A stretch of 64,000 nucleotides of DNA, taken from contig OMIX01000081.1 in NCBI GenBank assembly GCA_900299195.1, positions 1,407 to 65,406 of the forward strand, given 5' to 3'. A program made the translations under genes and the position numbers. This document shows, piece after piece, positions 1 through 64,000 of this stretch (position 1 is its first letter; each line of letters begins with the position of its first letter). The DNA is from Deltaproteobacteria bacterium. Lineage in GTDB: Bacteria > Bdellovibrionota > FAC87 > UBA2466. The notes below the pieces were generated by a model. The model saw nothing but the letters and a program-made list of their open reading frames with translations, did no database searches and had not been told where the DNA came from.

Positions 1-44
1 GTGGAACAAGCGAAATTATTGATTAATTTGGAAGGATAAACGAT

Positions 45-1487
45 TTGGTTCTTGAATATATTTATTCAAAACTGCGCGTTTTAGCTAGTGGCAAGTTAAT
101 CCCATTGCTCTTTGTTGTTTTTGCAATTTGTATAATCCACGAAGAATATAAGTTCTTATTAAACAAAATCCCAATCACAGAAATTCATCAAGACGAGAGC
201 CAGCATGTCCATATTGCTTGGAATATTTTAAAGGGCAAGGTGATTTACAAGGATTTTTGGGAACATCACGGACCTCTTACAGCCTGGGTAAATGGCCTTG
301 TTTTGAAATCTCTCAGAGGAGAAGTTGCATCCTTTCAAACTTTTTTTATCTTAAGATATTGGTCGGTTCTGGTTTTTAGTGTTTCATCTGTCTTTGTTGT
401 CCTTTCAGTATATTTTCTAAGTGGCAATCTAGCGGCTGGTTTCTTGGCTTTGCCTTTGATGTTCGCTACCACCGTTTTTCAAAATGAGATTTTTAAGTTG
501 CGACCGGAAATATATATTGGTTTGTTCTTTTTAGTTTGGTTTTTTCTTTGGTTGAAAAACAAACGATTTTTCTCTGGTGTTGTCTTAGGTGTTTGCTTGG
601 CGTTTCACACCAAGTTTTTTCCAACCAATCTTATCGTTTTAATTTTTGACCTGTTTCTTTTTTTTCCGAGAAGTAGGTCAACTCGATCGATTCTGAACTG
701 CTTCTCTATGGCTTTGGGTCAGAGTCTGACTTGTTTTCTTGTAATTATAGTTTTGTGGCTTCAGGGTTCTTTGATGGATGGATATCAAACACTTTTAGCC
801 CATAACTTTGAATTGGCTTCAAAAAGACTCAGTGTCGAGTCAGTCCAGTACCTCTATAAAACCCTCCCAAAATCAGAGGCATTGCTATTTCAAGTCCTGG
901 GCGGGTTAATTTTGGTGCTTGTCTTTCTGTTTTTTCTAAAAAGAAGGCAGGTAAGCAATCCTATAAAGATGGGCTTTATACTAATGATTTCTTTTCTCGT
1001 CTTTTTAACCAGTCCCGTTTGGAATTACAGTTTGATTATGTTTTTGCCAGTCTTAATTGTATTGGTGGTTAGTTTTATTGCTTTAATTCCGTGGAACCGG
1101 GTTTTGAGTTTAGGTTTGTTGGCTACTCTAATCTGGAGATTGTGGGGTGAAACTTACAAGATACCTCAAACAAATTCTTCCTTACTCGAAACACAGAGGG
1201 AATCTGTTCAATTGGTTTTGACACAAACCACTCGGGAGACGCCTATCTTTTATGTTTGGGCTAGTAGGTGTCCAGCCTACGTTTTCAATGCAGATTTTAA
1301 TAAGTGGTGGGCTAATATGCCGTATGTAATTAATTTAGACCCTATGGTCCAAGTAAACCGTTTTGAAGACTTGGGGATTCGTTGGGTTGCTATTGAAACT
1401 TCTTACATGAATGGTATTTACCGGATCGAAAAGGCTTTCTTAGAAAATAAATTTGAAAGAATTGGTTGTCTATGGAAAAGAAAATAG
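45..1487 (+). CDS. GT-C fold integral-membrane glycosyltransferase (ArnT/PMT-like)
   Basis: 480-aa ORF with TTG start 5 nt after GGAAGGA. Highly hydrophobic with many predicted TM helices. The first-loop motif DESQHVHIAWNILKG...HGPL resembles the acidic loop of ArnT/PMT-type enzymes. Confidence 0.5.
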   Translation: MVLEYIYSKLRVLASGKLIPLLFVVFAICIIHEEYKFLLNKIPITEIHQDESQHVHIAWNILKGKVIYKDFWEHHGPLTAWVNGLVLKSLRGEVASFQTFFILRYWSVLVFSVSSVFVVLSVYFLSGNLAAGFLALPLMFATTVFQNEIFKLRPEIYIGLFFLVWFFLWLKNKRFFSGVVLGVCLAFHTKFFPTNLIVLIFDLFLFFPRSRSTRSILNCFSMALGQSLTCFLVIIVLWLQGSLMDGYQTLLAHNFELASKRLSVESVQYLYKTLPKSEALLFQVLGGLILVLVFLFFLKRRQVSNPIKMGFILMISFLVFLTSPVWNYSLIMFLPVLIVLVVSFIALIPWNRVLSLGLLATLIWRLWGETYKIPQTNSSLLETQRESVQLVLTQTTRETPIFYVWASRCPAYVFNADFNKWWANMPYVINLDPMVQVNRFEDLGIRWVAIETSYMNGIYRIEKAFLENKFERIGCLWKRK

Positions 1488-1507
1488 TCGAAAGCTGCGA
1501 GTAAAAG

Positions 1508-3436
1508 ATGGATTCCCCAAAAAGACAAAACGCATCTAAATTGGAAGTTGCTAGTCAGCGAAGAATTTTTGGTCGACTTTTTTTTGGAGACTACAGTGAA
1601 GTTGTCCTCATAACTCTTTTGGTGAGTATTGGCGGAGTTGTTTTCTTTCCCTCCTTATTTGCTGATTTTTTTTGGGATGATAGATTGGCTATTCTACAGC
1701 GTCCGGCTGTTATTGAACCCGATGGTTTTTTAAGGGCCTGGATTCCTTTTCGAAATACTGAATATTGGCCCGTAAGTTACACTTTTTTTTGGTTGTTGTG
1801 GAGAATAGCACCTAACTCTGCAGCAGTATTTCACCTAGCAGTTGTGGTGACTCACCTTGGGTGTAGCATTCTATTGTGGCGCCTGTTTTTGAACTTAAGA
1901 GTTCCTTTGGCTTATTTTGGGGCGCTTTTGTTTTTGATTCATCCGATTAATGCAGAAACAGCTTCTTGGGTCCGTCAACTTGAAACCACCTTGAGTTTAT
2001 TGGGAGGCCTTGCCTCCATTTATTATTGGGATCTATTTCTAAAGAAAAAAAATAGGGATGATGCCCTCAAATCTTTACTTGGATTTGTTTTTGGAGTCCT
2101 TTCAAAAACTACTGTGGTCGCTTTTCCTGGCATTTTGGTTTTGCTCAGTTGGTACTTTGGAGCTTTTGATGGCTTAGTAAAATCGAAACAGTCCGTTTCA
2201 CTTCGCAACTTCTGGACCCTAAATGTTACGCGAAGATTAATTCCCTTTTTGGTAGTGGGAGCCATAATGGGTGTTGTCTCAGTTTTACACAATAACTTCA
2301 ATTCACTTACGGATGGCCTCACGATTAGGACAGATGGTTTTCTGGAACGTTTACAAATTTCCGGATGGGCACTTTGGTTTTATCTATCTAAGGCGATCCT
2401 CCCTATTGATTTGATGTTTATGTATCCTAGATGGAGCTCGGATCCGACCAATATCCTACATTGGATTCCCCTGTTTACTTACCTCGTCTTATTGGTGTTT
2501 TTGTGGGGCGGGCGGGAAAGAAAGGGTTATCGACTTCTTTTTTTGTGTTTGAGCGCTTATGCCATTGCGCTGTTTCCTGCGCTTGGATTCGTAAATATCT
2601 ATTTCATGCGATATAGCCTTGTGGCGGACCACTGGCAGTACCAAGCCGTTCCTATAATTATAGCTCTTATGTGCTGTGGTCTAAAAGCTTCTTTAATCAA
2701 ACTTGACACCCAAAAACCTCTGAAGGTCTCTACTTTGTTTCTGGTAAAAAGTGGGATCCTAGTTTGGTTGTTGAGTTGGGGCTATCATAGCCATCTCATT
2801 TCAAAAACATTCCAAAAAGACGAAACGGTTTATTTAGAAACTCTGAAGAAGAACCCCGGTGCTTGGATGGTTTATAATAATTTGGGGAATATTTATTCGG
2901 ATCGAAAAGATTGGGACATGGCTATTAGGTTTTTTAGAAAATCTTACGAAATGAATCCCGGTCACATAGAAGCTATGACCAACGAAGGAAAAACACTCAT
3001 TACAATACATCGGTATCAGGAAGCAGTGGCGCTCTTTGATCGTGCTGCTAAATTAGCTCCCAACCATTCCACCATCTATCCAGACTGGTGTGGTGCTTAT
3101 GCTATGTTAGGGAACTATGATTTAGCTGAAGAAAAATGTTTAAAAGCTCTAGAGCTTTCTAATGCTGCAATTAACGAAAGCAGTTTCAATGCTTATTTGA
3201 ATTTAACCTATGTCTATCGCAAAACTCACCGGTCTCCGCAGGCTGTGGATATACTCCAAAAACTCACCAAGCAATTCCCAGAAAATCTGTTAATTCGGAG
3301 TAAGTTGGCAGGTGCTCTTTTCGAAGTGGGCGAGGCCCGGCAGGCCCAACTAATTGCTGAAGCTGTTTTAGCTAGAAATGCTACGGATGAGCAGGCCCTT
3401 GAGATTGTTAAAAAAGTCCGATTAAAAAAAGAGTGA
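1508..3436 (+). CDS. TMTC-like GT-C glycosyltransferase with C-terminal TPR repeats
   Basis: 642 aa. The N-terminal half is multi-TM, with a first-loop FFWDDRLAI motif, HPINAET and ADHWQY motifs as in TMTC/DUF1736-type O-mannosyltransferase homologues. The C-terminal ~200 aa has TPR-like repeats (AWMVYNNLGNIYSDRKDWDMAIRFFRKSYEMNP...). Confidence 0.6.
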   Translation: MDSPKRQNASKLEVASQRRIFGRLFFGDYSEVVLITLLVSIGGVVFFPSLFADFFWDDRLAILQRPAVIEPDGFLRAWIPFRNTEYWPVSYTFFWLLWRIAPNSAAVFHLAVVVTHLGCSILLWRLFLNLRVPLAYFGALLFLIHPINAETASWVRQLETTLSLLGGLASIYYWDLFLKKKNRDDALKSLLGFVFGVLSKTTVVAFPGILVLLSWYFGAFDGLVKSKQSVSLRNFWTLNVTRRLIPFLVVGAIMGVVSVLHNNFNSLTDGLTIRTDGFLERLQISGWALWFYLSKAILPIDLMFMYPRWSSDPTNILHWIPLFTYLVLLVFLWGGRERKGYRLLFLCLSAYAIALFPALGFVNIYFMRYSLVADHWQYQAVPIIIALMCCGLKASLIKLDTQKPLKVSTLFLVKSGILVWLLSWGYHSHLISKTFQKDETVYLETLKKNPGAWMVYNNLGNIYSDRKDWDMAIRFFRKSYEMNPGHIEAMTNEGKTLITIHRYQEAVALFDRAAKLAPNHSTIYPDWCGAYAMLGNYDLAEEKCLKALELSNAAINESSFNAYLNLTYVYRKTHRSPQAVDILQKLTKQFPENLLIRSKLAGALFEVGEARQAQLIAEAVLARNATDEQALEIVKKVRLKKE

Positions 3437-5550
3437 TAATAAGCCCCATGTCTACAATTTCAAAAAAGTTGTCAGATTCGCAGAAAGCCACAGGATTGAT
3501 AATGGCTCTGTGTTCCCTGTTAGTATTTCTCTATAGGTTAACTGCCCCTACGGGAACTACGCCAGAAGACGCTTCTGAATTTATTTTAGTTGCACACAAA
3601 ATGGGATTAGCCCACCCTCCGGGTTACCCCTTGTTTACATGGATTGGCCATTTTTTTTCATTGTTACCTTTGGGAACCCCGGCTCAGAAAATAGCTTTTC
3701 TGAGTCACATTTCTGTTGCTGTAGCGGCCGGTATTTTGGGAGCTTGTATTTTTATAAGGCTTCATGATTTGGTTTGGGTTGCCTTTGCAGTCTTAACATT
3801 TGGTTTGTCTCCTTTTGTTTGGGAGAGCGCACAATTTGTGGAAGTTTATCCCCTTCATACTGCACTGATGGCAATGTTTTTTTTTCAGTCCATTCTCATA
3901 GCGGAGACACCGGAAAAATCTCCCAGTAAGATGAGTTCTTTTTTTCTGGGTCTTACGTTTGGATTCGCATTAAGCAATCATTATCCACTCGTGGTTTTGG
4001 CTGTTCCCTCCTTGATAATGATGCTAATGACAAAGAGAGAATCTTTCTTCCGCTTTAGCTGTGTATCATGGTTTTTGATGGGAGCTGTCGCTGGACTCTT
4101 ACCATATTTGCATTTAGTTTTCGTTCATCACTATAGCGAATTTATTTTTAGTGATCCCATTGAAAGTGTAAATCAGCTCTTTGATTACATTTTAAGAAAA
4201 GAATATGCAGCCAATAATCAAAGTCGAACTTTCTCACATAGAGAACTTATCCTCTATTCAAAAGAAAATATTTGTATGCTTTTTACTGCTTTTACTCCGG
4301 TGACTTTCGGCTTTGTTGGATACTTTTTCTCCGGAGGGTTAAAACTAAAACTAAAATCACCGTACATAGGTTCATTAATTTTAGGATTAGCCTCGAGCCT
4401 TTTGTTCCTGTTTTTGTTTTGGCAACCCGATTATTATGATCTAGCTATTGAATTGTTTAAAAGCTTTCAGGGATTTGCTTTGTTCTGCTTTATCTTAATT
4501 GGCGTTGAGGCAATGAACGAGGCACAGAAAAAGTTTAATCGAAGAGAATGGTTTAGATTTTCCGTTTTTTTTATTCCTCTTTTGCTCTTTTCGTGCAGTT
4601 TTAAAAAAAACAACAGAAGAACAGATGATTTTTGCCGGGATTATGCTTCTTGGGTTCTCAGTGCTCTTCCCCCAAACTCTGTTCTCTTTACCAAAGGTGA
4701 TACAGATGCGGGGATTCTTGCGTATTATCATTTTCTGGAAAATAAAAGGCCTGATGTCCTGCTGATTTCCCAAGTAGCAGCTTTACTGCCCTCAAAGCCG
4801 TTTAGTCGGGCGATAGATATTCCTAAGCAACAACACACGTTGGGTCTTTTGAATAAGATTAGTGAGGCCTTTGAAAATCACCGCCCAGTATTTACGATTG
4901 GTTCCATGGAGTATTTTAATTCAGATTCTCACATCTTTCCGTTTCAAACGAAAAACTATGGTCTCTTTCAAGAGGTCTATCAAACTGAGCAAGCCCCTGT
5001 AAGAAATTTTGAAAAGGCGGTTACTGGGGCGGGAGAATTTTTAACTAAGGCAATGGAGGCTGAATTTGAACCGAATTTTGTTTTTTATCGAAAAAAATTG
5101 ATTTCGGATGCTTGTCATACTCTTTTGATTCATCGAGTTAACCACGAAGCCTTTTCTGTATTTCCAGAATGCAAATTTTTGAGGGGGCAGTGGCTGCACG
5201 TAGAACAACAGGACTATGCCCAAGCAGATGGTTTGTTTCTTGAGGCGATTCGGGGTTTCCATTTGGCTCAAAATTCGGAATTAGTGAATCTGGGCTCCGA
5301 TTTTATTATCAATCGGGTCAAGTGGGTTTCGACTCTTCCGCTCAATGCCATCGAACAAAAACAGAAATTACTGAAGGAGGGAATTCAATTAACGTTACCA
5401 TTCGCTTTGGGTTTAAAGGTTTGCAAAAATAAATTAGCACCTAAAATCTTGGAACTAGCCAATCAATTAGAAGAAGCTAAAGTTTCTCAACAGATTACCG
5501 ATACATTCTTCGATTGTCCGTGGGTTCAGCGGTTTCTTTTAACACGATGA
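3433..5550 (+). CDS. DUF2723 / TMEM260-like GT-C membrane glycosyltransferase
   Basis: 705 aa. It has the HPPGYPLFTWIGHFF motif typical of DUF2723, many TM helices, then a soluble C-terminal domain. The GTG start overlaps the upstream stop by 4 nt; an alternative ATG lies at 3448. Confidence 0.6.
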   Translation: MIISPMSTISKKLSDSQKATGLIMALCSLLVFLYRLTAPTGTTPEDASEFILVAHKMGLAHPPGYPLFTWIGHFFSLLPLGTPAQKIAFLSHISVAVAAGILGACIFIRLHDLVWVAFAVLTFGLSPFVWESAQFVEVYPLHTALMAMFFFQSILIAETPEKSPSKMSSFFLGLTFGFALSNHYPLVVLAVPSLIMMLMTKRESFFRFSCVSWFLMGAVAGLLPYLHLVFVHHYSEFIFSDPIESVNQLFDYILRKEYAANNQSRTFSHRELILYSKENICMLFTAFTPVTFGFVGYFFSGGLKLKLKSPYIGSLILGLASSLLFLFLFWQPDYYDLAIELFKSFQGFALFCFILIGVEAMNEAQKKFNRREWFRFSVFFIPLLLFSCSFKKNNRRTDDFCRDYASWVLSALPPNSVLFTKGDTDAGILAYYHFLENKRPDVLLISQVAALLPSKPFSRAIDIPKQQHTLGLLNKISEAFENHRPVFTIGSMEYFNSDSHIFPFQTKNYGLFQEVYQTEQAPVRNFEKAVTGAGEFLTKAMEAEFEPNFVFYRKKLISDACHTLLIHRVNHEAFSVFPECKFLRGQWLHVEQQDYAQADGLFLEAIRGFHLAQNSELVNLGSDFIINRVKWVSTLPLNAIEQKQKLLKEGIQLTLPFALGLKVCKNKLAPKILELANQLEEAKVSQQITDTFFDCPWVQRFLLTR

Positions 5551-5567
5551 GATTGTATAATTAGTTT

Positions 5568-6089
5568 ATGAATGATCAGCAAAAAAATATTTTGCTTGTA
5601 GCTTTGTTAATGTTATCCAGCACACTTGTAGTGAAACAATTTTTAACAACTGGAAAGAGCGATGGAGTTCATCCAAGTTTAATACCGGTCAATGTTTCCT
5701 CTGATCCGAAAAAGACCGTTATGAAGACGCCTTACGAGGATAATCAGGTAAAGAATACCATAGCGAAATATAATGGTGAGATACAAAAATGTTATTTAAA
5801 GCATTTAGAAAATCCTAAGGCAGAAACGAGTGGTAGAGTGCAAGTGGATTGGCAGATCAGTCCATCAGGAGAAACTCTCTCCCCATCCTTAGTAAGTTCA
5901 AACATGAACGACCAAGAGTTCGCAGATTGTATCGTCAATAAAGTAAAAACTTTTAAGTTTCCTCCCCCACCTACAGATAAGCCCCTTTATACCTCTTTTG
6001 GATATGTATTCCACAAGCAAGGAGAATCTCTGGCCCCTCAGTTAGTTACCACTCCAAATACAAAAGCTAGTAAGAATACAAAGAAGTGA
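5568..6089 (+). CDS. AgmX/PglI C-terminal (TonB-C-like) domain protein, membrane-anchored
   Basis: 173 aa with an N-terminal hydrophobic anchor. The C-terminal segment (IQKCYLKHL...GRVQVDWQISPSGE...FADCIVNKVKTFKFPPP) resembles the AgmX/PglI C-terminal domain. It lies 17 nt after the GT-C trio and is probably in the same operon. Confidence 0.45.
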   Translation: MNDQQKNILLVALLMLSSTLVVKQFLTTGKSDGVHPSLIPVNVSSDPKKTVMKTPYEDNQVKNTIAKYNGEIQKCYLKHLENPKAETSGRVQVDWQISPSGETLSPSLVSSNMNDQEFADCIVNKVKTFKFPPPPTDKPLYTSFGYVFHKQGESLAPQLVTTPNTKASKNTKK

Positions 6090-6168
6090 AAGACAGGTTT
6101 ATAAAAGGATAGGTTTGTTGTTATTAGTCTTCGCTCTTCGAACAAGGTTTTAATCTACGTAATTTTAG

Positions 6169-6930
6169 CTATCCCGTTTTTACTTTCAAATGGCGTTGGT
6201 TTTCCGATGGGATAGAAGGGTAAAGATCCAACACTCTATTAATAAGTATGGAATAAATGCCTTCTCCAGACTCAGAGGCAAGTCCCAAAAGCACTGCCAG
6301 CGACCAGCGACAAATGATAGGGTCGATAAGCCGAGTGGGTCTGATATCTCCGCTTTCAGCTCCGGGCCAAACATTGTGTCCGGTGACTAGGCGATCATTT
6401 TTTCTAACCAGTTGATATAGAATCTTATCCTGTTTTAAAACGATTGAGAAATTGGGTGTTTTGTCAGAAGCTTGACCCTCCCAATCGATTTCCACCGGGA
6501 TAGGCCCATCGAAACTTAAATAGTCCGGTAGTTCGCCCGGGAAACCTTCTTTTTCTAATTTTTGTAATCGGCCTAGGGCGGCTCCCGATCGAATCCAAGG
6601 GATGATCTCTTTTAAGAAAGATAAAATTTCCGTTTGTTCATGGGAAAGTTGATAACCTATTTTTTCTTGGGAGCGATATCTTTCCTCGATTTGGCAGGTA
6701 ATGGAACGATCGAGAAACGTAATTTGAACAGTGGGATTCAAGTCTCCTGCAGTTTTTCGACTTAGTAACTTTAAGTTCCCAGCTTGTTGAGGGAAGGGAA
6801 CGAGACTAAATCCACCGTAAGAGAGCTCTTGGACGATACCTAAGGGTATGTTGTTTTGAGAAATGAAACAAAGCCTCGGATTGTTGATCACAAAACGATG
6901 ATAGAGTCTTGAGTCTTCGAGAGTTTCCAT
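6169..6930 (-). CDS. hypothetical protein with N-terminal PilZ-like motifs
   Basis: 253 aa. RLYHR (RxxxR) is followed about 23 residues later by ELSYGG, compared with the PilZ (D/N)xSxxG motif. It lies 25 nt downstream of the GT2 gene on the same strand. Confidence 0.35.
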   Translation of the reverse strand: METLEDSRLYHRFVINNPRLCFISQNNIPLGIVQELSYGGFSLVPFPQQAGNLKLLSRKTAGDLNPTVQITFLDRSITCQIEERYRSQEKIGYQLSHEQTEILSFLKEIIPWIRSGAALGRLQKLEKEGFPGELPDYLSFDGPIPVEIDWEGQASDKTPNFSIVLKQDKILYQLVRKNDRLVTGHNVWPGAESGDIRPTRLIDPIICRWSLAVLLGLASESGEGIYSILINRVLDLYPSIPSENQRHLKVKTG

Positions 6931-6955
6931 ATGTCCCTTTGAGAGATGAGATTGA

Positions 6956-7981
6956 TCAAACTTTTCCAGGAGCCCGTGATTGAACTAAATACAGAGGTTT
7001 TCCCATGGAGATAGAAAGTATGAGACCGATATATTCCGCCAGAATTCCAATCGAAACCATGAGGACTCCAAATAGAAACGAAATGAGAATAAATAATGAG
7101 GTCCAACCTTGAACAGGGACATTTCCCGTGAGTTTTTGATAAAGTGCCCATCCGGTTAATCCCAAGCTTAAAAAGATGGTCATCAGTCCCATCATTGAGA
7201 TGGCTCTTAGCGGAGTTCCTGGAGAGGAAAGCACTAGCCTTCTAAAGTGGCTCATCAATCGGTAGGGACTGTAACTACGAGAGGGACGCCATTCTTTTCT
7301 TAGCGAAATGGGACAACTCCCTGAAGTTAAAGTGACCCACTGTAAGGCAACATCTAAATAGACACCAGCTCCACAATAAGCAGATAAACTGCGCCCTACA
7401 TCACCACGGATAATTCTAAAACTAGAGAAATCTCCTCGGTTTTCATTGCTTAGCATCGATTTAAAAATCCAATGAGCCAATCGGCTACTGGTGTTTCTAA
7501 AAGCAGTGTGGGGAGCTTTTTCCGTCGAAATTCCATACACTAATTGGTAACTTCCTTCCCAGGCAGTTTTTAGCAATCGTCGAATATCATGAGGAGAGTG
7601 AAGTCCATCCTCATCTAAAGTGGCAACCCAGTCGCCTCGAGATCTGGCGACTCCAGCAAGGGTCGCAGCGTGCTGTCCAAAGTTTCTCGAGAGCCAAACA
7701 TTTTTCACGAGCGGGTTTTGTTGGGCTAAATCTTTCATGACTTCAGCTGAGTTATCTTGGGCCCCGTCCCAAACTAAAATGATTTCAAGAATGTGAATGA
7801 ATTGATTGGGATCTTCCGTGTTTTTTAAAAGAGTGATTTCATCCACTAACTTTTTTAAAGTTTTTTCTCCACGGTAAACGGGAACGACGACTGAAACGGT
7901 TTGATGGGTCAAAGGGGAAGGATAAGTTGAGGGAACTTCCCAACGATTGGAGGCCACCGGGTTTAGGGCTGCTTCAGACAT
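6956..7981 (-). CDS. family 2 glycosyltransferase, polyprenyl-phosphate sugar synthase type (GtrB/ArnC/Dpm1-like)
   Basis: 341 aa. It has the N-terminal GT-A signature VSVVVPVYRGEKTL, LVWDGAQD and LDEDG (DxD-like) motifs. Two C-terminal TM helices match the GtrB/ArnC architecture. Confidence 0.7.
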   Translation of the reverse strand: MSEAALNPVASNRWEVPSTYPSPLTHQTVSVVVPVYRGEKTLKKLVDEITLLKNTEDPNQFIHILEIILVWDGAQDNSAEVMKDLAQQNPLVKNVWLSRNFGQHAATLAGVARSRGDWVATLDEDGLHSPHDIRRLLKTAWEGSYQLVYGISTEKAPHTAFRNTSSRLAHWIFKSMLSNENRGDFSSFRIIRGDVGRSLSAYCGAGVYLDVALQWVTLTSGSCPISLRKEWRPSRSYSPYRLMSHFRRLVLSSPGTPLRAISMMGLMTIFLSLGLTGWALYQKLTGNVPVQGWTSLFILISFLFGVLMVSIGILAEYIGLILSISMGKPLYLVQSRAPGKV

Positions 7982-8128
7982 AACATCCTTTTTTTGGGGT
8001 GTAGGAATTTGAGTTGCTAAAATCGATCCTAACTTAATGATAACCGTAAAGGTTCAAAGGCTCAATGACACAATGTTTAACTTTGTGGCTAGGTTTGTTT
8101 TGAGTAGTTTTTTAAATGAAGCTGTGTG

Positions 8129-8770
8129 TTAGCAGTGGACCAATCGTTGGTCCGCTTTGAGAGAGCTCTCTATTTTATCGCAGATGTAACTAAAATCGGC
8201 TGAGGTGTTTTTGAAGTCGAGATCGTCTGCGTTTACGATGAGAACCTTTCCTAAATCGTATTCTGCGATCCATTCCTCATAACAGCGTTCTAAAAGCTGA
8301 AGATACTCGGTAGGAATACTCTGTTCAAAAGTCCTACCTCGTTCCTTGATTCGTTCTTTCAAACAAGGGACTGAGCGTTTCACATAAACGACCAAATCGG
8401 GAGGAGTAAGAAATTGAGTCATGGTGGAGTAAAGCTCAAAGTAATTCTCATAATCCCGGGCATCCATTTGACCGCCCTCTTTTAGAGCTCGAGCAAAAAT
8501 GTGGGCATCTTCATAAATCGAACGATCTTGAATGGCTGAAATTTGGGATTTTACGATCATTTGGTGGGCTTGAAATCTTTTTGATAAAAAGAAGACTTGA
8601 AGCTGCAAAGACCACCGGTTCATGTCACTGTAAAAATCGGAGAGATAAGGGTTGCTGGCGACCACTTCAAAATGGGGCTCCCATGAGTAATGGTCAGAGA
8701 GCATTCGCGTTAAAGTTGTTTTGCCAGAGCCAATGTTACCTGCAACAGCGATGAATTTTGATTTATCCAT
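8129..8770 (-). CDS. deoxynucleoside kinase
   Basis: 213 aa with P-loop GNIGSGKTT, the NPYL..FY motif and DRS motif (IQDRSIYED) typical of the dNK/dCK/dGK family. Confidence 0.8.
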   Translation of the reverse strand: MDKSKFIAVAGNIGSGKTTLTRMLSDHYSWEPHFEVVASNPYLSDFYSDMNRWSLQLQVFFLSKRFQAHQMIVKSQISAIQDRSIYEDAHIFARALKEGGQMDARDYENYFELYSTMTQFLTPPDLVVYVKRSVPCLKERIKERGRTFEQSIPTEYLQLLERCYEEWIAEYDLGKVLIVNADDLDFKNTSADFSYICDKIESSLKADQRLVHC

Positions 8771-8905
8771 AAGAGAATTCCAATTTATTAATCAATGCTG
8801 GATCATAGGTCAAAGAAAATAGAGAAAGACTTTTTTGAAAAAGTCGTGTCAAACGATAATTTTCAAGTAGTCGCAAAAAAAATTTGGTGGTACCACTAAT
8901 GCTCT

Positions 8906-9949
8906 ATGGCATTAAATATAAAAGAGCTTAAACAAGAAGGTTTTGAGCAGGTATTTTTTGCTCAAGATTCCGCGGCAGGATTGTCGGCTATTATCGCGAT
9001 CCATAATACCCAATTGGGTCCAGCGTGTGGTGGAATTAGAATGCTACCCTACGCATCGCAACAAGATGCTTTGTACGATGTTTTGAGATTGGCGAAGGGA
9101 ATGTCGTACAAATCTGCTTTGGCGGGAATAAATTTTGGCGGTGGAAAAAGTGTGATCTTAGGAGATCCCAAGAGCAAGTCGAAAAGTCTTTTTCACGCTT
9201 TTGGAGATTTTGTTGAGACCTTTAAAGGCAGATACATTGCTGCCAAAGACATGAATATCGACAGTCCCGATCTGGCTTTAGTGAAGGAGAAAACTCGTCA
9301 TGTGCTGGGAGTTGAAGGCGAGCCAGGGACGAGTGGAGATCCTTCGCCAGTGACCGCTTTGGGCGTTTTTAGGGCGCTAGAAGCTACGGTTGAATTTCTT
9401 CATGGCACAAAAAAAATTGATGGGATTCGAGTCGCCGTTCAAGGCATTGGTCATGTGGGCTACGCTTTAGCAGCTTTAATCAAAAAAGCGGGCGGAGAGG
9501 TTTGGGTTACCGACACTAACAAATCGGTTATTGAAAAAGCTCAAAACGAACTTGGAGCCAAATTTATTCCTTTGGAAGAAATTTATGACCTCGATGTCGA
9601 TATTTTTTCACCGTGTGCTCGAGGAGCTATTTTAAACAAATTGACCATACCAAAATTGAAAGTGAAGGCTGTGGTTGGAGCTGCAAACAATCAGTTGGAA
9701 ACGCCTGAGGATGGAATACGTCTTCATCAAAAAGGAATTTTGTATGCTCCCGACTACGCGGTCAATTCCGGTGGGATTATCAATATCTTTGTGGAATCTC
9801 AGGGCTATGAGGAGAGCAAGGCTCTTAAGAAAACTGATGAAATCTATTTAACTATCAAAGAAGTTTTAAATCGATCGAAGGCACGCAATCAACCTACGTT
9901 TAAAGTCGCTGATGAATTAGCAGAAGAACGTCTGTATGGACAAAAATGA
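8906..9949 (+). CDS. leucine (Glu/Leu/Phe/Val-family) dehydrogenase
   Basis: 347 aa with GPACGGIRM, the catalytic-Lys motif GGGKSVI and the Rossmann motif VQGIGHVGYALA. Confidence 0.8.
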   Translation: MALNIKELKQEGFEQVFFAQDSAAGLSAIIAIHNTQLGPACGGIRMLPYASQQDALYDVLRLAKGMSYKSALAGINFGGGKSVILGDPKSKSKSLFHAFGDFVETFKGRYIAAKDMNIDSPDLALVKEKTRHVLGVEGEPGTSGDPSPVTALGVFRALEATVEFLHGTKKIDGIRVAVQGIGHVGYALAALIKKAGGEVWVTDTNKSVIEKAQNELGAKFIPLEEIYDLDVDIFSPCARGAILNKLTIPKLKVKAVVGAANNQLETPEDGIRLHQKGILYAPDYAVNSGGIINIFVESQGYEESKALKKTDEIYLTIKEVLNRSKARNQPTFKVADELAEERLYGQK

Positions 9950-10991
9950 AAGAAATGAAAAAGGGCATCCTTTCGGGATTCACCGAGTTTTAGATGCGCA
10001 AGTGGTGTTACCGCAAGCGGCCGAGAAACTTGATAATAGTTTGCCCATTTATTCCAATGAAATTCTTTTGCGAGTAGAAAAACTCAATATCGATGCAGCC
10101 AGTTTTGTGCAAATGGAAGAGGAAACGGGAGGAGACTCTCAAAAAATTGGAGAAGTAATTTTAAAAAATTGCGCCATTCGAGGTAAACAACACAATCGAG
10201 TGACGGGAAGTGGTGGAATGTTAGTGGGAGAAGTTGAAAGTGTGGGATCCCATTATCAAGGCCCTCTCAAATTTAAAAAAGGCGATAAAGTTGCAACTTT
10301 AGTTTCTTTGACACTCACGCCACTGCAAATTTCAAAAATAAAAACTATCAACATGAAAACCCACCAAATTGATGTGGATGGATTTGCTATTTTATTTGAA
10401 CAATCGATTGCCGCTATTCTTCCCGAGGATTTGCCTGAATCTCTTTCGATGGCCGTATTTGATGTTGCGGGAGCTCCAGCCACGGTGAACTCTTTAGCGG
10501 AAAAGGGAAACACTGTGGTGGTTGTAGGAGCGGGTGGAAAGGCAGGCCTTTTGTCGTGCCTTGCGGCTAGAAAAAAGGTTGGAAAAGAAGGCAAGGTGAT
10601 AGGTATTGAGCCAAGTCCCAAAGCTGCTGAAGCTTTAAGAAAACTCGAACTTTGTGATGTCGTAGCTCAAGTGGACGCCACCCATCCCATAGCTGTTCTT
10701 AATGAAATCGAAGGGCTAACTCGAGGTAAAATGGCTGATTTAGTCGTGAATGTGGCTTCAGTTCCGAATACTGAAATGGGATCTGTATTGGCGTGTCAAC
10801 CTAAAGGAAAAGTTCTCTTTTTTAGCATGGCCACTTCGTTTACTAAAGTTGCTCTAGGGGCTGAGGGGGTGGCTTCCAGTAGCCAATTGATTTTCGGTAA
10901 TGGGTATTTTCCAAATCACGCAAAGTTCTCTATAGAACTGCTTAAAAAACACCCGTCTTTGTTAGAGCTTTTTACTTCCCGATATTCCTAA
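9936..10991 (+). CDS. kdd: L-erythro-3,5-diaminohexanoate dehydrogenase-like
   Basis: 351 aa. GHPFGIHRVL..VLPQAAEKLDN...NIDAASF and TGSGGML.G.VE..G...VATLVSLTLTPL match my recollection of Kdd proteins, and VVVVGAGGKAG is a nucleotide-binding loop. It overlaps the upstream dehydrogenase gene by 14 nt. Confidence 0.55.
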   Translation: MDKNERNEKGHPFGIHRVLDAQVVLPQAAEKLDNSLPIYSNEILLRVEKLNIDAASFVQMEEETGGDSQKIGEVILKNCAIRGKQHNRVTGSGGMLVGEVESVGSHYQGPLKFKKGDKVATLVSLTLTPLQISKIKTINMKTHQIDVDGFAILFEQSIAAILPEDLPESLSMAVFDVAGAPATVNSLAEKGNTVVVVGAGGKAGLLSCLAARKKVGKEGKVIGIEPSPKAAEALRKLELCDVVAQVDATHPIAVLNEIEGLTRGKMADLVVNVASVPNTEMGSVLACQPKGKVLFFSMATSFTKVALGAEGVASSSQLIFGNGYFPNHAKFSIELLKKHPSLLELFTSRYS

Positions 10992-11120
10992 TCGAGCGCG
11001 TTAAATCTAAAGTGAGTTCATTTTTGCCTGGGCGCGACAAGTTACAGGTTTGGGGCAACTCATGTTAAAATTAAGAAAGTTAGTCCTCGAGAATTATCCA
11101 TCTATTAAAAAGGTAAAAAT

Positions 11121-12218
11121 ATGAAAGTTCCCTTACTCCAAATAACGGCTATAGGAGAATTTTCTCCTTGGGCTCGACAGTTTTTCACCGAATTTGAGGA
11201 GAAAGAGATCATCCAGGTTTCTTGGGAAAGCAGTGTGGATAACTTTTGTCGGAGTGCTCTTCCCGGTTCTAAACCCGCAGTGGTATTTATCGAAAATAGT
11301 CCAGAGAGCAAAAAGACGATAGAGAAACTTTGTACTTGCGGTAAAGCTATCTATCTGGGTTGGTTAGCCAAAAGTTTTTCAGTTCAGGATTTTTCGTTTG
11401 GGATGGAGTCCAGGGTTTATTGCATGATCGAATCTATCCGAATGGATGAGAAGAAGATCATTGGAGAACTTAAAAAGTTAGCAGCTCTAGTGGATTCCGA
11501 TGGCCAGTTTCAGCAAATTTTAAGAGCAATGAAGGCCATCTTATTACAAACCGAGGCCGAATTTCCTGAGATCCCCATGGTGGCTGAACTTCGAACTGCG
11601 GTCAAAAAGCTTGAGAGTTATGGACTCAATAATGAGCTTAATCATTTGAATCTTCAGCAGACCTCAGCAGGAGCGGAATCTCTATTTCACAAAAGCCAAA
11701 CCTTAGGAGAATCGTTAATTATTGTCTCTGAGCTGGGAAGAACTGGCACTCTCTGGGTTAAGGGAAAGACGAGCGACCAGGAGGGTAAAATAGAATTTCT
11801 TCAGGGGCGAGTGATTGAGGCTGTTTCTGGAAGTTGCGAGGGAATCAAGGCCATTTACCGAATGTTTCTATGGGATCAACCCAAATTCCTTTTCAATCGA
11901 AAAGATCCAAGAGAAGCCAACATCGCAAAGAATCTAGATATGGATCTCTTTCAGTTAGTGAGAAAAGGAAACTCAATCAAAGATCGATTTGAACGGATTC
12001 GCAAAGATATTCCACCTGCCGGACTCAAGCTAGAGGTCACTCCAGCGGCCATGTCCAAGGATGTGGCTCTTGCCCCAAACGAATTTCTCACCCTTTCGAG
12101 CGTGATAGAGCATGGAGTTGTTTCCCACGTCGTTGATTTTAATCCCATGCCCGATATTGATATTTACGAATCGTTGATTTCGTTAAAAAGAAATCAAATG
12201 CTAAGGAAATCGGCCTAA
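11121..12218 (+). CDS. DUF4388 (PATAN-like) domain protein with degenerate receiver-like N-terminus
   Basis: 365 aa. The central GTLWVKGK...GKIEFLQGRVIEAVSG..EGIKAIYRMFLWDQPKFLF resembles DUF4388. The N-terminal ~110 aa has a beta/alpha receiver-like pattern but lacks the acidic pocket (VVFIENS instead of a phospho-Asp context). Confidence 0.45.
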   Translation: MKVPLLQITAIGEFSPWARQFFTEFEEKEIIQVSWESSVDNFCRSALPGSKPAVVFIENSPESKKTIEKLCTCGKAIYLGWLAKSFSVQDFSFGMESRVYCMIESIRMDEKKIIGELKKLAALVDSDGQFQQILRAMKAILLQTEAEFPEIPMVAELRTAVKKLESYGLNNELNHLNLQQTSAGAESLFHKSQTLGESLIIVSELGRTGTLWVKGKTSDQEGKIEFLQGRVIEAVSGSCEGIKAIYRMFLWDQPKFLFNRKDPREANIAKNLDMDLFQLVRKGNSIKDRFERIRKDIPPAGLKLEVTPAAMSKDVALAPNEFLTLSSVIEHGVVSHVVDFNPMPDIDIYESLISLKRNQMLRKSA

Positions 12219-12261
12219 CAACTTTGTTTTCAGTTCTAATCTTTATTGATAGAAACACACC

Positions 12262-13032
12262 ATGAAAGCCTTTTTTGGAAAAGCGGTCAGCAAAGCTTTA
12301 AATGCCTCAGGTCTTTCAAAAGAAGAAGTGGCTTATAAAGTTCTTCCCCATTTTTTGCTGGAGATATTCACCAAATATTTGAGGGTGAATAGTGAAGGGG
12401 AAGAAAATATTCCCAAGAAGGGATCAGTCATTTTTATAGCCAACCACAGTGGGTTCATGGGGTTTGATGCTCTTATGATAGGGCATCAAATTTATCTTAA
12501 AACCCAACGGGTACCGAGAATTATTGCCCACAAACTATGGTTTTTAAGACCAGAAATTTCGGTACACGCTAAAAGATTAGGTCTCGTTCCTGCCACTTTA
12601 GATAACGGCCTAAAAATCTTAGAAAAGAAACAAGGGCTCATTCTTTTTCCCGAAGGGGAGGAAGGGAATTTCAAACCGACTCGATATCGATATCGTTTGC
12701 GTAGATTTCGAAGGGGTTTTATCAGGCTTGCACTTCAGACTGGAGCGCCCATAGTCCCGGTGGCAGTGATTGGAGCTGAGGAAACTAATATCACTTTATC
12801 CCAAATTCGATGGGCCAAGGAACTTTTAGGCATTATTATTCCGGTTCCCTTGAACGTGATTCCTTTGCCTGCTAAATGGCACATTAAGTTTCTTAAACCC
12901 ATTTACCTAGAAAAAAATAGAGAGAAAGCAAACGACATGGAATATGTGACTAAACTCAGTCGACAAATCCGTTTGCGTCTCCAAAGAGATCTCCATAAAG
13001 AACTTAAAAAAAGAGACCGTATTTTTTTATAA
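12262..13032 (+). CDS. lysophospholipid (1-acyl-sn-glycerol-3-phosphate) acyltransferase family protein
   Basis: 256 aa with ANHSGFMGFD (an HX4D-like block), FPEGEEG and PIVPVAVIG blocks typical of the PlsC family. Confidence 0.65.
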   Translation: MKAFFGKAVSKALNASGLSKEEVAYKVLPHFLLEIFTKYLRVNSEGEENIPKKGSVIFIANHSGFMGFDALMIGHQIYLKTQRVPRIIAHKLWFLRPEISVHAKRLGLVPATLDNGLKILEKKQGLILFPEGEEGNFKPTRYRYRLRRFRRGFIRLALQTGAPIVPVAVIGAEETNITLSQIRWAKELLGIIIPVPLNVIPLPAKWHIKFLKPIYLEKNREKANDMEYVTKLSRQIRLRLQRDLHKELKKRDRIFL

Positions 13033-13100
13033 CCCGCCTAAGACATCCCGCATCCCTCAGACACAAGACAAAATTCCAGTAACCTGTTATCCACCCCGTC

Positions 13101-14627
13101 ATGGTAATTAAAACATTCAGTTCAGCCGTTGAGGGTATTGAAGGAGCTAAAGTTCAGATTGAAGCAGTTGCATTTAATGCCCTTCCTCAAATTTTGATGA
13201 CCGGACTTCCAGGGGAGGTCGTTAAAGAGAGTCGAGAGCGGGTAAGAGCCTGTTTGATGAACTTGGGATTTGATTTACCCAATAGAAAAATCCTTGTTCA
13301 CTTGTCCCCAGCGAGCGTTAAAAAACACGGAAGCCATTATGATCTTGCGATTACTTTAGCTGTGCTCGCGTGCGAGTCGAAACTGAAACAAATACCTTTG
13401 GAGCCCTTTGGATTTCTGGGAGAGCTATCATTGGAAGGTAGGTTGAGTCCAGTGAAAGGGGCGCTTCCACTGATTGAAGTTTTGGTGCAAGATCCCAAAA
13501 TTCGAAAAGTGATCATCCCTAGAGGTAATGAGCCGGAAGGAGCGTTATTAAATAGTGGAAAAATTGTGTTAGCTGATACCTTGGAAGAGGTGATTCAATT
13601 TATTCAAGGGCAAAGAGAGTTAGCGTTGTGTTCTCAAAAAATATCGGATGAGCCCCAAGAAATAAATCCTGTGTTTGACCAAGTGATTGGGCAAAGTCTG
13701 GCTAAGCGAGCTTTGCAAATTGCTTTGGCTGGAAGACATCCTTTACTGTTAGTGGGGCAACCGGGAGTGGGAAAAAGTATGTTGTCTTTGAGTGCCCGAG
13801 AGCTTTTACCCAAAATGAGTGCTGATGAATTCATCGAGGTTTTAAAGATCTACAGTGCTTCCTCTGTCGAAGCGGAGGGCTTAATTCAAACCAAGAGACG
13901 ACCTTTTCGAGCTCCTCATCATTCCATTTCGGCGAACGCTCTGTTGGGTGGGGGCATGGGAACTGTGATGCCCGGGGAAATTAGTTTGGCCCATCATGGG
14001 CTTTTATTTCTTGATGAATTTCCGGAATATCGGCGAGATGCTATTGAAGGTTTGAGAGAGCCGATGCAAAGTGGAGTGTTGAATTTGACCCGAGTAGGAA
14101 AGGCGATGAGCTTTCCTGCACGATTTACTCTCATAGCTGCGATGAATCCTTGTCCCTGTGGAATGTATTCAATCTATGAGAATCAATGTCGTTGCACCCC
14201 TGAAAAAAAAGCGCAGTATCGAAAGAAACTCTCGTCACCTATATTAGACAGAATGGCTTTGATGGTTTACATGACAAGTTCTTTAGACAATGAAAGTGGC
14301 AAAGATGTTCTGTGTTTTAAGTCGGCAAAAACCACTGTTGAAATAGCTTTTAAAATTCAAAACAAACGATATCAAAACTCTAAGGCCACAATCACCAATG
14401 GGTGCATTGAAAATCTTCAATCCGTAGAAGGATTTCAACTCAAAAATCATTCGGAGGATTGGCTAAAACAAAAGAAGCTTGAAAATCGTTTAAGTTTTCG
14501 TCGACTTCATCAAATCATCAAAGTAGCACGGACTATTGCGGATTTAGAGGAAAGTAATCAGATCGAACACCCTCACGTTTTAGAAGCTTGGAATCTAAGA
14601 TGTTTCGATTTTTATCAAATTCACTAG
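13101..14627 (+). CDS. comM: YifB/ComM family Mg-chelatase-like AAA+ ATPase
   Basis: 508 aa with a Lon-protease-like N-terminal domain, Walker A GQPGVGKSM, Walker B LLFLDEFPE and the CPCG cysteine cluster. Confidence 0.85.
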   Translation: MVIKTFSSAVEGIEGAKVQIEAVAFNALPQILMTGLPGEVVKESRERVRACLMNLGFDLPNRKILVHLSPASVKKHGSHYDLAITLAVLACESKLKQIPLEPFGFLGELSLEGRLSPVKGALPLIEVLVQDPKIRKVIIPRGNEPEGALLNSGKIVLADTLEEVIQFIQGQRELALCSQKISDEPQEINPVFDQVIGQSLAKRALQIALAGRHPLLLVGQPGVGKSMLSLSARELLPKMSADEFIEVLKIYSASSVEAEGLIQTKRRPFRAPHHSISANALLGGGMGTVMPGEISLAHHGLLFLDEFPEYRRDAIEGLREPMQSGVLNLTRVGKAMSFPARFTLIAAMNPCPCGMYSIYENQCRCTPEKKAQYRKKLSSPILDRMALMVYMTSSLDNESGKDVLCFKSAKTTVEIAFKIQNKRYQNSKATITNGCIENLQSVEGFQLKNHSEDWLKQKKLENRLSFRRLHQIIKVARTIADLEESNQIEHPHVLEAWNLRCFDFYQIH

Positions 14628-15367
14628 ATGAAAGCTTGGCTTTTTTGTTTTCACCGAGCTGTCCGATTTGTGAATTATTCACTGGGTCTGTAGGATTATG
14701 CTCTAGATGTTCTGTCTTTAGCGAGGTGGGCGAAGAGATTTGCTGTTTCTGCAGCCGACCTCAGATATCCTGCACACTCGGTAACCAAGAATGTAAAAAA
14801 AGATGGGGTAATCTGGTAGAGAGTGTGAGAAGTCCCTGGTGGCTGAATGAGGAGGCAAAAAGACTATTATTCCTCATTAAGTTTCAAAAGCGTTTTGAGT
14901 GGATGAGCGTTTTTAGAGAACGATTATTAAACATCGCACTACCGGATGAGCTACGCGGTGGGGTGTTAGTTCCAGTACCAGTCCATCCTAAAAGACTATT
15001 AGGGCGAGGATTTAATCAAACCGAAATTCTGGCCCATTATCTTTCATTGAGCTGGAATATTGAGGTTGAGTATCGTTTGAAAAAGGTGAAGGAGACTCGG
15101 GCACAGAGTCAAATGACCCGGGCTGAAAGAAGCAGAAATCTGATCGATTCCTTCGAATGGGATGACTGCAAAACCCCACCCCCTAAAGTCATCTTAGTAG
15201 ATGATGTGTTTACGACCGGAGAGACCGTGCGAAGATGTGCCAGTGTTTTAAAGGAACGAGGCGCGAAGTTAGTCTTCGTTTGGGCTTTATTTCGGACCAT
15301 TCCCCACAATGAGGGCCTAGAAATGGCTTCATCATTTCGGGGTTTAACCCAAAAAAAATCTAATTAG
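14600..15367 (+). CDS. comF: ComF family phosphoribosyltransferase-domain protein
   Basis: N-terminal Cys pairs (CPIC...CSRC), a GRGFNQ motif and the PRTase loop VILVDDVFTTGET. The ATG at 14600 is preferred over the TTG at 14588. It overlaps the comM 3' end. Confidence 0.75.
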   Translation: MFRFLSNSLDESLAFLFSPSCPICELFTGSVGLCSRCSVFSEVGEEICCFCSRPQISCTLGNQECKKRWGNLVESVRSPWWLNEEAKRLLFLIKFQKRFEWMSVFRERLLNIALPDELRGGVLVPVPVHPKRLLGRGFNQTEILAHYLSLSWNIEVEYRLKKVKETRAQSQMTRAERSRNLIDSFEWDDCKTPPPKVILVDDVFTTGETVRRCASVLKERGAKLVFVWALFRTIPHNEGLEMASSFRGLTQKKSN

Positions 15368-17820
15368 GCTGCTTTATCAACGCTCTTGGCGACTCGTGAC
15401 CCACCTGTGCTTGAGGGACTGTGCGGTTCATCCTTAGCTTTTAGTTGTTTTGACCATTCTGCTGGGTCATGCACTAGAGCATTTTTAAGCACTTCGTGAA
15501 CATCCTTGGCTAGAACGAACTTGCATTTTTTTCTGAGTTCCTTTGGCACTTCATCAAGATCTTTATGATTGCGATGAGGAACAATCAGAGTGGTGATCCC
15601 ATGTCTTAAGGCCGCAAGAGTTTTCTCTTTAAGACCGCCGATGGGAAGAACATGGCCTCTGAGTGTCACTTCACCTGTCATGGCTACATCTTTACGAACT
15701 GGATTTCCAGTGAGTAATGAGATGAGTGCAGTGGTTAGAGTAATTCCTGCACTTGGGCCATCTTTAGGGGTCGCACCCTGGGGAACGTGCACGTGGATTT
15801 CGTAACGACTAAACATCTTTTCATCGATGCCATACCTTGAGGCCTTGCTACGCACATAGCTCAGGGCTGCCGTTGCCGATTCTTTCATCACATCTCCGAG
15901 AGAGCCGGTTAACGTTAATCCTCCTCCAGCTCGCTTCATCATTGTGACCTCAATATTGAGGATTTCTCCTCCAAATTGGGTCCAAGCTAAACCGGTTGCA
16001 ACGCCGACTTCGTCGTGTTCTCGTTCCTCTTCTTGTAAAAATCGAGGAGGACCGAGATATTTCGGAATCGACTGACCCGTCACAACAACTTTTGAAAGTT
16101 TTTTGTCAGACGTTGCGAATTTTCTAGCCACTTTCCTGCAGACGGTGGCCACCATTCTTTCAAGATTTCTCAAACCTGCTTCCTGAGTATATTGATTCAC
16201 AATTCTGGCGATGGCTTGATCTGTGATTTCAATATTCTCTGGTAGCAATCCATTTTCTTCGATCTGTTTTGAGATGAGAAACTGCCTTGTAATTTTGAGT
16301 TTCTCTTCTTGGCTGTAGCCTGCAAGTTGGATGACCTCCATGCGGTCTTTCAACGCCGCAGGGACGGTGTCCATCAAATTGGCTGTAGCAACAAACATTA
16401 CGTTAGATAAATCAAACGGCAAGTTGAGGTAGTGATCTCTAAAGCTGAAGTTCTGTTCGGGGTCTAGAACTTCAAGTAGAGCTGCCGCGGGATCACCTCG
16501 GAAGTCTGAACCTAGTTTATCAATTTCATCGAGCATGAAGATAGGATTGTTGCTCTCTGCCTGTTTTAAGCTTTGAACAATTCTTCCCGGCATAGCTCCC
16601 ACATAGGTTTTGCGGTGTCCTCTAACATCAGCTTCGTCTCTAATTCCGCCGAGTGATATGCGAACAAACTTCCTGCCCATAGCTCTTGCGATGGATTTAC
16701 CCAAAGAGGTTTTTCCCACTCCTGGGGGTCCCACAAAACAAAGGATTGGGCCCTTGGTTTTGCTTTTGAGTTTTCTCACTGCTAGGAACTCGAGAATTCG
16801 TTCTTTGATCTTTTTCAAGTCAAAGTGATCTTCATCCAATACTTTTTGAGCGTGAACAAGATCTAGGCAGTCTTCGGTTGACTTACTCCAAGGGAGATCG
16901 ACCAGCCAGTCCAAATAGGTACGGACGATAGTGGCTTCGCTCGCATCTTGATGCATTCTTTCCAGTCGGCCTACTTGTTTTATAGCCTCTTCGTAGACTT
17001 CGGGAGGCATTTTAGCCGATTCGATTTTATTTCTGAGCTCTTGGATTTCTTCGCTCTTCGACTCGTTATCGCCTAATTCTGTTTTGATAGCTCGAATTTG
17101 CTCTCGTAAGAAATATTCTCGTTGGCTTTTTGTCATTTCATCGCGAGCTTGATTGCGAATTCTCGCTTGCATTGCCAAAACTTCAAGCTCTTTTGATAGA
17201 ATGTCATTCACTCTTTTTAAACGAGTTACAGGATCGAACTGTTCTAAGATTTCCTGGGCTTCATTGACCTTAAGGCCAAGATTGGAAGCCACTAAATCTG
17301 CAAGCCTCCCAGCATCGGTGATGTCATCGACGACCATCAAGATGTCAGGTGAGAGCATTCGCCCCATCGATATTACCTTCTCGAGTTGCTCTTTGACGGT
17401 TCTCATTAAGGCTTCGACTTCTAAATTATCCCGGGTTGCCCCTTTTTCCTTAATGGTTTTTATGGTGGCTACAAAGAAAGGCTTTTCTTGGGTGAAATTA
17501 ACCGCCGTTCCTTTCATCAGACCTTGCACAAGAATCTTAACCCTTCCATCGGGTAGTTTTCTCATGCGCATGATCATCGCTACCGTTCCAACCGAATAGA
17601 TCGTCTCCGGATTTGGATTTTCATCGGTGATCTCTTTTTGTGCGGCTAAAAAGATGAGTCGATCTTTGGCAAGAGCCTCGTTGACAGCTCGAATAGATGG
17701 CTCTCTTCCTACAAAAAGAGGTAGTATCATATACGGATAAACGACTACGTCTCTTATAGGGAGTAGTGGTAACTCATCTGGAATGACTAGTTCTTCGTTT
17801 TCGGAGAACTCAGTTGACAT
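15364..17820 (-). CDS. lon: ATP-dependent Lon protease
   Basis: 818 aa with a Lon N-domain ([13 protein letters not shown]), Walker [10 protein letters not shown] and the catalytic-Ser motif [10 protein letters not shown]. Confidence 0.95.
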
Positions 17821-18026
17821 GGGAAACCTCGATGTTCATAGGTTTGAAATCAATACACCACTATGACTACAAGGTTATGATCGGACTTTTCTGGATTTTA
17901 CTTTATGTCTTTTTCTTGAAGTTTGAGAGAAACTTCATGAATGAAGAGGGGGTGGGTAATATGGCGCAGACGTGGCTATCCCTAGGGGTGAAAGGGTTAT
18001 TTATGGGATGATGGGGAGTTTAAGAA

Positions 18027-18392
18027 TTATTGCTGAGCGTAAATCTTTTTCTCTTCGATCTCTTGGGCTTCTTTGCAGCGGATACATAATTCAGCCATAG
18101 GTCTAGCTTCAAGCCGTTTGAGTTCGATGGCCTCTTCACAACCTTCGCAAATTCCAAAGGTTCCTTCTTCAATTTTGGCTAAAGCTAATTCAATTTTTTG
18201 TAGTAAGGATCTTTCTCGATCTCTTAGTTTCAATGCGACATTTTGATTTAGTTCAGACGAAGCTAGGTCTACTTCGTCGGCTAAATCATCGTGGCTCATT
18301 TGAAGGTCATCTTTTTTTTCAGAGTGGTTCAGTAAGCGACTCTTCTCTTCTAAAAGTTTTTCGGTGAAACGAGCGAGTTCTTTCTTTTTCAT
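18027..18392 (-). CDS. dksA: DksA/TraR family C4 zinc-finger transcription factor
   Basis: 121 aa with a coiled-coil region carrying the DEVDLA (DxxDxA) tip motif and the zinc finger CEGCEEAI...CIRC. Confidence 0.85.
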   Translation of the reverse strand: MKKKELARFTEKLLEEKSRLLNHSEKKDDLQMSHDDLADEVDLASSELNQNVALKLRDRERSLLQKIELALAKIEEGTFGICEGCEEAIELKRLEARPMAELCIRCKEAQEIEEKKIYAQQ

Positions 18393-18508
18393 AGGGAACG
18401 CTCCTTACGGCTCAGAAATAGAGCAGACGTCTGAAAGATGATTAGTCGTATCAACTTTCTTAGCTATTCAATTGTAATGGGAAACAAAAATGATAAAGCG
18501 TACTCTTA

Positions 18509-18537
18509 ATATTAACACTTCTATTTTATCATCTCAA
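18509..18537 (-). promoter_or_regulatory. candidate sigma70-type promoter upstream of dksA
   Basis: On the minus strand the sequence reads TTGAGA, a 17-nt spacer, then TAATAT, about 110 nt upstream of the dksA start. This is a by-eye match only. Confidence 0.3.
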
Positions 18538-18586
18538 GATGACGGTAGGTAATAAATTGTTTAACGATCTAAAATGAACCAGATTG

Positions 18587-20551
18587 TTATTGCTGCACAA
18601 TGGCGCCGTTGCTGTTTAGCTTAAAAATAGGAACAGTGCGTTTGGCCACTCGGTTAGTGTCGAACGAAATTTGACTACCTAAGGGTGAGGAAAATCCATT
18701 TTGTTGGGTTAGGAAGTTGACCATCTCGTTCCTATCCGCCGAGTTAGATAACTTAAGGGCTGATACCGCTACCGACATCGCTTCGTAAGCCTGACTTGCA
18801 AGTAAATCGGGGTTGGTTCCAAACGCGGCATTGTAATTTTTAATAAAAGTCATTTGAGTGGGATTTTGAGAAGCTAAATTTAAGCCTCCGGGGAAGAGCG
18901 ACCCTTCTACATATCTGCCTCCCCTTTGGAAAAGTTGATCACTGTTCCACTCGGTCGTCCCAAGTAAAGTTACTCCTTTAACATCTAAATAAGCGAGACT
19001 TGCAGCTATTTGAGCTACCGTTTTTGGACTGTCCGGAATAAACAGGGCTTCAAAGTCAATGATGGGCTGAAGTTTTACTTTGGGTTCGCGTCCCGTTTTT
19101 TCTTTTTGGGCCTTTTGATACTCGATGAGTTTCGCCATTTCCATTCTGCGATGTTTTGGATTTAGTCCGACTAACTCCTGAATGTTTTTTTGAAAATCTT
19201 TTTCTTCAGGGTTGTAAGTATCGTAAGCCACTACTTTGCCACCCAACTTTTCTACAGCATTCCAAAAATGGGTGCTGTATTCTTTGCCAAAATTATTATT
19301 GGGCACCAAGAGAGCAAATCGGCTCATTTTTAAATTGTTAATGCAGTGGGAAACTAAACTATCCAACTGTATTTTTGGAGTCATTGCATTTTGAAAAATG
19401 TAGGCCCCTCGCTCTGAAATTCCTTCTTTGCTGCTGAGAGAAATATTGAGAACTCCCAATTCTTGGGCCTTGTCTGCTGCATATACCGATTCTTTCCAAC
19501 TCAACGGTCCTATGATTGCCATGGCCTTATTCTCATTGACTAACTTTTCAACGGCATTTGCAGCAATGATGGGATTAGAATGACTGTCTTCCACTACCAC
19601 TTGGAGACCGTCATCAAGATTAGGAAAATAGGACTTAGCGGCTAGTAAAATGGCATCTAAAGCTTTTCTTCCATAGCTAGCTAGTTTTCCAGAGAGAGGA
19701 AGAACAACTCCAATCGTGTTACGCTCTCCCACTGAACTTCCCACCAATCCTTGGTTTATTGTGGGGGGGGCGATCGGTTCTGATTTGTAGTTTATCGAAG
19801 GGTTGCTTGCTACTGGGGGTACTTCGTTAGTTTGTAAACCAAGAACGGCTAAACGGTTATTAATTTTAGAACGAAACCGCTCCTCTTTGACTTGGTTTAA
19901 AAGTTGTTTCAGTTCGGAAGTGCTTTGGATTGAATTGATCGATTTTGAAATAGATTCGTCTAATTTAACTCGTTGACTCTCTTGCAGAGGAAGTTGAAGC
20001 TCGGCCAAATAGGCTAGGATAGCTCCTGATGGATTGTTAAGAGCCCTTGAGACTTGAGCAGCCAACTCGAAAACAATTTCAGCCCGTTTGGGTCCTTGAG
20101 CGTACACATCGCTTAATTTTAGTCGAGATAGAACCTCATTAGCTTTTTCAGGATTATCGCGTTGGAATTCGGCAGCAGCCCAATTGTAGGTCACATCAAA
20201 AGCTATTTCGGATTGAGGGAATTTCAGGAGAAATCCTGAAAACTCTTTTGCTGAGGACGTGTAATCTTGTTGGTAATAATAAATAGATCCTACCCGATAG
20301 CTAGCCAGTTGCCCGGCTTTTCCTTTTGGGAACTTGTTTTTAATGTTTTGATAAAGAGGGAGTGCTTTATCATAATCACGAGCGAAGAAATATTTTTCCG
20401 CTTGAAGAAAAGAAGCCTTAGCTTCGGGTTCAACTTTGTTTGCTCTCGGACTATCATATTTTCCTGAATAGAGAGAATTAACCTGCTGCGAGGCGCAGTG
20501 GGTTAATAAGAGCAACGATAAAATCGCAAAACCTAAGTTGAGTTTTTTCAT
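18587..20551 (-). CDS. LpoA/LppC-like lipoprotein (TPR + periplasmic-binding-protein type I fold)
   Basis: 654 aa with a lipobox LLLLTHC and N-terminal TPR-like repeats. The C-terminal part ([25 protein letters not shown]...AIIGPL) is typical of the Leu/Ile/Val-binding-like fold in penicillin-binding-protein activators. Confidence 0.55.
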
Positions 20552-21654
20552 GTTCTTATAATGTCTTTGAACTTTTTTAGGAAACTTGTCACGCCCGGGT
20601 GCGCATCCGGTCTTTCTTCTTTTTCAAATTGTCTGAGCAAATCTTTTTGTTTGGAGGTCAAGTGCTTAGGAATTTCGACGTTGACTCGAACAAACTGATC
20701 TCCGTGGCCAGATCCATTAAGGCGTTTAATTCCTTTTCCCTTTAAGCGGTAGGTTTCTCCCGATTGGGTGCCAGCTTTAAGATCTACTTTTAAAGATCCA
20801 CTTAAAGAGGGGACGTCAATTTCAGCTCCTAAAGCAGCTTGAGTAAAAGTAATCGGCATATCTACGATGACATGTTCCCCTTCGCGTTTGAACAACGGGT
20901 GTTCTTGAACTCGCACTGAGACGTAGAGGTCTCCGGGAGTTCCCCCTGTTTCCGCTATTTCTCCTTGGCCCCTGAGTCGAATCCTTTGGTCATTGTCGAT
21001 ACCTGCAGGAATGGTCACATTCACTGAATGGGGTTTTTTAACAGAGCCTTGGCCTCGGCAATCGGAACATTTACTTTCGATAATGGCTCCTCGACCCGCA
21101 CATTGGGGGCAAGTTCTAGCTAAGGTGAAAAACCCCTGATTAAAACGAACTTGACCTGTCCCCCGACACTGTTTGCAAGCTTGAGGACGAGTTCCCGGCT
21201 TAGCGCCGGAACCTGTGCAGGTTTCACAAGCAAACTCTTTTTCAAATGTAATCTTTTTTTCTGTTCCTAATGCAGCTTCTTCAAAGGTGATTTCAAGATT
21301 GTAACGAAGATCTCCCCCGCCTGTTTGCCGGCCCCCGCCTCCAAAAATGTCTCCGAAAATATTGTCAAAAATATCGGAGAATGATCCACTGGCGAATCCA
21401 CTGGGATCGAATCCTCCCGCCCCAGCACCCATGCCGGCATGTCCGAACTGGTCATACATCCCTCGTTTTTTGGGGTCGCTTAAAACCTGATAGGCTTCGT
21501 TGACTTCTTTGAAGGCGTCTTCCGCTTTTTTATCGCCAGGGTTTTTGTCAGGATGATATTGGATCGCTAGCTTACGAAAAGCTTTTTTCAATTCTTCATC
21601 CGAAACTCCTCTAGAGACCCCGAGGATTTCGTAATAATCCCTTTTTGCCATCAC
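20548..21654 (-). CDS. dnaJ: molecular chaperone DnaJ
   Basis: J domain with HPD (YHPDKNP), a G/F-rich linker and four CxxCxGxG repeats ([32 protein letters not shown]). Confidence 0.95.
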
Positions 21655-22220
21655 TCTCTCGCTTTAACTACGACTACTCTAGCCGGTTTTAATAATTTTC
21701 CATGAAGCATACACCCTTTTTGAACCACGGAATGAACGGTGTTGGTGGTTTGCCCCTGAGCTTCCACTTCAGAAATAGCCTCGTGTTTAAGTGGGTCAAA
21801 AGTCTCTCCCACTTGTCCGATGAGTTCAACTCCAAATTTACTCAGCAGTTGAATCAATTCCGAGCGGGTCATTTCAATTCCAGTCACGAAGTTGGTAACA
21901 TCATTATCGCCTTTGCTTTTTAATTTGCTGGAATGGGCGATGGCATGCTCGAAAAGATCTAAAACCGAAACGATTTCGCTGACCATATTCTTGTTAGCCA
22001 TTTTAATGGCAGTATCCTGATCTTTTAAGAGCCTTTTTTTATAGTTATCGAACTCGGCCCGGATGTAGAGAATTTCTCTTTCCGCTTTTTGAGCAGCTTC
22101 AAATGCAGCTTTCTGATGGTCAATCTCTTGAGCTTCGCCTTCAGCGACCATTTCGCTGTGAGATTTCGATTCTTCTGCATCAGAGTTTGAGGGATTTTGT
22201 TTATTGTTGTCTGATTCCAT
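21651..22220 (-). CDS. grpE: nucleotide exchange factor GrpE
   Basis: 189 aa with the usual acidic N-terminus, the [10 protein letters not shown] motif and a GrpE C-terminal beta domain. It overlaps dnaJ by 4 nt. Confidence 0.9.
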
Positions 22221-23058
22221 TTTCTCCGTCCTTAATTAAAACCTTCCGGTATCGTCCTTTAAAGTCTGCAGCCCCTTTAACCACCGATCGCCTGACCTGA
22301 TCCAACAATCCATGCAGCGTTTTGATCTCTCTAATATGGTTAGGCAACTGGGAGAATATCTCCTCAAGACGCGGTCGCATTTTAAAAGGATCTCCCGGTA
22401 AAATAAAGCCTACATCTTCAGCAACTTGAAGCATATGTTGAACCAGTTTTTCTTTGCTGGAGGGTTTTGCAGACTCCAAACTTTCCCAATCCTCCAACAT
22501 GGCCATATTGGCTTCATAACAAAATATAAGTACGGATTGAGCTAAGTTAAGTGACCGATATTGTTGCAATGAAGGAATGGTAACGACCCAGTCACATAAG
22601 GCGATTTCCTCATTGGTTAACCCGCAGCTTTCAGGACCAAAAACCAAAACTAATCTTTCAATTTGACCTTGGATAAGTTTTGATGTTGCGCGTTGTAAAG
22701 CTTCACGAACTCGTGTGGGGTGAGGCCGTTTGGCCGAGCCTACTCGTGCTGTGGCCGCCAGTGACAAAAGGGGTTGTCCTTGAGCAAGTTCCTGTTGGTT
22801 TTTTAAGCAGGCCTCAAGTGAATCAAAATGGACGATTTTATCTAAGTAGCCCTTGGCATGTTTGGCTAAACGAAAACTCTCCTCATTGAGGATGTTGGGA
22901 TTGCCCACGATACAGAAATCCCCCTCTATTCCCATGTTAGATAGGGCCCGTGCGATTGAACCTACATTGCCAGGCTGTTCAGGACGAACTAAAACCGTTG
23001 TGATCTTATGGCCCATTTCAGAGCAGGATCTGTGGAAAACTTTGTAGGGGTTTTTCAT
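22201..23058 (-). CDS. SpoU/TrmH-class RNA 2'-O-methyltransferase (TrmJ/LasT-like)
   Basis: 285 aa with VLVRPEQPGNVGSIARA, FGPESCGL and IPS....SLNLAQSV motifs of the SPOUT family. Its 3' end overlaps grpE by 20 nt. Confidence 0.75.
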   Translation of the reverse strand: MKNPYKVFHRSCSEMGHKITTVLVRPEQPGNVGSIARALSNMGIEGDFCIVGNPNILNEESFRLAKHAKGYLDKIVHFDSLEACLKNQQELAQGQPLLSLAATARVGSAKRPHPTRVREALQRATSKLIQGQIERLVLVFGPESCGLTNEEIALCDWVVTIPSLQQYRSLNLAQSVLIFCYEANMAMLEDWESLESAKPSSKEKLVQHMLQVAEDVGFILPGDPFKMRPRLEEIFSQLPNHIREIKTLHGLLDQVRRSVVKGAADFKGRYRKVLIKDGENGIRQQ

Positions 23059-23169
23059 TTGGAGAAAGACACTAACACAACGCAGAAAAAAGTAAAATTT
23101 TTATGCTGTTAGCTTGTGAAACTGGCCTAAAGGAAAGTCTGTGAACCTCTTGTTGAAATGAGGCCCAAG

Positions 23170-24486
23170 CTAAACCGCCCTTTTGGGGGATTTCGGCATT
23201 CCCTCAAGCGGATTCTGTCTTTTTGAAGAGGCTTTTCTTTCGCTAGCGGCTAGTCCTAACAGGGTTAAAATCCGTACACCCGCCTGAGTAGAATTATCTT
23301 TTGAAGTCGATGAGATCGATTTTGCCAAACGAGGGGCCTGTTTTTTTGAATTCAAAAGTTGTTTTGCTATTACGGCAGCCAATACCGCAAGCCACCACTT
23401 AGATAGGTGAGTGCTATTTTCTGGAGTTTTAGCCAGTGATGGTGACGCTAATGAACGATCTCCAACCCCTTTTTTCAGCTGAGCAAGTTCAGGGAGTGTT
23501 CCCATCATGCGGTTGGAACCATAGCCTTGTTTGACCAATTGCTTAGATAAATCATTTTCGGTTTCTGCCAAAAGTTGTTCGGCCAGGGTGCTTCCGACTA
23601 AAAAAATGAGCGTGCCTTTTTCAGAGGATCCCCTCGCTGAATTAGCGGCCGAGGCCAATTCTCTTCTAGCTCCAGCAGTATCTAAGTTTTCAAAAGAGGT
23701 ATCTTGGTCTTGAGCTCGTGGGTCCAACGAGGATGTTTCGTCCAAAAGTCGGTTGATCACTTCTTCATTTCCAGAAGAATCACTGACCCATCCAGCTCCT
23801 GGGGTTTTTGTTTTACTTGCCAATTCTTTTGAGCCCTTGCTCTCTTGGCTGGCCTTTTCTGCAAGAGCTTTGGCATAGGCCTCTTTTAATTCGGGTCTAG
23901 ATTCCACCAGCCGAGCTGCTTCGGCAGCTGAACCTTTGGTGAGAATAAAATCTGAAACATCTCTCAATTGGGTTTGCATGACAGGGGCTGAGGCTGACGG
24001 TTCGCTGGTGCTCACATCCGAATTATCTCCATCCACTTTTCTGTGACCCAAAAGAGGATCTTGTTTATTGGCTTCTGTGAGAACCCGGTATCCTAATCCC
24101 AACTGGAGTCCATGGAAGGAACAGAGGATTTGTTGCGTGTCAGGATCCTCCTCTGTGACCTGTTTGAGGGCTTTGGGTCCTTTCGGATCTTGAGGAACTA
24201 AGTCCTCTGCATTTTTTCCAGTGAATCTCATGTCGTGAGGAGCGTCTGAGAGATTTTGGAACTCAAACTTATAACCTTTGAGCGAATCTAAAGTATTCAT
24301 TGGCTTTCCAGCATCGTTGGAACCTGAAATGCAACCACTTTCGTCTCCGTTTAAAGAGATGCAGTAGCGGCCTTTTTGTCCAATCTGGTAAAGTTTGATC
24401 ATTCCTTGGCTCTCTTTAGATTCCGCAAACGACTGGTTTAAAATCGAAGTTAAAAGCTGGGTTAGCAAAAGGGTTTTAATGGTCAT
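23170..24486 (-). CDS. secreted/anchored hypothetical protein, possible cupredoxin-like N-domain and low-complexity tail
   Basis: The ATG at 24486 has GGAG 8 nt upstream and yields a signal peptide (MTIKTLLLTQLLTSILNQSFA). The N-domain has APHDMRF ... CSFHGLQ spacing reminiscent of type-1 Cu ligands. The remainder is Ala/Ser/Lys/Glu-rich with one C-terminal hydrophobic helix (WWLAVLAAVIA). Confidence 0.3.
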   Translation of the reverse strand: MTIKTLLLTQLLTSILNQSFAESKESQGMIKLYQIGQKGRYCISLNGDESGCISGSNDAGKPMNTLDSLKGYKFEFQNLSDAPHDMRFTGKNAEDLVPQDPKGPKALKQVTEEDPDTQQILCSFHGLQLGLGYRVLTEANKQDPLLGHRKVDGDNSDVSTSEPSASAPVMQTQLRDVSDFILTKGSAAEAARLVESRPELKEAYAKALAEKASQESKGSKELASKTKTPGAGWVSDSSGNEEVINRLLDETSSLDPRAQDQDTSFENLDTAGARRELASAANSARGSSEKGTLIFLVGSTLAEQLLAETENDLSKQLVKQGYGSNRMMGTLPELAQLKKGVGDRSLASPSLAKTPENSTHLSKWWLAVLAAVIAKQLLNSKKQAPRLAKSISSTSKDNSTQAGVRILTLLGLAASERKASSKRQNPLEGMPKSPKRAV

Positions 24487-25543
24487 AATTGACTCCAAAT
24501 CGATGACTTTCCTGACTGGCAATGTGTCTTTCTTTTTTAGATCTTGAAAGTGTCATTAAAAAATCGATGAGCTGTGATTTTTCAGATTCAGTTAAATTCA
24601 ATGAAGTAATAAATATTTTTGTACTTTTTCGAATGTGTGAGCCGCCACGGTTGTAATGTTCAACCACCTCATTTAGGGTCGATAGTGAACCGTCGTGCAT
24701 ATAAGGAGCTCGGTCAGCCACACTTCTTAAGGTTGGAGTTTTAAAACCATACTTAAGAACTTCTAACTGAACAATCTCGCCTCTACCGGGTTGGGTTTCT
24801 GCAAGTCCTGTGTCCGCGTAACTCCCATTGGTAAAATTCCAACCGGAATGGCAAGTGACACATTTGGCTTTTTCATTAAAAAGAACAAACCCTTTTTTCG
24901 CTTCCTCTGAGATAGCTCTCTCTTCCCCATCAATCCAGCGATCAAAAGGAGTATTGATAGAGATGATACTTCTTTCATAAGTCGTTATGGCTTTGGCAAC
25001 TGAGGCAGGAGTTAACCCCTCTTGAGGAAAGGCTACTTTGAAAAGTTTTTGATAATTGGGATCTTGAGACAATCGGTTTACCATTTCATCAAGGGATAAA
25101 TCCATTTCATCATGGGCCTGAATAGGCATCAAAGCCTGTTCTTCCAAGGTTCTGGCTCGACCATCCCAAAAAAACTCATTTCCAAATGCTACATTGAGAA
25201 GAGTGGGAGTTCTTCTAGGTAACTCTGCTCCCTCTCTCCCTAAGGCTTTAGGGTAGTTATCGGTAAAATGATAATCAGGTCGATGACAAGTGGCGCAGCT
25301 CATCTTATTTGAGCGGGACAAAGCCTCTTCAAAAAATAGAGCCTTTCCTAAAATTTCTTTAGCTGGCGTGTAAGGGTTAGACTTGGGGTAGCGAACGTAT
25401 TGGGGACGCTGATAAAGTTTTTTCAGTGTCTCAACAGACGAAGCGTCTTCATTTTTCTTGATGAAAGAAACCAGAAGACTACTGATTCCAAGAAGAAAGC
25501 TAATCGCAATGATGAATTTTGCCATCCCTAAATCACCCAGCAC
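24476..25543 (-). CDS. di-haem cytochrome c peroxidase (CCP/MauG family)
   Basis: 355 aa with two CxxCH sites (CATCH, CVTCH), the PTLRSVADRAPYMHDGS motif and an N-terminal anchor or signal. An alternative ATG start lies at 25525. Confidence 0.9.
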   Translation of the reverse strand: MLGDLGMAKFIIAISFLLGISSLLVSFIKKNEDASSVETLKKLYQRPQYVRYPKSNPYTPAKEILGKALFFEEALSRSNKMSCATCHRPDYHFTDNYPKALGREGAELPRRTPTLLNVAFGNEFFWDGRARTLEEQALMPIQAHDEMDLSLDEMVNRLSQDPNYQKLFKVAFPQEGLTPASVAKAITTYERSIISINTPFDRWIDGEERAISEEAKKGFVLFNEKAKCVTCHSGWNFTNGSYADTGLAETQPGRGEIVQLEVLKYGFKTPTLRSVADRAPYMHDGSLSTLNEVVEHYNRGGSHIRKSTKIFITSLNLTESEKSQLIDFLMTLSRSKKERHIASQESHRFGVNYDH

Positions 25544-25836
25544 TTACTCGCCCAGAGTTACTCCGGTTAAAACGGTGGGTATCAAAGTAAGATCGAGGGT
25601 TCCCCTTGTTAAGAAGCTACTGCAAAAGAGTGACCAATGAATTCAAGCTGTAATAGCTTGTTAAACAAACAGTCTTCAGTTGGTCAATTGTACAAATGTC
25701 AATACTGTGAGACTTCCAAAAATATTTTTACGTATTCTGTCTGTGCGAGTGTCTAAGAATCGCTTCTTTGTAGTCTTGATGTGTGGTCTTGAGAAAACAA
25801 TTTGAAGAATCCTATAATGAAATTGGGAGGTGGAAC

Positions 25837-26649
25837 ATGAAAGTTCACACAATCATATCACTTGGTATAATCAGTTTAACTTTGAATGAAGGAGCTTGGG
25901 GAAATCCTCTTCACGGGAATTTCGCTCGAGATCCCAGTTCCGGTTCGTTTGCAGGGGGAGCACAGAGAAATCCTTCGTCTATTAAGAGTGCAGGGGTGAA
26001 CTCAAATTCTTCAGCATTCGTTCCTGATAAGATTCAACAAAAAATACAGAACAAACAAACAGACCAAGAAAAATCTGAGGCGATGAACCGAACCAACGCT
26101 GAGGATAGCAAAAAGGGCTCTGCCGCTAAGTTTTTTTCAGTTCGCAAAGATAAAAATGGCAGAGAGGTTTTGGGAGCACCTCTGGATCCCAATTCGATGC
26201 GGAACATGAATGGACAACGTGTTGCAGTGAAAGCGGATGCGACTGGTAAAGTTCTCTTTGGTACGATTAATACTCAATTGGGAGATGACCTCTATCGCAA
26301 TGCGACCGTTGAGGCCAATGGAAAGCAGTACGTTAAAGCTAATCAGGCGTTTCCAGGAAACGATCCTGTGGGCATCATCGTGGACGGACAGGGTGCTAAG
26401 GGAAGTGATTTGGGCATGAAACGTGAGGCGGGACTTCGAGAATATGCCGCGGGCGCCATGACACAAGACCAAGCTGAACGCATGGGCAGTATGGCAGATA
26501 ATACCCTCAAGTTGGTGGTTTATCAGGGCTCTAACCTAATTGGTGGCGGCGGAGGCGGTGGCGGTGGGATGGGAGGAGCGGATACTGGACAAGGTCGTTC
26601 ATCGGGAGGAAAAACCAGCGGAGCCGCACCTGCACCTTCTGGGAGATAG
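25837..26649 (+). CDS. secreted hypothetical protein with Gly-rich C-terminus
   Basis: The ATG at 25837 lies 6 nt after GGGAGG, so the ORF-track GTG at 25783 is probably too far upstream. It has a signal peptide (MKVHTIISLGIISLTL) and a C-terminal GGGGGGGGMGG run. Confidence 0.5.
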   Translation: MKVHTIISLGIISLTLNEGAWGNPLHGNFARDPSSGSFAGGAQRNPSSIKSAGVNSNSSAFVPDKIQQKIQNKQTDQEKSEAMNRTNAEDSKKGSAAKFFSVRKDKNGREVLGAPLDPNSMRNMNGQRVAVKADATGKVLFGTINTQLGDDLYRNATVEANGKQYVKANQAFPGNDPVGIIVDGQGAKGSDLGMKREAGLREYAAGAMTQDQAERMGSMADNTLKLVVYQGSNLIGGGGGGGGGMGGADTGQGRSSGGKTSGAAPAPSGR

Positions 26650-26652
26650 TCG

Positions 26653-27273
26653 ATGAAGGCACTGATTAAAATCTTAACGATCCTATTGGTGAGTCTCGGC
26701 GCAGTCTTTCTGTTCCGGGGCTCATTCCATTTAGGGGCTAAACCGCTCCCCATTTTGGGTAGTCTTGAGCCCTTCTACTTAAGAGATCAAGCGGCTCAAC
26801 GAGTAACATCCGACCATTTTTCTGGGAAAGTGACCGTGGTGGATTTTATTTTCACTCGGTGTCCTGGAATTTGTCCCTTACTCACCCAGAGAATGGCTGA
26901 GCTTGAGAGGAGAACCCGTGATTTGGGTTCACAAATTCAATTCATCTCGATTTCGGTGGATCCTGAAAATGATATTCCGTTGGTTTTAAAAGCCTATACT
27001 GAAAAACAGAACTTGAATCTGATGCGGTGGAAATTTCTCACTGGCCCGTTGGATTCGATTGAAAAAGTCGTTGTGGAGGGGTTTAGGACCCAAATGGGCA
27101 AAAGACACATTGCAACTGAATCTGGACCCGATCTCCTAGAAATTACTCACGGAGAGAACTTTATTTTAGTCGATCCTCGCCTCAATTTGAGACTGTTCCA
27201 CAAAGTCCAAACCGACGATGACTTACAAGTTGTTTACAAAAGCGCTCTGCGGCTTATCAAAGAGTCATTCTAA
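26653..27273 (+). CDS. SCO/SenC family copper chaperone (thioredoxin fold)
   Basis: 206 aa with a single N-terminal TM helix, the CxxxC motif FTRCPGICP and a conserved downstream His (ITHGENF). Confidence 0.85.
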   Translation: MKALIKILTILLVSLGAVFLFRGSFHLGAKPLPILGSLEPFYLRDQAAQRVTSDHFSGKVTVVDFIFTRCPGICPLLTQRMAELERRTRDLGSQIQFISISVDPENDIPLVLKAYTEKQNLNLMRWKFLTGPLDSIEKVVVEGFRTQMGKRHIATESGPDLLEITHGENFILVDPRLNLRLFHKVQTDDDLQVVYKSALRLIKESF

Positions 27274-27298
27274 AAATTAACGAGTTATGAACAGAACC

Positions 27299-27307
27299 TG
27301 TGGACAA
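27299..27307 (-). promoter_or_regulatory. DnaA-box-like 9-mer (TTGTCCACA on minus strand)
   Basis: TGTGGACAA on the plus strand matches the complement of the TTATCCACA consensus at 8 of 9 positions. Confidence 0.4.
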
Positions 27308-27454
27308 CTTAATGCGGATTGTTTTTATGGGAAAAAGAAATGATTTGACGCATTAAAAAAGTCAACTATGCTGAAAATACAGATAGTTAGACAAACAAGA
27401 TACACTTATCCCCTAACAAGAAACTTCAGAACCGTTACGACTCTGTTCAGAGGC

Positions 27455-27475
27455 TTATCCACAGGCTGTGGATAA
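27455..27475. promoter_or_regulatory. perfect inverted pair of consensus DnaA boxes
   Basis: TTATCCACA-GGC-TGTGGATAA read directly from the sequence. Each arm is the exact E. coli-type DnaA box consensus. The site is in a 350-nt spacer between convergent genes. Confidence 0.55.
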
Positions 27476-27623
27476 TTTGCTGAGACGGGTCCACATCGAC
27501 TCTAGGAATTAATGCACTCCAACAAAAATTTTCAACGAACTCAAACTAAAAACCTGCTTACTGCGGCAAACAGAGGTTCTATTTTTTGGGGGTTTTAATG
27601 TCAATGCAAAATTTTCAAAAAAA

Positions 27624-30146
27624 TTAGTTGTTTGTATTCTCAATATCCATAGGCATTTTCAGCGATTCAGATCCATTAAAAAGATCCCATTGATCTCGAT
27701 CTAAATTCAACGCATTGCTTCTGTTTCTTTTTCCTTGCTGAGATTGGGTTTCAAGAACATGCAAAATTTCTTTAGCGCGAGTTAAGACTTTCGAGGGGAG
27801 ATTGGCCAATTTAGCCACCTCAATTCCATAACTTTGATTACAAATTCCCGGGCTGAGTTGATAGAGAAAAATAATTTCGTTCTTAAATTTCTCAACTCGA
27901 ACATTTGCATTTTTGAGTTGCGGGTGGGCTTTTTCAAGTGCGGTAATTTCATGAAAATGGGTAGCAAATAAAGTTTTGGCTTTTACTTCCGTGTGAAAAT
28001 GCTCAACCAGTGACCACGCCAACGAAAGACCATCATAGGTACTGGTTCCTCTCCCGATTTCATCGATAAGAATCAAGCTTCTTGGAGAAGCCATTTCTAA
28101 AATACGGGCTGTTTCTGTCATTTCCACCATGAAAGTTGAGCGACCACTACTCAGATCATCAGAACTGCCGATACGGGTGAAAATAGCATCTACCCTAGGG
28201 ATATCTGCGGATTTGGCAGGAACAAAGCAACCGATGTGGGCCATGAGAACGATCAGGGCTACTTGACGCATGATCGTCGATTTTCCCGCCATATTCGGCC
28301 CAGTGATGATTAGCGTGCGACAATCTTCCTCTGAAAAAAATACGGAGTTGGGAACAAAAGTTCCCGCAGGAAGCAGACTTTCAATCACGGGGTGCTTCCC
28401 TTCCACAATTCGTAGAGACCAATCGGAAGAAACCTTGGGTTGGGTATAGCCCCGTTTAGCTGAAACGGTAGCGAAACTTAAAATGACATCCAACTCGCCT
28501 AAAACTCGAGCATTTTGAAGCAGAGGTTTTGAATTTTGGGCCACCTCTTTGCGCAACTGAAGAAAAAGAGACTCTTCGAGACTTTTTAAGCGGGTTTCGC
28601 TAGAAAGAACTCGCTCTTCGAAATTTTTGAGTTCTTCCGTAATAAATCTTTCCCCGTTGGCAATGGTTTGCTTACGAATATATTCTTCGGGTGCTTTGTG
28701 TAAGTGAGACTTGGTAATTTCTATCGTGTAACCAAAAACTTTACTGTATTTGATTTTTAGCGAAGAAATCCCGGTACGTTCTTTTTCTCTCACCTCAATT
28801 TTAGCGATGGTTCCCTTAGCATCTTGAGAAAGCTCTCTGAGTTCTGAAACTTCTTTGTGGTAGGTACTTTTAAAAATACCCCCTTCCCGAAGCGTGGCAG
28901 GTGGAAAATCTTCAAGGGCATTTTCAAGTTCTTTGGTAAGATCCTGCAATGGGTCCAACCGTTTGATAAATTTTCTAAAAAGTGGAGCCTTGGCCTCTTT
29001 TAAGCATTTTTGAATTTCAGGAATTTGTTTAAGAACTGCTTTAATGCCCACGAGATCTCTGGGCATAGCAAGTCCTAGAGCGGCCTTAGTAGTGAGTCTT
29101 TCGAGATCCCTAATAGTGGAAAGTTGGGAAACAAGCGTCTCTTGAATTCCAGGGGAACTTAAAAGCGCTCGAACGGCGTTTTGCCTTTCTTCAATCACAT
29201 TCAATTCAGTGGAGGGCCGAGTGAGCCATTCTTTTAAAGTTCTGCGTCCCATGGGAGTCTGGCAGTGATTTAAAGACTTAAATAAAGAAGGGGATTCTTC
29301 GTCGGCTAGCCCTCTCAGCACTTCTAAAGAACGCAAAGTGGTCGTATCTAATGCCATCGAAGTATCATCGAAAAGAGAAGTGGGAGCTTCGAGAAAGTGA
29401 AGCTTTTCGATTTTCTGAGTTTCTTGAAGGTATTTTTTTAAAGCCAAAAAACTTATTGATGATTCCGATTTTGTGGAATCAAAATAATCATTTCGATAGG
29501 TAAGGGTTATGAGCGGAAAATATTTGATGCTCTCGGCGAAGGGTGGAAATTCAAGGAATTTCTGAGACAGAAGGAGTTCCTTTGGAGCGTATTTATAAAG
29601 GAGGTCTGTGAGTTGTGAAGAATTTTCAATGGTCCCTAGTTTGAGTTGCCCACTGAGGAGATCAAGAAGTGCCACTTCAATCGTTTGTGAATCGGTTACA
29701 CCTAGAGCCATCAGATAGTTATAACTATCCTCCGAGATGAGTTCAGGATCTCCAACTAAGGCCGGAGTCACAACTCGAACGACTTCTCTCTTTACGATTC
29801 CCTTGGTAGTTTTAGGATCTTCAACTTGCTCGCAAATGGCAACTTTGAATCCTTTGGCGAGAAGTTTTTGTAAATAACTTGAAACTGCATGGTAGGGAAT
29901 GCCACACATAGGAATAGGATTAGCGGCGCTTTTGTCACGTGAGGTGAGCTGAACTTCAAGTACGGGAGCCGCTTGAACTGCATCCTCAAAGAACATTTCG
30001 TAGAAATCGCCCAACCGATAGAACACAATTGCGTCGCTGTACTGTTTTTTGAGTTCTAAATATTGCGCCAGCATGGGGGTGACCGTGTTCGGGGTCTTTT
30101 GGCTATCGAGAGTTAGGTTCGATGAGTGATGTTCTGAGCTTTTCAT
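27624..30146 (-). CDS. mutS: DNA mismatch repair protein MutS
   Basis: N-terminal TPMLAQYLELK...FYRLGDFYE mismatch-binding motif and Walker A GPNMAGKST. The start is set at the ATG at 30146 (MKSSEHH...), because the 40 extra upstream ORF-track codons have no MutS counterpart. Confidence 0.95.
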   Translation of the reverse strand: MKSSEHHSSNLTLDSQKTPNTVTPMLAQYLELKKQYSDAIVFYRLGDFYEMFFEDAVQAAPVLEVQLTSRDKSAANPIPMCGIPYHAVSSYLQKLLAKGFKVAICEQVEDPKTTKGIVKREVVRVVTPALVGDPELISEDSYNYLMALGVTDSQTIEVALLDLLSGQLKLGTIENSSQLTDLLYKYAPKELLLSQKFLEFPPFAESIKYFPLITLTYRNDYFDSTKSESSISFLALKKYLQETQKIEKLHFLEAPTSLFDDTSMALDTTTLRSLEVLRGLADEESPSLFKSLNHCQTPMGRRTLKEWLTRPSTELNVIEERQNAVRALLSSPGIQETLVSQLSTIRDLERLTTKAALGLAMPRDLVGIKAVLKQIPEIQKCLKEAKAPLFRKFIKRLDPLQDLTKELENALEDFPPATLREGGIFKSTYHKEVSELRELSQDAKGTIAKIEVREKERTGISSLKIKYSKVFGYTIEITKSHLHKAPEEYIRKQTIANGERFITEELKNFEERVLSSETRLKSLEESLFLQLRKEVAQNSKPLLQNARVLGELDVILSFATVSAKRGYTQPKVSSDWSLRIVEGKHPVIESLLPAGTFVPNSVFFSEEDCRTLIITGPNMAGKSTIMRQVALIVLMAHIGCFVPAKSADIPRVDAIFTRIGSSDDLSSGRSTFMVEMTETARILEMASPRSLILIDEIGRGTSTYDGLSLAWSLVEHFHTEVKAKTLFATHFHEITALEKAHPQLKNANVRVEKFKNEIIFLYQLSPGICNQSYGIEVAKLANLPSKVLTRAKEILHVLETQSQQGKRNRSNALNLDRDQWDLFNGSESLKMPMDIENTNN

Positions 30147-30515
30147 GGGATGAAAAACAAGTACCAAACCCCTCCTACCTAGACAAATAAAAAATAACGA
30201 AAGGCTTACTAGTGCCCGATTCATGGCGTATTCTAAGTGTGTTCCCGCGGGGATTTGATGGATCAAAAATATGAACTAAAGAAAACAACAACTTTTCAGG
30301 TAGTTGTTACTGTCTAAGTTATAAACAGTCTGCGATTTAAGGGTTCTTTGGGCCCATGTCCAAACTTCAGCCAATATAACAATTCGAAGTTGTTAGCTTT
30401 TATGAATGGATGATGAAGCTGTTTGAGTTTTAAGCAAATTGGGATTTCACTTTAGCCTCAAACGACCACCATACTTTTGGTATTCACATTGCTCATTAGT
30501 TCAGTAGGGGGCAAC

Positions 30516-32300
30516 ATGGGGTTGGCTGAAAGTTCAGTACAATATTTGAAGAAATGGACATCCTTAGCATGGGTTCTCATTTCTATTTCAGGCGGAGTTA
30601 TGGGGCATGAGGGCAATCACCCAGAACCTAAGCAAAAGATGCCTGAAAAATCTAAAGCCAGTTCTTCATTACTGAAACAGTTTGGAGAGCAAAACCAATC
30701 CAAAAAAACCGAAAATTTAAAGTCAGAAATGGTTGATAACAGTAAAACGATTTCTGAAGAAGGAACCCAAACCGAACTAGAGTCTTCAAATGATTTGGTA
30801 ACTAATAATTCTAAAAGTTTACCAACTCCACCCGTTCCTTCGATTATTGTTCCGGCTTTGGGCGATGATTCATCAGGTTCAAATTTATCCTCGGGGTCGA
30901 CTTTCTCTTCTTCTTCTAGTTCTGGACCTTCAATCTCTCCTCCAGAAGGGGAGCCTGAGGAGGCTAATGAAAAAGCTAAAAAAGAACTTACAGATCTAGT
31001 CGATCGGGCTAATAAAAATGTTGAAACCTCGGTAGCCTCAACTCCGGAAGAAGCTAAAAATGGAGCTTTTAACCCGGATGATGGAATTACAAGTTTAAGT
31101 AGCATCACTTACCATACGAACAACGATGCGATTTGTTTAAAATCTCGTGGGAACGGTAAACCCGACGGAGCCGTGTGCGAACAATGGCTTGATAAAGAAA
31201 TTTCAGACCACGGTACTGCTGGAGATTCTTCTCCTCTTGAGCGGAAATTCTATGAGTTATGGGAAAAAGCAAAAGATAATATTTCTCAAGGAGCTTATCG
31301 TATTTGGGATATTGCTTTAAAAGCTAAAGAAAACCTACTGGATTCTCATGGTAGATTGAATATGGTTGGCCTTTCAAAATTTGAATTGAACAAAGAAGCT
31401 AAAGAGGTGGCTGCAGAGTTGGGAACCAAATCTGCAGAACAGGCATTAAGAAACTCTTTAGGCAATCAAGCGCCCAAGGATGGCGAGGTAGTAGCTCCAC
31501 CACCCGAAGCACTGCGAGCTCTTGCAGTGAATATCTCGCGTGGCATTGTAAATCATGCAACTTCCAAATGGGCTCAGATACAAATTGCGAAAGAAGGGGT
31601 TGAAATTCTGACCAACGTCGAAAGAGACGCTCAAAAATATAAATCCGAAGTCGAAAAAGGGGATAACATTAGAGCCTCTGGGGAAGAGAGACTCCTCAAT
31701 CAAGCGCCTTTGGATCCCGAGACTGTGGGAATAAGTCTCGATGAAAGAGCGGCTCGAGCACAAGCTTTAAAACAGACTGATACCCGATTAGTGAACCCTT
31801 CTTTTGAGGGGGATAAAGTCGTAAGCGGTGGTTTAAATCGTGAGCGAATCGATGAATTTGCTTACCGTGCTACAGTCGAACAAATGGCTAATCCTTTTAA
31901 AAATACTTCCGAGATAGAGCGATCCGACCAAATTCAGATTTCTGAACGGCAAATAGCTTCTGAAATTGCTGTCGGTTCAGATTCTGAAGAGGAACAGGAA
32001 CAAAAGGTAACTTTAAAATCGATGACACCCAAAGCTCAAATTGAAGCCTACAATCGACAATTAGAAATCGCTGCTAGAAATATGGAGGCCATTGCAGCTG
32101 AATCTTCATCGTTTGTGAATACGGGAAGTAAAATTAGAGCGAACAAACTTAAAGAAGGCGAAACCGTTTTGACGATCAATGATTTAACTCCGGCACAAAA
32201 ACAGGAAATCAACAGTGGTTCAACGCCTTTAGCTCAAAACCCCAGTGCTAAAGTAGAAATTCCAAGAGCGGCTTCGCAACTTAGCATTACTCGATATTAA
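30516..32300 (+). CDS. large secreted/anchored hypothetical protein (Ser-rich, acidic)
   Basis: The ATG at 30516 lies 5 nt after GGGGG. It has an N-terminal hydrophobic segment (WTSLAWVLISISGGV) and a Ser/Pro/Glu low-complexity linker, then about 450 aa with no motif I recognise. Confidence 0.45.
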   Translation: MGLAESSVQYLKKWTSLAWVLISISGGVMGHEGNHPEPKQKMPEKSKASSSLLKQFGEQNQSKKTENLKSEMVDNSKTISEEGTQTELESSNDLVTNNSKSLPTPPVPSIIVPALGDDSSGSNLSSGSTFSSSSSSGPSISPPEGEPEEANEKAKKELTDLVDRANKNVETSVASTPEEAKNGAFNPDDGITSLSSITYHTNNDAICLKSRGNGKPDGAVCEQWLDKEISDHGTAGDSSPLERKFYELWEKAKDNISQGAYRIWDIALKAKENLLDSHGRLNMVGLSKFELNKEAKEVAAELGTKSAEQALRNSLGNQAPKDGEVVAPPPEALRALAVNISRGIVNHATSKWAQIQIAKEGVEILTNVERDAQKYKSEVEKGDNIRASGEERLLNQAPLDPETVGISLDERAARAQALKQTDTRLVNPSFEGDKVVSGGLNRERIDEFAYRATVEQMANPFKNTSEIERSDQIQISERQIASEIAVGSDSEEEQEQKVTLKSMTPKAQIEAYNRQLEIAARNMEAIAAESSSFVNTGSKIRANKLKEGETVLTINDLTPAQKQEINSGSTPLAQNPSAKVEIPRAASQLSITRY

Positions 32301-32302
32301 CG

Positions 32303-33052
32303 CTAACCCTCAGTAGAAATCATTTTTTCATCCCATTTTTCAGAAAAGAAGACAGATTTGGGACCACTAAAAAAGAGGTTTCCATTTTTTAAGGCTAACA
32401 CCCAATCGCATTCTTTTTCGACGAAATTCAAATCGTGGGTGCTAATGAGAATTTCCATCGGGCGAGTTGATTTAGCATGCATCAGAGATTTCCAAAACCC
32501 ACGAGAGGCTTGAATATCTAGGTGATTCGTAGGTTCGTCCAACACGATTAAAGGGGCCTTTCGAAGCATTGCAAATGCCAAGAAAATTCGTTGGCGTTCA
32601 CCTGAGCTGATCGCATTCAGAGTTTTATTGAGCAAATGAATTAAATTTAAAGAATTCAAAAGAATAGAACAATCTGTGGATTCAATCGAGGGAAGTTTCC
32701 CAAACAAATGGGACTGTGGAAGAAAAGCCAATTCTAAAAAGTGTTTTACTTTAAGATTGGAAGGATAGACGGGCTCTTGAGGAACAAAAGCAATTAATCC
32801 GGAAAGATCTCTTTCAGAAAGTGATTGAATCGAATGTGAGAAACATTTTAAGGACCCATCGATGAGAACGCTTTCTCCGATTAAACTTTTAATGAGCGTG
32901 GTCTTCCCAGAGCCATTTAAACCGACTAGAGCTGTAACGGATTGAAATGGGATTTTAAAATAAATGGGTTGCTGTGAGATAGGTGCGGCCTTGTGATATC
33001 CCAGGATCAATCCTTCCGCTTCAAGAAAATAATTTGTGTTTATTTTTTCCAT
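32303..33052 (-). CDS. ABC transporter ATP-binding protein (FecE/BtuD-type)
   Basis: Walker A GLNGSGKTT, signature ISSGERQR and Walker B LIVLDEPTNHLD. Confidence 0.85.
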   Translation of the reverse strand: MEKINTNYFLEAEGLILGYHKAAPISQQPIYFKIPFQSVTALVGLNGSGKTTLIKSLIGESVLIDGSLKCFSHSIQSLSERDLSGLIAFVPQEPVYPSNLKVKHFLELAFLPQSHLFGKLPSIESTDCSILLNSLNLIHLLNKTLNAISSGERQRIFLAFAMLRKAPLIVLDEPTNHLDIQASRGFWKSLMHAKSTRPMEILISTHDLNFVEKECDWVLALKNGNLFFSGPKSVFFSEKWDEKMISTEG

Positions 33053-34014
33053 AAAAGGTAAAGAAAAAGGGGACCTCCCAAAAGAGTGGTGACAATTCCA
33101 ATGGGAAATTCCAATGGCGGTAATAAAGCTCGGGATAAAGAGTCTGAAAGGCAGAGAAACAAGGCGCCGATGAGAAAAGATAACCCGAGAAGGTATCGCG
33201 AGGATGGGGGCTGAACCCAGAGCCTAATTGCATGAGGTACTACCAACCCAATAAAACCAATCGCGCCAGAGATTGAAGTAATGACGGTAAGTAGCAATGA
33301 GGTTAACACAAGTAAAAAGGTTCTCATTCTTGAAGGCGAAAAACCTAGCGTTCTTGCCATAGAATCCCCCAAACTTAATCCATCTAAATATCTCCCCAAT
33401 ATCCAAAGGGTGAAGCAGAGTGGGAGCACAAGACTGATGAAAACCATTGATTGATTTAGGTTGAGCCAGGGAATGTTTCCAAACAGCCACCGAAGAGATC
33501 CCCCACCATTGGATTGATTATGATAGGAAAGGAGAATGAAAAGTGCCGATGAAAAAACAAAGTTAACTCCCATACCAAAGAGAACAATCCGCTCCATGTT
33601 TTTTATGGTCTTCCAGTAGTAACAGAGAATCAGAATCGTGATGACACTCAAGGCGAATAAAAAGCCCATCCCAAAAGCCTGCGGAGTTAAAGCGGCCCAT
33701 CCCAACAGCGTTTCTGAAATAACGATACCCAAGGTCACAGCGGAGGAAACTCCGAGCAAATAGGGTTCAGCCAAGGGGTTGTGAAAAAGAATTTGGTAGG
33801 TGGCTCCTAGCATGGCTAAAGCCCCACCGATCCCAAAGACTAAAATGAGTCGCGGAATTCTTAGTGACCACAATAGGTGGTGGTCTATGGAATAGGGGTC
33901 ATTGAAATTCCAAAGAGCCCTTATTGAGAGGCGCTCTCCGCCGCAAAATAGCAGTAGAACCAAAACAAAAATAAATCCTAGTCCTAAGGCTGATGAGAGA
34001 AATTTATTCTTCAT
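33040..34014 (-). CDS. FecCD/BtuC-family ABC permease
   Basis: 324 aa with about 9-10 TM helices and motifs RIPRLIL, AEPYLLGVSSGA-like (AEPYLLGVSSAV) and GAIGFIGLVVPH. Confidence 0.85.
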   Translation of the reverse strand: MKNKFLSSALGLGFIFVLVLLLFCGGERLSIRALWNFNDPYSIDHHLLWSLRIPRLILVFGIGGALAMLGATYQILFHNPLAEPYLLGVSSAVTLGIVISETLLGWAALTPQAFGMGFLFALSVITILILCYYWKTIKNMERIVLFGMGVNFVFSSALFILLSYHNQSNGGGSLRWLFGNIPWLNLNQSMVFISLVLPLCFTLWILGRYLDGLSLGDSMARTLGFSPSRMRTFLLVLTSLLLTVITSISGAIGFIGLVVPHAIRLWVQPPSSRYLLGLSFLIGALFLCLSDSLSRALLPPLEFPIGIVTTLLGGPLFLYLLWKK

Positions 34015-34847
34015 GGAAGTTCACCCAGAATTTTAGGCAATTCCCTAAGCGCTGTAAAAGTCGCTCGCCCAAAATAATCGGAATGTAACGGAATCACTTT
34101 GACTCTTCTGTTTTTCCACCATTGGGTGACAAATTTTTGAGCTTGGGTCAATTGAGAATCATTGTCTGTTAAAACAAACAAAAATTCGGGTGGGTTTTTG
34201 ATAAACCACTCAATCGATACTTGAGGGTACGGATTTCTAATTTCTTGGCTTAATAGATTTTTTCCTCCGAAATGTGAAATGAGATCGGAGAGAAATGATG
34301 AATGACCTACTAGGGTGAGCGGTGAAAACCACGCCGTAACTAAAAAAGTGAAGGGTTTTTGATATTGTGTTTTAATTTTCCAAAAATCTTTTTTTTCTTG
34401 ATTCAAGAATACAGAGCTCTCTTGGTAAAAAATGTTCTTAGATAATTCCTGGGATTTTTCGAAGAGATCATCAACCGAATGAATGGAGAAGGACTTATAA
34501 TTTATTTTTAAATGGTTTAACTGATGAACCATTTGAGCTGGGGTCGAAGAGGCATCAATAAGAACTAGGTCAGGAGCGAAGCTTAGTATTTTCTCGAGGT
34601 TAGGCAAAAAGAAAGTGCCAACACGTGGAAGATATTTTGCGGGTTCAGGATAGTTGCTGAAGTCACTTACTGCAATAAGGTGACTTGCGAATCCTAACTG
34701 GAAAACTAACTCCGTCATCGTCGGACTGGTAGTGATCACTCGGCTGGGCGCTTGGTTTTGTGCCTTCAAAACCGGAGCTAGCAGCAACCAGAGACCCAAG
34801 AAAAATGTTGAAAAAAAATGCATCGCGGAACTACACTCCGAAACCAA
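34011..34847 (-). CDS. periplasmic substrate-binding protein (BtuF/Fe-siderophore/haem class III SBP)
   Basis: 278 aa with a signal peptide and RVITTSPTMTELVFQLG...IAVSDFSNYP typical of Peripla_BP_2. An alternative ATG start lies at 34823. Confidence 0.7.
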   Translation of the reverse strand: MVSECSSAMHFFSTFFLGLWLLLAPVLKAQNQAPSRVITTSPTMTELVFQLGFASHLIAVSDFSNYPEPAKYLPRVGTFFLPNLEKILSFAPDLVLIDASSTPAQMVHQLNHLKINYKSFSIHSVDDLFEKSQELSKNIFYQESSVFLNQEKKDFWKIKTQYQKPFTFLVTAWFSPLTLVGHSSFLSDLISHFGGKNLLSQEIRNPYPQVSIEWFIKNPPEFLFVLTDNDSQLTQAQKFVTQWWKNRRVKVIPLHSDYFGRATFTALRELPKILGELP

Positions 34848-35097
34848 CTTGAAACCTTTTAGTTACACTATATACCGAAGTCATTTCAACAACTTATAAT
34901 TGTGTCAAAAAAATAACCAAGTCTAATCGACGTTAAAACCGATAAGTTAGCAGTAAGATTCGGAAAATGTTAGAATAATGTTGTAGGGTGGGGTTTTCGC
35001 AACTAGCGATAGGCAACACTGGCTTCCTCTCGATTTACCATCAATCAGCGGCGTACTTTGCAGACATAACTTTCTCTGAAGTTTTTAGGGAGGAATT

Positions 35098-35706
35098 ATG
35101 GAACGAGTTAAACCGGCCACGGTTACCGATTTGATGGATTATTTCACTCTGGAGCTCAAGTCTGTGATGGAGCTTCATAGGCTTTCAGCCCGAGAAGGGT
35201 CAATCCTTTATTTGGCCTCTTTACTTTCAAAAAATATAGAAACCGAGCGTTTTTTTGGTGTTGGAGCTGATGGAAAGCCGTCTGATACTCTATTGACCGA
35301 ATTGTACATTCAATATCTTCAGGCCCGCGAGGAAGAAAAACGAATCATTCTACAAAGATTGGGTGACCTTTGCTTAATGATCAGTGGATATTTTGCAGAA
35401 AGTATTCGTAAAAAAATTGTGGATATAGGGTTCTATTTTGGAATGGGGGGATCTGCTTACTATGCGCTTTCCAGCATGGTCCAAGAGAGGGAGTCCAAGC
35501 AAACGTTCGATGAGCTTTCGACTAAGTTCCAGTGTTTTTCAAATGTGCTGGGAGAGATGAGTGAAAGAAGCGGATTACAATCTAATAAAGATGTTTTGAA
35601 ACTTTACGAACGATGGATTGAAACCGGTAGTGATCGCCTTAAAAATCTTTTGGATGAAAAGGGAATTAAGACTCCTTTTAAGATCAATATGAAGGTGAGC
35701 CAATAG
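35098..35706 (+). CDS. hypothetical protein
   Basis: 202-aa ORF with a strong RBS (AGGGAGG 5 nt upstream of the ATG), predicted soluble and helical. I recognise no family motif. Confidence 0.5.
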   Translation: MERVKPATVTDLMDYFTLELKSVMELHRLSAREGSILYLASLLSKNIETERFFGVGADGKPSDTLLTELYIQYLQAREEEKRIILQRLGDLCLMISGYFAESIRKKIVDIGFYFGMGGSAYYALSSMVQERESKQTFDELSTKFQCFSNVLGEMSERSGLQSNKDVLKLYERWIETGSDRLKNLLDEKGIKTPFKINMKVSQ

Positions 35707-35716
35707 TGAGGTCGGA

Positions 35717-36388
35717 ATGCTCGCAGTTCAGCAAATCGACAGAGCTTTGAAACGTCTTTACAACATTGAATCCTCCCATTGCGCTGAGGATTTCTTGATT
35801 TTTCATAAACCTATTATTTCCCTTAAAAATGCAGGTTCTAAAGACTTAAGTGGGGCGCTCTTTATTCGAGGTGCGGATTCTCTGCTGGATGATCCAGAGA
35901 GCTCCCTAGACCTTGGGATCTATCTAAGCTCTAGTGTACGGGAAACCTTGCATAATTTTCACCTCTGGGTTTCTCCCTGGTCGGTTGAGCAATTGAATGC
36001 CTTTTGTGTGGCCTGCGAGGAAGTTAGCCATTTTCATTACCTTCTTTATAACGTGAACAAAAGTCGACCTATCAGCCAGTTCGAACTCGAGTTACAGGGT
36101 GAAGTAGACAAGTTCGTACTGTCGTTATTCAGTCACTTTGACGTTTCGTCGAGACCCCAGGAAAAATTTGAATTTTTGATGAGCCAGTTATTTGAGCAGT
36201 TTCGTCTCATTTCTTCCCTTGAAGAATCTCAAAGGCGGCGTTACCTGGAAGCAAACTGTTTTGCTAGAAGGTTTGTGCAAAAACTAAAAAAATATTTTTC
36301 TGAAACTCACGATTTTTCAAAAATTATTCACCAAACTCGAAGGTTCTACCAGTCGGATTTAGCGACTAAAATGAGTTCTCTTCTCTAA
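35717..36388 (+). CDS. hypothetical protein
   Basis: 223-aa ORF starting 10 nt after the previous stop, so probably co-transcribed. It contains a Cys/His-containing segment FCVACEEVSHFHY. I recognise no family. Confidence 0.45.
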   Translation: MLAVQQIDRALKRLYNIESSHCAEDFLIFHKPIISLKNAGSKDLSGALFIRGADSLLDDPESSLDLGIYLSSSVRETLHNFHLWVSPWSVEQLNAFCVACEEVSHFHYLLYNVNKSRPISQFELELQGEVDKFVLSLFSHFDVSSRPQEKFEFLMSQLFEQFRLISSLEESQRRRYLEANCFARRFVQKLKKYFSETHDFSKIIHQTRRFYQSDLATKMSSLL

Positions 36389-36389
36389 G

Positions 36390-36881
36390 TCATTCCGAGG
36401 CTTTGAGTTTTTCTATTAAACCTGTGGTGGAGTATCCAGCTATTAAAGAGACGCAAATGACCTTGCCGCCCCCACTCTCTACTACATGTCGTTCAGGCAG
36501 GTCTTCTATTTTGTAATCCCCCCCTTTCACATGGATATGGGGCTGGATTAATTTCAGAAGCGTTTCCGGAGTGTTCTCATTGAAAATCGTAACGAAAGAT
36601 ACCGATTCTAAGCCTGAAAGTTGCAAGGCCCGGATTCTTTCGGGATTGAGGGGGCGTGATTTGCCTTTGAGCTTTTGGACAGAGAGATCTGAGTTGATCC
36701 CCACAATTAAAACGTCTCCCATTTGTCGAGCTTCATGCAAGTAAGAGATGTGACCCAGATGAAGCAAATCGAAACAACCATTAGTGGTGATGATTTTCTT
36801 TCCCTGGCTTTTTAACTGTAGAGCCAGCTGAGCAATCTTCTCAAAGGGAATGATCTTACTTTCTAAAACTCTAGCTGCCAT
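36390..36881 (-). CDS. D-glycero-beta-D-manno-heptose 1-phosphate adenylyltransferase (RfaE domain II type cytidylyltransferase)
   Basis: 163 aa with TTNGCFDLLHLGHISYL (the HxGH nucleotidyltransferase motif) and VGINSD....KGK.RP motifs. Confidence 0.8.
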   Translation of the reverse strand: MAARVLESKIIPFEKIAQLALQLKSQGKKIITTNGCFDLLHLGHISYLHEARQMGDVLIVGINSDLSVQKLKGKSRPLNPERIRALQLSGLESVSFVTIFNENTPETLLKLIQPHIHVKGGDYKIEDLPERHVVESGGGKVICVSLIAGYSTTGLIEKLKASE

Positions 36882-37828
36882 TAGTTTGAATCGTATACAT
36901 TGGTTCCCGAAAGAACATCAAGGATATTTCGACCGTTCTTGTGAACTATCAAGAAGAGAGAGGGAACAATAGGGGCTGAAAATAGGAAGGTCCAAAAAAT
37001 CCTCATGGCCTTCCTCATGGTATAGTTTTCTTCAAGTTTGTCTCCGTAAGAAACTCCAATCGACCAAACCCACATACCGAAAGTCCGTTTTGAAATCAAA
37101 AGGCAAAATCCTAAATAACCAAACCAAGCTGCTGCAAATTCTAAAACAGCCATTCTCTGAAATTTAGCTTGTCCGAAGTCTGCCAGAATTTGGATAGAAA
37201 ACCCGGAGCTAAAATCATTCATTAAATTTGAGGTTAAAACGATCATGGCGGTCCAAATAAGAAGAACAAAAACGTGATCGATCACGCCAGCTAAAAGTCG
37301 TTTGAAGACTGAGGGGCGTGGAAGTGGAGGAGGTTGTGTGTTTGGGTATTTTTCAGAAGCCGAAGCCACTTCCAGTTTGGGAGGTTGAGGGGGAGCTTCA
37401 AAAAATTGGGGCTGGCCAGGCAAAGAGGGGGGATCCATGACTTCGGCTAACCGATTTTCAGAAACACGCACCTCCGATTTCAGGGGAGGAGGTGTTTTTT
37501 GTTCTTGGATAGGCTCAATAACGTCTTGCAAAATTTGTGCTTCCAAGGTGTGAACTGGTGATGCTTCTGATTTTAGGGGAAGCTTAGAGGAAGTCAGTTT
37601 CTCGTGCTTATCCTGATCTAACTTTATCTTTGGAGTAACACTTTTAGGGCTTTCAAGACCCAACCCTTCCGTTAATGGAATAAAAGCTCGTCGATAAGCA
37701 GTGCCTTGGTCCACCAATTCCTCAGTGAGAAACTCTTGCAACTCACTGAGATCTTGAATCTGGGCTGTGGGCGGAGGAACGTGTTTTGTCTTCCCTTTTT
37801 TTGCACGGTGGTGAATTTGTGGTTCCAA
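36881..37828 (-). CDS. RDD family membrane protein with Pro-rich N-terminal region
   Basis: The C-terminal ~150 aa (KRLLAGVIDHVFVLLIW plus 3 TM helices) fit the RDD domain. The N-terminal half is Pro/Glu/Gln-rich. Its stop overlaps the downstream start by 1 nt (TAATG). Confidence 0.6.
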   Translation of the reverse strand: MEPQIHHRAKKGKTKHVPPPTAQIQDLSELQEFLTEELVDQGTAYRRAFIPLTEGLGLESPKSVTPKIKLDQDKHEKLTSSKLPLKSEASPVHTLEAQILQDVIEPIQEQKTPPPLKSEVRVSENRLAEVMDPPSLPGQPQFFEAPPQPPKLEVASASEKYPNTQPPPLPRPSVFKRLLAGVIDHVFVLLIWTAMIVLTSNLMNDFSSGFSIQILADFGQAKFQRMAVLEFAAAWFGYLGFCLLISKRTFGMWVWSIGVSYGDKLEENYTMRKAMRIFWTFLFSAPIVPSLFLIVHKNGRNILDVLSGTNVYDSN

Positions 37829-37868
37829 TTTGCCCTCCCTCTATTGCCATCTTAAACCTGAAATTAGT

Positions 37869-40800
37869 CTAGCCCGCTTCTTCAGTGACATCAAGCCTTC
37901 GGCAAAGTTCCTGAACTTCTTTTAGTTGTGACCGCCAGTCAGTGTTTTCCACTGAAAAAACGAATTTCTGATCAGGAGTCAGTGAATATCGCTGTGGGTT
38001 AGACTGAATGAGTTTAACCAGCTTTTCAGGGCTGGCCGGGGTGGTTGGGGCAAATTGCAGAGAAGTCCGTTTGGGACCACAGCTCATTCGTAAAACATGA
38101 AGTTGTTTCAAGTACAGTTTGATCACCATCAACCCGATTAAGTTGGTCACTTCTTCGGGGAGAGTTCCTAAGCGATCCCTGATTTCGGTTTCCATATTGG
38201 CAATGGCATCTTCAGATTCTGCACTGGAAAGCTTGCGATACAATGAAACCCTTTCCCCAACGTCAGGCAAGTAGTCGTTGGGAAAATATGCGGCTACTTT
38301 GAGAGTGATCTCGGGCTCAATTTCTACCTTTTTCTTCTGTCCTCTAAGTTCATGAATGCTTTCTTCAAGCAGCTCAAAATAGAGGTCGACTCCGATTGCA
38401 TTGATGTGCCCCGACTGCTCCTTACCTAAAAGTTCACCAGCGCCCCGAATTTCAAGATCGTGACTTGCAATATTAAATCCACTACCCAAATCGGAATATC
38501 TTTGGATGACTTGGAGCCGTTCCTTGGCATCTCCAGTCAATTGGGTTTCAGAAGGGGCTAGTAAGTAGCAATAAGCTCGTTGAGCGGATCGTCCTACGCG
38601 TCCTCGAAGTTGATACAACTGTGCCAATCCAAAATAATTAGCTTTATCTATGATGATCGTATTGGCTTTTGGAATATCGAGTCCGGACTCGATGATGGCA
38701 GTGGTGAGTAGGATCTGGAAATTTCCTTGATAAAACCCGAGCATTTTCTTTTCAAGCTCATCGGCATCCATTTGTCCATGGACCACGGCGATCTTCATCT
38801 TTGGAAAAAGAGTAAGAAGTCTCTTCTCAAGTTCGTAAAGAGATTCGATACGATTATGGACGAAAAATACCTGACCTTCTCTTAAAAGCTCATTTTGGAT
38901 GGCTTCTGTGATCACTTGGTCCGAATCCCGACAGACAAAAGTTCTCACACTCAATCGATCCGGAGGGGGAGTGGCTATCACCGAAATTTCTTTAATCCCC
39001 ATCATCGCCATGTTCAAGGTTCTTGGAATGGGAGTTGCCGTCATAGAAAGAACATGGATTGAACCCGCAAGTTGTTTAAGACGTTCTTTGTGAATCACAC
39101 CGAATCGATGTTCCTCGTCGATAATGAGAAGTGCAAGATCTTTAAACTGAATATCAGGGGAGATTAAGCGGTGAGTGCCAACCAAAACATCCACTTTTCC
39201 TTCTTTTAAATCGCTGAGGATTTTTTTAGTTTCAGCCGCAGTTCGAAATCGAGAAATCATTTCGATGCGAGTTGGCGTGTTTTTAAATCGTGACTTGAAG
39301 CTTTCAAAGTGTTGAAAGGCTAGAACTGTAGTGGGCACTAAAACGGCAACTTGTTTCCCATCTAAAACTGCTCGGTAAGCAGCTCTCATGGCAACTTCGG
39401 TTTTTCCGTAGCCCACGTCTCCACAAACCAATCGATCCATGGGATGTTTTTGACTAAGATCGTGCATAACATCTTCGATAGCACGCATTTGATCCGGAGT
39501 TTCGTCAAAAGGAAACTCCATTTCGAATTGCAAGTAATCAGGTCCTAGGGGGGAAAAAGCAGGAGCTGAGAGAAGTTTTCTTTTGGCTTGGATATCTAAA
39601 AGCTGAGCCGCCAGTTCTGCAATGGCCTTCTCCGCTTTTTTCTTAGTTTTGGCCCAAGCCTCTCCCCCCAACTTATCAACAACAACGTGGGCTCCTTCCC
39701 CACCTACGTATTTTTGTACGATATTGAGTCGATAAACGGGAATATAAAGTTTGTCCCCATCTCGGTATTCCAAAAGAACATAATCATTAGGAACCCCAAC
39801 GAAATCCATGGATTTGAGGCCTAGATATCTGCCCACGCCGAAATCCTTATGAACCACATAGTCATTAATTTTTAAATCTCTGAATGCAGAGATCAGTTTG
39901 CTCTGTTCAGCTTGAGTGACTTTACCACCCGAGCGGGCAACCCGTTTCTTAACGCCAAAAATTTCTTCTTCACTGATGAAAATGGTTTTTAACGAAGGGT
40001 ATATTCGACTTTGAAGGAGAAAACCTTGCCAAACATGAAGCCTATTAAAATCACAGCTTGGCATTATGCTCCAGGGAGTTTCAGACTCCGGATGCAATTG
40101 AATGTGAAATCCATGCGGAGAAAAAAGCATTTGGATTCTATCAGCATGGACTTGAGTGTGAGAGACAATGTGGATTCTGTAGCCCTCATCCATCCAGCCG
40201 CGAAATTTCTTGGTGAAGGCATCTAATGAAGGGTGGGAGCTTCCTTTTTGGTGGGCCGCAGTTCTTTCTTGGCTAAGTGAGACTTCAAGTGAACTCAAAT
40301 AAAACTCTTTATTCGATTCACTCTCTTGGAACGGCTCAAAGAAATAATGGTCGTGGCCCACCATGGCTTTCTCAATTTCCGCAGGAGCAAGAAATAACTC
40401 CTCAGACTTACTGATGGGGAGAAGATTCTTTTCAAATAATTCATAGTTCTTTAATAGTTTTGGAAACTCGTCTTCATTCGCTACTTCAATTAAACTTTTC
40501 TTGCCCTCCCAAATGAAAAGAGTTTTGTTCGAAAAATATTCGAAAATCGAACTTGAACCTTCACAGAGAACTGGGAAAAGAAACATGTTTTCTTGTGAGA
40601 GAGTTCCCATTTTTAGATTGTCTAGGATTTCATCTCGTTTGAATTTGGGGACGCCAAGAGAATCTAAGCGCTCTTTGACAGCTCCGGACACTTTGTTGAG
40701 CATCTCTCCATGAGGAACCAAAGATAAATTGACCGGAACCACAAAGGCCTTATCGATTTGGCTTAACGATCTTTGTGAAGAGGGATCAAAGAAACGTAAT

Positions 40801-41426
40801 TCTTCAATCAGATCACCAAAAAACTCAATACGGAAGGGATGAGAATACAAAGGGGAAAAAATATCGATGACACCTCCTCGAACGGAAAAGGTTCCTGGGT
40901 CAAAGGCAGTGGGTTGTCTTTGGTAGCCAGCTTCGATTAAATTTAAAACTAGAGTGTCTCGATTCACTTCCTGATTAGGTTGAAAAGTATGCACTGCGCT
41001 TAAAAATCGCTCAGGCAGTAATCCTTTTTGTAAAACGGCTCGAATCGTTGTGACGAAAACCCGCTTTTTACAATCATTGATAGCATGAAAAAGAGCGATG
41101 TTTCTCTCTGAGAGCACTTCTAGGTTGGGCAATAAACTTCGGTGAAAATCGAATTCAAGTGGGGGAATAAAATGGATTCGTTCGGAAACAGCCTTTCCTC
41201 CCAGAAAAACAAAATGATCGATCGCATTTCTAGCTGCGGCACTCGATGAGAAAACCGCCATGATAGGCTCTTCAGTAGATTGATGACATTTTAAGAGAAC
41301 AAGACCTTGAGAGATCGAGTCTAATCCAACAAAGCTAGACCCTAGAGCGGGAGAGGGGGCTTGTTGAGCTAACCAGTTTTCCCATGGGGTTTTGGAACTA
41401 GAACTGATATCGGAAAATTCTACCAT
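37869..41426 (-). CDS. mfd: transcription-repair coupling factor Mfd
   Basis: 1185 aa with a UvrB-homology N-terminus, a CarD-like domain (DYVVHKDFGVGRY), helicase Walker A GDVGYGKTE, the DEEHRFGV box and a TRG motif region. Confidence 0.95.
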   Translation of the reverse strand: MVEFSDISSSSKTPWENWLAQQAPSPALGSSFVGLDSISQGLVLLKCHQSTEEPIMAVFSSSAAARNAIDHFVFLGGKAVSERIHFIPPLEFDFHRSLLPNLEVLSERNIALFHAINDCKKRVFVTTIRAVLQKGLLPERFLSAVHTFQPNQEVNRDTLVLNLIEAGYQRQPTAFDPGTFSVRGGVIDIFSPLYSHPFRIEFFGDLIEELRFFDPSSQRSLSQIDKAFVVPVNLSLVPHGEMLNKVSGAVKERLDSLGVPKFKRDEILDNLKMGTLSQENMFLFPVLCEGSSSIFEYFSNKTLFIWEGKKSLIEVANEDEFPKLLKNYELFEKNLLPISKSEELFLAPAEIEKAMVGHDHYFFEPFQESESNKEFYLSSLEVSLSQERTAAHQKGSSHPSLDAFTKKFRGWMDEGYRIHIVSHTQVHADRIQMLFSPHGFHIQLHPESETPWSIMPSCDFNRLHVWQGFLLQSRIYPSLKTIFISEEEIFGVKKRVARSGGKVTQAEQSKLISAFRDLKINDYVVHKDFGVGRYLGLKSMDFVGVPNDYVLLEYRDGDKLYIPVYRLNIVQKYVGGEGAHVVVDKLGGEAWAKTKKKAEKAIAELAAQLLDIQAKRKLLSAPAFSPLGPDYLQFEMEFPFDETPDQMRAIEDVMHDLSQKHPMDRLVCGDVGYGKTEVAMRAAYRAVLDGKQVAVLVPTTVLAFQHFESFKSRFKNTPTRIEMISRFRTAAETKKILSDLKEGKVDVLVGTHRLISPDIQFKDLALLIIDEEHRFGVIHKERLKQLAGSIHVLSMTATPIPRTLNMAMMGIKEISVIATPPPDRLSVRTFVCRDSDQVITEAIQNELLREGQVFFVHNRIESLYELEKRLLTLFPKMKIAVVHGQMDADELEKKMLGFYQGNFQILLTTAIIESGLDIPKANTIIIDKANYFGLAQLYQLRGRVGRSAQRAYCYLLAPSETQLTGDAKERLQVIQRYSDLGSGFNIASHDLEIRGAGELLGKEQSGHINAIGVDLYFELLEESIHELRGQKKKVEIEPEITLKVAAYFPNDYLPDVGERVSLYRKLSSAESEDAIANMETEIRDRLGTLPEEVTNLIGLMVIKLYLKQLHVLRMSCGPKRTSLQFAPTTPASPEKLVKLIQSNPQRYSLTPDQKFVFSVENTDWRSQLKEVQELCRRLDVTEEAG

Positions 41427-42418
41427 TCTTCTTTTAATTCTCGACTCATGAGGGATTCCAGCGCTTTACTTGGGGTGTTGGCCTCGTAAAGGATCTTATA
41501 AACTTGCTCAGTGATAGGAAGTTCGATTCCTGCTCTTTGTGATAATTCATAGGCCGACTTTGCTGTATACACTCCTTCGGCTACTCCCCCGAGCTCTTTT
41601 TGAATGGTCTCTAAGGGTTTGCCCTCTCCCAATAAAACACCTACTTTTCGGTTTCGACTCAAGGGTCCCGTGCAAGTGAGAATTAAATCCCCCGTCCCTG
41701 CTAAGCCTAAAAAGGTGAAAGCATCTGCATGGAATTTTTTGGCGATTCTCATGATTTCAGCGATTCCTCGATTGATGAGAGCCGCTTGAGCGTTATACCC
41801 TAACTGAAGTCCACTCACCATTCCAGAGGCTATCGCCACTACATTTTTTAAAGCGCCCGCAAATTCAACTCCGGTCACATCTCTCGAAGTATAAGAACGA
41901 AAATAGGGGGTCGCAAGAGCTTGTTGAATTTTCACTGCATCTTCTAGGTCAGCACTTGCGAGAGTCACCGCGGTTGGAAGTCTTTTGGCTACTTCAAGAG
42001 CGAAACTGGGTCCCGACAAAATGGAATAGATCGATTTAGGAGAAATTTCCGAAAAAATTTCACTCACTCTTCGATTAGATCCGACCTCGATTCCTTTTGA
42101 GGTATTAATCACTAGTTTATTTTGAATGAGAGGAGCTAAAGGTTGAAACACGGATCTAATTTGTTGAGTGGGTATCGCGCAGACTATCCAAGAGGCTTCT
42201 TCTACGGTTCGTTCAAGATCCGAGGAGGCCTTAAGTTTAGGGTTTAAGGAAATACCTTTTAAATATTTGGGATTTGTGTGTTGAGAGTTTAACGTCTGAA
42301 CTGTTTCAGAGTCTCTTCCCCATAAAGTGACCTCGTGTCCGGCATCGGCAAATACATTAGCTAAACCGGTTCCCCAACTTCCAGCACCCACGACAGCTAT
42401 TTTTTTTGCGGTTTTCAT
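41420..42418 (-). CDS. gpsA: NAD(P)H-dependent glycerol-3-phosphate dehydrogenase
   Basis: 332 aa with the Rossmann motif IAVVGAGSWGT, plus GALKNVVAIA and GDLILTC motifs. Confidence 0.95.
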   Translation of the reverse strand: MKTAKKIAVVGAGSWGTGLANVFADAGHEVTLWGRDSETVQTLNSQHTNPKYLKGISLNPKLKASSDLERTVEEASWIVCAIPTQQIRSVFQPLAPLIQNKLVINTSKGIEVGSNRRVSEIFSEISPKSIYSILSGPSFALEVAKRLPTAVTLASADLEDAVKIQQALATPYFRSYTSRDVTGVEFAGALKNVVAIASGMVSGLQLGYNAQAALINRGIAEIMRIAKKFHADAFTFLGLAGTGDLILTCTGPLSRNRKVGVLLGEGKPLETIQKELGGVAEGVYTAKSAYELSQRAGIELPITEQVYKILYEANTPSKALESLMSRELKEEW

Positions 42419-42491
42419 TGCGATGTATCTTAACTCTAAACTTTAAAAAAATCGTCTTTAAAAGCCGTTCAGTTGAGCTTATGATTTGCTG

Positions 42492-44090
42492 ATGTTTGAC
42501 TCATTGCATAGTTGGTTAAGTTATTTACTTCGGTGGGGCCATTTAATTGCCGGAATTTCTTGGATTGGAAGTTCGTTCTATTTCATTTGGCTCGATAAAG
42601 CTCTCACTCTTCCAGAGAAACCTAAAGAAGGAGTCGAGGGTGAGGTTTGGATGGTTCACAGCGGTGGCTTTTATCAAGTGGAACGCCGTAAGATAGGTCC
42701 CGGCTCCATGCCACAAACGCTTCATTGGTTTAAATGGGAAGCTGCTTTTACTTGGATCACAGGGGTTCTTTTAATGGCAGTGGTTTACTATGCGGGTGGG
42801 GGAACACTTTTATTTGATGCTGCAAATTCCGATAAAAATGTCTTTCAAGCTATCGCTGTTTCTCTTTTAACTTTGCCGGTTTCTTGGCTCGTCTACGATG
42901 GACTATGGAATTCCACTTTAGGAAAAAATACGACCCTGGCCACTCTCATTTCTTTCGGCTTGATGATTGCTCTAGTGTGGGGTCTGTCTAAGTTTTTTGG
43001 CGGCAGAGCAGCTTACATGCATGTGGGGGCCGTTTTTGGAACGCTCATGGTAGCCAATGTTTGGATGCGAATTCTGCCTGCACAGCAAAAAATGATCGAT
43101 GCCACTAAAGAGGGCAGACAACCCGATTTCACGTTGAGTGGAAAAGCTAAACTTCGTTCGGTTCATAATAGCTATCTCACACTTCCCGTTTTATTTTTAA
43201 TGTTGAGTAATCACTATCCCATGACCTATGGAAGTGAGAACAATGTCATTATTCTTTTGCTGTTATTTGTTTTAGGAGCAGCGGTCCGACATTACAAAAT
43301 TACTAAAAATAAAGTCGGGTGGTTACCTCCAGTATTGATTCTAGGATCTCTTTTGGGGCTTGCCTACTTAACGGTCGAAAAGAGTACTGAATCCACTGAA
43401 TCCACTCTGCCAAATGGGGCTGAAAAAAAGATAACTCAAATTGATAGTGTTCAATCAACCGACTCTACTAAAGTTGATACTATCATTAAGTTTACTGGGG
43501 ATGTTCCTGCACCCAAAAAAGTTTCAGCTACTCCGGAATGTGTGTCGGCCAATGGACGACCGTTATTTAATGAAAACTTACAGGTACAAAACGGAAGACT
43601 TCAAAATGTTTTTGTCTGGATTAGCGAGGGTTTAGAGGGAAAAACCTTTCCCATTCCATCAAACGAAGTTGAAATGGACCAAAAAAATTGTGCTTATCAA
43701 CCTCATGTGGTGGGAGTACAAGCGGGTCAAACTATCACTTTTTTAAATAGTGATAGTTTTCTTCATAATGTTCACTCTATGGCCAAAGAAAATGACAGAT
43801 TCAATGTGACACTTACGAATCAAGGTCAAAGAGTTAAGAGAAAACTAATGAAACCAGAAATTATGTTGCGATCGAAATGTGATATCCATCCTTGGATGAC
43901 GGGCTATGTCGGAGTGGTTTCTCATCCTTTTTTCGGGGTTTCTGATACTCAAGGGAAGGTGACTTTAACAAATATTCCCCCAGGTACCTATACGCTTTCC
44001 GCTTGGCATGAGACTTTGGGAATTAAAACACAAAAAATCGATTTATCTTCAAAAAAGAAGAATCAATCTTTAGAGTTCTCATTTCCTTAA
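42492..44090 (+). CDS. puuD: PuuD-type membrane urate hydroxylase fused to a C-terminal cupredoxin (type-1 Cu) domain and Ig-like domain
   Basis: The N-terminal ~290 aa is multi-TM, with RWGHLIAGISWIGSSFYFIWLD as in the COG3748/PuuD family. The C-terminus has FLHNVHS (43764-43775) and CDIHPWM (43878-43898), matching the amicyanin ligand pattern HNVH ... C-x2-H-x2-M. No CxxCH haem site is present. A TTG start at 42486 is also possible. Confidence 0.65.
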   Translation: MFDSLHSWLSYLLRWGHLIAGISWIGSSFYFIWLDKALTLPEKPKEGVEGEVWMVHSGGFYQVERRKIGPGSMPQTLHWFKWEAAFTWITGVLLMAVVYYAGGGTLLFDAANSDKNVFQAIAVSLLTLPVSWLVYDGLWNSTLGKNTTLATLISFGLMIALVWGLSKFFGGRAAYMHVGAVFGTLMVANVWMRILPAQQKMIDATKEGRQPDFTLSGKAKLRSVHNSYLTLPVLFLMLSNHYPMTYGSENNVIILLLLFVLGAAVRHYKITKNKVGWLPPVLILGSLLGLAYLTVEKSTESTESTLPNGAEKKITQIDSVQSTDSTKVDTIIKFTGDVPAPKKVSATPECVSANGRPLFNENLQVQNGRLQNVFVWISEGLEGKTFPIPSNEVEMDQKNCAYQPHVVGVQAGQTITFLNSDSFLHNVHSMAKENDRFNVTLTNQGQRVKRKLMKPEIMLRSKCDIHPWMTGYVGVVSHPFFGVSDTQGKVTLTNIPPGTYTLSAWHETLGIKTQKIDLSSKKKNQSLEFSFP

Positions 44091-44104
44091 TCTCAGGTTG
44101 AACT

Positions 44105-45457
44105 ATGACATCTTTTGCTATCAAAAGTCGGTCGGTGCTTTTACCGGAATCGGGCCAATCCCTAGCTTCGTTACGACCTGCCATTTTAGTGGTTGTGGAT
44201 GGAAAAATTCATCAAGTGACGACCGAAAAAGAGAGCAAATTTTCGGGTGGAATCATTGATGTGGGTGATCTCGTAGTGATGCCTGGCATTTGTGACACTC
44301 ACGTTCATATGAATGAACCTGGTCGAACGGAGTGGGAAGGAATTAGGACAGCCACTCAAGCTGCAGCTGCGGGTGGGATCACGACTTTGGTCGATATGCC
44401 TCTTAACTCAATTCCTCCAACAACCCATGTTGAAGCTCTGAAACTTAAGAGAAGTTCAGCAGGAAAAACAGCTTATGTCGATTATGGGTTTTGGGGCGGG
44501 GTGATCCCTGGCAACCTGAGTGATCTAGAACCTTTGATTTCCCATGGAGTTTTGGGATTTAAAGCGTTTATGATCGACTCAGGTGTTTCCGAGTTTCCGA
44601 TGGCTTCTCAAGAGGTCATTCGAGAGAGTTTGAAGATCTTGGCAAAACACCAAGTTCCTTTGCTGGTTCATGCAGAATTTGAGAGTCCGGTAAAAGTTAA
44701 TGATCCTTCAGTGCGTAGTTACAGGCATTATTTAGAATCAAGACCTTCTTATTGGGAAGTTGAAGCGATTCAACAAATCATCCGTGTAGCTCAAGAGACT
44801 GGCGCTCGTGTTCATATTGTTCATCTTTCAGCTGCCGAAGCGATTAAGGAAATTCAAGAAGCCAAAAAAAAGGGATTGCCCGTTTCGGTAGAAACCTGTC
44901 CCCATTACTTGACTTTAAAGGCGGAGGAAATTTCTGAGGGTGAAACGCATTTTAAATGTGCTCCCCCCATTCGAAACGAGAAGAATCAAAATTTGTTATG
45001 GGATGGATTAAAGAACGGGGTGATCGATTTTATTGTCTCTGATCATTCTCCCTGTACCCCACAATTAAAAAATTTGGAAAGCGGAAATTTTGATACGGCT
45101 TGGGGGGGAATCGCAGGTCTTCAATTCAGCTTACCTGTGATTTGGACTGAGATGAAGAGCCGTGGTTTTTCTTTGGGGCATCTTTCTCTGTGGATGTCTC
45201 AATTGACGACAGAGTTTCTCATGATTGAGGGTAAAACTGGAAGAATTGAAGAAGGCTGCGATGCCGATCTTGTCGTGTGGGATCCTAATGAAACTTTTAC
45301 TTTGAAGGAGTCACAAATTCTTCATCGTCACAAAGTGACTCCCTATCTAGGGAAGAAACTCTCTGGAGTCGTTAAAATGACTTTTGTTCGTGGACAAAAA
45401 GTTTATGATGAGGGACAGCTGAAGGGACCTGTGGGACTAGAGGTTAAAAGAAAATAA
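44105..45457 (+). CDS. allB: allantoinase (amidohydrolase type)
   Basis: 450 aa with DTHVHMNEPGRTEWEGI, GGITTLVDMPLNSIPPTT, the KAF carbamyl-Lys region, FKCAPPIR and DHSP motifs. Confidence 0.9.
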   Translation: MTSFAIKSRSVLLPESGQSLASLRPAILVVVDGKIHQVTTEKESKFSGGIIDVGDLVVMPGICDTHVHMNEPGRTEWEGIRTATQAAAAGGITTLVDMPLNSIPPTTHVEALKLKRSSAGKTAYVDYGFWGGVIPGNLSDLEPLISHGVLGFKAFMIDSGVSEFPMASQEVIRESLKILAKHQVPLLVHAEFESPVKVNDPSVRSYRHYLESRPSYWEVEAIQQIIRVAQETGARVHIVHLSAAEAIKEIQEAKKKGLPVSVETCPHYLTLKAEEISEGETHFKCAPPIRNEKNQNLLWDGLKNGVIDFIVSDHSPCTPQLKNLESGNFDTAWGGIAGLQFSLPVIWTEMKSRGFSLGHLSLWMSQLTTEFLMIEGKTGRIEEGCDADLVVWDPNETFTLKESQILHRHKVTPYLGKKLSGVVKMTFVRGQKVYDEGQLKGPVGLEVKRK

Positions 45458-45472
45458 ATACGAGGAAAAATT

Positions 45473-46510
45473 ATGGAAACGCCATCGAATATACAGAATC
45501 CGTTTCAGCATTTAGTAGATTTGGCTTCTGAGAGATTGGGGGGGAAAGCCATTTTCGCTAATGACGATTTTTTTGCATCCAAGAATGGACTGGTAAAAGC
45601 GGAAGAACCCATTTTTATTCCGGGCAAATATACGGCCAATGGAAAGTGGATGGATGGGTGGGAGTCTCGTAGAAGACGAACTCCCGGCCATGATTGGTGC
45701 TTATTAAAACTAGGGGTCGCGGGAACTATATCGGGTTTGGATGTGAATACCCGGTATTTTACAGGGAACTATCCTGAACATTTCTCGTTGGAGGCTACTC
45801 ACTGTTCAAAAAATATCACGGCTGCCAATTTGAGTAAGGTAAAGTTAGATTGGGTAGAGTTAGTCCCCAGAACAGCGCTAAAAGGAGATACTCATAATTT
45901 CTTTCCTGTCAAAAATGACAAATCCTGGACCCATCTGCGCTTGAATATTTTTCCAGATGGAGGGGTCGCACGACTTCGCGTCTATGGAAATGTAACGGCG
46001 GATTGGGAAACATTAAAAAAATCTAAAGTGCCCAAAGATTTAGCTTTAGTAACTCACGGAGCCCAAGTGATCACATGTAATGACAATCACTACGGTCGAA
46101 TGGAAAACCTCATTCTTCCGGGACGAGCCATTAACATGGGAGACGGCTGGGAAACCAAACGCAAACGAGTCCCAGGATACGATTGGATTGTGGTTAAGCT
46201 TGGAACTACAGGTAAAATCAAAAAAATTGAAGTGGACACCCATTTCTTTAAAGGAAATTTCCCGGACACTTGTTCCATCGAAGGTTGTCGGTATCCCAAA
46301 CGAGATTTAACGGCTTCAGACTTTATGGCGGGAAAAAATTTAAAGTGGGTTGAAATTTTGCCCAAAACAAAACTTAAAGCTCACTTTAGCCATTTTTTCG
46401 ATAAGGCCCTCACCGAAGTGGCAAAGAAAGAGAGTTTCGACTACTTGCGATTAAATATTTTTCCTGATGGGGGCGTAAGCCGTCTCAGAGTTTATGGATT
46501 TCCCGAATGA
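45473..46510 (+). CDS. alc: allantoicase
   Basis: 345 aa with two internal repeats, each carrying DGWE(S/T)(R/K)R and FPDGGV(A/S)RLRVYG. Confidence 0.9.
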   Translation: METPSNIQNPFQHLVDLASERLGGKAIFANDDFFASKNGLVKAEEPIFIPGKYTANGKWMDGWESRRRRTPGHDWCLLKLGVAGTISGLDVNTRYFTGNYPEHFSLEATHCSKNITAANLSKVKLDWVELVPRTALKGDTHNFFPVKNDKSWTHLRLNIFPDGGVARLRVYGNVTADWETLKKSKVPKDLALVTHGAQVITCNDNHYGRMENLILPGRAINMGDGWETKRKRVPGYDWIVVKLGTTGKIKKIEVDTHFFKGNFPDTCSIEGCRYPKRDLTASDFMAGKNLKWVEILPKTKLKAHFSHFFDKALTEVAKKESFDYLRLNIFPDGGVSRLRVYGFPE

Positions 46511-47022
46511 ATACTTTGACTCTGTCCCAATTCAACTCACTTCCCATGAAGGATGCCCAGGAGGTTTTAACTCATTGTTGTGGTTCTCATCAGTGGGTTC
46601 AAAAAATGGAAAAGCTTCGTCCTTTTTCTGATCTTTCCGCTGTCTTTTCTTCATCTAGCGAAATTTGGAATGGGTTAACTCAAGAAGACTGGAAAGAGGC
46701 TTTTAGCCACCATCCAAAAATAGGGGATTTAGATTCTTTAAAAAAGAAATTTGCCTCGACCCGCGTTTGGGCCGAGCAGGAACAACGTGGAAGTGAAAAA
46801 GCTTCCATTGCGGTATTACAAGCGCTTGCCTTGGGAAACCAAAACTACGAGAATCGATTTGGTTATATTTTTATCGTTTGTGCTACGGGCAAATCGGCAG
46901 AGCAAATGTTGAACCTGTTAGAGGCTCGATTAAGAAATGATCCCGCACAAGAAATTAAATTAGCGGCTGCGGAGCAGGAAAAGATAACACTTATTCGATT
47001 GGAGAAATTGATTCATGAATAA
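46507..47022 (+). CDS. uraD: 2-oxo-4-hydroxy-4-carboxy-5-ureidoimidazoline (OHCU) decarboxylase
   Basis: 171 aa with HCCGS..W, SHHPKIGD and YENRFGYIFIVCATGKS motifs. It overlaps its neighbours by 4 and 8 nt. Confidence 0.85.
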   Translation: MNTLTLSQFNSLPMKDAQEVLTHCCGSHQWVQKMEKLRPFSDLSAVFSSSSEIWNGLTQEDWKEAFSHHPKIGDLDSLKKKFASTRVWAEQEQRGSEKASIAVLQALALGNQNYENRFGYIFIVCATGKSAEQMLNLLEARLRNDPAQEIKLAAAEQEKITLIRLEKLIHE

Positions 47023-47362
47023 ACGGAGTCCGATTACTACCCATATTTTAGATATCAGTCTTGGAAAGCCAGCGGCTGATGTTTCGTGCAAGCTTGAGAG
47101 GCAAACCACAAAATCGGATTGGGAAAAATTGGGAGAAGGGATGACTAACGCCGATGGACGACAGGAGAACCTATTTTCTGGCCCGCTCACGAGCGGAGTT
47201 TATCGACTGGAGTTTTTCACTAAGCCGTATTTTGAAAGAAAACAAACGAAAAGCTTTTATTCTTCAGTCACTGTGACTTTTGAAGTCACTGCGACCGAAG
47301 AACACTATCATGTTCCCTTACTTTTAAGCCCATTTGGATACTCAACCTATCGAGGAAGTTGA
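47015..47362 (+). CDS. uraH: 5-hydroxyisourate hydrolase (transthyretin-like)
   Basis: 115 aa with ITTHILDISLGKPAADV, HYHVPLLLSPFGYSTYRGS and the diagnostic C-terminal YRGS. Confidence 0.9.
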   Translation: MNKRSPITTHILDISLGKPAADVSCKLERQTTKSDWEKLGEGMTNADGRQENLFSGPLTSGVYRLEFFTKPYFERKQTKSFYSSVTVTFEVTATEEHYHVPLLLSPFGYSTYRGS

Positions 47363-47366
47363 CACT

Positions 47367-48716
47367 ATGAAAACTACATTCACTCAAAGCTCTATTTCTA
47401 CGATCACTCAGGAACTTCATTTAGCGAATCAACAGTTTCTTCACCAATACCCTGGGGGAACTCATGATCGCCAACCTGTTCATACCGTTTATGGAGGAGC
47501 TCAGATCTTTTCCAGCGATACGGCAAAAAAAATGAGTGGGGTAGCTTTGAAAAATTTGAAGGAGTATGCTCCAGATGCCAAAACGTTAATGCTAGCCTTG
47601 GGAGAAGAAAAAGCCGAACTCGAATTATGGTCTAAGATTTACTCCCGAATTGAAAAGAAATTAGTTGAAGAAGCAGTCGAAGATTTTCGAATCGATTACG
47701 AGGATGGTTACGGCACCCGGCCGGATGCTGAGGAAGATGGTCATGCTGAAACCGGAGCTTTAGAGGTCGCTAAAGGAATCGAACAAAATTCTTTGCCTCC
47801 TTTCTTGGGAATTCGGATTAAGCCTTTCTCAGAAGAGTGCCACAAACGCAGCATTCGCACCCTAGATATTTTTCTAACGACTTTACTCAATCGAACCGGA
47901 GGAAAATTACCCCCAAACTTCGTCGTCACTATTCCAAAAGTGACTCATCCTGAACAAATTTCTGCTTTGGTTGGTTTGCTTGAGATTTTAGAAAAGAATC
48001 ACCGGTTGTCGGTGGGGACCTTGAAGTTTGAATTCATGGTGGAGACCCCTCAGTCGATTTTGGGTTCACAGGGGAATTCTCCGCTACGAAGTTTTGTGGA
48101 GGCAGGAAAGGGTAGATGTGTGGGCGCCCACTTTGGAACGTACGACTACACTGCTGGTTGTGGAATCACAGCTCACTATCAAACCATGATTAACCCAGTT
48201 TGTGATTTTGCAAAACACGTGATGCAAGTTTCACTTATGGGATTACCGGTTCTTCTTTCTGATGGAGCTACTAATGTGATGCCTGTAGGTCCCCATCGAG
48301 TTATGGAGGGCAAGCCTTTGAGTGGGACTCAAATCCAGGAAAATAAAGCAGTGGTTCATCGAGCCTGGAAATTAAGTTACGATCACATTCGTCATTCCCT
48401 AGCGACGGGTTTCTATCAAGGGTGGGATCTTCATCCAGCCCAACTTCCCATTCGTTACGCTGCAACCTATGCCTTTTTCCTTGAAGCACTTCATTCAGCT
48501 TCCGATCGCCTTAAGGGATTTGTGGAAAAAGCTGCCAAAGCGACTTTGTTAGGGGATGTTTTTGATGATGCTGCTACTGGTCAAGGGCTGCTCAATTTCT
48601 TTTTAAGAGCTTTGAGCTGTGGGGCGATCACTCAAGATGAAGCATTAAAAACGGGTCTCACTATTGAAGAGATCCAAAGTCGATCCTTTATGAAGATATT
48701 AGAGCGCCGGCGGTAA
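47367..48716 (+). CDS. HpcH/CitE/malate-synthase-like TIM-barrel protein (function unknown, possibly glyoxylate-related)
   Basis: The ATG at 47367 lies after GAGGAAG, so the ORF-track TTG at 47334 is probably upstream of the true start. FEFMVETPQS and GAHFGTYDYTAGCG resemble the Mg-binding Glu/Asp blocks of the CitE/malyl-CoA lyase/malate synthase superfamily. It is the last gene of the uricolysis cluster. Confidence 0.4.
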   Translation: MKTTFTQSSISTITQELHLANQQFLHQYPGGTHDRQPVHTVYGGAQIFSSDTAKKMSGVALKNLKEYAPDAKTLMLALGEEKAELELWSKIYSRIEKKLVEEAVEDFRIDYEDGYGTRPDAEEDGHAETGALEVAKGIEQNSLPPFLGIRIKPFSEECHKRSIRTLDIFLTTLLNRTGGKLPPNFVVTIPKVTHPEQISALVGLLEILEKNHRLSVGTLKFEFMVETPQSILGSQGNSPLRSFVEAGKGRCVGAHFGTYDYTAGCGITAHYQTMINPVCDFAKHVMQVSLMGLPVLLSDGATNVMPVGPHRVMEGKPLSGTQIQENKAVVHRAWKLSYDHIRHSLATGFYQGWDLHPAQLPIRYAATYAFFLEALHSASDRLKGFVEKAAKATLLGDVFDDAATGQGLLNFFLRALSCGAITQDEALKTGLTIEEIQSRSFMKILERRR

Positions 48717-48719
48717 GAA

Positions 48720-49616
48720 ATGATTTGTCCTAATTGTCAGAGTTCTACGTTCACTAACGTAAAAATGGGCTTAATCAGTTGTGGGGGATGTCGTTTAATA
48801 CTTAATGGAGAATATACCCAACCAGAGTCGGTCAAAAATATTCATGAAGAATGGTTTAGCCCAAGTGGTAGCCAGGGAGTCGATTTTTGGCAAAGATCTT
48901 TCGACCAATTTAATCATAAGCGGACTTATGCACGAATTGTTAAACAGGGGTGTACCAAGGGTAAGCTGCTTGAAGTAGGAGTCGGCAACGGTTCCTTGTT
49001 GAAATTTATGAAAGATCAAGGCTTTGAGGTTGAAGGAGTTGACCTTTTAGAGTCTATTGCAGAAACAGTAAACAGGTTGCATCAAGTGAAAGTCTTCGGA
49101 GGTGGATTGGAGTCTATTCCAAAAGATCGGAAGTATGACCTGATTGTGGCTCATCATGTTCTCGAGCATACGTTAAACCCATTGGAATTTTTAACTTTTC
49201 TAAAGGGTTTACTAAAAGATACCGGGCTTCTGTTTCTGGCGGTTCCGAACATTGATTCTTGGGGAGCTTTTTTGCCGGGATGGGTGAGTTATCAACCCTA
49301 TCACCTTCTGTATTTCAACCGAGCTACTCTTGCACAGACCTTACAAAAATCTGGATTAAAAACCCGAGAGCTTTATTCCCATGAGTCATTTTCGGGTTGG
49401 TTAATTGCTTTGATTCAAACTCCCAAAAGGTTGTTTAGAAAATCGCTACTGGCCAAACCTTCCCCAAGTAAGGGGTTAATGAAACGTAACGTCATCGTAG
49501 TGAATCTCTATCGTTTAATCATGGTTGTCAGCGGAATGGTAACCTTTCCCTTACGGTGGGTTCAATCAAGATTAGGAAAAGGAGATGAACTGATTGCCGT
49601 CATTGAAAAGGCATGA
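48720..49616 (+). CDS. class I SAM-dependent methyltransferase with N-terminal zinc ribbon
   Basis: 298 aa with CPNC...CGGC, then SAM motif I (LLEVGVGNGSL) and the acidic motif II residue in VEGVDL. Confidence 0.65.
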   Translation: MICPNCQSSTFTNVKMGLISCGGCRLILNGEYTQPESVKNIHEEWFSPSGSQGVDFWQRSFDQFNHKRTYARIVKQGCTKGKLLEVGVGNGSLLKFMKDQGFEVEGVDLLESIAETVNRLHQVKVFGGGLESIPKDRKYDLIVAHHVLEHTLNPLEFLTFLKGLLKDTGLLFLAVPNIDSWGAFLPGWVSYQPYHLLYFNRATLAQTLQKSGLKTRELYSHESFSGWLIALIQTPKRLFRKSLLAKPSPSKGLMKRNVIVVNLYRLIMVVSGMVTFPLRWVQSRLGKGDELIAVIEKA

Positions 49617-49644
49617 TGACTCAACTTTTCAGCCACTTACTTTC

Positions 49645-49673
49645 TTGACAATTAACTTGTTCACCAATAGTTT
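49645..49673 (+). promoter_or_regulatory. candidate sigma70-type promoter for the nuo gene array
   Basis: TTGACA (49645-49650), a 17-nt spacer, then TAGTTT (49668-49673). A perfect TATAAT also occurs at 49688-49693 without a good -35. These are by-eye matches only. Confidence 0.3.
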
Positions 49674-49794
49674 TTGCGTCGACAATTTATAATTTCAACT
49701 ACTTATGTGACTTTTTCGTTGGTCAAACCGATGAAAAACAGCAATGAGAAACTCGCAGAATTAACTGTCACAGCAAATAAAGGGTATTACCGCC

Positions 49795-50199
49795 GTGGAG
49801 ACAGGATACATCACAGCTTTTTGGTTCATCATCATATCCGCAATGACTGTGCCTTTAATGCTCGGCGTTGGATATCTTCTTAGACCCAAGGGTAAAGATA
49901 CCCGCAGAAAAATGACCTCTTATGAATGTGGTGAAGAACCCGTAGGGTCTGCATGGATTAAATTCAATATCAGGTTTTATATTGTCGCTATCGTTTTCAT
50001 TATTTTTGACGTGGAGATGGCGGCCATTTTTCCGGCAGCTACCGTGTTTAAAGAGTCCATTACTAATGGTTCTGTGGCTTTAGTTTTCAGTGAAATTTTT
50101 CTTTTCGTGGCCCTACTGTTGATTGGTCTTATTTACTGTTGGGTTCGCGGAGACTTGGAGTGGGTAAAAGGCGTAACTAAGTTCGCCCCCAATAAATAA
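49795..50199 (+). CDS. nuoA: NADH-quinone oxidoreductase subunit A (set 1)
   Basis: 134 aa with 3 TM helices, SYECGEEP and FIIFDVEMAAIFP motifs. GTG start. Confidence 0.85.
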   Translation: METGYITAFWFIIISAMTVPLMLGVGYLLRPKGKDTRRKMTSYECGEEPVGSAWIKFNIRFYIVAIVFIIFDVEMAAIFPAATVFKESITNGSVALVFSEIFLFVALLLIGLIYCWVRGDLEWVKGVTKFAPNK

Positions 50200-51332
50200 T
50201 GGTTCAATCAGCTCAATTTGCACATTCTTTAGAAGGTTGGTTTGGATTTCTTCCTCTTTGGGGTTGGGCGGCCATCTCAGCTTTCATAGTAATCTACTTT
50301 TTAGCCCTCCCTTTCGGTGGGTTAGCTACTTACATTGAAAGAAAAATTGCGGCCGACATGCAAGATAGAATTGGTCCTAACCGGGTAGGTCCTATTGGGT
50401 TATTTCAGTTCGCTGCCGATGCCATCAAGATGTTGTCTAAAGAGGATTTCATTCCCAAAGGTGGAGACCGATTCCTTTTTAACCTAGCTCCTTTGTTTGT
50501 GGTGGTGGGGTCATGTACGGCTTTTGCTGTTCTTCCTTTAAGCAAATATTTGATCGGTGCCGATGTAAATATCGGTGTGATCTTTATTTTAGCTGTAACT
50601 ACTTTAATTGCTCCTGGCCTTTTGTTGGGGTCCTGGGCCTCTGAAAACAAGTGGTCGCTTTTAGGGGGATTGAGAGCTGCTTCTCAGATTGTCAGCTATG
50701 AAATTCCTGTAGCCCTTTCTATTCTTCCCGTGGTCCTTATTTCAGGAAGTTTACAAATCGGGACTATCGTTGAACAACAAGGCTGGACAGTTTTTGGTGA
50801 AAATCCTGCGACCTACCACTTTTGGAATGCCTTTCATAATCCGTTTACTTTTTTCTCGATGTTTTTACTCTTCGTAGGCGGGCTAGCCGAAACTAATCGT
50901 ATTCCCTTCGACTTACCAGAAGCGGAATCCGAACTGGTCTCTGGGTTTAACACAGAGTTTTCAGGAATGCGTTTTGGTTTGTATGCATTGGGAGAATTCT
51001 GCGATGTTTTTGTCATGTCCGCGATGGTGACAGCCTTGTTCCTGGGTGGATGGCACATTCCCTTTTTAGATATTGAGAAATTAGGTTTTGCTTTACCTAC
51101 GGGTTTGGTCGCTTTCATTCAATTCCACGTCTTTATGATTAAGACACTTTTGGTGGTTTTTGTGGTGATGTGGTTGAGATGGACGCTTCCTCGGTTGCGA
51201 GTCGATCAATTGATGGGAATGTGTTGGAAAGGGCTCTTGCCGCTTGCATTCTTTAATGTGTTGGGAACTGCGCTTTGGATGTGGGCATTTAAAGGTCAGT
51301 CCCTCATGCAGCTATTGATGGGGCATGGGTGA
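50199..51332 (+). CDS. nuoH: NADH-quinone oxidoreductase subunit H (set 1)
   Basis: 377 aa with ERKIAADMQDRIGPNRVGP, SNNKW-like ENKWSLLGGLRAASQ and PFDLPEAESELVSGFNTEFSG. The ATG overlaps the nuoA stop by 1 nt. Confidence 0.95.
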   Translation: MVQSAQFAHSLEGWFGFLPLWGWAAISAFIVIYFLALPFGGLATYIERKIAADMQDRIGPNRVGPIGLFQFAADAIKMLSKEDFIPKGGDRFLFNLAPLFVVVGSCTAFAVLPLSKYLIGADVNIGVIFILAVTTLIAPGLLLGSWASENKWSLLGGLRAASQIVSYEIPVALSILPVVLISGSLQIGTIVEQQGWTVFGENPATYHFWNAFHNPFTFFSMFLLFVGGLAETNRIPFDLPEAESELVSGFNTEFSGMRFGLYALGEFCDVFVMSAMVTALFLGGWHIPFLDIEKLGFALPTGLVAFIQFHVFMIKTLLVVFVVMWLRWTLPRLRVDQLMGMCWKGLLPLAFFNVLGTALWMWAFKGQSLMQLLMGHG

Positions 51333-51335
51333 TTT

Positions 51336-51839
51336 ATGAATAAGGTTTTACTTCTGGCTCAAATACTAACTGTTGCTTCGGCGATCGTCGTTGGGTTTCA
51401 TCCCAACATCCTTTATGCCTCGGTCTTTTTGCTCTTCACTTTCTGTGGGGTGGCAGTCATGTTTTTATACGCTGGGGCCGATTTCCTGGCGGGTGCCCAA
51501 GTTATTATTTATGTGGGTGGCGTTACCATTCTGATTCTGTTCGCTATCATGTTAACTCAGTGGCTTTATAAAATTAAGTTGGCTGACATTCGTAACAAAA
51601 TGGTATTGCCAGGTGTTTTGGCGACTATCATTGGGGCTTTCTTGTACCGAGCGCTTCATCAGATGGTACTTTCTCTTCCTCCTCAGACTCCAGAAGCATT
51701 AGAAAAATTTTCGACAACTCCTAAAACAGCTTTAATTGGACAAGCTCTTTTAGGCAGTTATTTACTTCCTTTTGAGGCTATTACCATTCTCCTGTTAGGA
51801 GCTATGGTGGGAGCTGTTTGGTTAGCGAGGCCCGAATGA
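51336..51839 (+). CDS. nuoJ: NADH-quinone oxidoreductase subunit J (set 1)
   Basis: 167 aa with AGADFLAGAQVIIYVGGVTILILFAIML typical of NuoJ. It starts 3 nt after the nuoH stop, so there is no nuoI between them. Confidence 0.9.
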   Translation: MNKVLLLAQILTVASAIVVGFHPNILYASVFLLFTFCGVAVMFLYAGADFLAGAQVIIYVGGVTILILFAIMLTQWLYKIKLADIRNKMVLPGVLATIIGAFLYRALHQMVLSLPPQTPEALEKFSTTPKTALIGQALLGSYLLPFEAITILLLGAMVGAVWLARPE

Positions 51840-52162
51840 ACCAGCTCATTCAATTTAGTTCGAGTTTACAAGGTTACTTAGCAGTAGGGGCTATCCTTTT
51901 TGCTCTGGGAATCTTTTGTGTGATGACCCGTAAAAATGCCATTGGGATTTTGTTGGGAATTGAACTGATTTTAAATGCAGCGGGGATTAACTTTGTTGCA
52001 TTCAGTAAATTTAGAACTGGCTTGATCGACGGACAGATCGTCGCCCTTTTCATTATGCTGATTGCAGCAGCTGAAGCGGCGGTGGCTCTTGCCGTTATTT
52101 TACGTTTTTATCGGCTCAAGCAAACAATCGATGCCGATGAAGCAAGCATCATGAGGAACTAA
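51836..52162 (+). CDS. nuoK: NADH-quinone oxidoreductase subunit K (set 1)
   Basis: The start is set at the ATG at 51836 (ATGA overlap with the nuoJ stop). It has 3 TM helices and conserved membrane Glu residues in GIELILNA and AAAEAAVALA. Confidence 0.9.
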   Translation: MNQLIQFSSSLQGYLAVGAILFALGIFCVMTRKNAIGILLGIELILNAAGINFVAFSKFRTGLIDGQIVALFIMLIAAAEAAVALAVILRFYRLKQTIDADEASIMRN

Positions 52163-52163
52163 G

Positions 52164-54238
52164 ATGGCACAACAAGCTTTACTTATCGCCCTGTTTCCCT
52201 TGGTAGCGTTTGTCATCCAAGCGCTTTTTGGAAAGAAACTTCCACGCCACGGAGATTTTGTTTCTGTACTTGCTATTTTCGGTTCTTTTGCAGTCGCTAC
52301 GCCCATTTTTTTGAAGTTGGTAACTGAGGGGCATGTTTTTGATACGTTTCAAGTTTCCTGGATGGCTCTTCCCGGAGTTGAAGGGGCGGGGAAACTTAAT
52401 AGTGCAGTGAATTTGGTGGTAGGGGTTCTTATTAACAATCTGACCGCTATCATGTTGTTCATGGTGACTCTTTGTGCTTCCTTGATTCACCTTTTTTCTA
52501 CGGGATACATGCATGGCGAAGAAAGATATCATCTCTTTTTTGCATACATCTCGTTGTTCTCAGCGGGAATGTTAGGATTAGTGCTCTCTGATAATCTTCT
52601 AACCTTCTTTATGTGTTGGGAGTTGATGGGGCTGTGTTCTTATTTGCTCATCGGTTTTTATTACAAGAAGCCTTCCGCTATTAACGCCAGTATTAAAGCT
52701 TTCATGACCACTAGGGTAGGCGACACTATGTTCTTCCTAGGAATCGCAGGTCTCTACTACATTTTTGGAACGAGTAACTTCATGGCGATCTACAAAGCCA
52801 TTGAAACCGGAGTTGCGCACGATCTTACGATTGCGGGTTTTCCGGCTCTAGCCTTTATCGGATTTATGGTGATGATGGGAACCGTAGGGAAGTCAGCTCA
52901 ATTCCCTCTTCATGTGTGGTTGCCGGATGCTATGGAAGGTCCCACTCCTGTATCAGCCCTTATCCATGCTGCGACCATGGTGGCTGCCGGGGTATTTCTT
53001 TTAATTCGAATGTTCCCTTTGTTGGAAGCTTCTCATGTGGTGTTACCTGTGGTGGCCTATGTCGGGGCGATTACGGCGTTCCTTGCTGCTTGTATAGCGA
53101 TTGTTCAAGTGGACATTAAAAAGGTTTTGGCCTACTCCACCATCAGTCAGTTGGGCTACATGGTGATGGGAGTGGGTGTTGGCGCTTTTGCACCAGGCTT
53201 TATGCATTTGGTGACTCACGCTTGCTTCAAAGCTTGTCTGTTTTTGTGCTCGGGTTCGGTGATTCACTCAGTCCATACTCAGGACATGAGAGAGATGGGC
53301 GGATTGAAATCTAAAATGCCTATCACTTTGCCACGATGTTTATTGCAACCTTGGCGATTAGTGGGGTTCCAGGATTTTCTGGCTTTGTCAGTAAGGATCG
53401 AATTTTGGGTGGTGCTTTAGCCTATAGTATGGAACATCATGGGCACTATCTCATTCCTCTGCTTGGATTTGCGACAGCAGGCATTACTGCTTTTTACATG
53501 TTTCGCATGATCTACATGACTTTCTTTGGTCATGCTCGCGACGAACACAAACACCATCATGCTCATGAACAGCCTTTGACCATGACCCTTCCGCTGATGA
53601 TATTGGCAGGTTTGTCCTTTGCCATTGTTTTTGCAGGACCTACTGGAATTGAATCGATCGATCATGTCATGCCAGTGAAATGGTTCGATCACGCTTTGGA
53701 AGGTGCTCAAAAAGAAATGGGAATCGCCGAACACTTATCGCCCGAAGCGGAAGCTATTCATCATCATGCTCATGGGTTAGCTCTGATGATTTCTTTAGCA
53801 GTGGCCGGATTGGGGATTTTCATTTCATCGATCACTTATCTAAAGCATTTGATTAAAGCCGATGCGATCAAAAAATGGGTGGGTCCGGTTTATACTCTTT
53901 TGTGGAATAAGTACTACTTTGATGAGTTGTATCTTGGAATTCTCATTCAAAAGGGTCTACTCAACTTTAATCGTATGCTGGCTACTTTCGATGACAAATT
54001 TGTCGATAGAGTTTTGGTGGACGGATGGCGAGACGCCACTATGGTAGTTAAGAGTTTCGTTGGAAAGTTTGATGATATCGTTGTTGACCGAATCATGGTG
54101 GATGGAACTGCTGATGTGACTGCAGGCGGGGGTTGGATCGTTCGTCAGTTTCAGACCGGAAAAGTTCAGCAGTATTTAGTTTTGACTGTGATGTTTATTA
54201 TTGTGGCTTTGTTTTATGCAAATTTGGGCTTGAAGTAG
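52164..54238 (+). pseudogene. nuoL: NADH-quinone oxidoreductase subunit L (set 1), interrupted by a 1-nt frameshift near 53327-53330
   Basis: Two ORFs (52164-53420 and 53336-54238) together form a full NuoL. Frame 0 reads ...GGLKSKMPIT and the -1 frame continues FATMFIATLAISGVPGFSGFVSKD, colinear with intact NuoL set 2 ([34 protein letters not shown]). A TTT where TTTT is expected restores the frame. This may be a sequencing error rather than true decay. Confidence 0.8.
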
Positions 54239-54265
54239 AGTCCAAGGTTTTTTGAAAGGGAGAGT

Positions 54266-55780
54266 ATGTTTCCGATTCTATCCGTAATGACCTATATCCC
54301 CTTGTTGGGCATGGTAGCTGTGTTGGCTACACCTCGTAATAATCCAAATCTGGTGAGATGGATTTCAGTGGTGGCCACAGCCATTCCTCTTGCCTTGGGT
54401 GTTTACCTTTATATGCATTTCGACAGATCGACGGCGAGCATGCAGTTCGTTGAGCAGTTTGATTGGATCAAGCCGTTCAACATTCAATATTTTATGGGAA
54501 TCGATGGATTGAGTGTTCCCATGGTACTTTTGACGGTTCTTTTATCCTTCCTGTGCGTGATTGCCTCTTGGGGAATTGAAGATGGGGTTAAAGGGTACTA
54601 TGCGATGTTTTTGTTCCTAGAAACGGGAATGATGGGGGTTTTCTGTGCTTTGGATTTCTTCCTTTTCTTCCTTTTTTGGGAAATCATGCTACTTCCGATG
54701 TACTTCCTCATTGGAATTTGGGGAGGTAAAGAGAAGGTTTACGCCGCAATTAAATTCTTCCTTTATACGCTGTTTGGTTCCGTTCTCATGTTGTTGGTGA
54801 TGGTGGGAATGTATTATTACTCCGAACCTCACACTTTCAATCTATTACAGTTAGCTCAAAGCCATCAATTTGTAGGAAAGACCATTGCGCTTTTCGGCCA
54901 TCAGTTGCCGCTAGATAAACTTTTCTGGATTGGCCTTTTCATCGGATTTGCTATCAAAGTTCCAGTTTGGCCTTTTCATACTTGGTTGCCTTGGGCGCAC
55001 GTGGAAGCTCCCACTGCGGTATCCGTCATTCTGGCGGGTGTCCTTTTGAAAATGGGAACTTATGGAATCTTAAGAATGAACTATCCTATCCTTCCCGAAG
55101 CTACGATGTGGGCTTCAAACTTCATGATGGATCTTGGAGTCATTAACATTCTTTATGGAGCTTTCTGTGCGATGGCTCAAAAGGATCTTAAGAAGTTGGT
55201 GGCTTATTCTTCCGTCTCTCACATGGGATATGTGATTGTAGGAATGGCAAGCTTCACGACTGCCGGGGTTAATGGTGCTGTTCTTCAGATGTTCAATCAC
55301 GGAACTTCCACTGCGATGTTGTTTTTGCTAGTAGGCGTTGTTTATGATCGAGTTCACCACCGTTGGATAGTGAAACCAGATGGATCTAAAGGGTTTGGTG
55401 GAATTGCGTCAGTAGTTCCTGTCTATACCGGCATTATGGCCATTGGTCTTTTTGCCTCTTTGGGTTTGCCGGGATTAAGCGGTTTTATCAGTGAAGCCTT
55501 AGTGTTCTTAGGCGCTTTTTCTAATCCCAAATTCCAAACTTATGTTGTGATTGGATCACTGGGTATTCTCTTAGGAGCTGCTTATTTGTTGTGGATGTTC
55601 ATGAGAGTTTTTCTCGGACCTCTCAATGAAGAACACAAAGAACTTGAAGATATCAATGGAAGAGAGATTTTCACTTTGGCTCCATTGTGTGTTCTGGTGA
55701 TCGTTTTAGGAGTTTATCCCATGCCGGTTTTAAATCTCATGGGTTCTACTATTGCAAAGCTATTAACGTTATTCTCTTAA
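54266..55780 (+). CDS. nuoM: NADH-quinone oxidoreductase subunit M (set 1)
   Basis: 504 aa with FFLFWEIMLLPMYFLIGIWGG, FHTWLPWAHVEAPTAVSVILAGVLLKMGTYG and LVAYSSVSHMG motifs. Confidence 0.95.
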   Translation: MFPILSVMTYIPLLGMVAVLATPRNNPNLVRWISVVATAIPLALGVYLYMHFDRSTASMQFVEQFDWIKPFNIQYFMGIDGLSVPMVLLTVLLSFLCVIASWGIEDGVKGYYAMFLFLETGMMGVFCALDFFLFFLFWEIMLLPMYFLIGIWGGKEKVYAAIKFFLYTLFGSVLMLLVMVGMYYYSEPHTFNLLQLAQSHQFVGKTIALFGHQLPLDKLFWIGLFIGFAIKVPVWPFHTWLPWAHVEAPTAVSVILAGVLLKMGTYGILRMNYPILPEATMWASNFMMDLGVINILYGAFCAMAQKDLKKLVAYSSVSHMGYVIVGMASFTTAGVNGAVLQMFNHGTSTAMLFLLVGVVYDRVHHRWIVKPDGSKGFGGIASVVPVYTGIMAIGLFASLGLPGLSGFISEALVFLGAFSNPKFQTYVVIGSLGILLGAAYLLWMFMRVFLGPLNEEHKELEDINGREIFTLAPLCVLVIVLGVYPMPVLNLMGSTIAKLLTLFS

Positions 55781-55794
55781 TTTAAGAGGTGTTT

Positions 55795-57276
55795 GTGTCG
55801 GCTGAAACGTTACATAATATTAAGTTGTTTGCGCCTGAAGTCTGCCTGACTTTATTTTTGTGCTTACTTTTTATCGTGGATGGTTTGATACCTAAATCAA
55901 GAACAAATAAAGTCCCAATGATGGTGACGATAATAGCCTGTATTGCAGCGGTTCTTTTGACTTGCAAAGTGGGAACAACTTCAGAGGCTTATTTTGGCGG
56001 CATGCTAGTGAATGATGGCCTGACCAAGTTCTTTCGATACTTCTTCTTTTTCACCGCTGCGGTTAGTAGCTATGTGGCCTTCGGTTCTTCGGAAATCGAA
56101 AATCGAAGTCGCATGGAATTTTCTTTGCTGTTGATTTGCACGACCATTGGTATGGGAATTATGGCAGGAGCTACCCATCTTTTGGTTCTCTATATGGGAA
56201 TTGAGATGGTGAGTATCATCTCTTTCGTGATGGCCGGATTTAAGAGGGATAATTTGAGGTCGAATGAAGCCTCTTTTAAATATTTGGTCTTTGGGGGTGT
56301 GGCCTCTGGACTGATGATTTACGGTTTTAGCCTGTTATACGGATTGACGGGTTCGTTAAATTATCCACAAATCACAGCTTATCTCAGTTCAACTCAGGGA
56401 AACTTGGGATTGGTTTTTTGGTTGTCCTTGGTCCTCATTTATGGGGGACTAGCCTATAAGATCTCTGCGTTTCCAATGCATTTTTGGGCTCCGGATGTTT
56501 ACGAAGGAGCGCCCACTCCAGTAGCAACGTTTTTTAGTGTGGGGCCTAAGGCTGCCGGTTTTGCGGCCTTTTTGAGAATGGTATTGACCGTATTTGCTGC
56601 CAAAACTGCAGAGGGAAACTGGCAAATGCTTCCCGGAATTTCTTTAACTTCAGCCATTGCCGTGATTTCAGCTTTAACAATGGTTGTGGGTAATTTGTCC
56701 GCGATTGGTCAAACCAATGTGAAACGAATTTTAGCGTATTCGAGCATCGCTCATGTGGGATACATGCTGATGGGATTGGTGACGCTGGATCGTTCCGGCC
56801 TGACTGCCATCATCTTTTATTTGATTGCCTATTGTGCCATGAACATCGGAGCCTTTTGGGTAGTTGGAGTTGTTTCAAATTTACGGGGCAGAGAAGATTT
56901 GGACGCTTTTAGAGGGATGGGATGGTCGATGCCCGTTTTAGGAACCTGCATGGGAGTCTTTATTTTTTCTCTCACCGGAATCCCCATGTTTTCCGGATTC
57001 ATTGGAAAGTTTTTGATTTTTGGTTCGGTGATTAAATCGGGCGGCTTTTTGTGGTTGGCGCTGCTGGGGGTTCTCAATAGCGTAGTTTCCTTGTACTACT
57101 ACATTAAAATCTTGAAATCGATGTGGTTAGACAAACCGGAAATTGCTGAATCTTTGACGTTGTCACCCTATCATGCTTTCGGACTTGTAGGGCTTGCAAT
57201 TCCTACAGTGGTTTTGGGTTTGTATTTTACCCCTATTCTCGAATTTGCAGAAAGAACACTTTCAAACATCCTATAA
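55795..57276 (+). CDS. nuoN: NADH-quinone oxidoreductase subunit N (set 1)
   Basis: The GTG at 55795 lies 5 nt after AAGAGG; the ORF-track start at 55789 overlaps the RBS. Motifs are YMGIEMVSI, KYLVFGG, MHFWAPDVYEGAPTPV and ILAYSSIAHVGY. Confidence 0.9.
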   Translation: MSAETLHNIKLFAPEVCLTLFLCLLFIVDGLIPKSRTNKVPMMVTIIACIAAVLLTCKVGTTSEAYFGGMLVNDGLTKFFRYFFFFTAAVSSYVAFGSSEIENRSRMEFSLLLICTTIGMGIMAGATHLLVLYMGIEMVSIISFVMAGFKRDNLRSNEASFKYLVFGGVASGLMIYGFSLLYGLTGSLNYPQITAYLSSTQGNLGLVFWLSLVLIYGGLAYKISAFPMHFWAPDVYEGAPTPVATFFSVGPKAAGFAAFLRMVLTVFAAKTAEGNWQMLPGISLTSAIAVISALTMVVGNLSAIGQTNVKRILAYSSIAHVGYMLMGLVTLDRSGLTAIIFYLIAYCAMNIGAFWVVGVVSNLRGREDLDAFRGMGWSMPVLGTCMGVFIFSLTGIPMFSGFIGKFLIFGSVIKSGGFLWLALLGVLNSVVSLYYYIKILKSMWLDKPEIAESLTLSPYHAFGLVGLAIPTVVLGLYFTPILEFAERTLSNIL

Positions 57277-57305
57277 GTTGAATTGACTAAGAAAGGAGGA
57301 AACGC

Positions 57306-57671
57306 ATGGAAGCATTTTTACCTGTCGGATTCCTTCTGATTTTTGCTGTTTTGTTGTGCATAGGTTTGTTTACGGTCAAAAGATTGCTCGGGCCCAGAAA
57401 TCCATTAGCATCAAAATTGAGTGTTTACGAATGTGGGGTGGCTACCCCTGAGGGTTCGGCTCGGGCCCCCTTTAAAACCAGTTTTTATTTGATCGCAGTT
57501 TTATTTCTCCTATTTGACGTTGAAGCGGCCTTCTTTTTTCCTTGGGCATTGGTTTACAAAGAATCTTTGGTCCAGGGACCCGGATTGCTTATTGCCATGT
57601 TGGTTTACATGGGGCTTTTAGTTCTTGGTCTGGTTTACATTTTTAGAAAGGACTGCCTCAAGCTGAATTGA
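57306..57671 (+). CDS. nuoA: NADH-quinone oxidoreductase subunit A (set 2)
   Basis: 121 aa with VYECGVA and FLLFDVEAAFFFP motifs. AAGGAGG lies 6 nt upstream of the ATG. Only 29 nt separate it from nuoN set 1. Confidence 0.9.
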   Translation: MEAFLPVGFLLIFAVLLCIGLFTVKRLLGPRNPLASKLSVYECGVATPEGSARAPFKTSFYLIAVLFLLFDVEAAFFFPWALVYKESLVQGPGLLIAMLVYMGLLVLGLVYIFRKDCLKLN

Positions 57672-57672
57672 T

Positions 57673-58737
57673 ATGGAATGGACAGATATCATTATAACTG
57701 CAATCAAGACGGCAGTGATTTACTTAGGAATGGTCCAAGTTGTTCCTATCATGCTCATTGTGGAAAGACGTGGCGCTGCCTTGATGCAAGATCGCCCTGG
57801 ACCTAATCGAGTGGGGCCTTTTGGATTATTTCAGCCAGTTGCCGATGTGATTAAAATGATGATGAAGGAAGTGACTATTCCTCGTCAGGTCAACAAGGCC
57901 CTCTATTTGTTGGGACCTTTTCTGGTCCTTTTTCCAGCCTCTTTAGTGGTAGCTGCTTTACCCTTTGGTGATTTTTTTACTGTGTTCGAGAAAAACTATC
58001 CACTTCAGGTTGCCAATATCGACGTCGGAGTTCTTTACATTCTTGCTATTGGGTCCTTGGGAATCTACGGCATTTTATTTGGTGGATGGGCTTCGAATAA
58101 CAAATTCTCGTTAATGGGGGCGATGCGGTCCTCTTCTCAAATTATCAGTTATGAAATCCCATTGGGACTTGCCGCTTGCAGCGCAGTTCTTTGGTACGGA
58201 CATTTTAATTTAAGAGAGATGGTTTACACACAAGAGGGGACTTTGATGGGAGTGCTTCCTAACTGGGGAATATTTTATCAGCCCTTGGGATTTTTACTGT
58301 TTTTCATTTCTGCTTTTGCTGAAACCAATCGACTCCCTTTTGATTTGCCCGAGACAGAAGCCGAACTCGTGGCAGGGTTTCACACTGAATATGGGCCGAT
58401 GGATTTTGGAACTTTCTTCATGGCGGAATACATGAACATGGCAACGATGTCGGGTTTGATGGTAGCTATGTATTTTGGAGGGTGGCATTTGCCGTGGATT
58501 TCAGATGCGACTTTGCTGCAATGGTTAGGTTCTAGAAATCTTCTTGCGGCGCTACAGGTTTTATCCGTAGTAGTAAAAATATCCTTTTTCATGTTGGTGT
58601 TTGTGTGGGTTCGGTGGACTTTACCCAGATTTCGATTCGATCAACTCATGCGACTGGCATGGCGGAATTTAATTCCGCTGGGTTTGATTAATCTCGTGAT
58701 CACCGCTGTCATAATGTATTTTCGAGGGGCTGCATGA
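57673..58737 (+). CDS. nuoH: NADH-quinone oxidoreductase subunit H (set 2)
   Basis: 354 aa with ERRGAALMQDRPGPNRVGP, SNNKFSLMGAMRSSSQ and PFDLPETEAELVAGFHTEYGP motifs. It starts 1 nt after the nuoA stop. Confidence 0.95.
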   Translation: MEWTDIIITAIKTAVIYLGMVQVVPIMLIVERRGAALMQDRPGPNRVGPFGLFQPVADVIKMMMKEVTIPRQVNKALYLLGPFLVLFPASLVVAALPFGDFFTVFEKNYPLQVANIDVGVLYILAIGSLGIYGILFGGWASNNKFSLMGAMRSSSQIISYEIPLGLAACSAVLWYGHFNLREMVYTQEGTLMGVLPNWGIFYQPLGFLLFFISAFAETNRLPFDLPETEAELVAGFHTEYGPMDFGTFFMAEYMNMATMSGLMVAMYFGGWHLPWISDATLLQWLGSRNLLAALQVLSVVVKISFFMLVFVWVRWTLPRFRFDQLMRLAWRNLIPLGLINLVITAVIMYFRGAA

Positions 58738-59243
58738 GAGAGATTTTATTTGTTGCTTTTAGTCTCTTTACTATTGGAGCAGCCAGTGGCGTTTTCTTAG
58801 CACGAAACCCGGTCTACAGCGCCTTCAGTCTGATTCTATCTTTTTTTGGTCTGTCGGGGCTTTATCTGCTTTGGGGATCGACCTTTATGGCGATGATTCA
58901 AATCTTAATTTATACCGGGGCCATTGTGGTTCTCTTCGTTTTTGTGGTGATGTTACTGAATCTTCAGGTCAATCGAGAGAATCCTTCGAATCTTCTTACC
59001 TTGGGAATCTCTGCGGGAGCGGTTTGGTTTTTTTCATTGATACTTCTTCGAGTTTTAACTCGCGCCATTCCCAATAAGATCCCTGAAATTCCAACGGATC
59101 AATTAAGAACCATTTCTAAATTGTTGTTTACTAGGTACCTCTGGCCATTCGAAGTCCTCTCTCTGTTTTTATTGGTCATGATAATTGCTATTTTTGCCAT
59201 CACGAGAACTCAGGAAATTCCTCACGGGGGAGAACAGCGATGA
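58734..59243 (+). CDS. nuoJ: NADH-quinone oxidoreductase subunit J (set 2)
   Basis: 169 aa with WGSTFMAMIQILIYTGAIVVLFVFVVMLL. It overlaps nuoH by 4 nt, so there is no nuoI. Confidence 0.9.
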   Translation: MREILFVAFSLFTIGAASGVFLARNPVYSAFSLILSFFGLSGLYLLWGSTFMAMIQILIYTGAIVVLFVFVVMLLNLQVNRENPSNLLTLGISAGAVWFFSLILLRVLTRAIPNKIPEIPTDQLRTISKLLFTRYLWPFEVLSLFLLVMIIAIFAITRTQEIPHGGEQR

Positions 59244-59554
59244 ATTTTCCGACTTCGCTTACTTATTGGTCTCATTTCGTTGCGGTCGCTATGTTTGCAC
59301 TGGGGCTTCTCGGATTTCTCCTGAGAAAAAATACTATCGTGGTTCTCATGTGCATCGAATTGATGTTAAACGCTGTCAATTTGCTACTGATTGAAACATC
59401 GATGCGAACCAATACTCCCGATGGAATTATTCTCGTTGTTTTTGTGGTCACTGTAGCAGCTGCAGAAGTCGCAGTGGGGTTGGGAATTGTATTGAATCTT
59501 TACAGGCTGAAGGGTTCAGTGAATTTAGATCATTTTAAGAGTTTGCAAGGATAG
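59240..59554 (+). CDS. nuoK: NADH-quinone oxidoreductase subunit K (set 2)
   Basis: 104 aa with CIELMLNAVNL and AAAEVAVGLGI conserved Glu positions. Confidence 0.9.
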   Translation: MNFPTSLTYWSHFVAVAMFALGLLGFLLRKNTIVVLMCIELMLNAVNLLLIETSMRTNTPDGIILVVFVVTVAAAEVAVGLGIVLNLYRLKGSVNLDHFKSLQG

Positions 59555-59556
59555 TT

Positions 59557-61461
59557 ATGCTCTCTGCGCCTCATATTTTACTTAGTATGATTTTGTTACC
59601 CCTCCTGGGTAGCTTTTTAAATGGCGTGGTTATCCGGCCAGCTTTTCCCAAAAGAGCCGGCGTGATCGCAACCTTTTTTGCAGTCTGTTCGTTTGCGTGC
59701 GCATTATTTTTGTTTTTCCATTTGAACCACGATATCACGGCCGTTCATTGGGCCACCGAATGGTTTAACTCAGGGGAGTTTAAGCAATTTTGGGGATTCA
59801 AATTTGATGCCCTTACAGCCGTGATGGCACTCGTGGTTACCGGAATCGGTTCCTTAATTCATCTTTACTCCATTGGGTATATGTCCGAGGAAAGAGGTCC
59901 GAGTCGGTACTTTGCTTATTTAAATTTGTTTCTTTTCAACATGCTTGTTCTCATCACTTCGGACAATCTCTTAGGACTGTTTGTCGGTTGGGAGGGCGTT
60001 GGTCTTTGTTCTTATCTGCTTATTGGATATTGGTATGAGGATTTAGATAAAGCAAAAGCCGGGATGAAAGCATTTTTAGTCAATCGGATTGGAGATGCCG
60101 GATTTTTAATTGGGATTTTTTACTGTTATCAAATTTTTCATACTCTTCGGTTTGATGAAATAGCCCAATTACTTGCTACTTCGAGCCAATTTGATCTTCA
60201 CTTTTTAAACATTGCTTCATTTTTCTTGTTTGTGGGCGCCACTGGAAAATCGGCTCAAATTCCACTCTATGTATGGTTGCCAGACGCGATGGCGGGTCCG
60301 ACTCCCGTGAGTGCACTTATTCATGCGGCGACGATGGTCACTGCAGGGGTGTATTTGATTTGTCGGATGAATTTCCTGTACATGCTGACAGCAGATACTA
60401 ATGCAATGATTGCTTGGGTGGGGGTTGCGACCGCTCTTTTTGCAGCACTGATTGCGACCGCTCAGAGAGATATAAAAAAAGTTTTGGCCTATTCTACTGT
60501 GAGTCAGTTGGGTCTAATGTTTTTAGCTGTAGGATCTCGAGCTTATTTTGCGGCTGTTTTTCATCTCATGACGCATGCTTTTTTTAAAGCCCTTCTCTTT
60601 CTGGGAGCGGGCAGCGTGATTCACGGTTTGCATGGAGAGCAGAATATTTGTCATATGGGGGGGCTTCGTAAGAAAATGCCCGGAACTTTCCTTACTTGTT
60701 TAATTGCAACTGCGGCAATTTGCGGAATCCCCCCACTGTCCGGTTTTTTTAGTAAAGACACTATTCTTTTTAGTACGTTAGCTTCTGGAAACACTCAGAG
60801 TTTGACATTGTGGTTATTGGGTTTAGTGGCTTCTACTTTGACTGCCTTTTATATGGCACGAATGTTTATTTTGGTCTTTTTGGGAGAATATCGAGGAGAG
60901 GCTCATCCTCACGAAAGTCCTTGGGTAATGATGTTTCCCTTAGTCCTGTTAGCGATAGGCAGTGCTTTGAGTGGATTATTGGGTGTTCCTCATGGGCTTC
61001 ATTGGATTCCAAATTACATGCAACATTATTTAGCTAAAGTTCTTGTCGAGTTCCCAGAACAACCCACAGTGGTTTCTGAACATGCGGCCATGATAGTTGC
61101 GACCGGTTTGGCGGTTGTCGGTATTGCCACCGCTGGGTTCTTTTACGGGAAGCTCACTCGAGCTGCCTCAGCTCAGAAGGTATTTCGCCCAATGCAGCTG
61201 ATCTTTATGAACAAATTTTGGATTGATGAACTTTACGCAATTATTTTTGTTGGGCCCTTCAAAATACTGTCCAGATTTTTTGCGCGGGTTGTAGATCCTA
61301 CTATCATCGATGGTTTAGCTTTATTTCCCGCTCGGATTTCCTCGGGATTGGGTATTTTGCTCAACATAATTCAATCGGGTCTTGTTCAGTTTTATTTAAT
61401 GATCTTGGTGTTGGGGGGTTTGTGGGTTTTGTGGCACTCCCTGAAAGGGTGGGTAATTTAA
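59557..61461 (+). CDS. nuoL: NADH-quinone oxidoreductase subunit L (set 2), intact
   Basis: 634 aa with GWEGVGLCSYLLIGYW, GKSAQIPLYVWLPDAMAGPTPVSALIHAATMVTAG, LAYSTVSQLG and a C-terminal lateral-helix region. Confidence 0.95.
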   Translation: MLSAPHILLSMILLPLLGSFLNGVVIRPAFPKRAGVIATFFAVCSFACALFLFFHLNHDITAVHWATEWFNSGEFKQFWGFKFDALTAVMALVVTGIGSLIHLYSIGYMSEERGPSRYFAYLNLFLFNMLVLITSDNLLGLFVGWEGVGLCSYLLIGYWYEDLDKAKAGMKAFLVNRIGDAGFLIGIFYCYQIFHTLRFDEIAQLLATSSQFDLHFLNIASFFLFVGATGKSAQIPLYVWLPDAMAGPTPVSALIHAATMVTAGVYLICRMNFLYMLTADTNAMIAWVGVATALFAALIATAQRDIKKVLAYSTVSQLGLMFLAVGSRAYFAAVFHLMTHAFFKALLFLGAGSVIHGLHGEQNICHMGGLRKKMPGTFLTCLIATAAICGIPPLSGFFSKDTILFSTLASGNTQSLTLWLLGLVASTLTAFYMARMFILVFLGEYRGEAHPHESPWVMMFPLVLLAIGSALSGLLGVPHGLHWIPNYMQHYLAKVLVEFPEQPTVVSEHAAMIVATGLAVVGIATAGFFYGKLTRAASAQKVFRPMQLIFMNKFWIDELYAIIFVGPFKILSRFFARVVDPTIIDGLALFPARISSGLGILLNIIQSGLVQFYLMILVLGGLWVLWHSLKGWVI

Positions 61462-61462
61462 C

Positions 61463-63004
61463 ATGACCGACTCCTTATTGGCTTATCTCGTGTTTGTTCC
61501 TCTAGTCGGGGTTCTTTTATGCATTCCTTTATCTCGTCAACTCGCCAGATGGGTTGCTCTCGTGACATCGTTGGTAGGAGTGGGTCTAGCTTTTATTCTT
61601 TACGAGAAGTTTGACGCTTCCGCTTCATCCCAATTGCAAATGGTTTGGTCACTTCCCTGGATTGAGAGTTACGGCATCAAGTTGAGTTTAGCTGTTGATG
61701 GATTAAGTTTTCCATTGGTACTTTTGATTAAAGTAATGATGCCCATAGCCCTATTAGCCAGTTGGGGCGAGGATAGAAAACTTAGAGCCTTTGTCAGTTC
61801 TTCCCTAGTGCTCGACTCGGCGATGACCGGAACATTTTTAGCGACCGATATTTTCCTGTTTTACGTTTTTTGGGAATTGATGTTAATTCCGATGATTCTT
61901 TTGATCGGCGTTTGGGGAAGTCAGAATCGAATTTATGCGGCGTTAAAATTTTTCATGTTTACGTTTGCAGGCAGTGTTTTAATGTTGGTGTCCATTCTTT
62001 GGATCTTTACGACTTATCACCAACAATTTGGAGTTTTTTCCGGTGAAATCGCCCAATTTTATCGACTCAATTTTTCGACGGTTCCGGTAGTTTGGGGGCT
62101 TTCAGTTCAGGACTTGATTTTTTGGGGAATGACGGTGGCATTTTTAATTAAGGTGCCTTTGTTTCCTCTTCACACCTGGTTGCCAGATGCCCATGTACAA
62201 GCTCCCACAGGAGGGAGTGTTCTTTTGGCTGCGGTACTTTTAAAGATGGGCACCTACGGCTTAATGAGATTTTCTATTCCTTTGGCTCCGGAAGCTTTTA
62301 TTAAAGCGATTCCCGTTCTTTCAACTCTGAGTCTTATTGGAATTGTCTATGGGGCTTGGGTGGCTTTTCAACAAACAGATATCAAGAAATTGGTCGCCTA
62401 TTCTTCGGTAAGTCATTTAGGGTTTGTGGTTCTTGGACTATGCACTTTAAGTCGAGAGGGTCTTACGGGGAGTGTTTTGCAAGTGATCAATCACGGAGTG
62501 TCGAGTGGTGCGCTTTTTCTTTTAGTTGGAATTCTTTACGAACGTCGGCACAGTCGGCAGTTTGAAGATTTTGGAGGCCTGGCCTCTGTGATGCCAAGAT
62601 ATGCCTTCTTTTTGGTGTTTGTGGCCTGTTCTAGTATGGCGGTGCCCGGACTGAATGGATTTGTGGGCGAATTTTTAATTCTTCTGGGGGCCTTTAAAGC
62701 CAATCCTCTTTGGGCTGGCATTGCAGTGACAGCGGCTTTGTTCGGGGCTCTGTACTTGCTCGTGATGTTAAAACAAGTTTTGTTTGGGCCAGTTACATCT
62801 GGGGAAAATAAAAACTTAAAAGATTTAAGCTTAAGAGATTGGGCGAGTTTAGTTCCTATTACAATTATGATTTTAGCTTTAGGTGTTCGGCCTAATTTTC
62901 TACTTAGAAAAATTGATCCCGCGTTAGATAGTTTTTGGAAAGTTTCATTAAAAAAGTCGTCTATCGATGCTGCTATCTTCGGGAAGCGAGATAAAAAAGT
63001 ATGA
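61463..63004 (+). CDS. nuoM: NADH-quinone oxidoreductase subunit M (set 2)
   Basis: 513 aa with FYVFWELMLIPMILLIGVWGS, LHTWLPDAHVQAPTGGSVLLAAVLLKMGTYG and LVAYSSVSHLG motifs. Confidence 0.95.
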   Translation: MTDSLLAYLVFVPLVGVLLCIPLSRQLARWVALVTSLVGVGLAFILYEKFDASASSQLQMVWSLPWIESYGIKLSLAVDGLSFPLVLLIKVMMPIALLASWGEDRKLRAFVSSSLVLDSAMTGTFLATDIFLFYVFWELMLIPMILLIGVWGSQNRIYAALKFFMFTFAGSVLMLVSILWIFTTYHQQFGVFSGEIAQFYRLNFSTVPVVWGLSVQDLIFWGMTVAFLIKVPLFPLHTWLPDAHVQAPTGGSVLLAAVLLKMGTYGLMRFSIPLAPEAFIKAIPVLSTLSLIGIVYGAWVAFQQTDIKKLVAYSSVSHLGFVVLGLCTLSREGLTGSVLQVINHGVSSGALFLLVGILYERRHSRQFEDFGGLASVMPRYAFFLVFVACSSMAVPGLNGFVGEFLILLGAFKANPLWAGIAVTAALFGALYLLVMLKQVLFGPVTSGENKNLKDLSLRDWASLVPITIMILALGVRPNFLLRKIDPALDSFWKVSLKKSSIDAAIFGKRDKKV

Positions 63005-64000
63005 ACCTTGTTGTCGATTACTTTTTGGTGCCTTTATTACCGGTGGTGGCGTTTATTTTCACAGGTCTTATCATTATTGGACTACAATGCTTCAACAAGC
63101 CATCGCTTAGGCCCTTGATCAAGTGGGTTGGGTTAATGGGTCCAGCAGCTGCCATTGCAGCGACTTGGTATTTGTTCAAATCTTCTCCTTTGGCCTACAC
63201 GAGTGCTCAACCTGGGAATTATGAAGCTTGGTTAAATGAGTTTATACAATCGTATCAGCTAGACTCTACGACTATGCTTTGGTATTGGGCGATTGGGGTG
63301 TTTTCTTTTCTTTCGTTCCTATTTATTGAGGTCTACTTCAAAGATTTTGCAGAGCTTCCTGAAATTTTAATTTTACTTCAGTTTGTGTCAGCTTCGATGA
63401 TGTTACTGATTTCAGCTAACAGCCTGTTGATGGTTTTTATGGCTCTTGAACTGATGTCTCTCCCCACTTACGTTCTTGTTGGCATTGAAAAAGAAAAGAC
63501 TCATGGAGCTGAAGCTTCGCTGAAATACTTTTTATTTGGATCTTTTGCCACCGTACTTTTACTTTTTTCAATTGCCCTAATTTATGCTTACACCGGGAGT
63601 TTGCATTTTTCACAGATCTCAAACTTCTTGCTAGCGCCCATTGGGGGTGGCAATGCAGCGGGACTCATGGTTTTAGCAGCTTCGGCTTTGTTCATTATTT
63701 CGGTGGGTTTTAAACTGGGTATGGCTCCATTTCATATGTGGCTTCCTGATGCTTATGAAGGAGCTTCAACTCCCATCACTGGATTCATGGGAAGTGCGAT
63801 CAAATTGGCTGGTTTTGGTATGGCCCTGCGTCTCTGGTGGGGCATGTTGTCTCCGATATCGACCCATTGGGTTTCCATTTTAGGTAGCTTAGCAGTTCTT
63901 ACTATGTTTGTCGGAAACCTGGGGGCATTAAAGCAGAGAAATCTAAAACGGCTTTTTGCCTATTCGAGCGTTTCTCACGCAGGTTACTTAGTGCTTGGGT
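63001..64000 (+). CDS. nuoN: NADH-quinone oxidoreductase subunit N (set 2), 3'-truncated by window end
   Basis: This gene is not in the ORF track because there is no stop before the window end. My own translation from the ATG at 63001 (ATGA overlap with the nuoM stop) gives MNLVVDYFLVPLLP...MALELMSLPTYVLVG...KYFLFGSFAT...FHMWLPDAYEGASTPITGFMGSAIKLAGF...KRLFAYSSVSHAGYLVLG, open through 64000. Confidence 0.9.
   Translation, partial: MNLVVDYFLVPLLPVVAFIFTGLIIIGLQCFNKPSLRPLIKWVGLMGPAAAIAATWYLFKSSPLAYTSAQPGNYEAWLNEFIQSYQLDSTTMLWYWAIGVFSFLSFLFIEVYFKDFAELPEILILLQFVSASMMLLISANSLLMVFMALELMSLPTYVLVGIEKEKTHGAEASLKYFLFGSFATVLLLFSIALIYAYTGSLHFSQISNFLLAPIGGGNAAGLMVLAASALFIISVGFKLGMAPFHMWLPDAYEGASTPITGFMGSAIKLAGFGMALRLWWGMLSPISTHWVSILGSLAVLTMFVGNLGALKQRNLKRLFAYSSVSHAGYLVLG

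Follow-up and report, generated by a model that had tools for sequence, protein, structure and literature searches.

Two complete sets of genes for the membrane arm of complex I lie one behind the other in the 64,000 nt of DNA analysed here (the window), which come from Deltaproteobacteria bacterium GCA_900299195.1, contig OMIX01000081.1, positions 1,407-65,406 of the forward strand. The 14 genes, all on the plus strand between 49795 and 64000, follow the order nuoA-H-J-K-L-M-N twice, as identified from the list of open reading frames and from Pfam. Their products are best read as two functional, co-transcribed membrane arms that would dock onto peripheral subunits encoded elsewhere, most likely one shared set; the probability of this reading is put at roughly 0.55.

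The first-pass annotation of this DNA had described two full seven-subunit sets in identical order, with the A and H genes overlapping or 1 nt apart and the H and J genes 3 nt apart or overlapping, and both the gene assignments and the coordinates agree with that description (Table 1). The A/H and H/J junctions are too tight, in both sets, for a gene to be hidden at either. The ATG of nuoK1 (51836) overlaps the stop codon of nuoJ1, an arrangement found also in the relative L003, while nuoN2 is cut by the end of the window, its counterparts in related genomes having a full length of 489-495 aa.

Table 1. Genes and spacer of the tandem membrane-arm locus, in window coordinates
Feature	Position	Strand	Evidence
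nuoA1 (ND3 homologue), set 1	49795-50199	+	Pfam PF00507 E=4e-31; YECG loop, FDVE motif
nuoH1 (ND1 homologue), set 1	50199-51332	+	Pfam PF00146 E=4e-108; NF004741 314.7 bits (cut-off 305)
nuoJ1, set 1	51336-51839	+	Pfam PF00499 E=1.7e-30
nuoK1, set 1	51836-52162	+	Pfam PF00420; E36 and E72 (E. coli numbering) kept
nuoL1, set 1, interrupted	52164-54238	+	Pfam PF00361, PF00662, PF01010 over two ORFs
nuoM1, set 1	54266-55780	+	TIGR01972 592 bits (cut-off 264)
nuoN1, set 1	55789-57276	+	TIGR01770 390 bits (cut-off 333)
Inter-set spacer, 29 nt	57277-57305	+	GAAAGGAGG ribosome-binding site
nuoA2, set 2	57306-57671	+	Pfam PF00507 E=8.5e-28
nuoH2, set 2	57673-58737	+	Pfam PF00146 E=4.8e-112; NF004741 321.7 bits (cut-off 305)
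nuoJ2, set 2	58734-59243	+	Pfam PF00499
nuoK2, set 2	59240-59554	+	Pfam PF00420; E36 and E72 kept
nuoL2, set 2	59557-61461	+	NF005141 equivalog 708 bits (cut-off 556)
nuoM2, set 2	61463-63004	+	TIGR01972 544 bits
nuoN2, set 2, cut by window end	63001-64000	+	Pfam PF00361 at residues 139-333

All seven membrane subunits were recognized by Pfam in both sets, and NCBIfam cut-offs are passed by H1 and H2, M1 and M2, N1 and L2 with the models given in Table 1, while NuoK1 is above the cut-off of two NuoK equivalogs; NuoA and NuoJ remain under the narrow equivalog cut-offs and over those of Pfam. A module of the Mrp, Hyf or Mbh type was considered and rejected, the corresponding models giving 120-310 bits against cut-offs of 430-1100, whereas the Nuo models pass and NuoA and NuoH are present. 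The sequence hallmarks that had been pointed out earlier are found in both sets, namely FDVE in NuoA, PFDLPE.E.ELV.GF.TE in NuoH, two membrane glutamates in NuoK, WLPDAM in NuoL, HTWLP..H..APT in NuoM and H.W.PD.YEGA.TP in NuoN. Indeed, the pumping residues defined in the literature are all kept, for NuoN2 as far as the window reaches: E144, K229, K399, D400, H334, H338 and K342 in both NuoL copies, with 123 of the 125 invariant columns retained in NuoL2; E144, K234, K265 and E407 in both NuoM copies; E133, K217 and K247 in both NuoN copies, with K395 kept in N1 (N2 is cut before this position). The YECG loop is conserved in both NuoA copies, and the invariant charged residues of NuoH are retained in 22 of 23 positions in H1 (the exception being H226N) and in all 23 in H2; some of these can be placed in the cytoplasmic loops that would face NuoB and NuoD.

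No tblastn match to E. coli NuoB, CD, E, F, G or I was found in the 64 kb window at E<=1e-3, and no peripheral-arm family was detected by Pfam among its remaining open reading frames, so that the earlier claim of a locus without peripheral-arm genes can be extended to the whole 64 kb; in relatives, the 10-kb flanks of the locus are likewise devoid of such genes. The spacer between the two sets (gttgaattgactaagaaaggaggaaacgc, 57277-57305) contains a Shine-Dalgarno sequence, and within its 29 nt neither a terminator-like hairpin nor a promoter-like site was seen, as a direct reading of the gap had already indicated for AAGGAGG and the missing hairpin. In the relative L086, a 4-nt overlap joins nuoN1 to nuoA2. 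The short, terminator-free spacer and this overlap make it plausible that both sets are co-transcribed as one long transcript, and the single 14-gene transcript proposed in the first-pass annotation is retained at that strength; co-transcription would count against simple transcriptional switching between isoforms.

Identity between the two sets is 38% for NuoA, 41% for H, 27% for J, 44% for K, 40% for L, 41% for M and 33% for N, the value for NuoA falling within the 30-40% or so first estimated by eye. In the H, L, M and N trees, set-1 and set-2 sequences form separate clades with 100% bootstrap each, in keeping with the initial view that these are old paralogues and not the products of a recent duplication. 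Comparison with L003 gave dN/dS values of 0.02-0.06 in both sets for every gene with estimable dS, which indicates strong purifying selection; both membrane arms are thus read here as probably functional, on sequence grounds.

At least five uncultured Bdellovibrionales relatives (L001, which is a contig of 2.98 Mb, L003, L006, L007 and L092) share the 14-gene tandem, placed next to mfd-gpsA. A sister lineage (L086, L088, L095 and L096) displays mfd, then AHJKLMN, then A-C-E-F-H-J-K-L-M-N, with nuoC, nuoE and nuoF inside the set-2 cluster, which therefore varies in the number of its peripheral genes while the membrane genes persist. Set 1 adjoins mfd/gpsA in every relative examined and follows mfd(-gpsA) in L001 and L092 as well as in three members of the sister lineage (L086, L088 and L096); in the window, a urate-degradation cluster is inserted between mfd(-gpsA) and set 1. 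The comparison of chromosomal sites covers the fetched lineages, set 1 of cultured Bdellovibrio being outside them. The fetched Bdellovibrio and Pseudobdellovibrio loci contain a lone set-2-like A-H-J-K-L-M-N cluster, and roughly 10 kb around it is free of further nuo genes. In public metagenome-assembled genomes, NuoH-annotated proteins have NCBI accessions seven numbers apart, which is the H1-H2 spacing in the 14-gene tandem.

The nuo operon of Bdellovibrio has been termed "split" (Degli Esposti 2015, PMC4758237), and all Bdellovibrionota have been reported to carry, at a conserved position in the chromosome, a nuoAHJKLMN cluster without peripheral genes, together with a second cluster that holds all 14 genes in Peredibacter and is split in Bdellovibrio, the two gene sets being about 37-41% identical (Tan et al. 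2026, PMC13147790). The locus resembles these clusters in its identity range (27-44%) and in the conserved site of set 1, which in the fetched lineages keeps the site of the conserved cluster (PMC13147790) and has a tree in step with that of the organisms; it differs from Peredibacter, where the second set is a full 14-gene operon, in that the second set is reduced to AHJKLMN and placed 29 nt behind the first. The split layout is thus conserved in the clade and already partly described, while neither the 14-gene tandem nor the A-C-E-F-H-J-K-L-M-N intermediate is described in the accessible literature on Bdellovibrionota nuo clusters. The first-pass annotation had held that the locus would be an ordinary split operon if this layout were usual in the clade and each membrane set had a dedicated peripheral cluster elsewhere; the former is borne out by every relative examined, the public genomes and the outline in the literature, and the latter is weighed below. 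In another phylum, partial nuoAHJKLMN operons are known from the marine actinomycetes Salinispora, Streptomyces and Kocuria, for which a role as additional ion pumps has been suggested (PMC6676996, citing Penn and Jensen 2012). They have the seven genes of the locus in unchanged order, lack peripheral genes and are likewise an extra copy next to further nuo genes, a resemblance of layout only; there the partial operon lies beside a complete nuoA-N (PMC6676996), whereas here both copies are partial. In myxobacteria, too, the complex I genes are spread over several loci, with a genome containing more than one gene set, in the split clusters nuoEFJKLMN and nuoIHGDBA, but the break falls at another point and membrane genes share their clusters with peripheral ones (PMC2330069).

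Each arm consists of a quinone-tunnel and E-channel part and of three antiporter-like pumps, contributed by NuoA, H, J, K, L, M and N. Set 1 represents a divergent membrane-arm lineage specific to Bdellovibrionota, always adjoining mfd(-gpsA), and set 2 falls within the family of canonical bacterial complex I. The set-2 cluster may have passed from all 14 genes, as in Peredibacter according to the literature, through the A-C-E-F-H-J-K-L-M-N of the sister lineage to the AHJKLMN seen here, the presumed direction being a stepwise removal of peripheral genes. Neither arm reduces quinone alone, and both must therefore assemble with peripheral subunits encoded elsewhere; NuoB, C, D and I, with E, F and G, would thus join both arms in the manner of a split operon, and a single peripheral gene set would most likely supply the two, yielding isoforms that differ in their quinone-tunnel and pumping subunits. 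It is proposed, tentatively, that one NuoB/C/D/I/E/F/G set is common to two co-expressed and anciently diverged arms, so that the isoforms would differ even in NuoA and NuoH, and that the changing peripheral content of the set-2 cluster across Bdellovibrionota (14, then 10, then 7 genes) would record how the redundancy was resolved. If this holds, it would be the first case in which a whole complex I P-module, quinone tunnel included, is exchanged; it would offer a natural experiment on how far the Q-module interface tolerates partners that are about 40% identical, and could explain tuning of the coupling ion, the quinone type or the pumping stoichiometry in predatory and related Bdellovibrionota.

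The locus may instead belong to an ordinary double split operon: the genome would encode two complete versions of complex I, with a dedicated nuoBCD(EFG)I cluster for either membrane set and no sharing between them, and the locus would amount to a pair of split operons, one behind the other; two complex I isozymes are found in many bacteria, which counts in favour of this somewhat unlikely arrangement. Among the former Deltaproteobacteria, nuo clusters are commonly split, for instance in myxobacteria (PMC2330069); the fetched Acidobacteriota loci are split too, reading A-E-F-G-H-J-K-L-M-N while B, C, D and I lie at other sites; and the nuoC, nuoE and nuoF genes kept beside set 2 in the sister lineage show that this set formerly had peripheral genes of its own. 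Against it, a single peripheral set is mentioned for Peredibacter, in the 14-gene cluster beside the extra nuoAHJKLMN (PMC13147790), and the set-2-linked NuoC family has no close member on contigs of the window's lineage among the best 120 matches listed, a basis that makes this absence weak negative evidence. A different proposal dispenses with the canonical peripheral arm in one or both P-modules, which would work as a cation/proton antiporter of the Mrp type or together with another redox partner. It would fit the absence of peripheral genes from the 64 kb and from 10 kb around the relatives' loci, and has a parallel in the ion pumps suggested for the actinomycete partial operons (PMC6676996). 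It is improbable all the same, since NuoA and NuoH retain the quinone-tunnel residues and those of the loops in contact with NuoB and NuoD, needless for a stand-alone antiporter; moreover, M1, N1, L2 and M2 are far under the Mrp, Hyf and Mbh cut-offs, both NuoH copies are under the FpoH cut-off yet over that of the NuoH equivalog, and the genes flanking the cluster include no candidate partner shared by the lineages compared.

A 1-nt deletion near 53323-53327 breaks nuoL1 into two open reading frames (52164-53420 and 53336-54238); at this site the window has ATCAC-TTTGCC against ATCACTTTCGCC in L094 (96% identical) and ATTACGTTTGCG in L003; this deletion was absent from the first-pass annotation. 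If the frameshift is real, set 1 is without a full NuoL in this sequence, and it could be the first sign of set 1 decaying into pseudogenes. Such a decay is highly improbable, because nuoL1 is undamaged in close relatives at 96% and 87% identity, its dN/dS is 0.03-0.05 both upstream and downstream of the shift, and that of the other set-1 genes is 0.02-0.04 where estimable; set 1 is, in addition, better conserved than set 2 (amino-acid identity to L003 of 87-95% vs 80-93%), and the lost base sits at a T run (ACTTTG), taken as a typical site of sequencing or assembly error. The repaired product of about 691 aa also keeps D178 beside the pumping residues listed above. The decay of one set, named at the outset as an observation that would speak against two working arms, does not apply to a single frameshift in a gene that is otherwise strongly constrained by purifying selection.

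For two membrane arms on one shared peripheral set, the mode proposed as likeliest here, a precedent is provided by the cyanobacterial NDH-1 isoforms (NDH-1L, NDH-1MS and others), in which alternative NdhD/NdhF modules are mounted on one common core. Cyanobacteria exchange only the distal antiporter-like subunits, whereas in the present locus the duplication extends to the entire arm and takes in A, H, J and K of the quinone tunnel. No claim is made that the locus belongs to the photosynthetic NDH-1 family, despite the best solved-structure matches of NuoA1 and NuoH1 being cyanobacterial NdhC and NdhA, respectively; the best match of NuoH2 is the NuoH of M. smegmatis.

The ORF list of the window gives fifteen ORFs on the + strand between 49795 and the end of the window, whose Pfam matches run A-H-J-K-L-M-N and then A-H-J-K-L-M-N again, all of them membrane subunits of complex I. 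Adjacent genes overlap or lie a few bases apart (table below), and neither terminator-like nor promoter-like sites were found in the spacer between the sets. Searches by tblastn with Escherichia coli NuoB, NuoCD, NuoE, NuoF, NuoG and NuoI returned no match within the 64-kb window, and Pfam matches of the other window ORFs, which show housekeeping genes (among them lon, dnaJ, grpE, mutS, mfd and gpsA) and, just upstream of the nuo genes, a urate-degradation cluster, include no peripheral-arm family. Thus, gene order, tight junctions and these negative searches confirm the first-pass annotation, which had reported two membrane-arm sets devoid of peripheral-arm genes. Three large ORFs of the window matched no Pfam family at E<=1e-5.

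Features of the nuo locus and its surroundings (window coordinates unless a relative's locus is named)
Feature	Position	Strand	Remark
Large ORF	45-1487		480 aa
Large ORF	23170-24522		450 aa
Large ORF	30477-32300		607 aa
Hypothetical pair and transporter	32303-36388
Same, locus L001	16899-21055
Same, locus L092	16882-21012
Urate-degradation cluster	42486-48716		between gpsA and nuoA1; Pfam
Methyltransferase gene	48720-49616		SAM-dependent; immediately 5' of nuoA1
Set 1, nuoA1 to nuoN1	49795-57276	+
A1/H1 junction		+	1 base in common
H1/J1 junction		+	gap of 3 nt
J1/K1 junction		+	4-nt overlap, given the K1 ATG at 51836 (start used in relatives)
nuoL1, first ORF	52164-53420	+
nuoL1, second ORF	53336-54238	+
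nuoL1 single-base loss	near 53323-53327
Inter-set spacer	57277-57305	+	includes GAAAGGAGG
Set 2, nuoA2 to nuoN2	57306 to window end	+
A2/H2 junction		+	gap of 1 nt
H2/J2, J2/K2, M2/N2 junctions		+	all overlapping

The synteny survey of relatives showed that the 14-gene tandem recurs in locus L003 (87% identity), in L001, on a contig of 2.98 Mb (ERZ25039592 contig_2782; about 70%), in L006 and L007 (65%) and in L092 (62-64%); in L001 and L092, the relatives with an annotated upstream flank, it sits after mfd-gpsA. The MAGs from which NuoH1 and NuoH2 homologues derive are labelled Bdellovibrionales, Bdellovibrionaceae or Bdellovibrionota, and NCBI MAG records contain annotated NuoH pairs with accession numbers seven apart, the same distance that separates H1 from H2 in the tandem. 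A sister lineage (loci L086/L095, L088 and L096) has a 17-gene arrangement, in which mfd(-gpsA) is followed by A-H-J-K-L-M-N, by A-C-E-F-H-J-K-L-M-N and by a TPR protein; its second cluster contains nuoC, nuoE and nuoF, and lacks nuoB, nuoD, nuoG and nuoI. No description of this partial peripheral complement was found in the literature searched. Records of the sister lineage include GCA_013565675.1 (JACCDV010253520.1), GCA_964609695.1 and GCA_964636255.1. A lone A-H-J-K-L-M-N cluster resembling set 2 is present in Bdellovibrio sp. HCB117 (NZ_CP178622), in Pseudobdellovibrio sp. HCB154 (NZ_CP176530) and in six MAGs. Outside the phylum, Bacteroidota have a canonical 14-gene operon, and they supply most of the matches listed in the search of genome contigs with NuoH2, a listing from which even 70%-identical relatives are absent. 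The closest non-lineage NuoH2 relative among the homologues retrieved (52-54% identity) belongs to an 11-gene operon, A-B-C-D-H-I-J-K-L-M-N (L090). Three loci of Thermoanaerobaculia/Acidobacteriota (L008, L009, L031) have the order A-E-F-G-H-J-K-L-M-N, B, C, D and I being missing at the locus; these clusters without Q-module genes represent another kind of split.

Split complex I operons have precedents: the nuo operon of Bdellovibrio was entered as 'split' by Degli Esposti (2015; PMC4758237), nuo clusters are split in myxobacteria (PMC2330069), and partial nuoAHJKLMN operons occur in marine actinomycetes (PMC6676996). According to Tan et al. (2026; PMC13147790), all Bdellovibrionota have a nuoAHJKLMN cluster at one conserved site and predatory members possess an additional nuo cluster, the two being 37.5-41.5% identical; in Peredibacter this second cluster forms one operon of all 14 genes, which is not the case in Bdellovibrio (PMC13147790). 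What is new here with respect to the published Bdellovibrionota clusters is the presence of two membrane-only sets in direct tandem and, when the sister lineage is included, a second cluster that forms a series of 14, 10 and 7 genes. The layout is a real, conserved and largely ordinary complex I gene arrangement, specific to this clade.

Each set was aligned with nine canonical operons as well as with E. coli. In NuoL, NuoM, NuoN and NuoK the pumping residues are kept in both sets; so are 22-23 of the 23 invariant charged residues of NuoH, and both NuoA copies have the FDVE motif as well as the YECG loop. In our reading, the NuoH residues retained would include those of the cytoplasmic loops that form the quinone tunnel and contact NuoB and NuoD. 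Counting all invariant NuoH columns, set 1 keeps 56 of 72 and set 2 keeps 68 of 72; set 1 is farther from the canonical enzymes than set 2, yet it is better conserved inside the lineage. Among NCBIfam models, H1 and H2 exceed the NuoH equivalog cut-off, and M1, M2, N1 and L2 exceed the Nuo cut-offs; the Mrp, Hyf and Mbh models scored far under their own cut-offs, and FpoH remained under its cut-off for H1 and H2. Values of dN/dS against L003 were 0.02-0.06 for every gene of both sets with an estimable dS, including both halves of nuoL1.

The division of nuoL1 into two ORFs, caused by the loss of one base, had been overlooked in the first-pass annotation, whose account of the gene content otherwise stood. 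At this site the window reads ATCAC-TTTGCC, versus ATCACTTTCGCC in L094, a 96%-identical relative, and ATTACGTTTGCG in L003, and nuoL1 is in frame in both relatives. Programmed frameshifting was rejected: ACTTTG does not form a slippery heptamer, and the frame is intact in close relatives. Because set 1 is under purifying selection and well conserved within the lineage, the lost base probably reflects either a mistake of sequencing or assembly, at a short run of T, or a mutation of very recent date; on the substitution pattern, it is not a sign of general decay of the set. The short nuoL1 of relative L093 has the look of decay, but its length is due to a gap of 100 N in the scaffold.

For H, L, M and N, neighbour-joining trees were built, each with 200 bootstraps. 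Set 1 of the window lineage and of L086/L088 formed a clade at 100% bootstrap, and so did set 2 of the window lineage. The Bdellovibrio and Pseudobdellovibrio clusters also formed a clade at 100%, which joined the L086/L088 H2 at 89%, whereas the branching order of set 2 relative to the Bacteroidota, L090-type, Acidobacteriota and Bdellovibrio sets had bootstrap values below 50-60%. The separate clades, together with an identity of 27-44% between the sets, exclude a recent duplication, in agreement with the old divergence proposed from the sequence alone; judged by these comparisons, the sets are old paralogues or xenologues. Among solved structures, NuoA1 matched NdhC (88 bits) and NuoH1 matched NdhA (245 bits) of photosynthetic NDH-1 ahead of bacterial NuoA and NuoH, while the best match of NuoH2 was Mycobacterium smegmatis NuoH. 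The NDH-1 matches are a possible clue to where set 1 came from, and do not imply membership of NDH-1.

As the conserved residues of NuoA and NuoH make sense only beside a Q-module, both arms would need NuoB, NuoC, NuoD and NuoI from elsewhere, and each is predicted to assemble with subunits encoded outside the locus. The main alternative to a common peripheral arm is that two dedicated peripheral clusters, one per membrane set, are encoded elsewhere. Two observations weigh towards sharing: the set-2 membrane genes stay under selection while the peripheral genes of the cluster dwindle across lineages, and contigs of the window lineage yielded no close relative of the NuoC family linked to set 2 among the best 120 matches listed. 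With NuoC of L088 as the query, these matches came only from the sister lineage and from unrelated phyla; the loci of proteins P0319 and P0355 are canonical operons of unrelated organisms. One peripheral arm common to both membrane arms thus appears the most likely solution. The two sets would be co-transcribed, as suggested by the spacer in the window and by a 4-nt overlap of nuoN1 and nuoA2 in L086, and this would disfavour a simple transcriptional isoform switch.

The urate-degradation cluster upstream of nuoA1 codes for a membrane urate oxidase (Urate_ox_N) with a cupredoxin-like C-terminal domain, an amidohydrolase, an allantoicase, an OHCU decarboxylase, a HIU hydrolase and a DUF6986 protein. 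Among the closest relatives, it is whole in L093, present from the allantoicase onward in L094, and represented by at least the downstream genes in L003. In L001, L092 and L096 there is no urate cluster, and nuoA1 lies no more than a few hundred bases from gpsA, either directly next to it or beyond a single small ORF that carries no annotation. L003, L093 and L094 lack the methyltransferase gene, DUF6986 being followed after about 180 nt by nuoA1. On the other side, two conserved genes for hypothetical proteins of 202 and 223 aa, neither with a Pfam match, and a FecCD/ABC/periplasmic-binding transporter lie directly 3' of nuoN2 in L001, L006, L007 and L092. In the window, this group is instead found upstream of RDD-mfd-gpsA, a shift that points to a rearrangement around these nuo genes in the lineage of the window.
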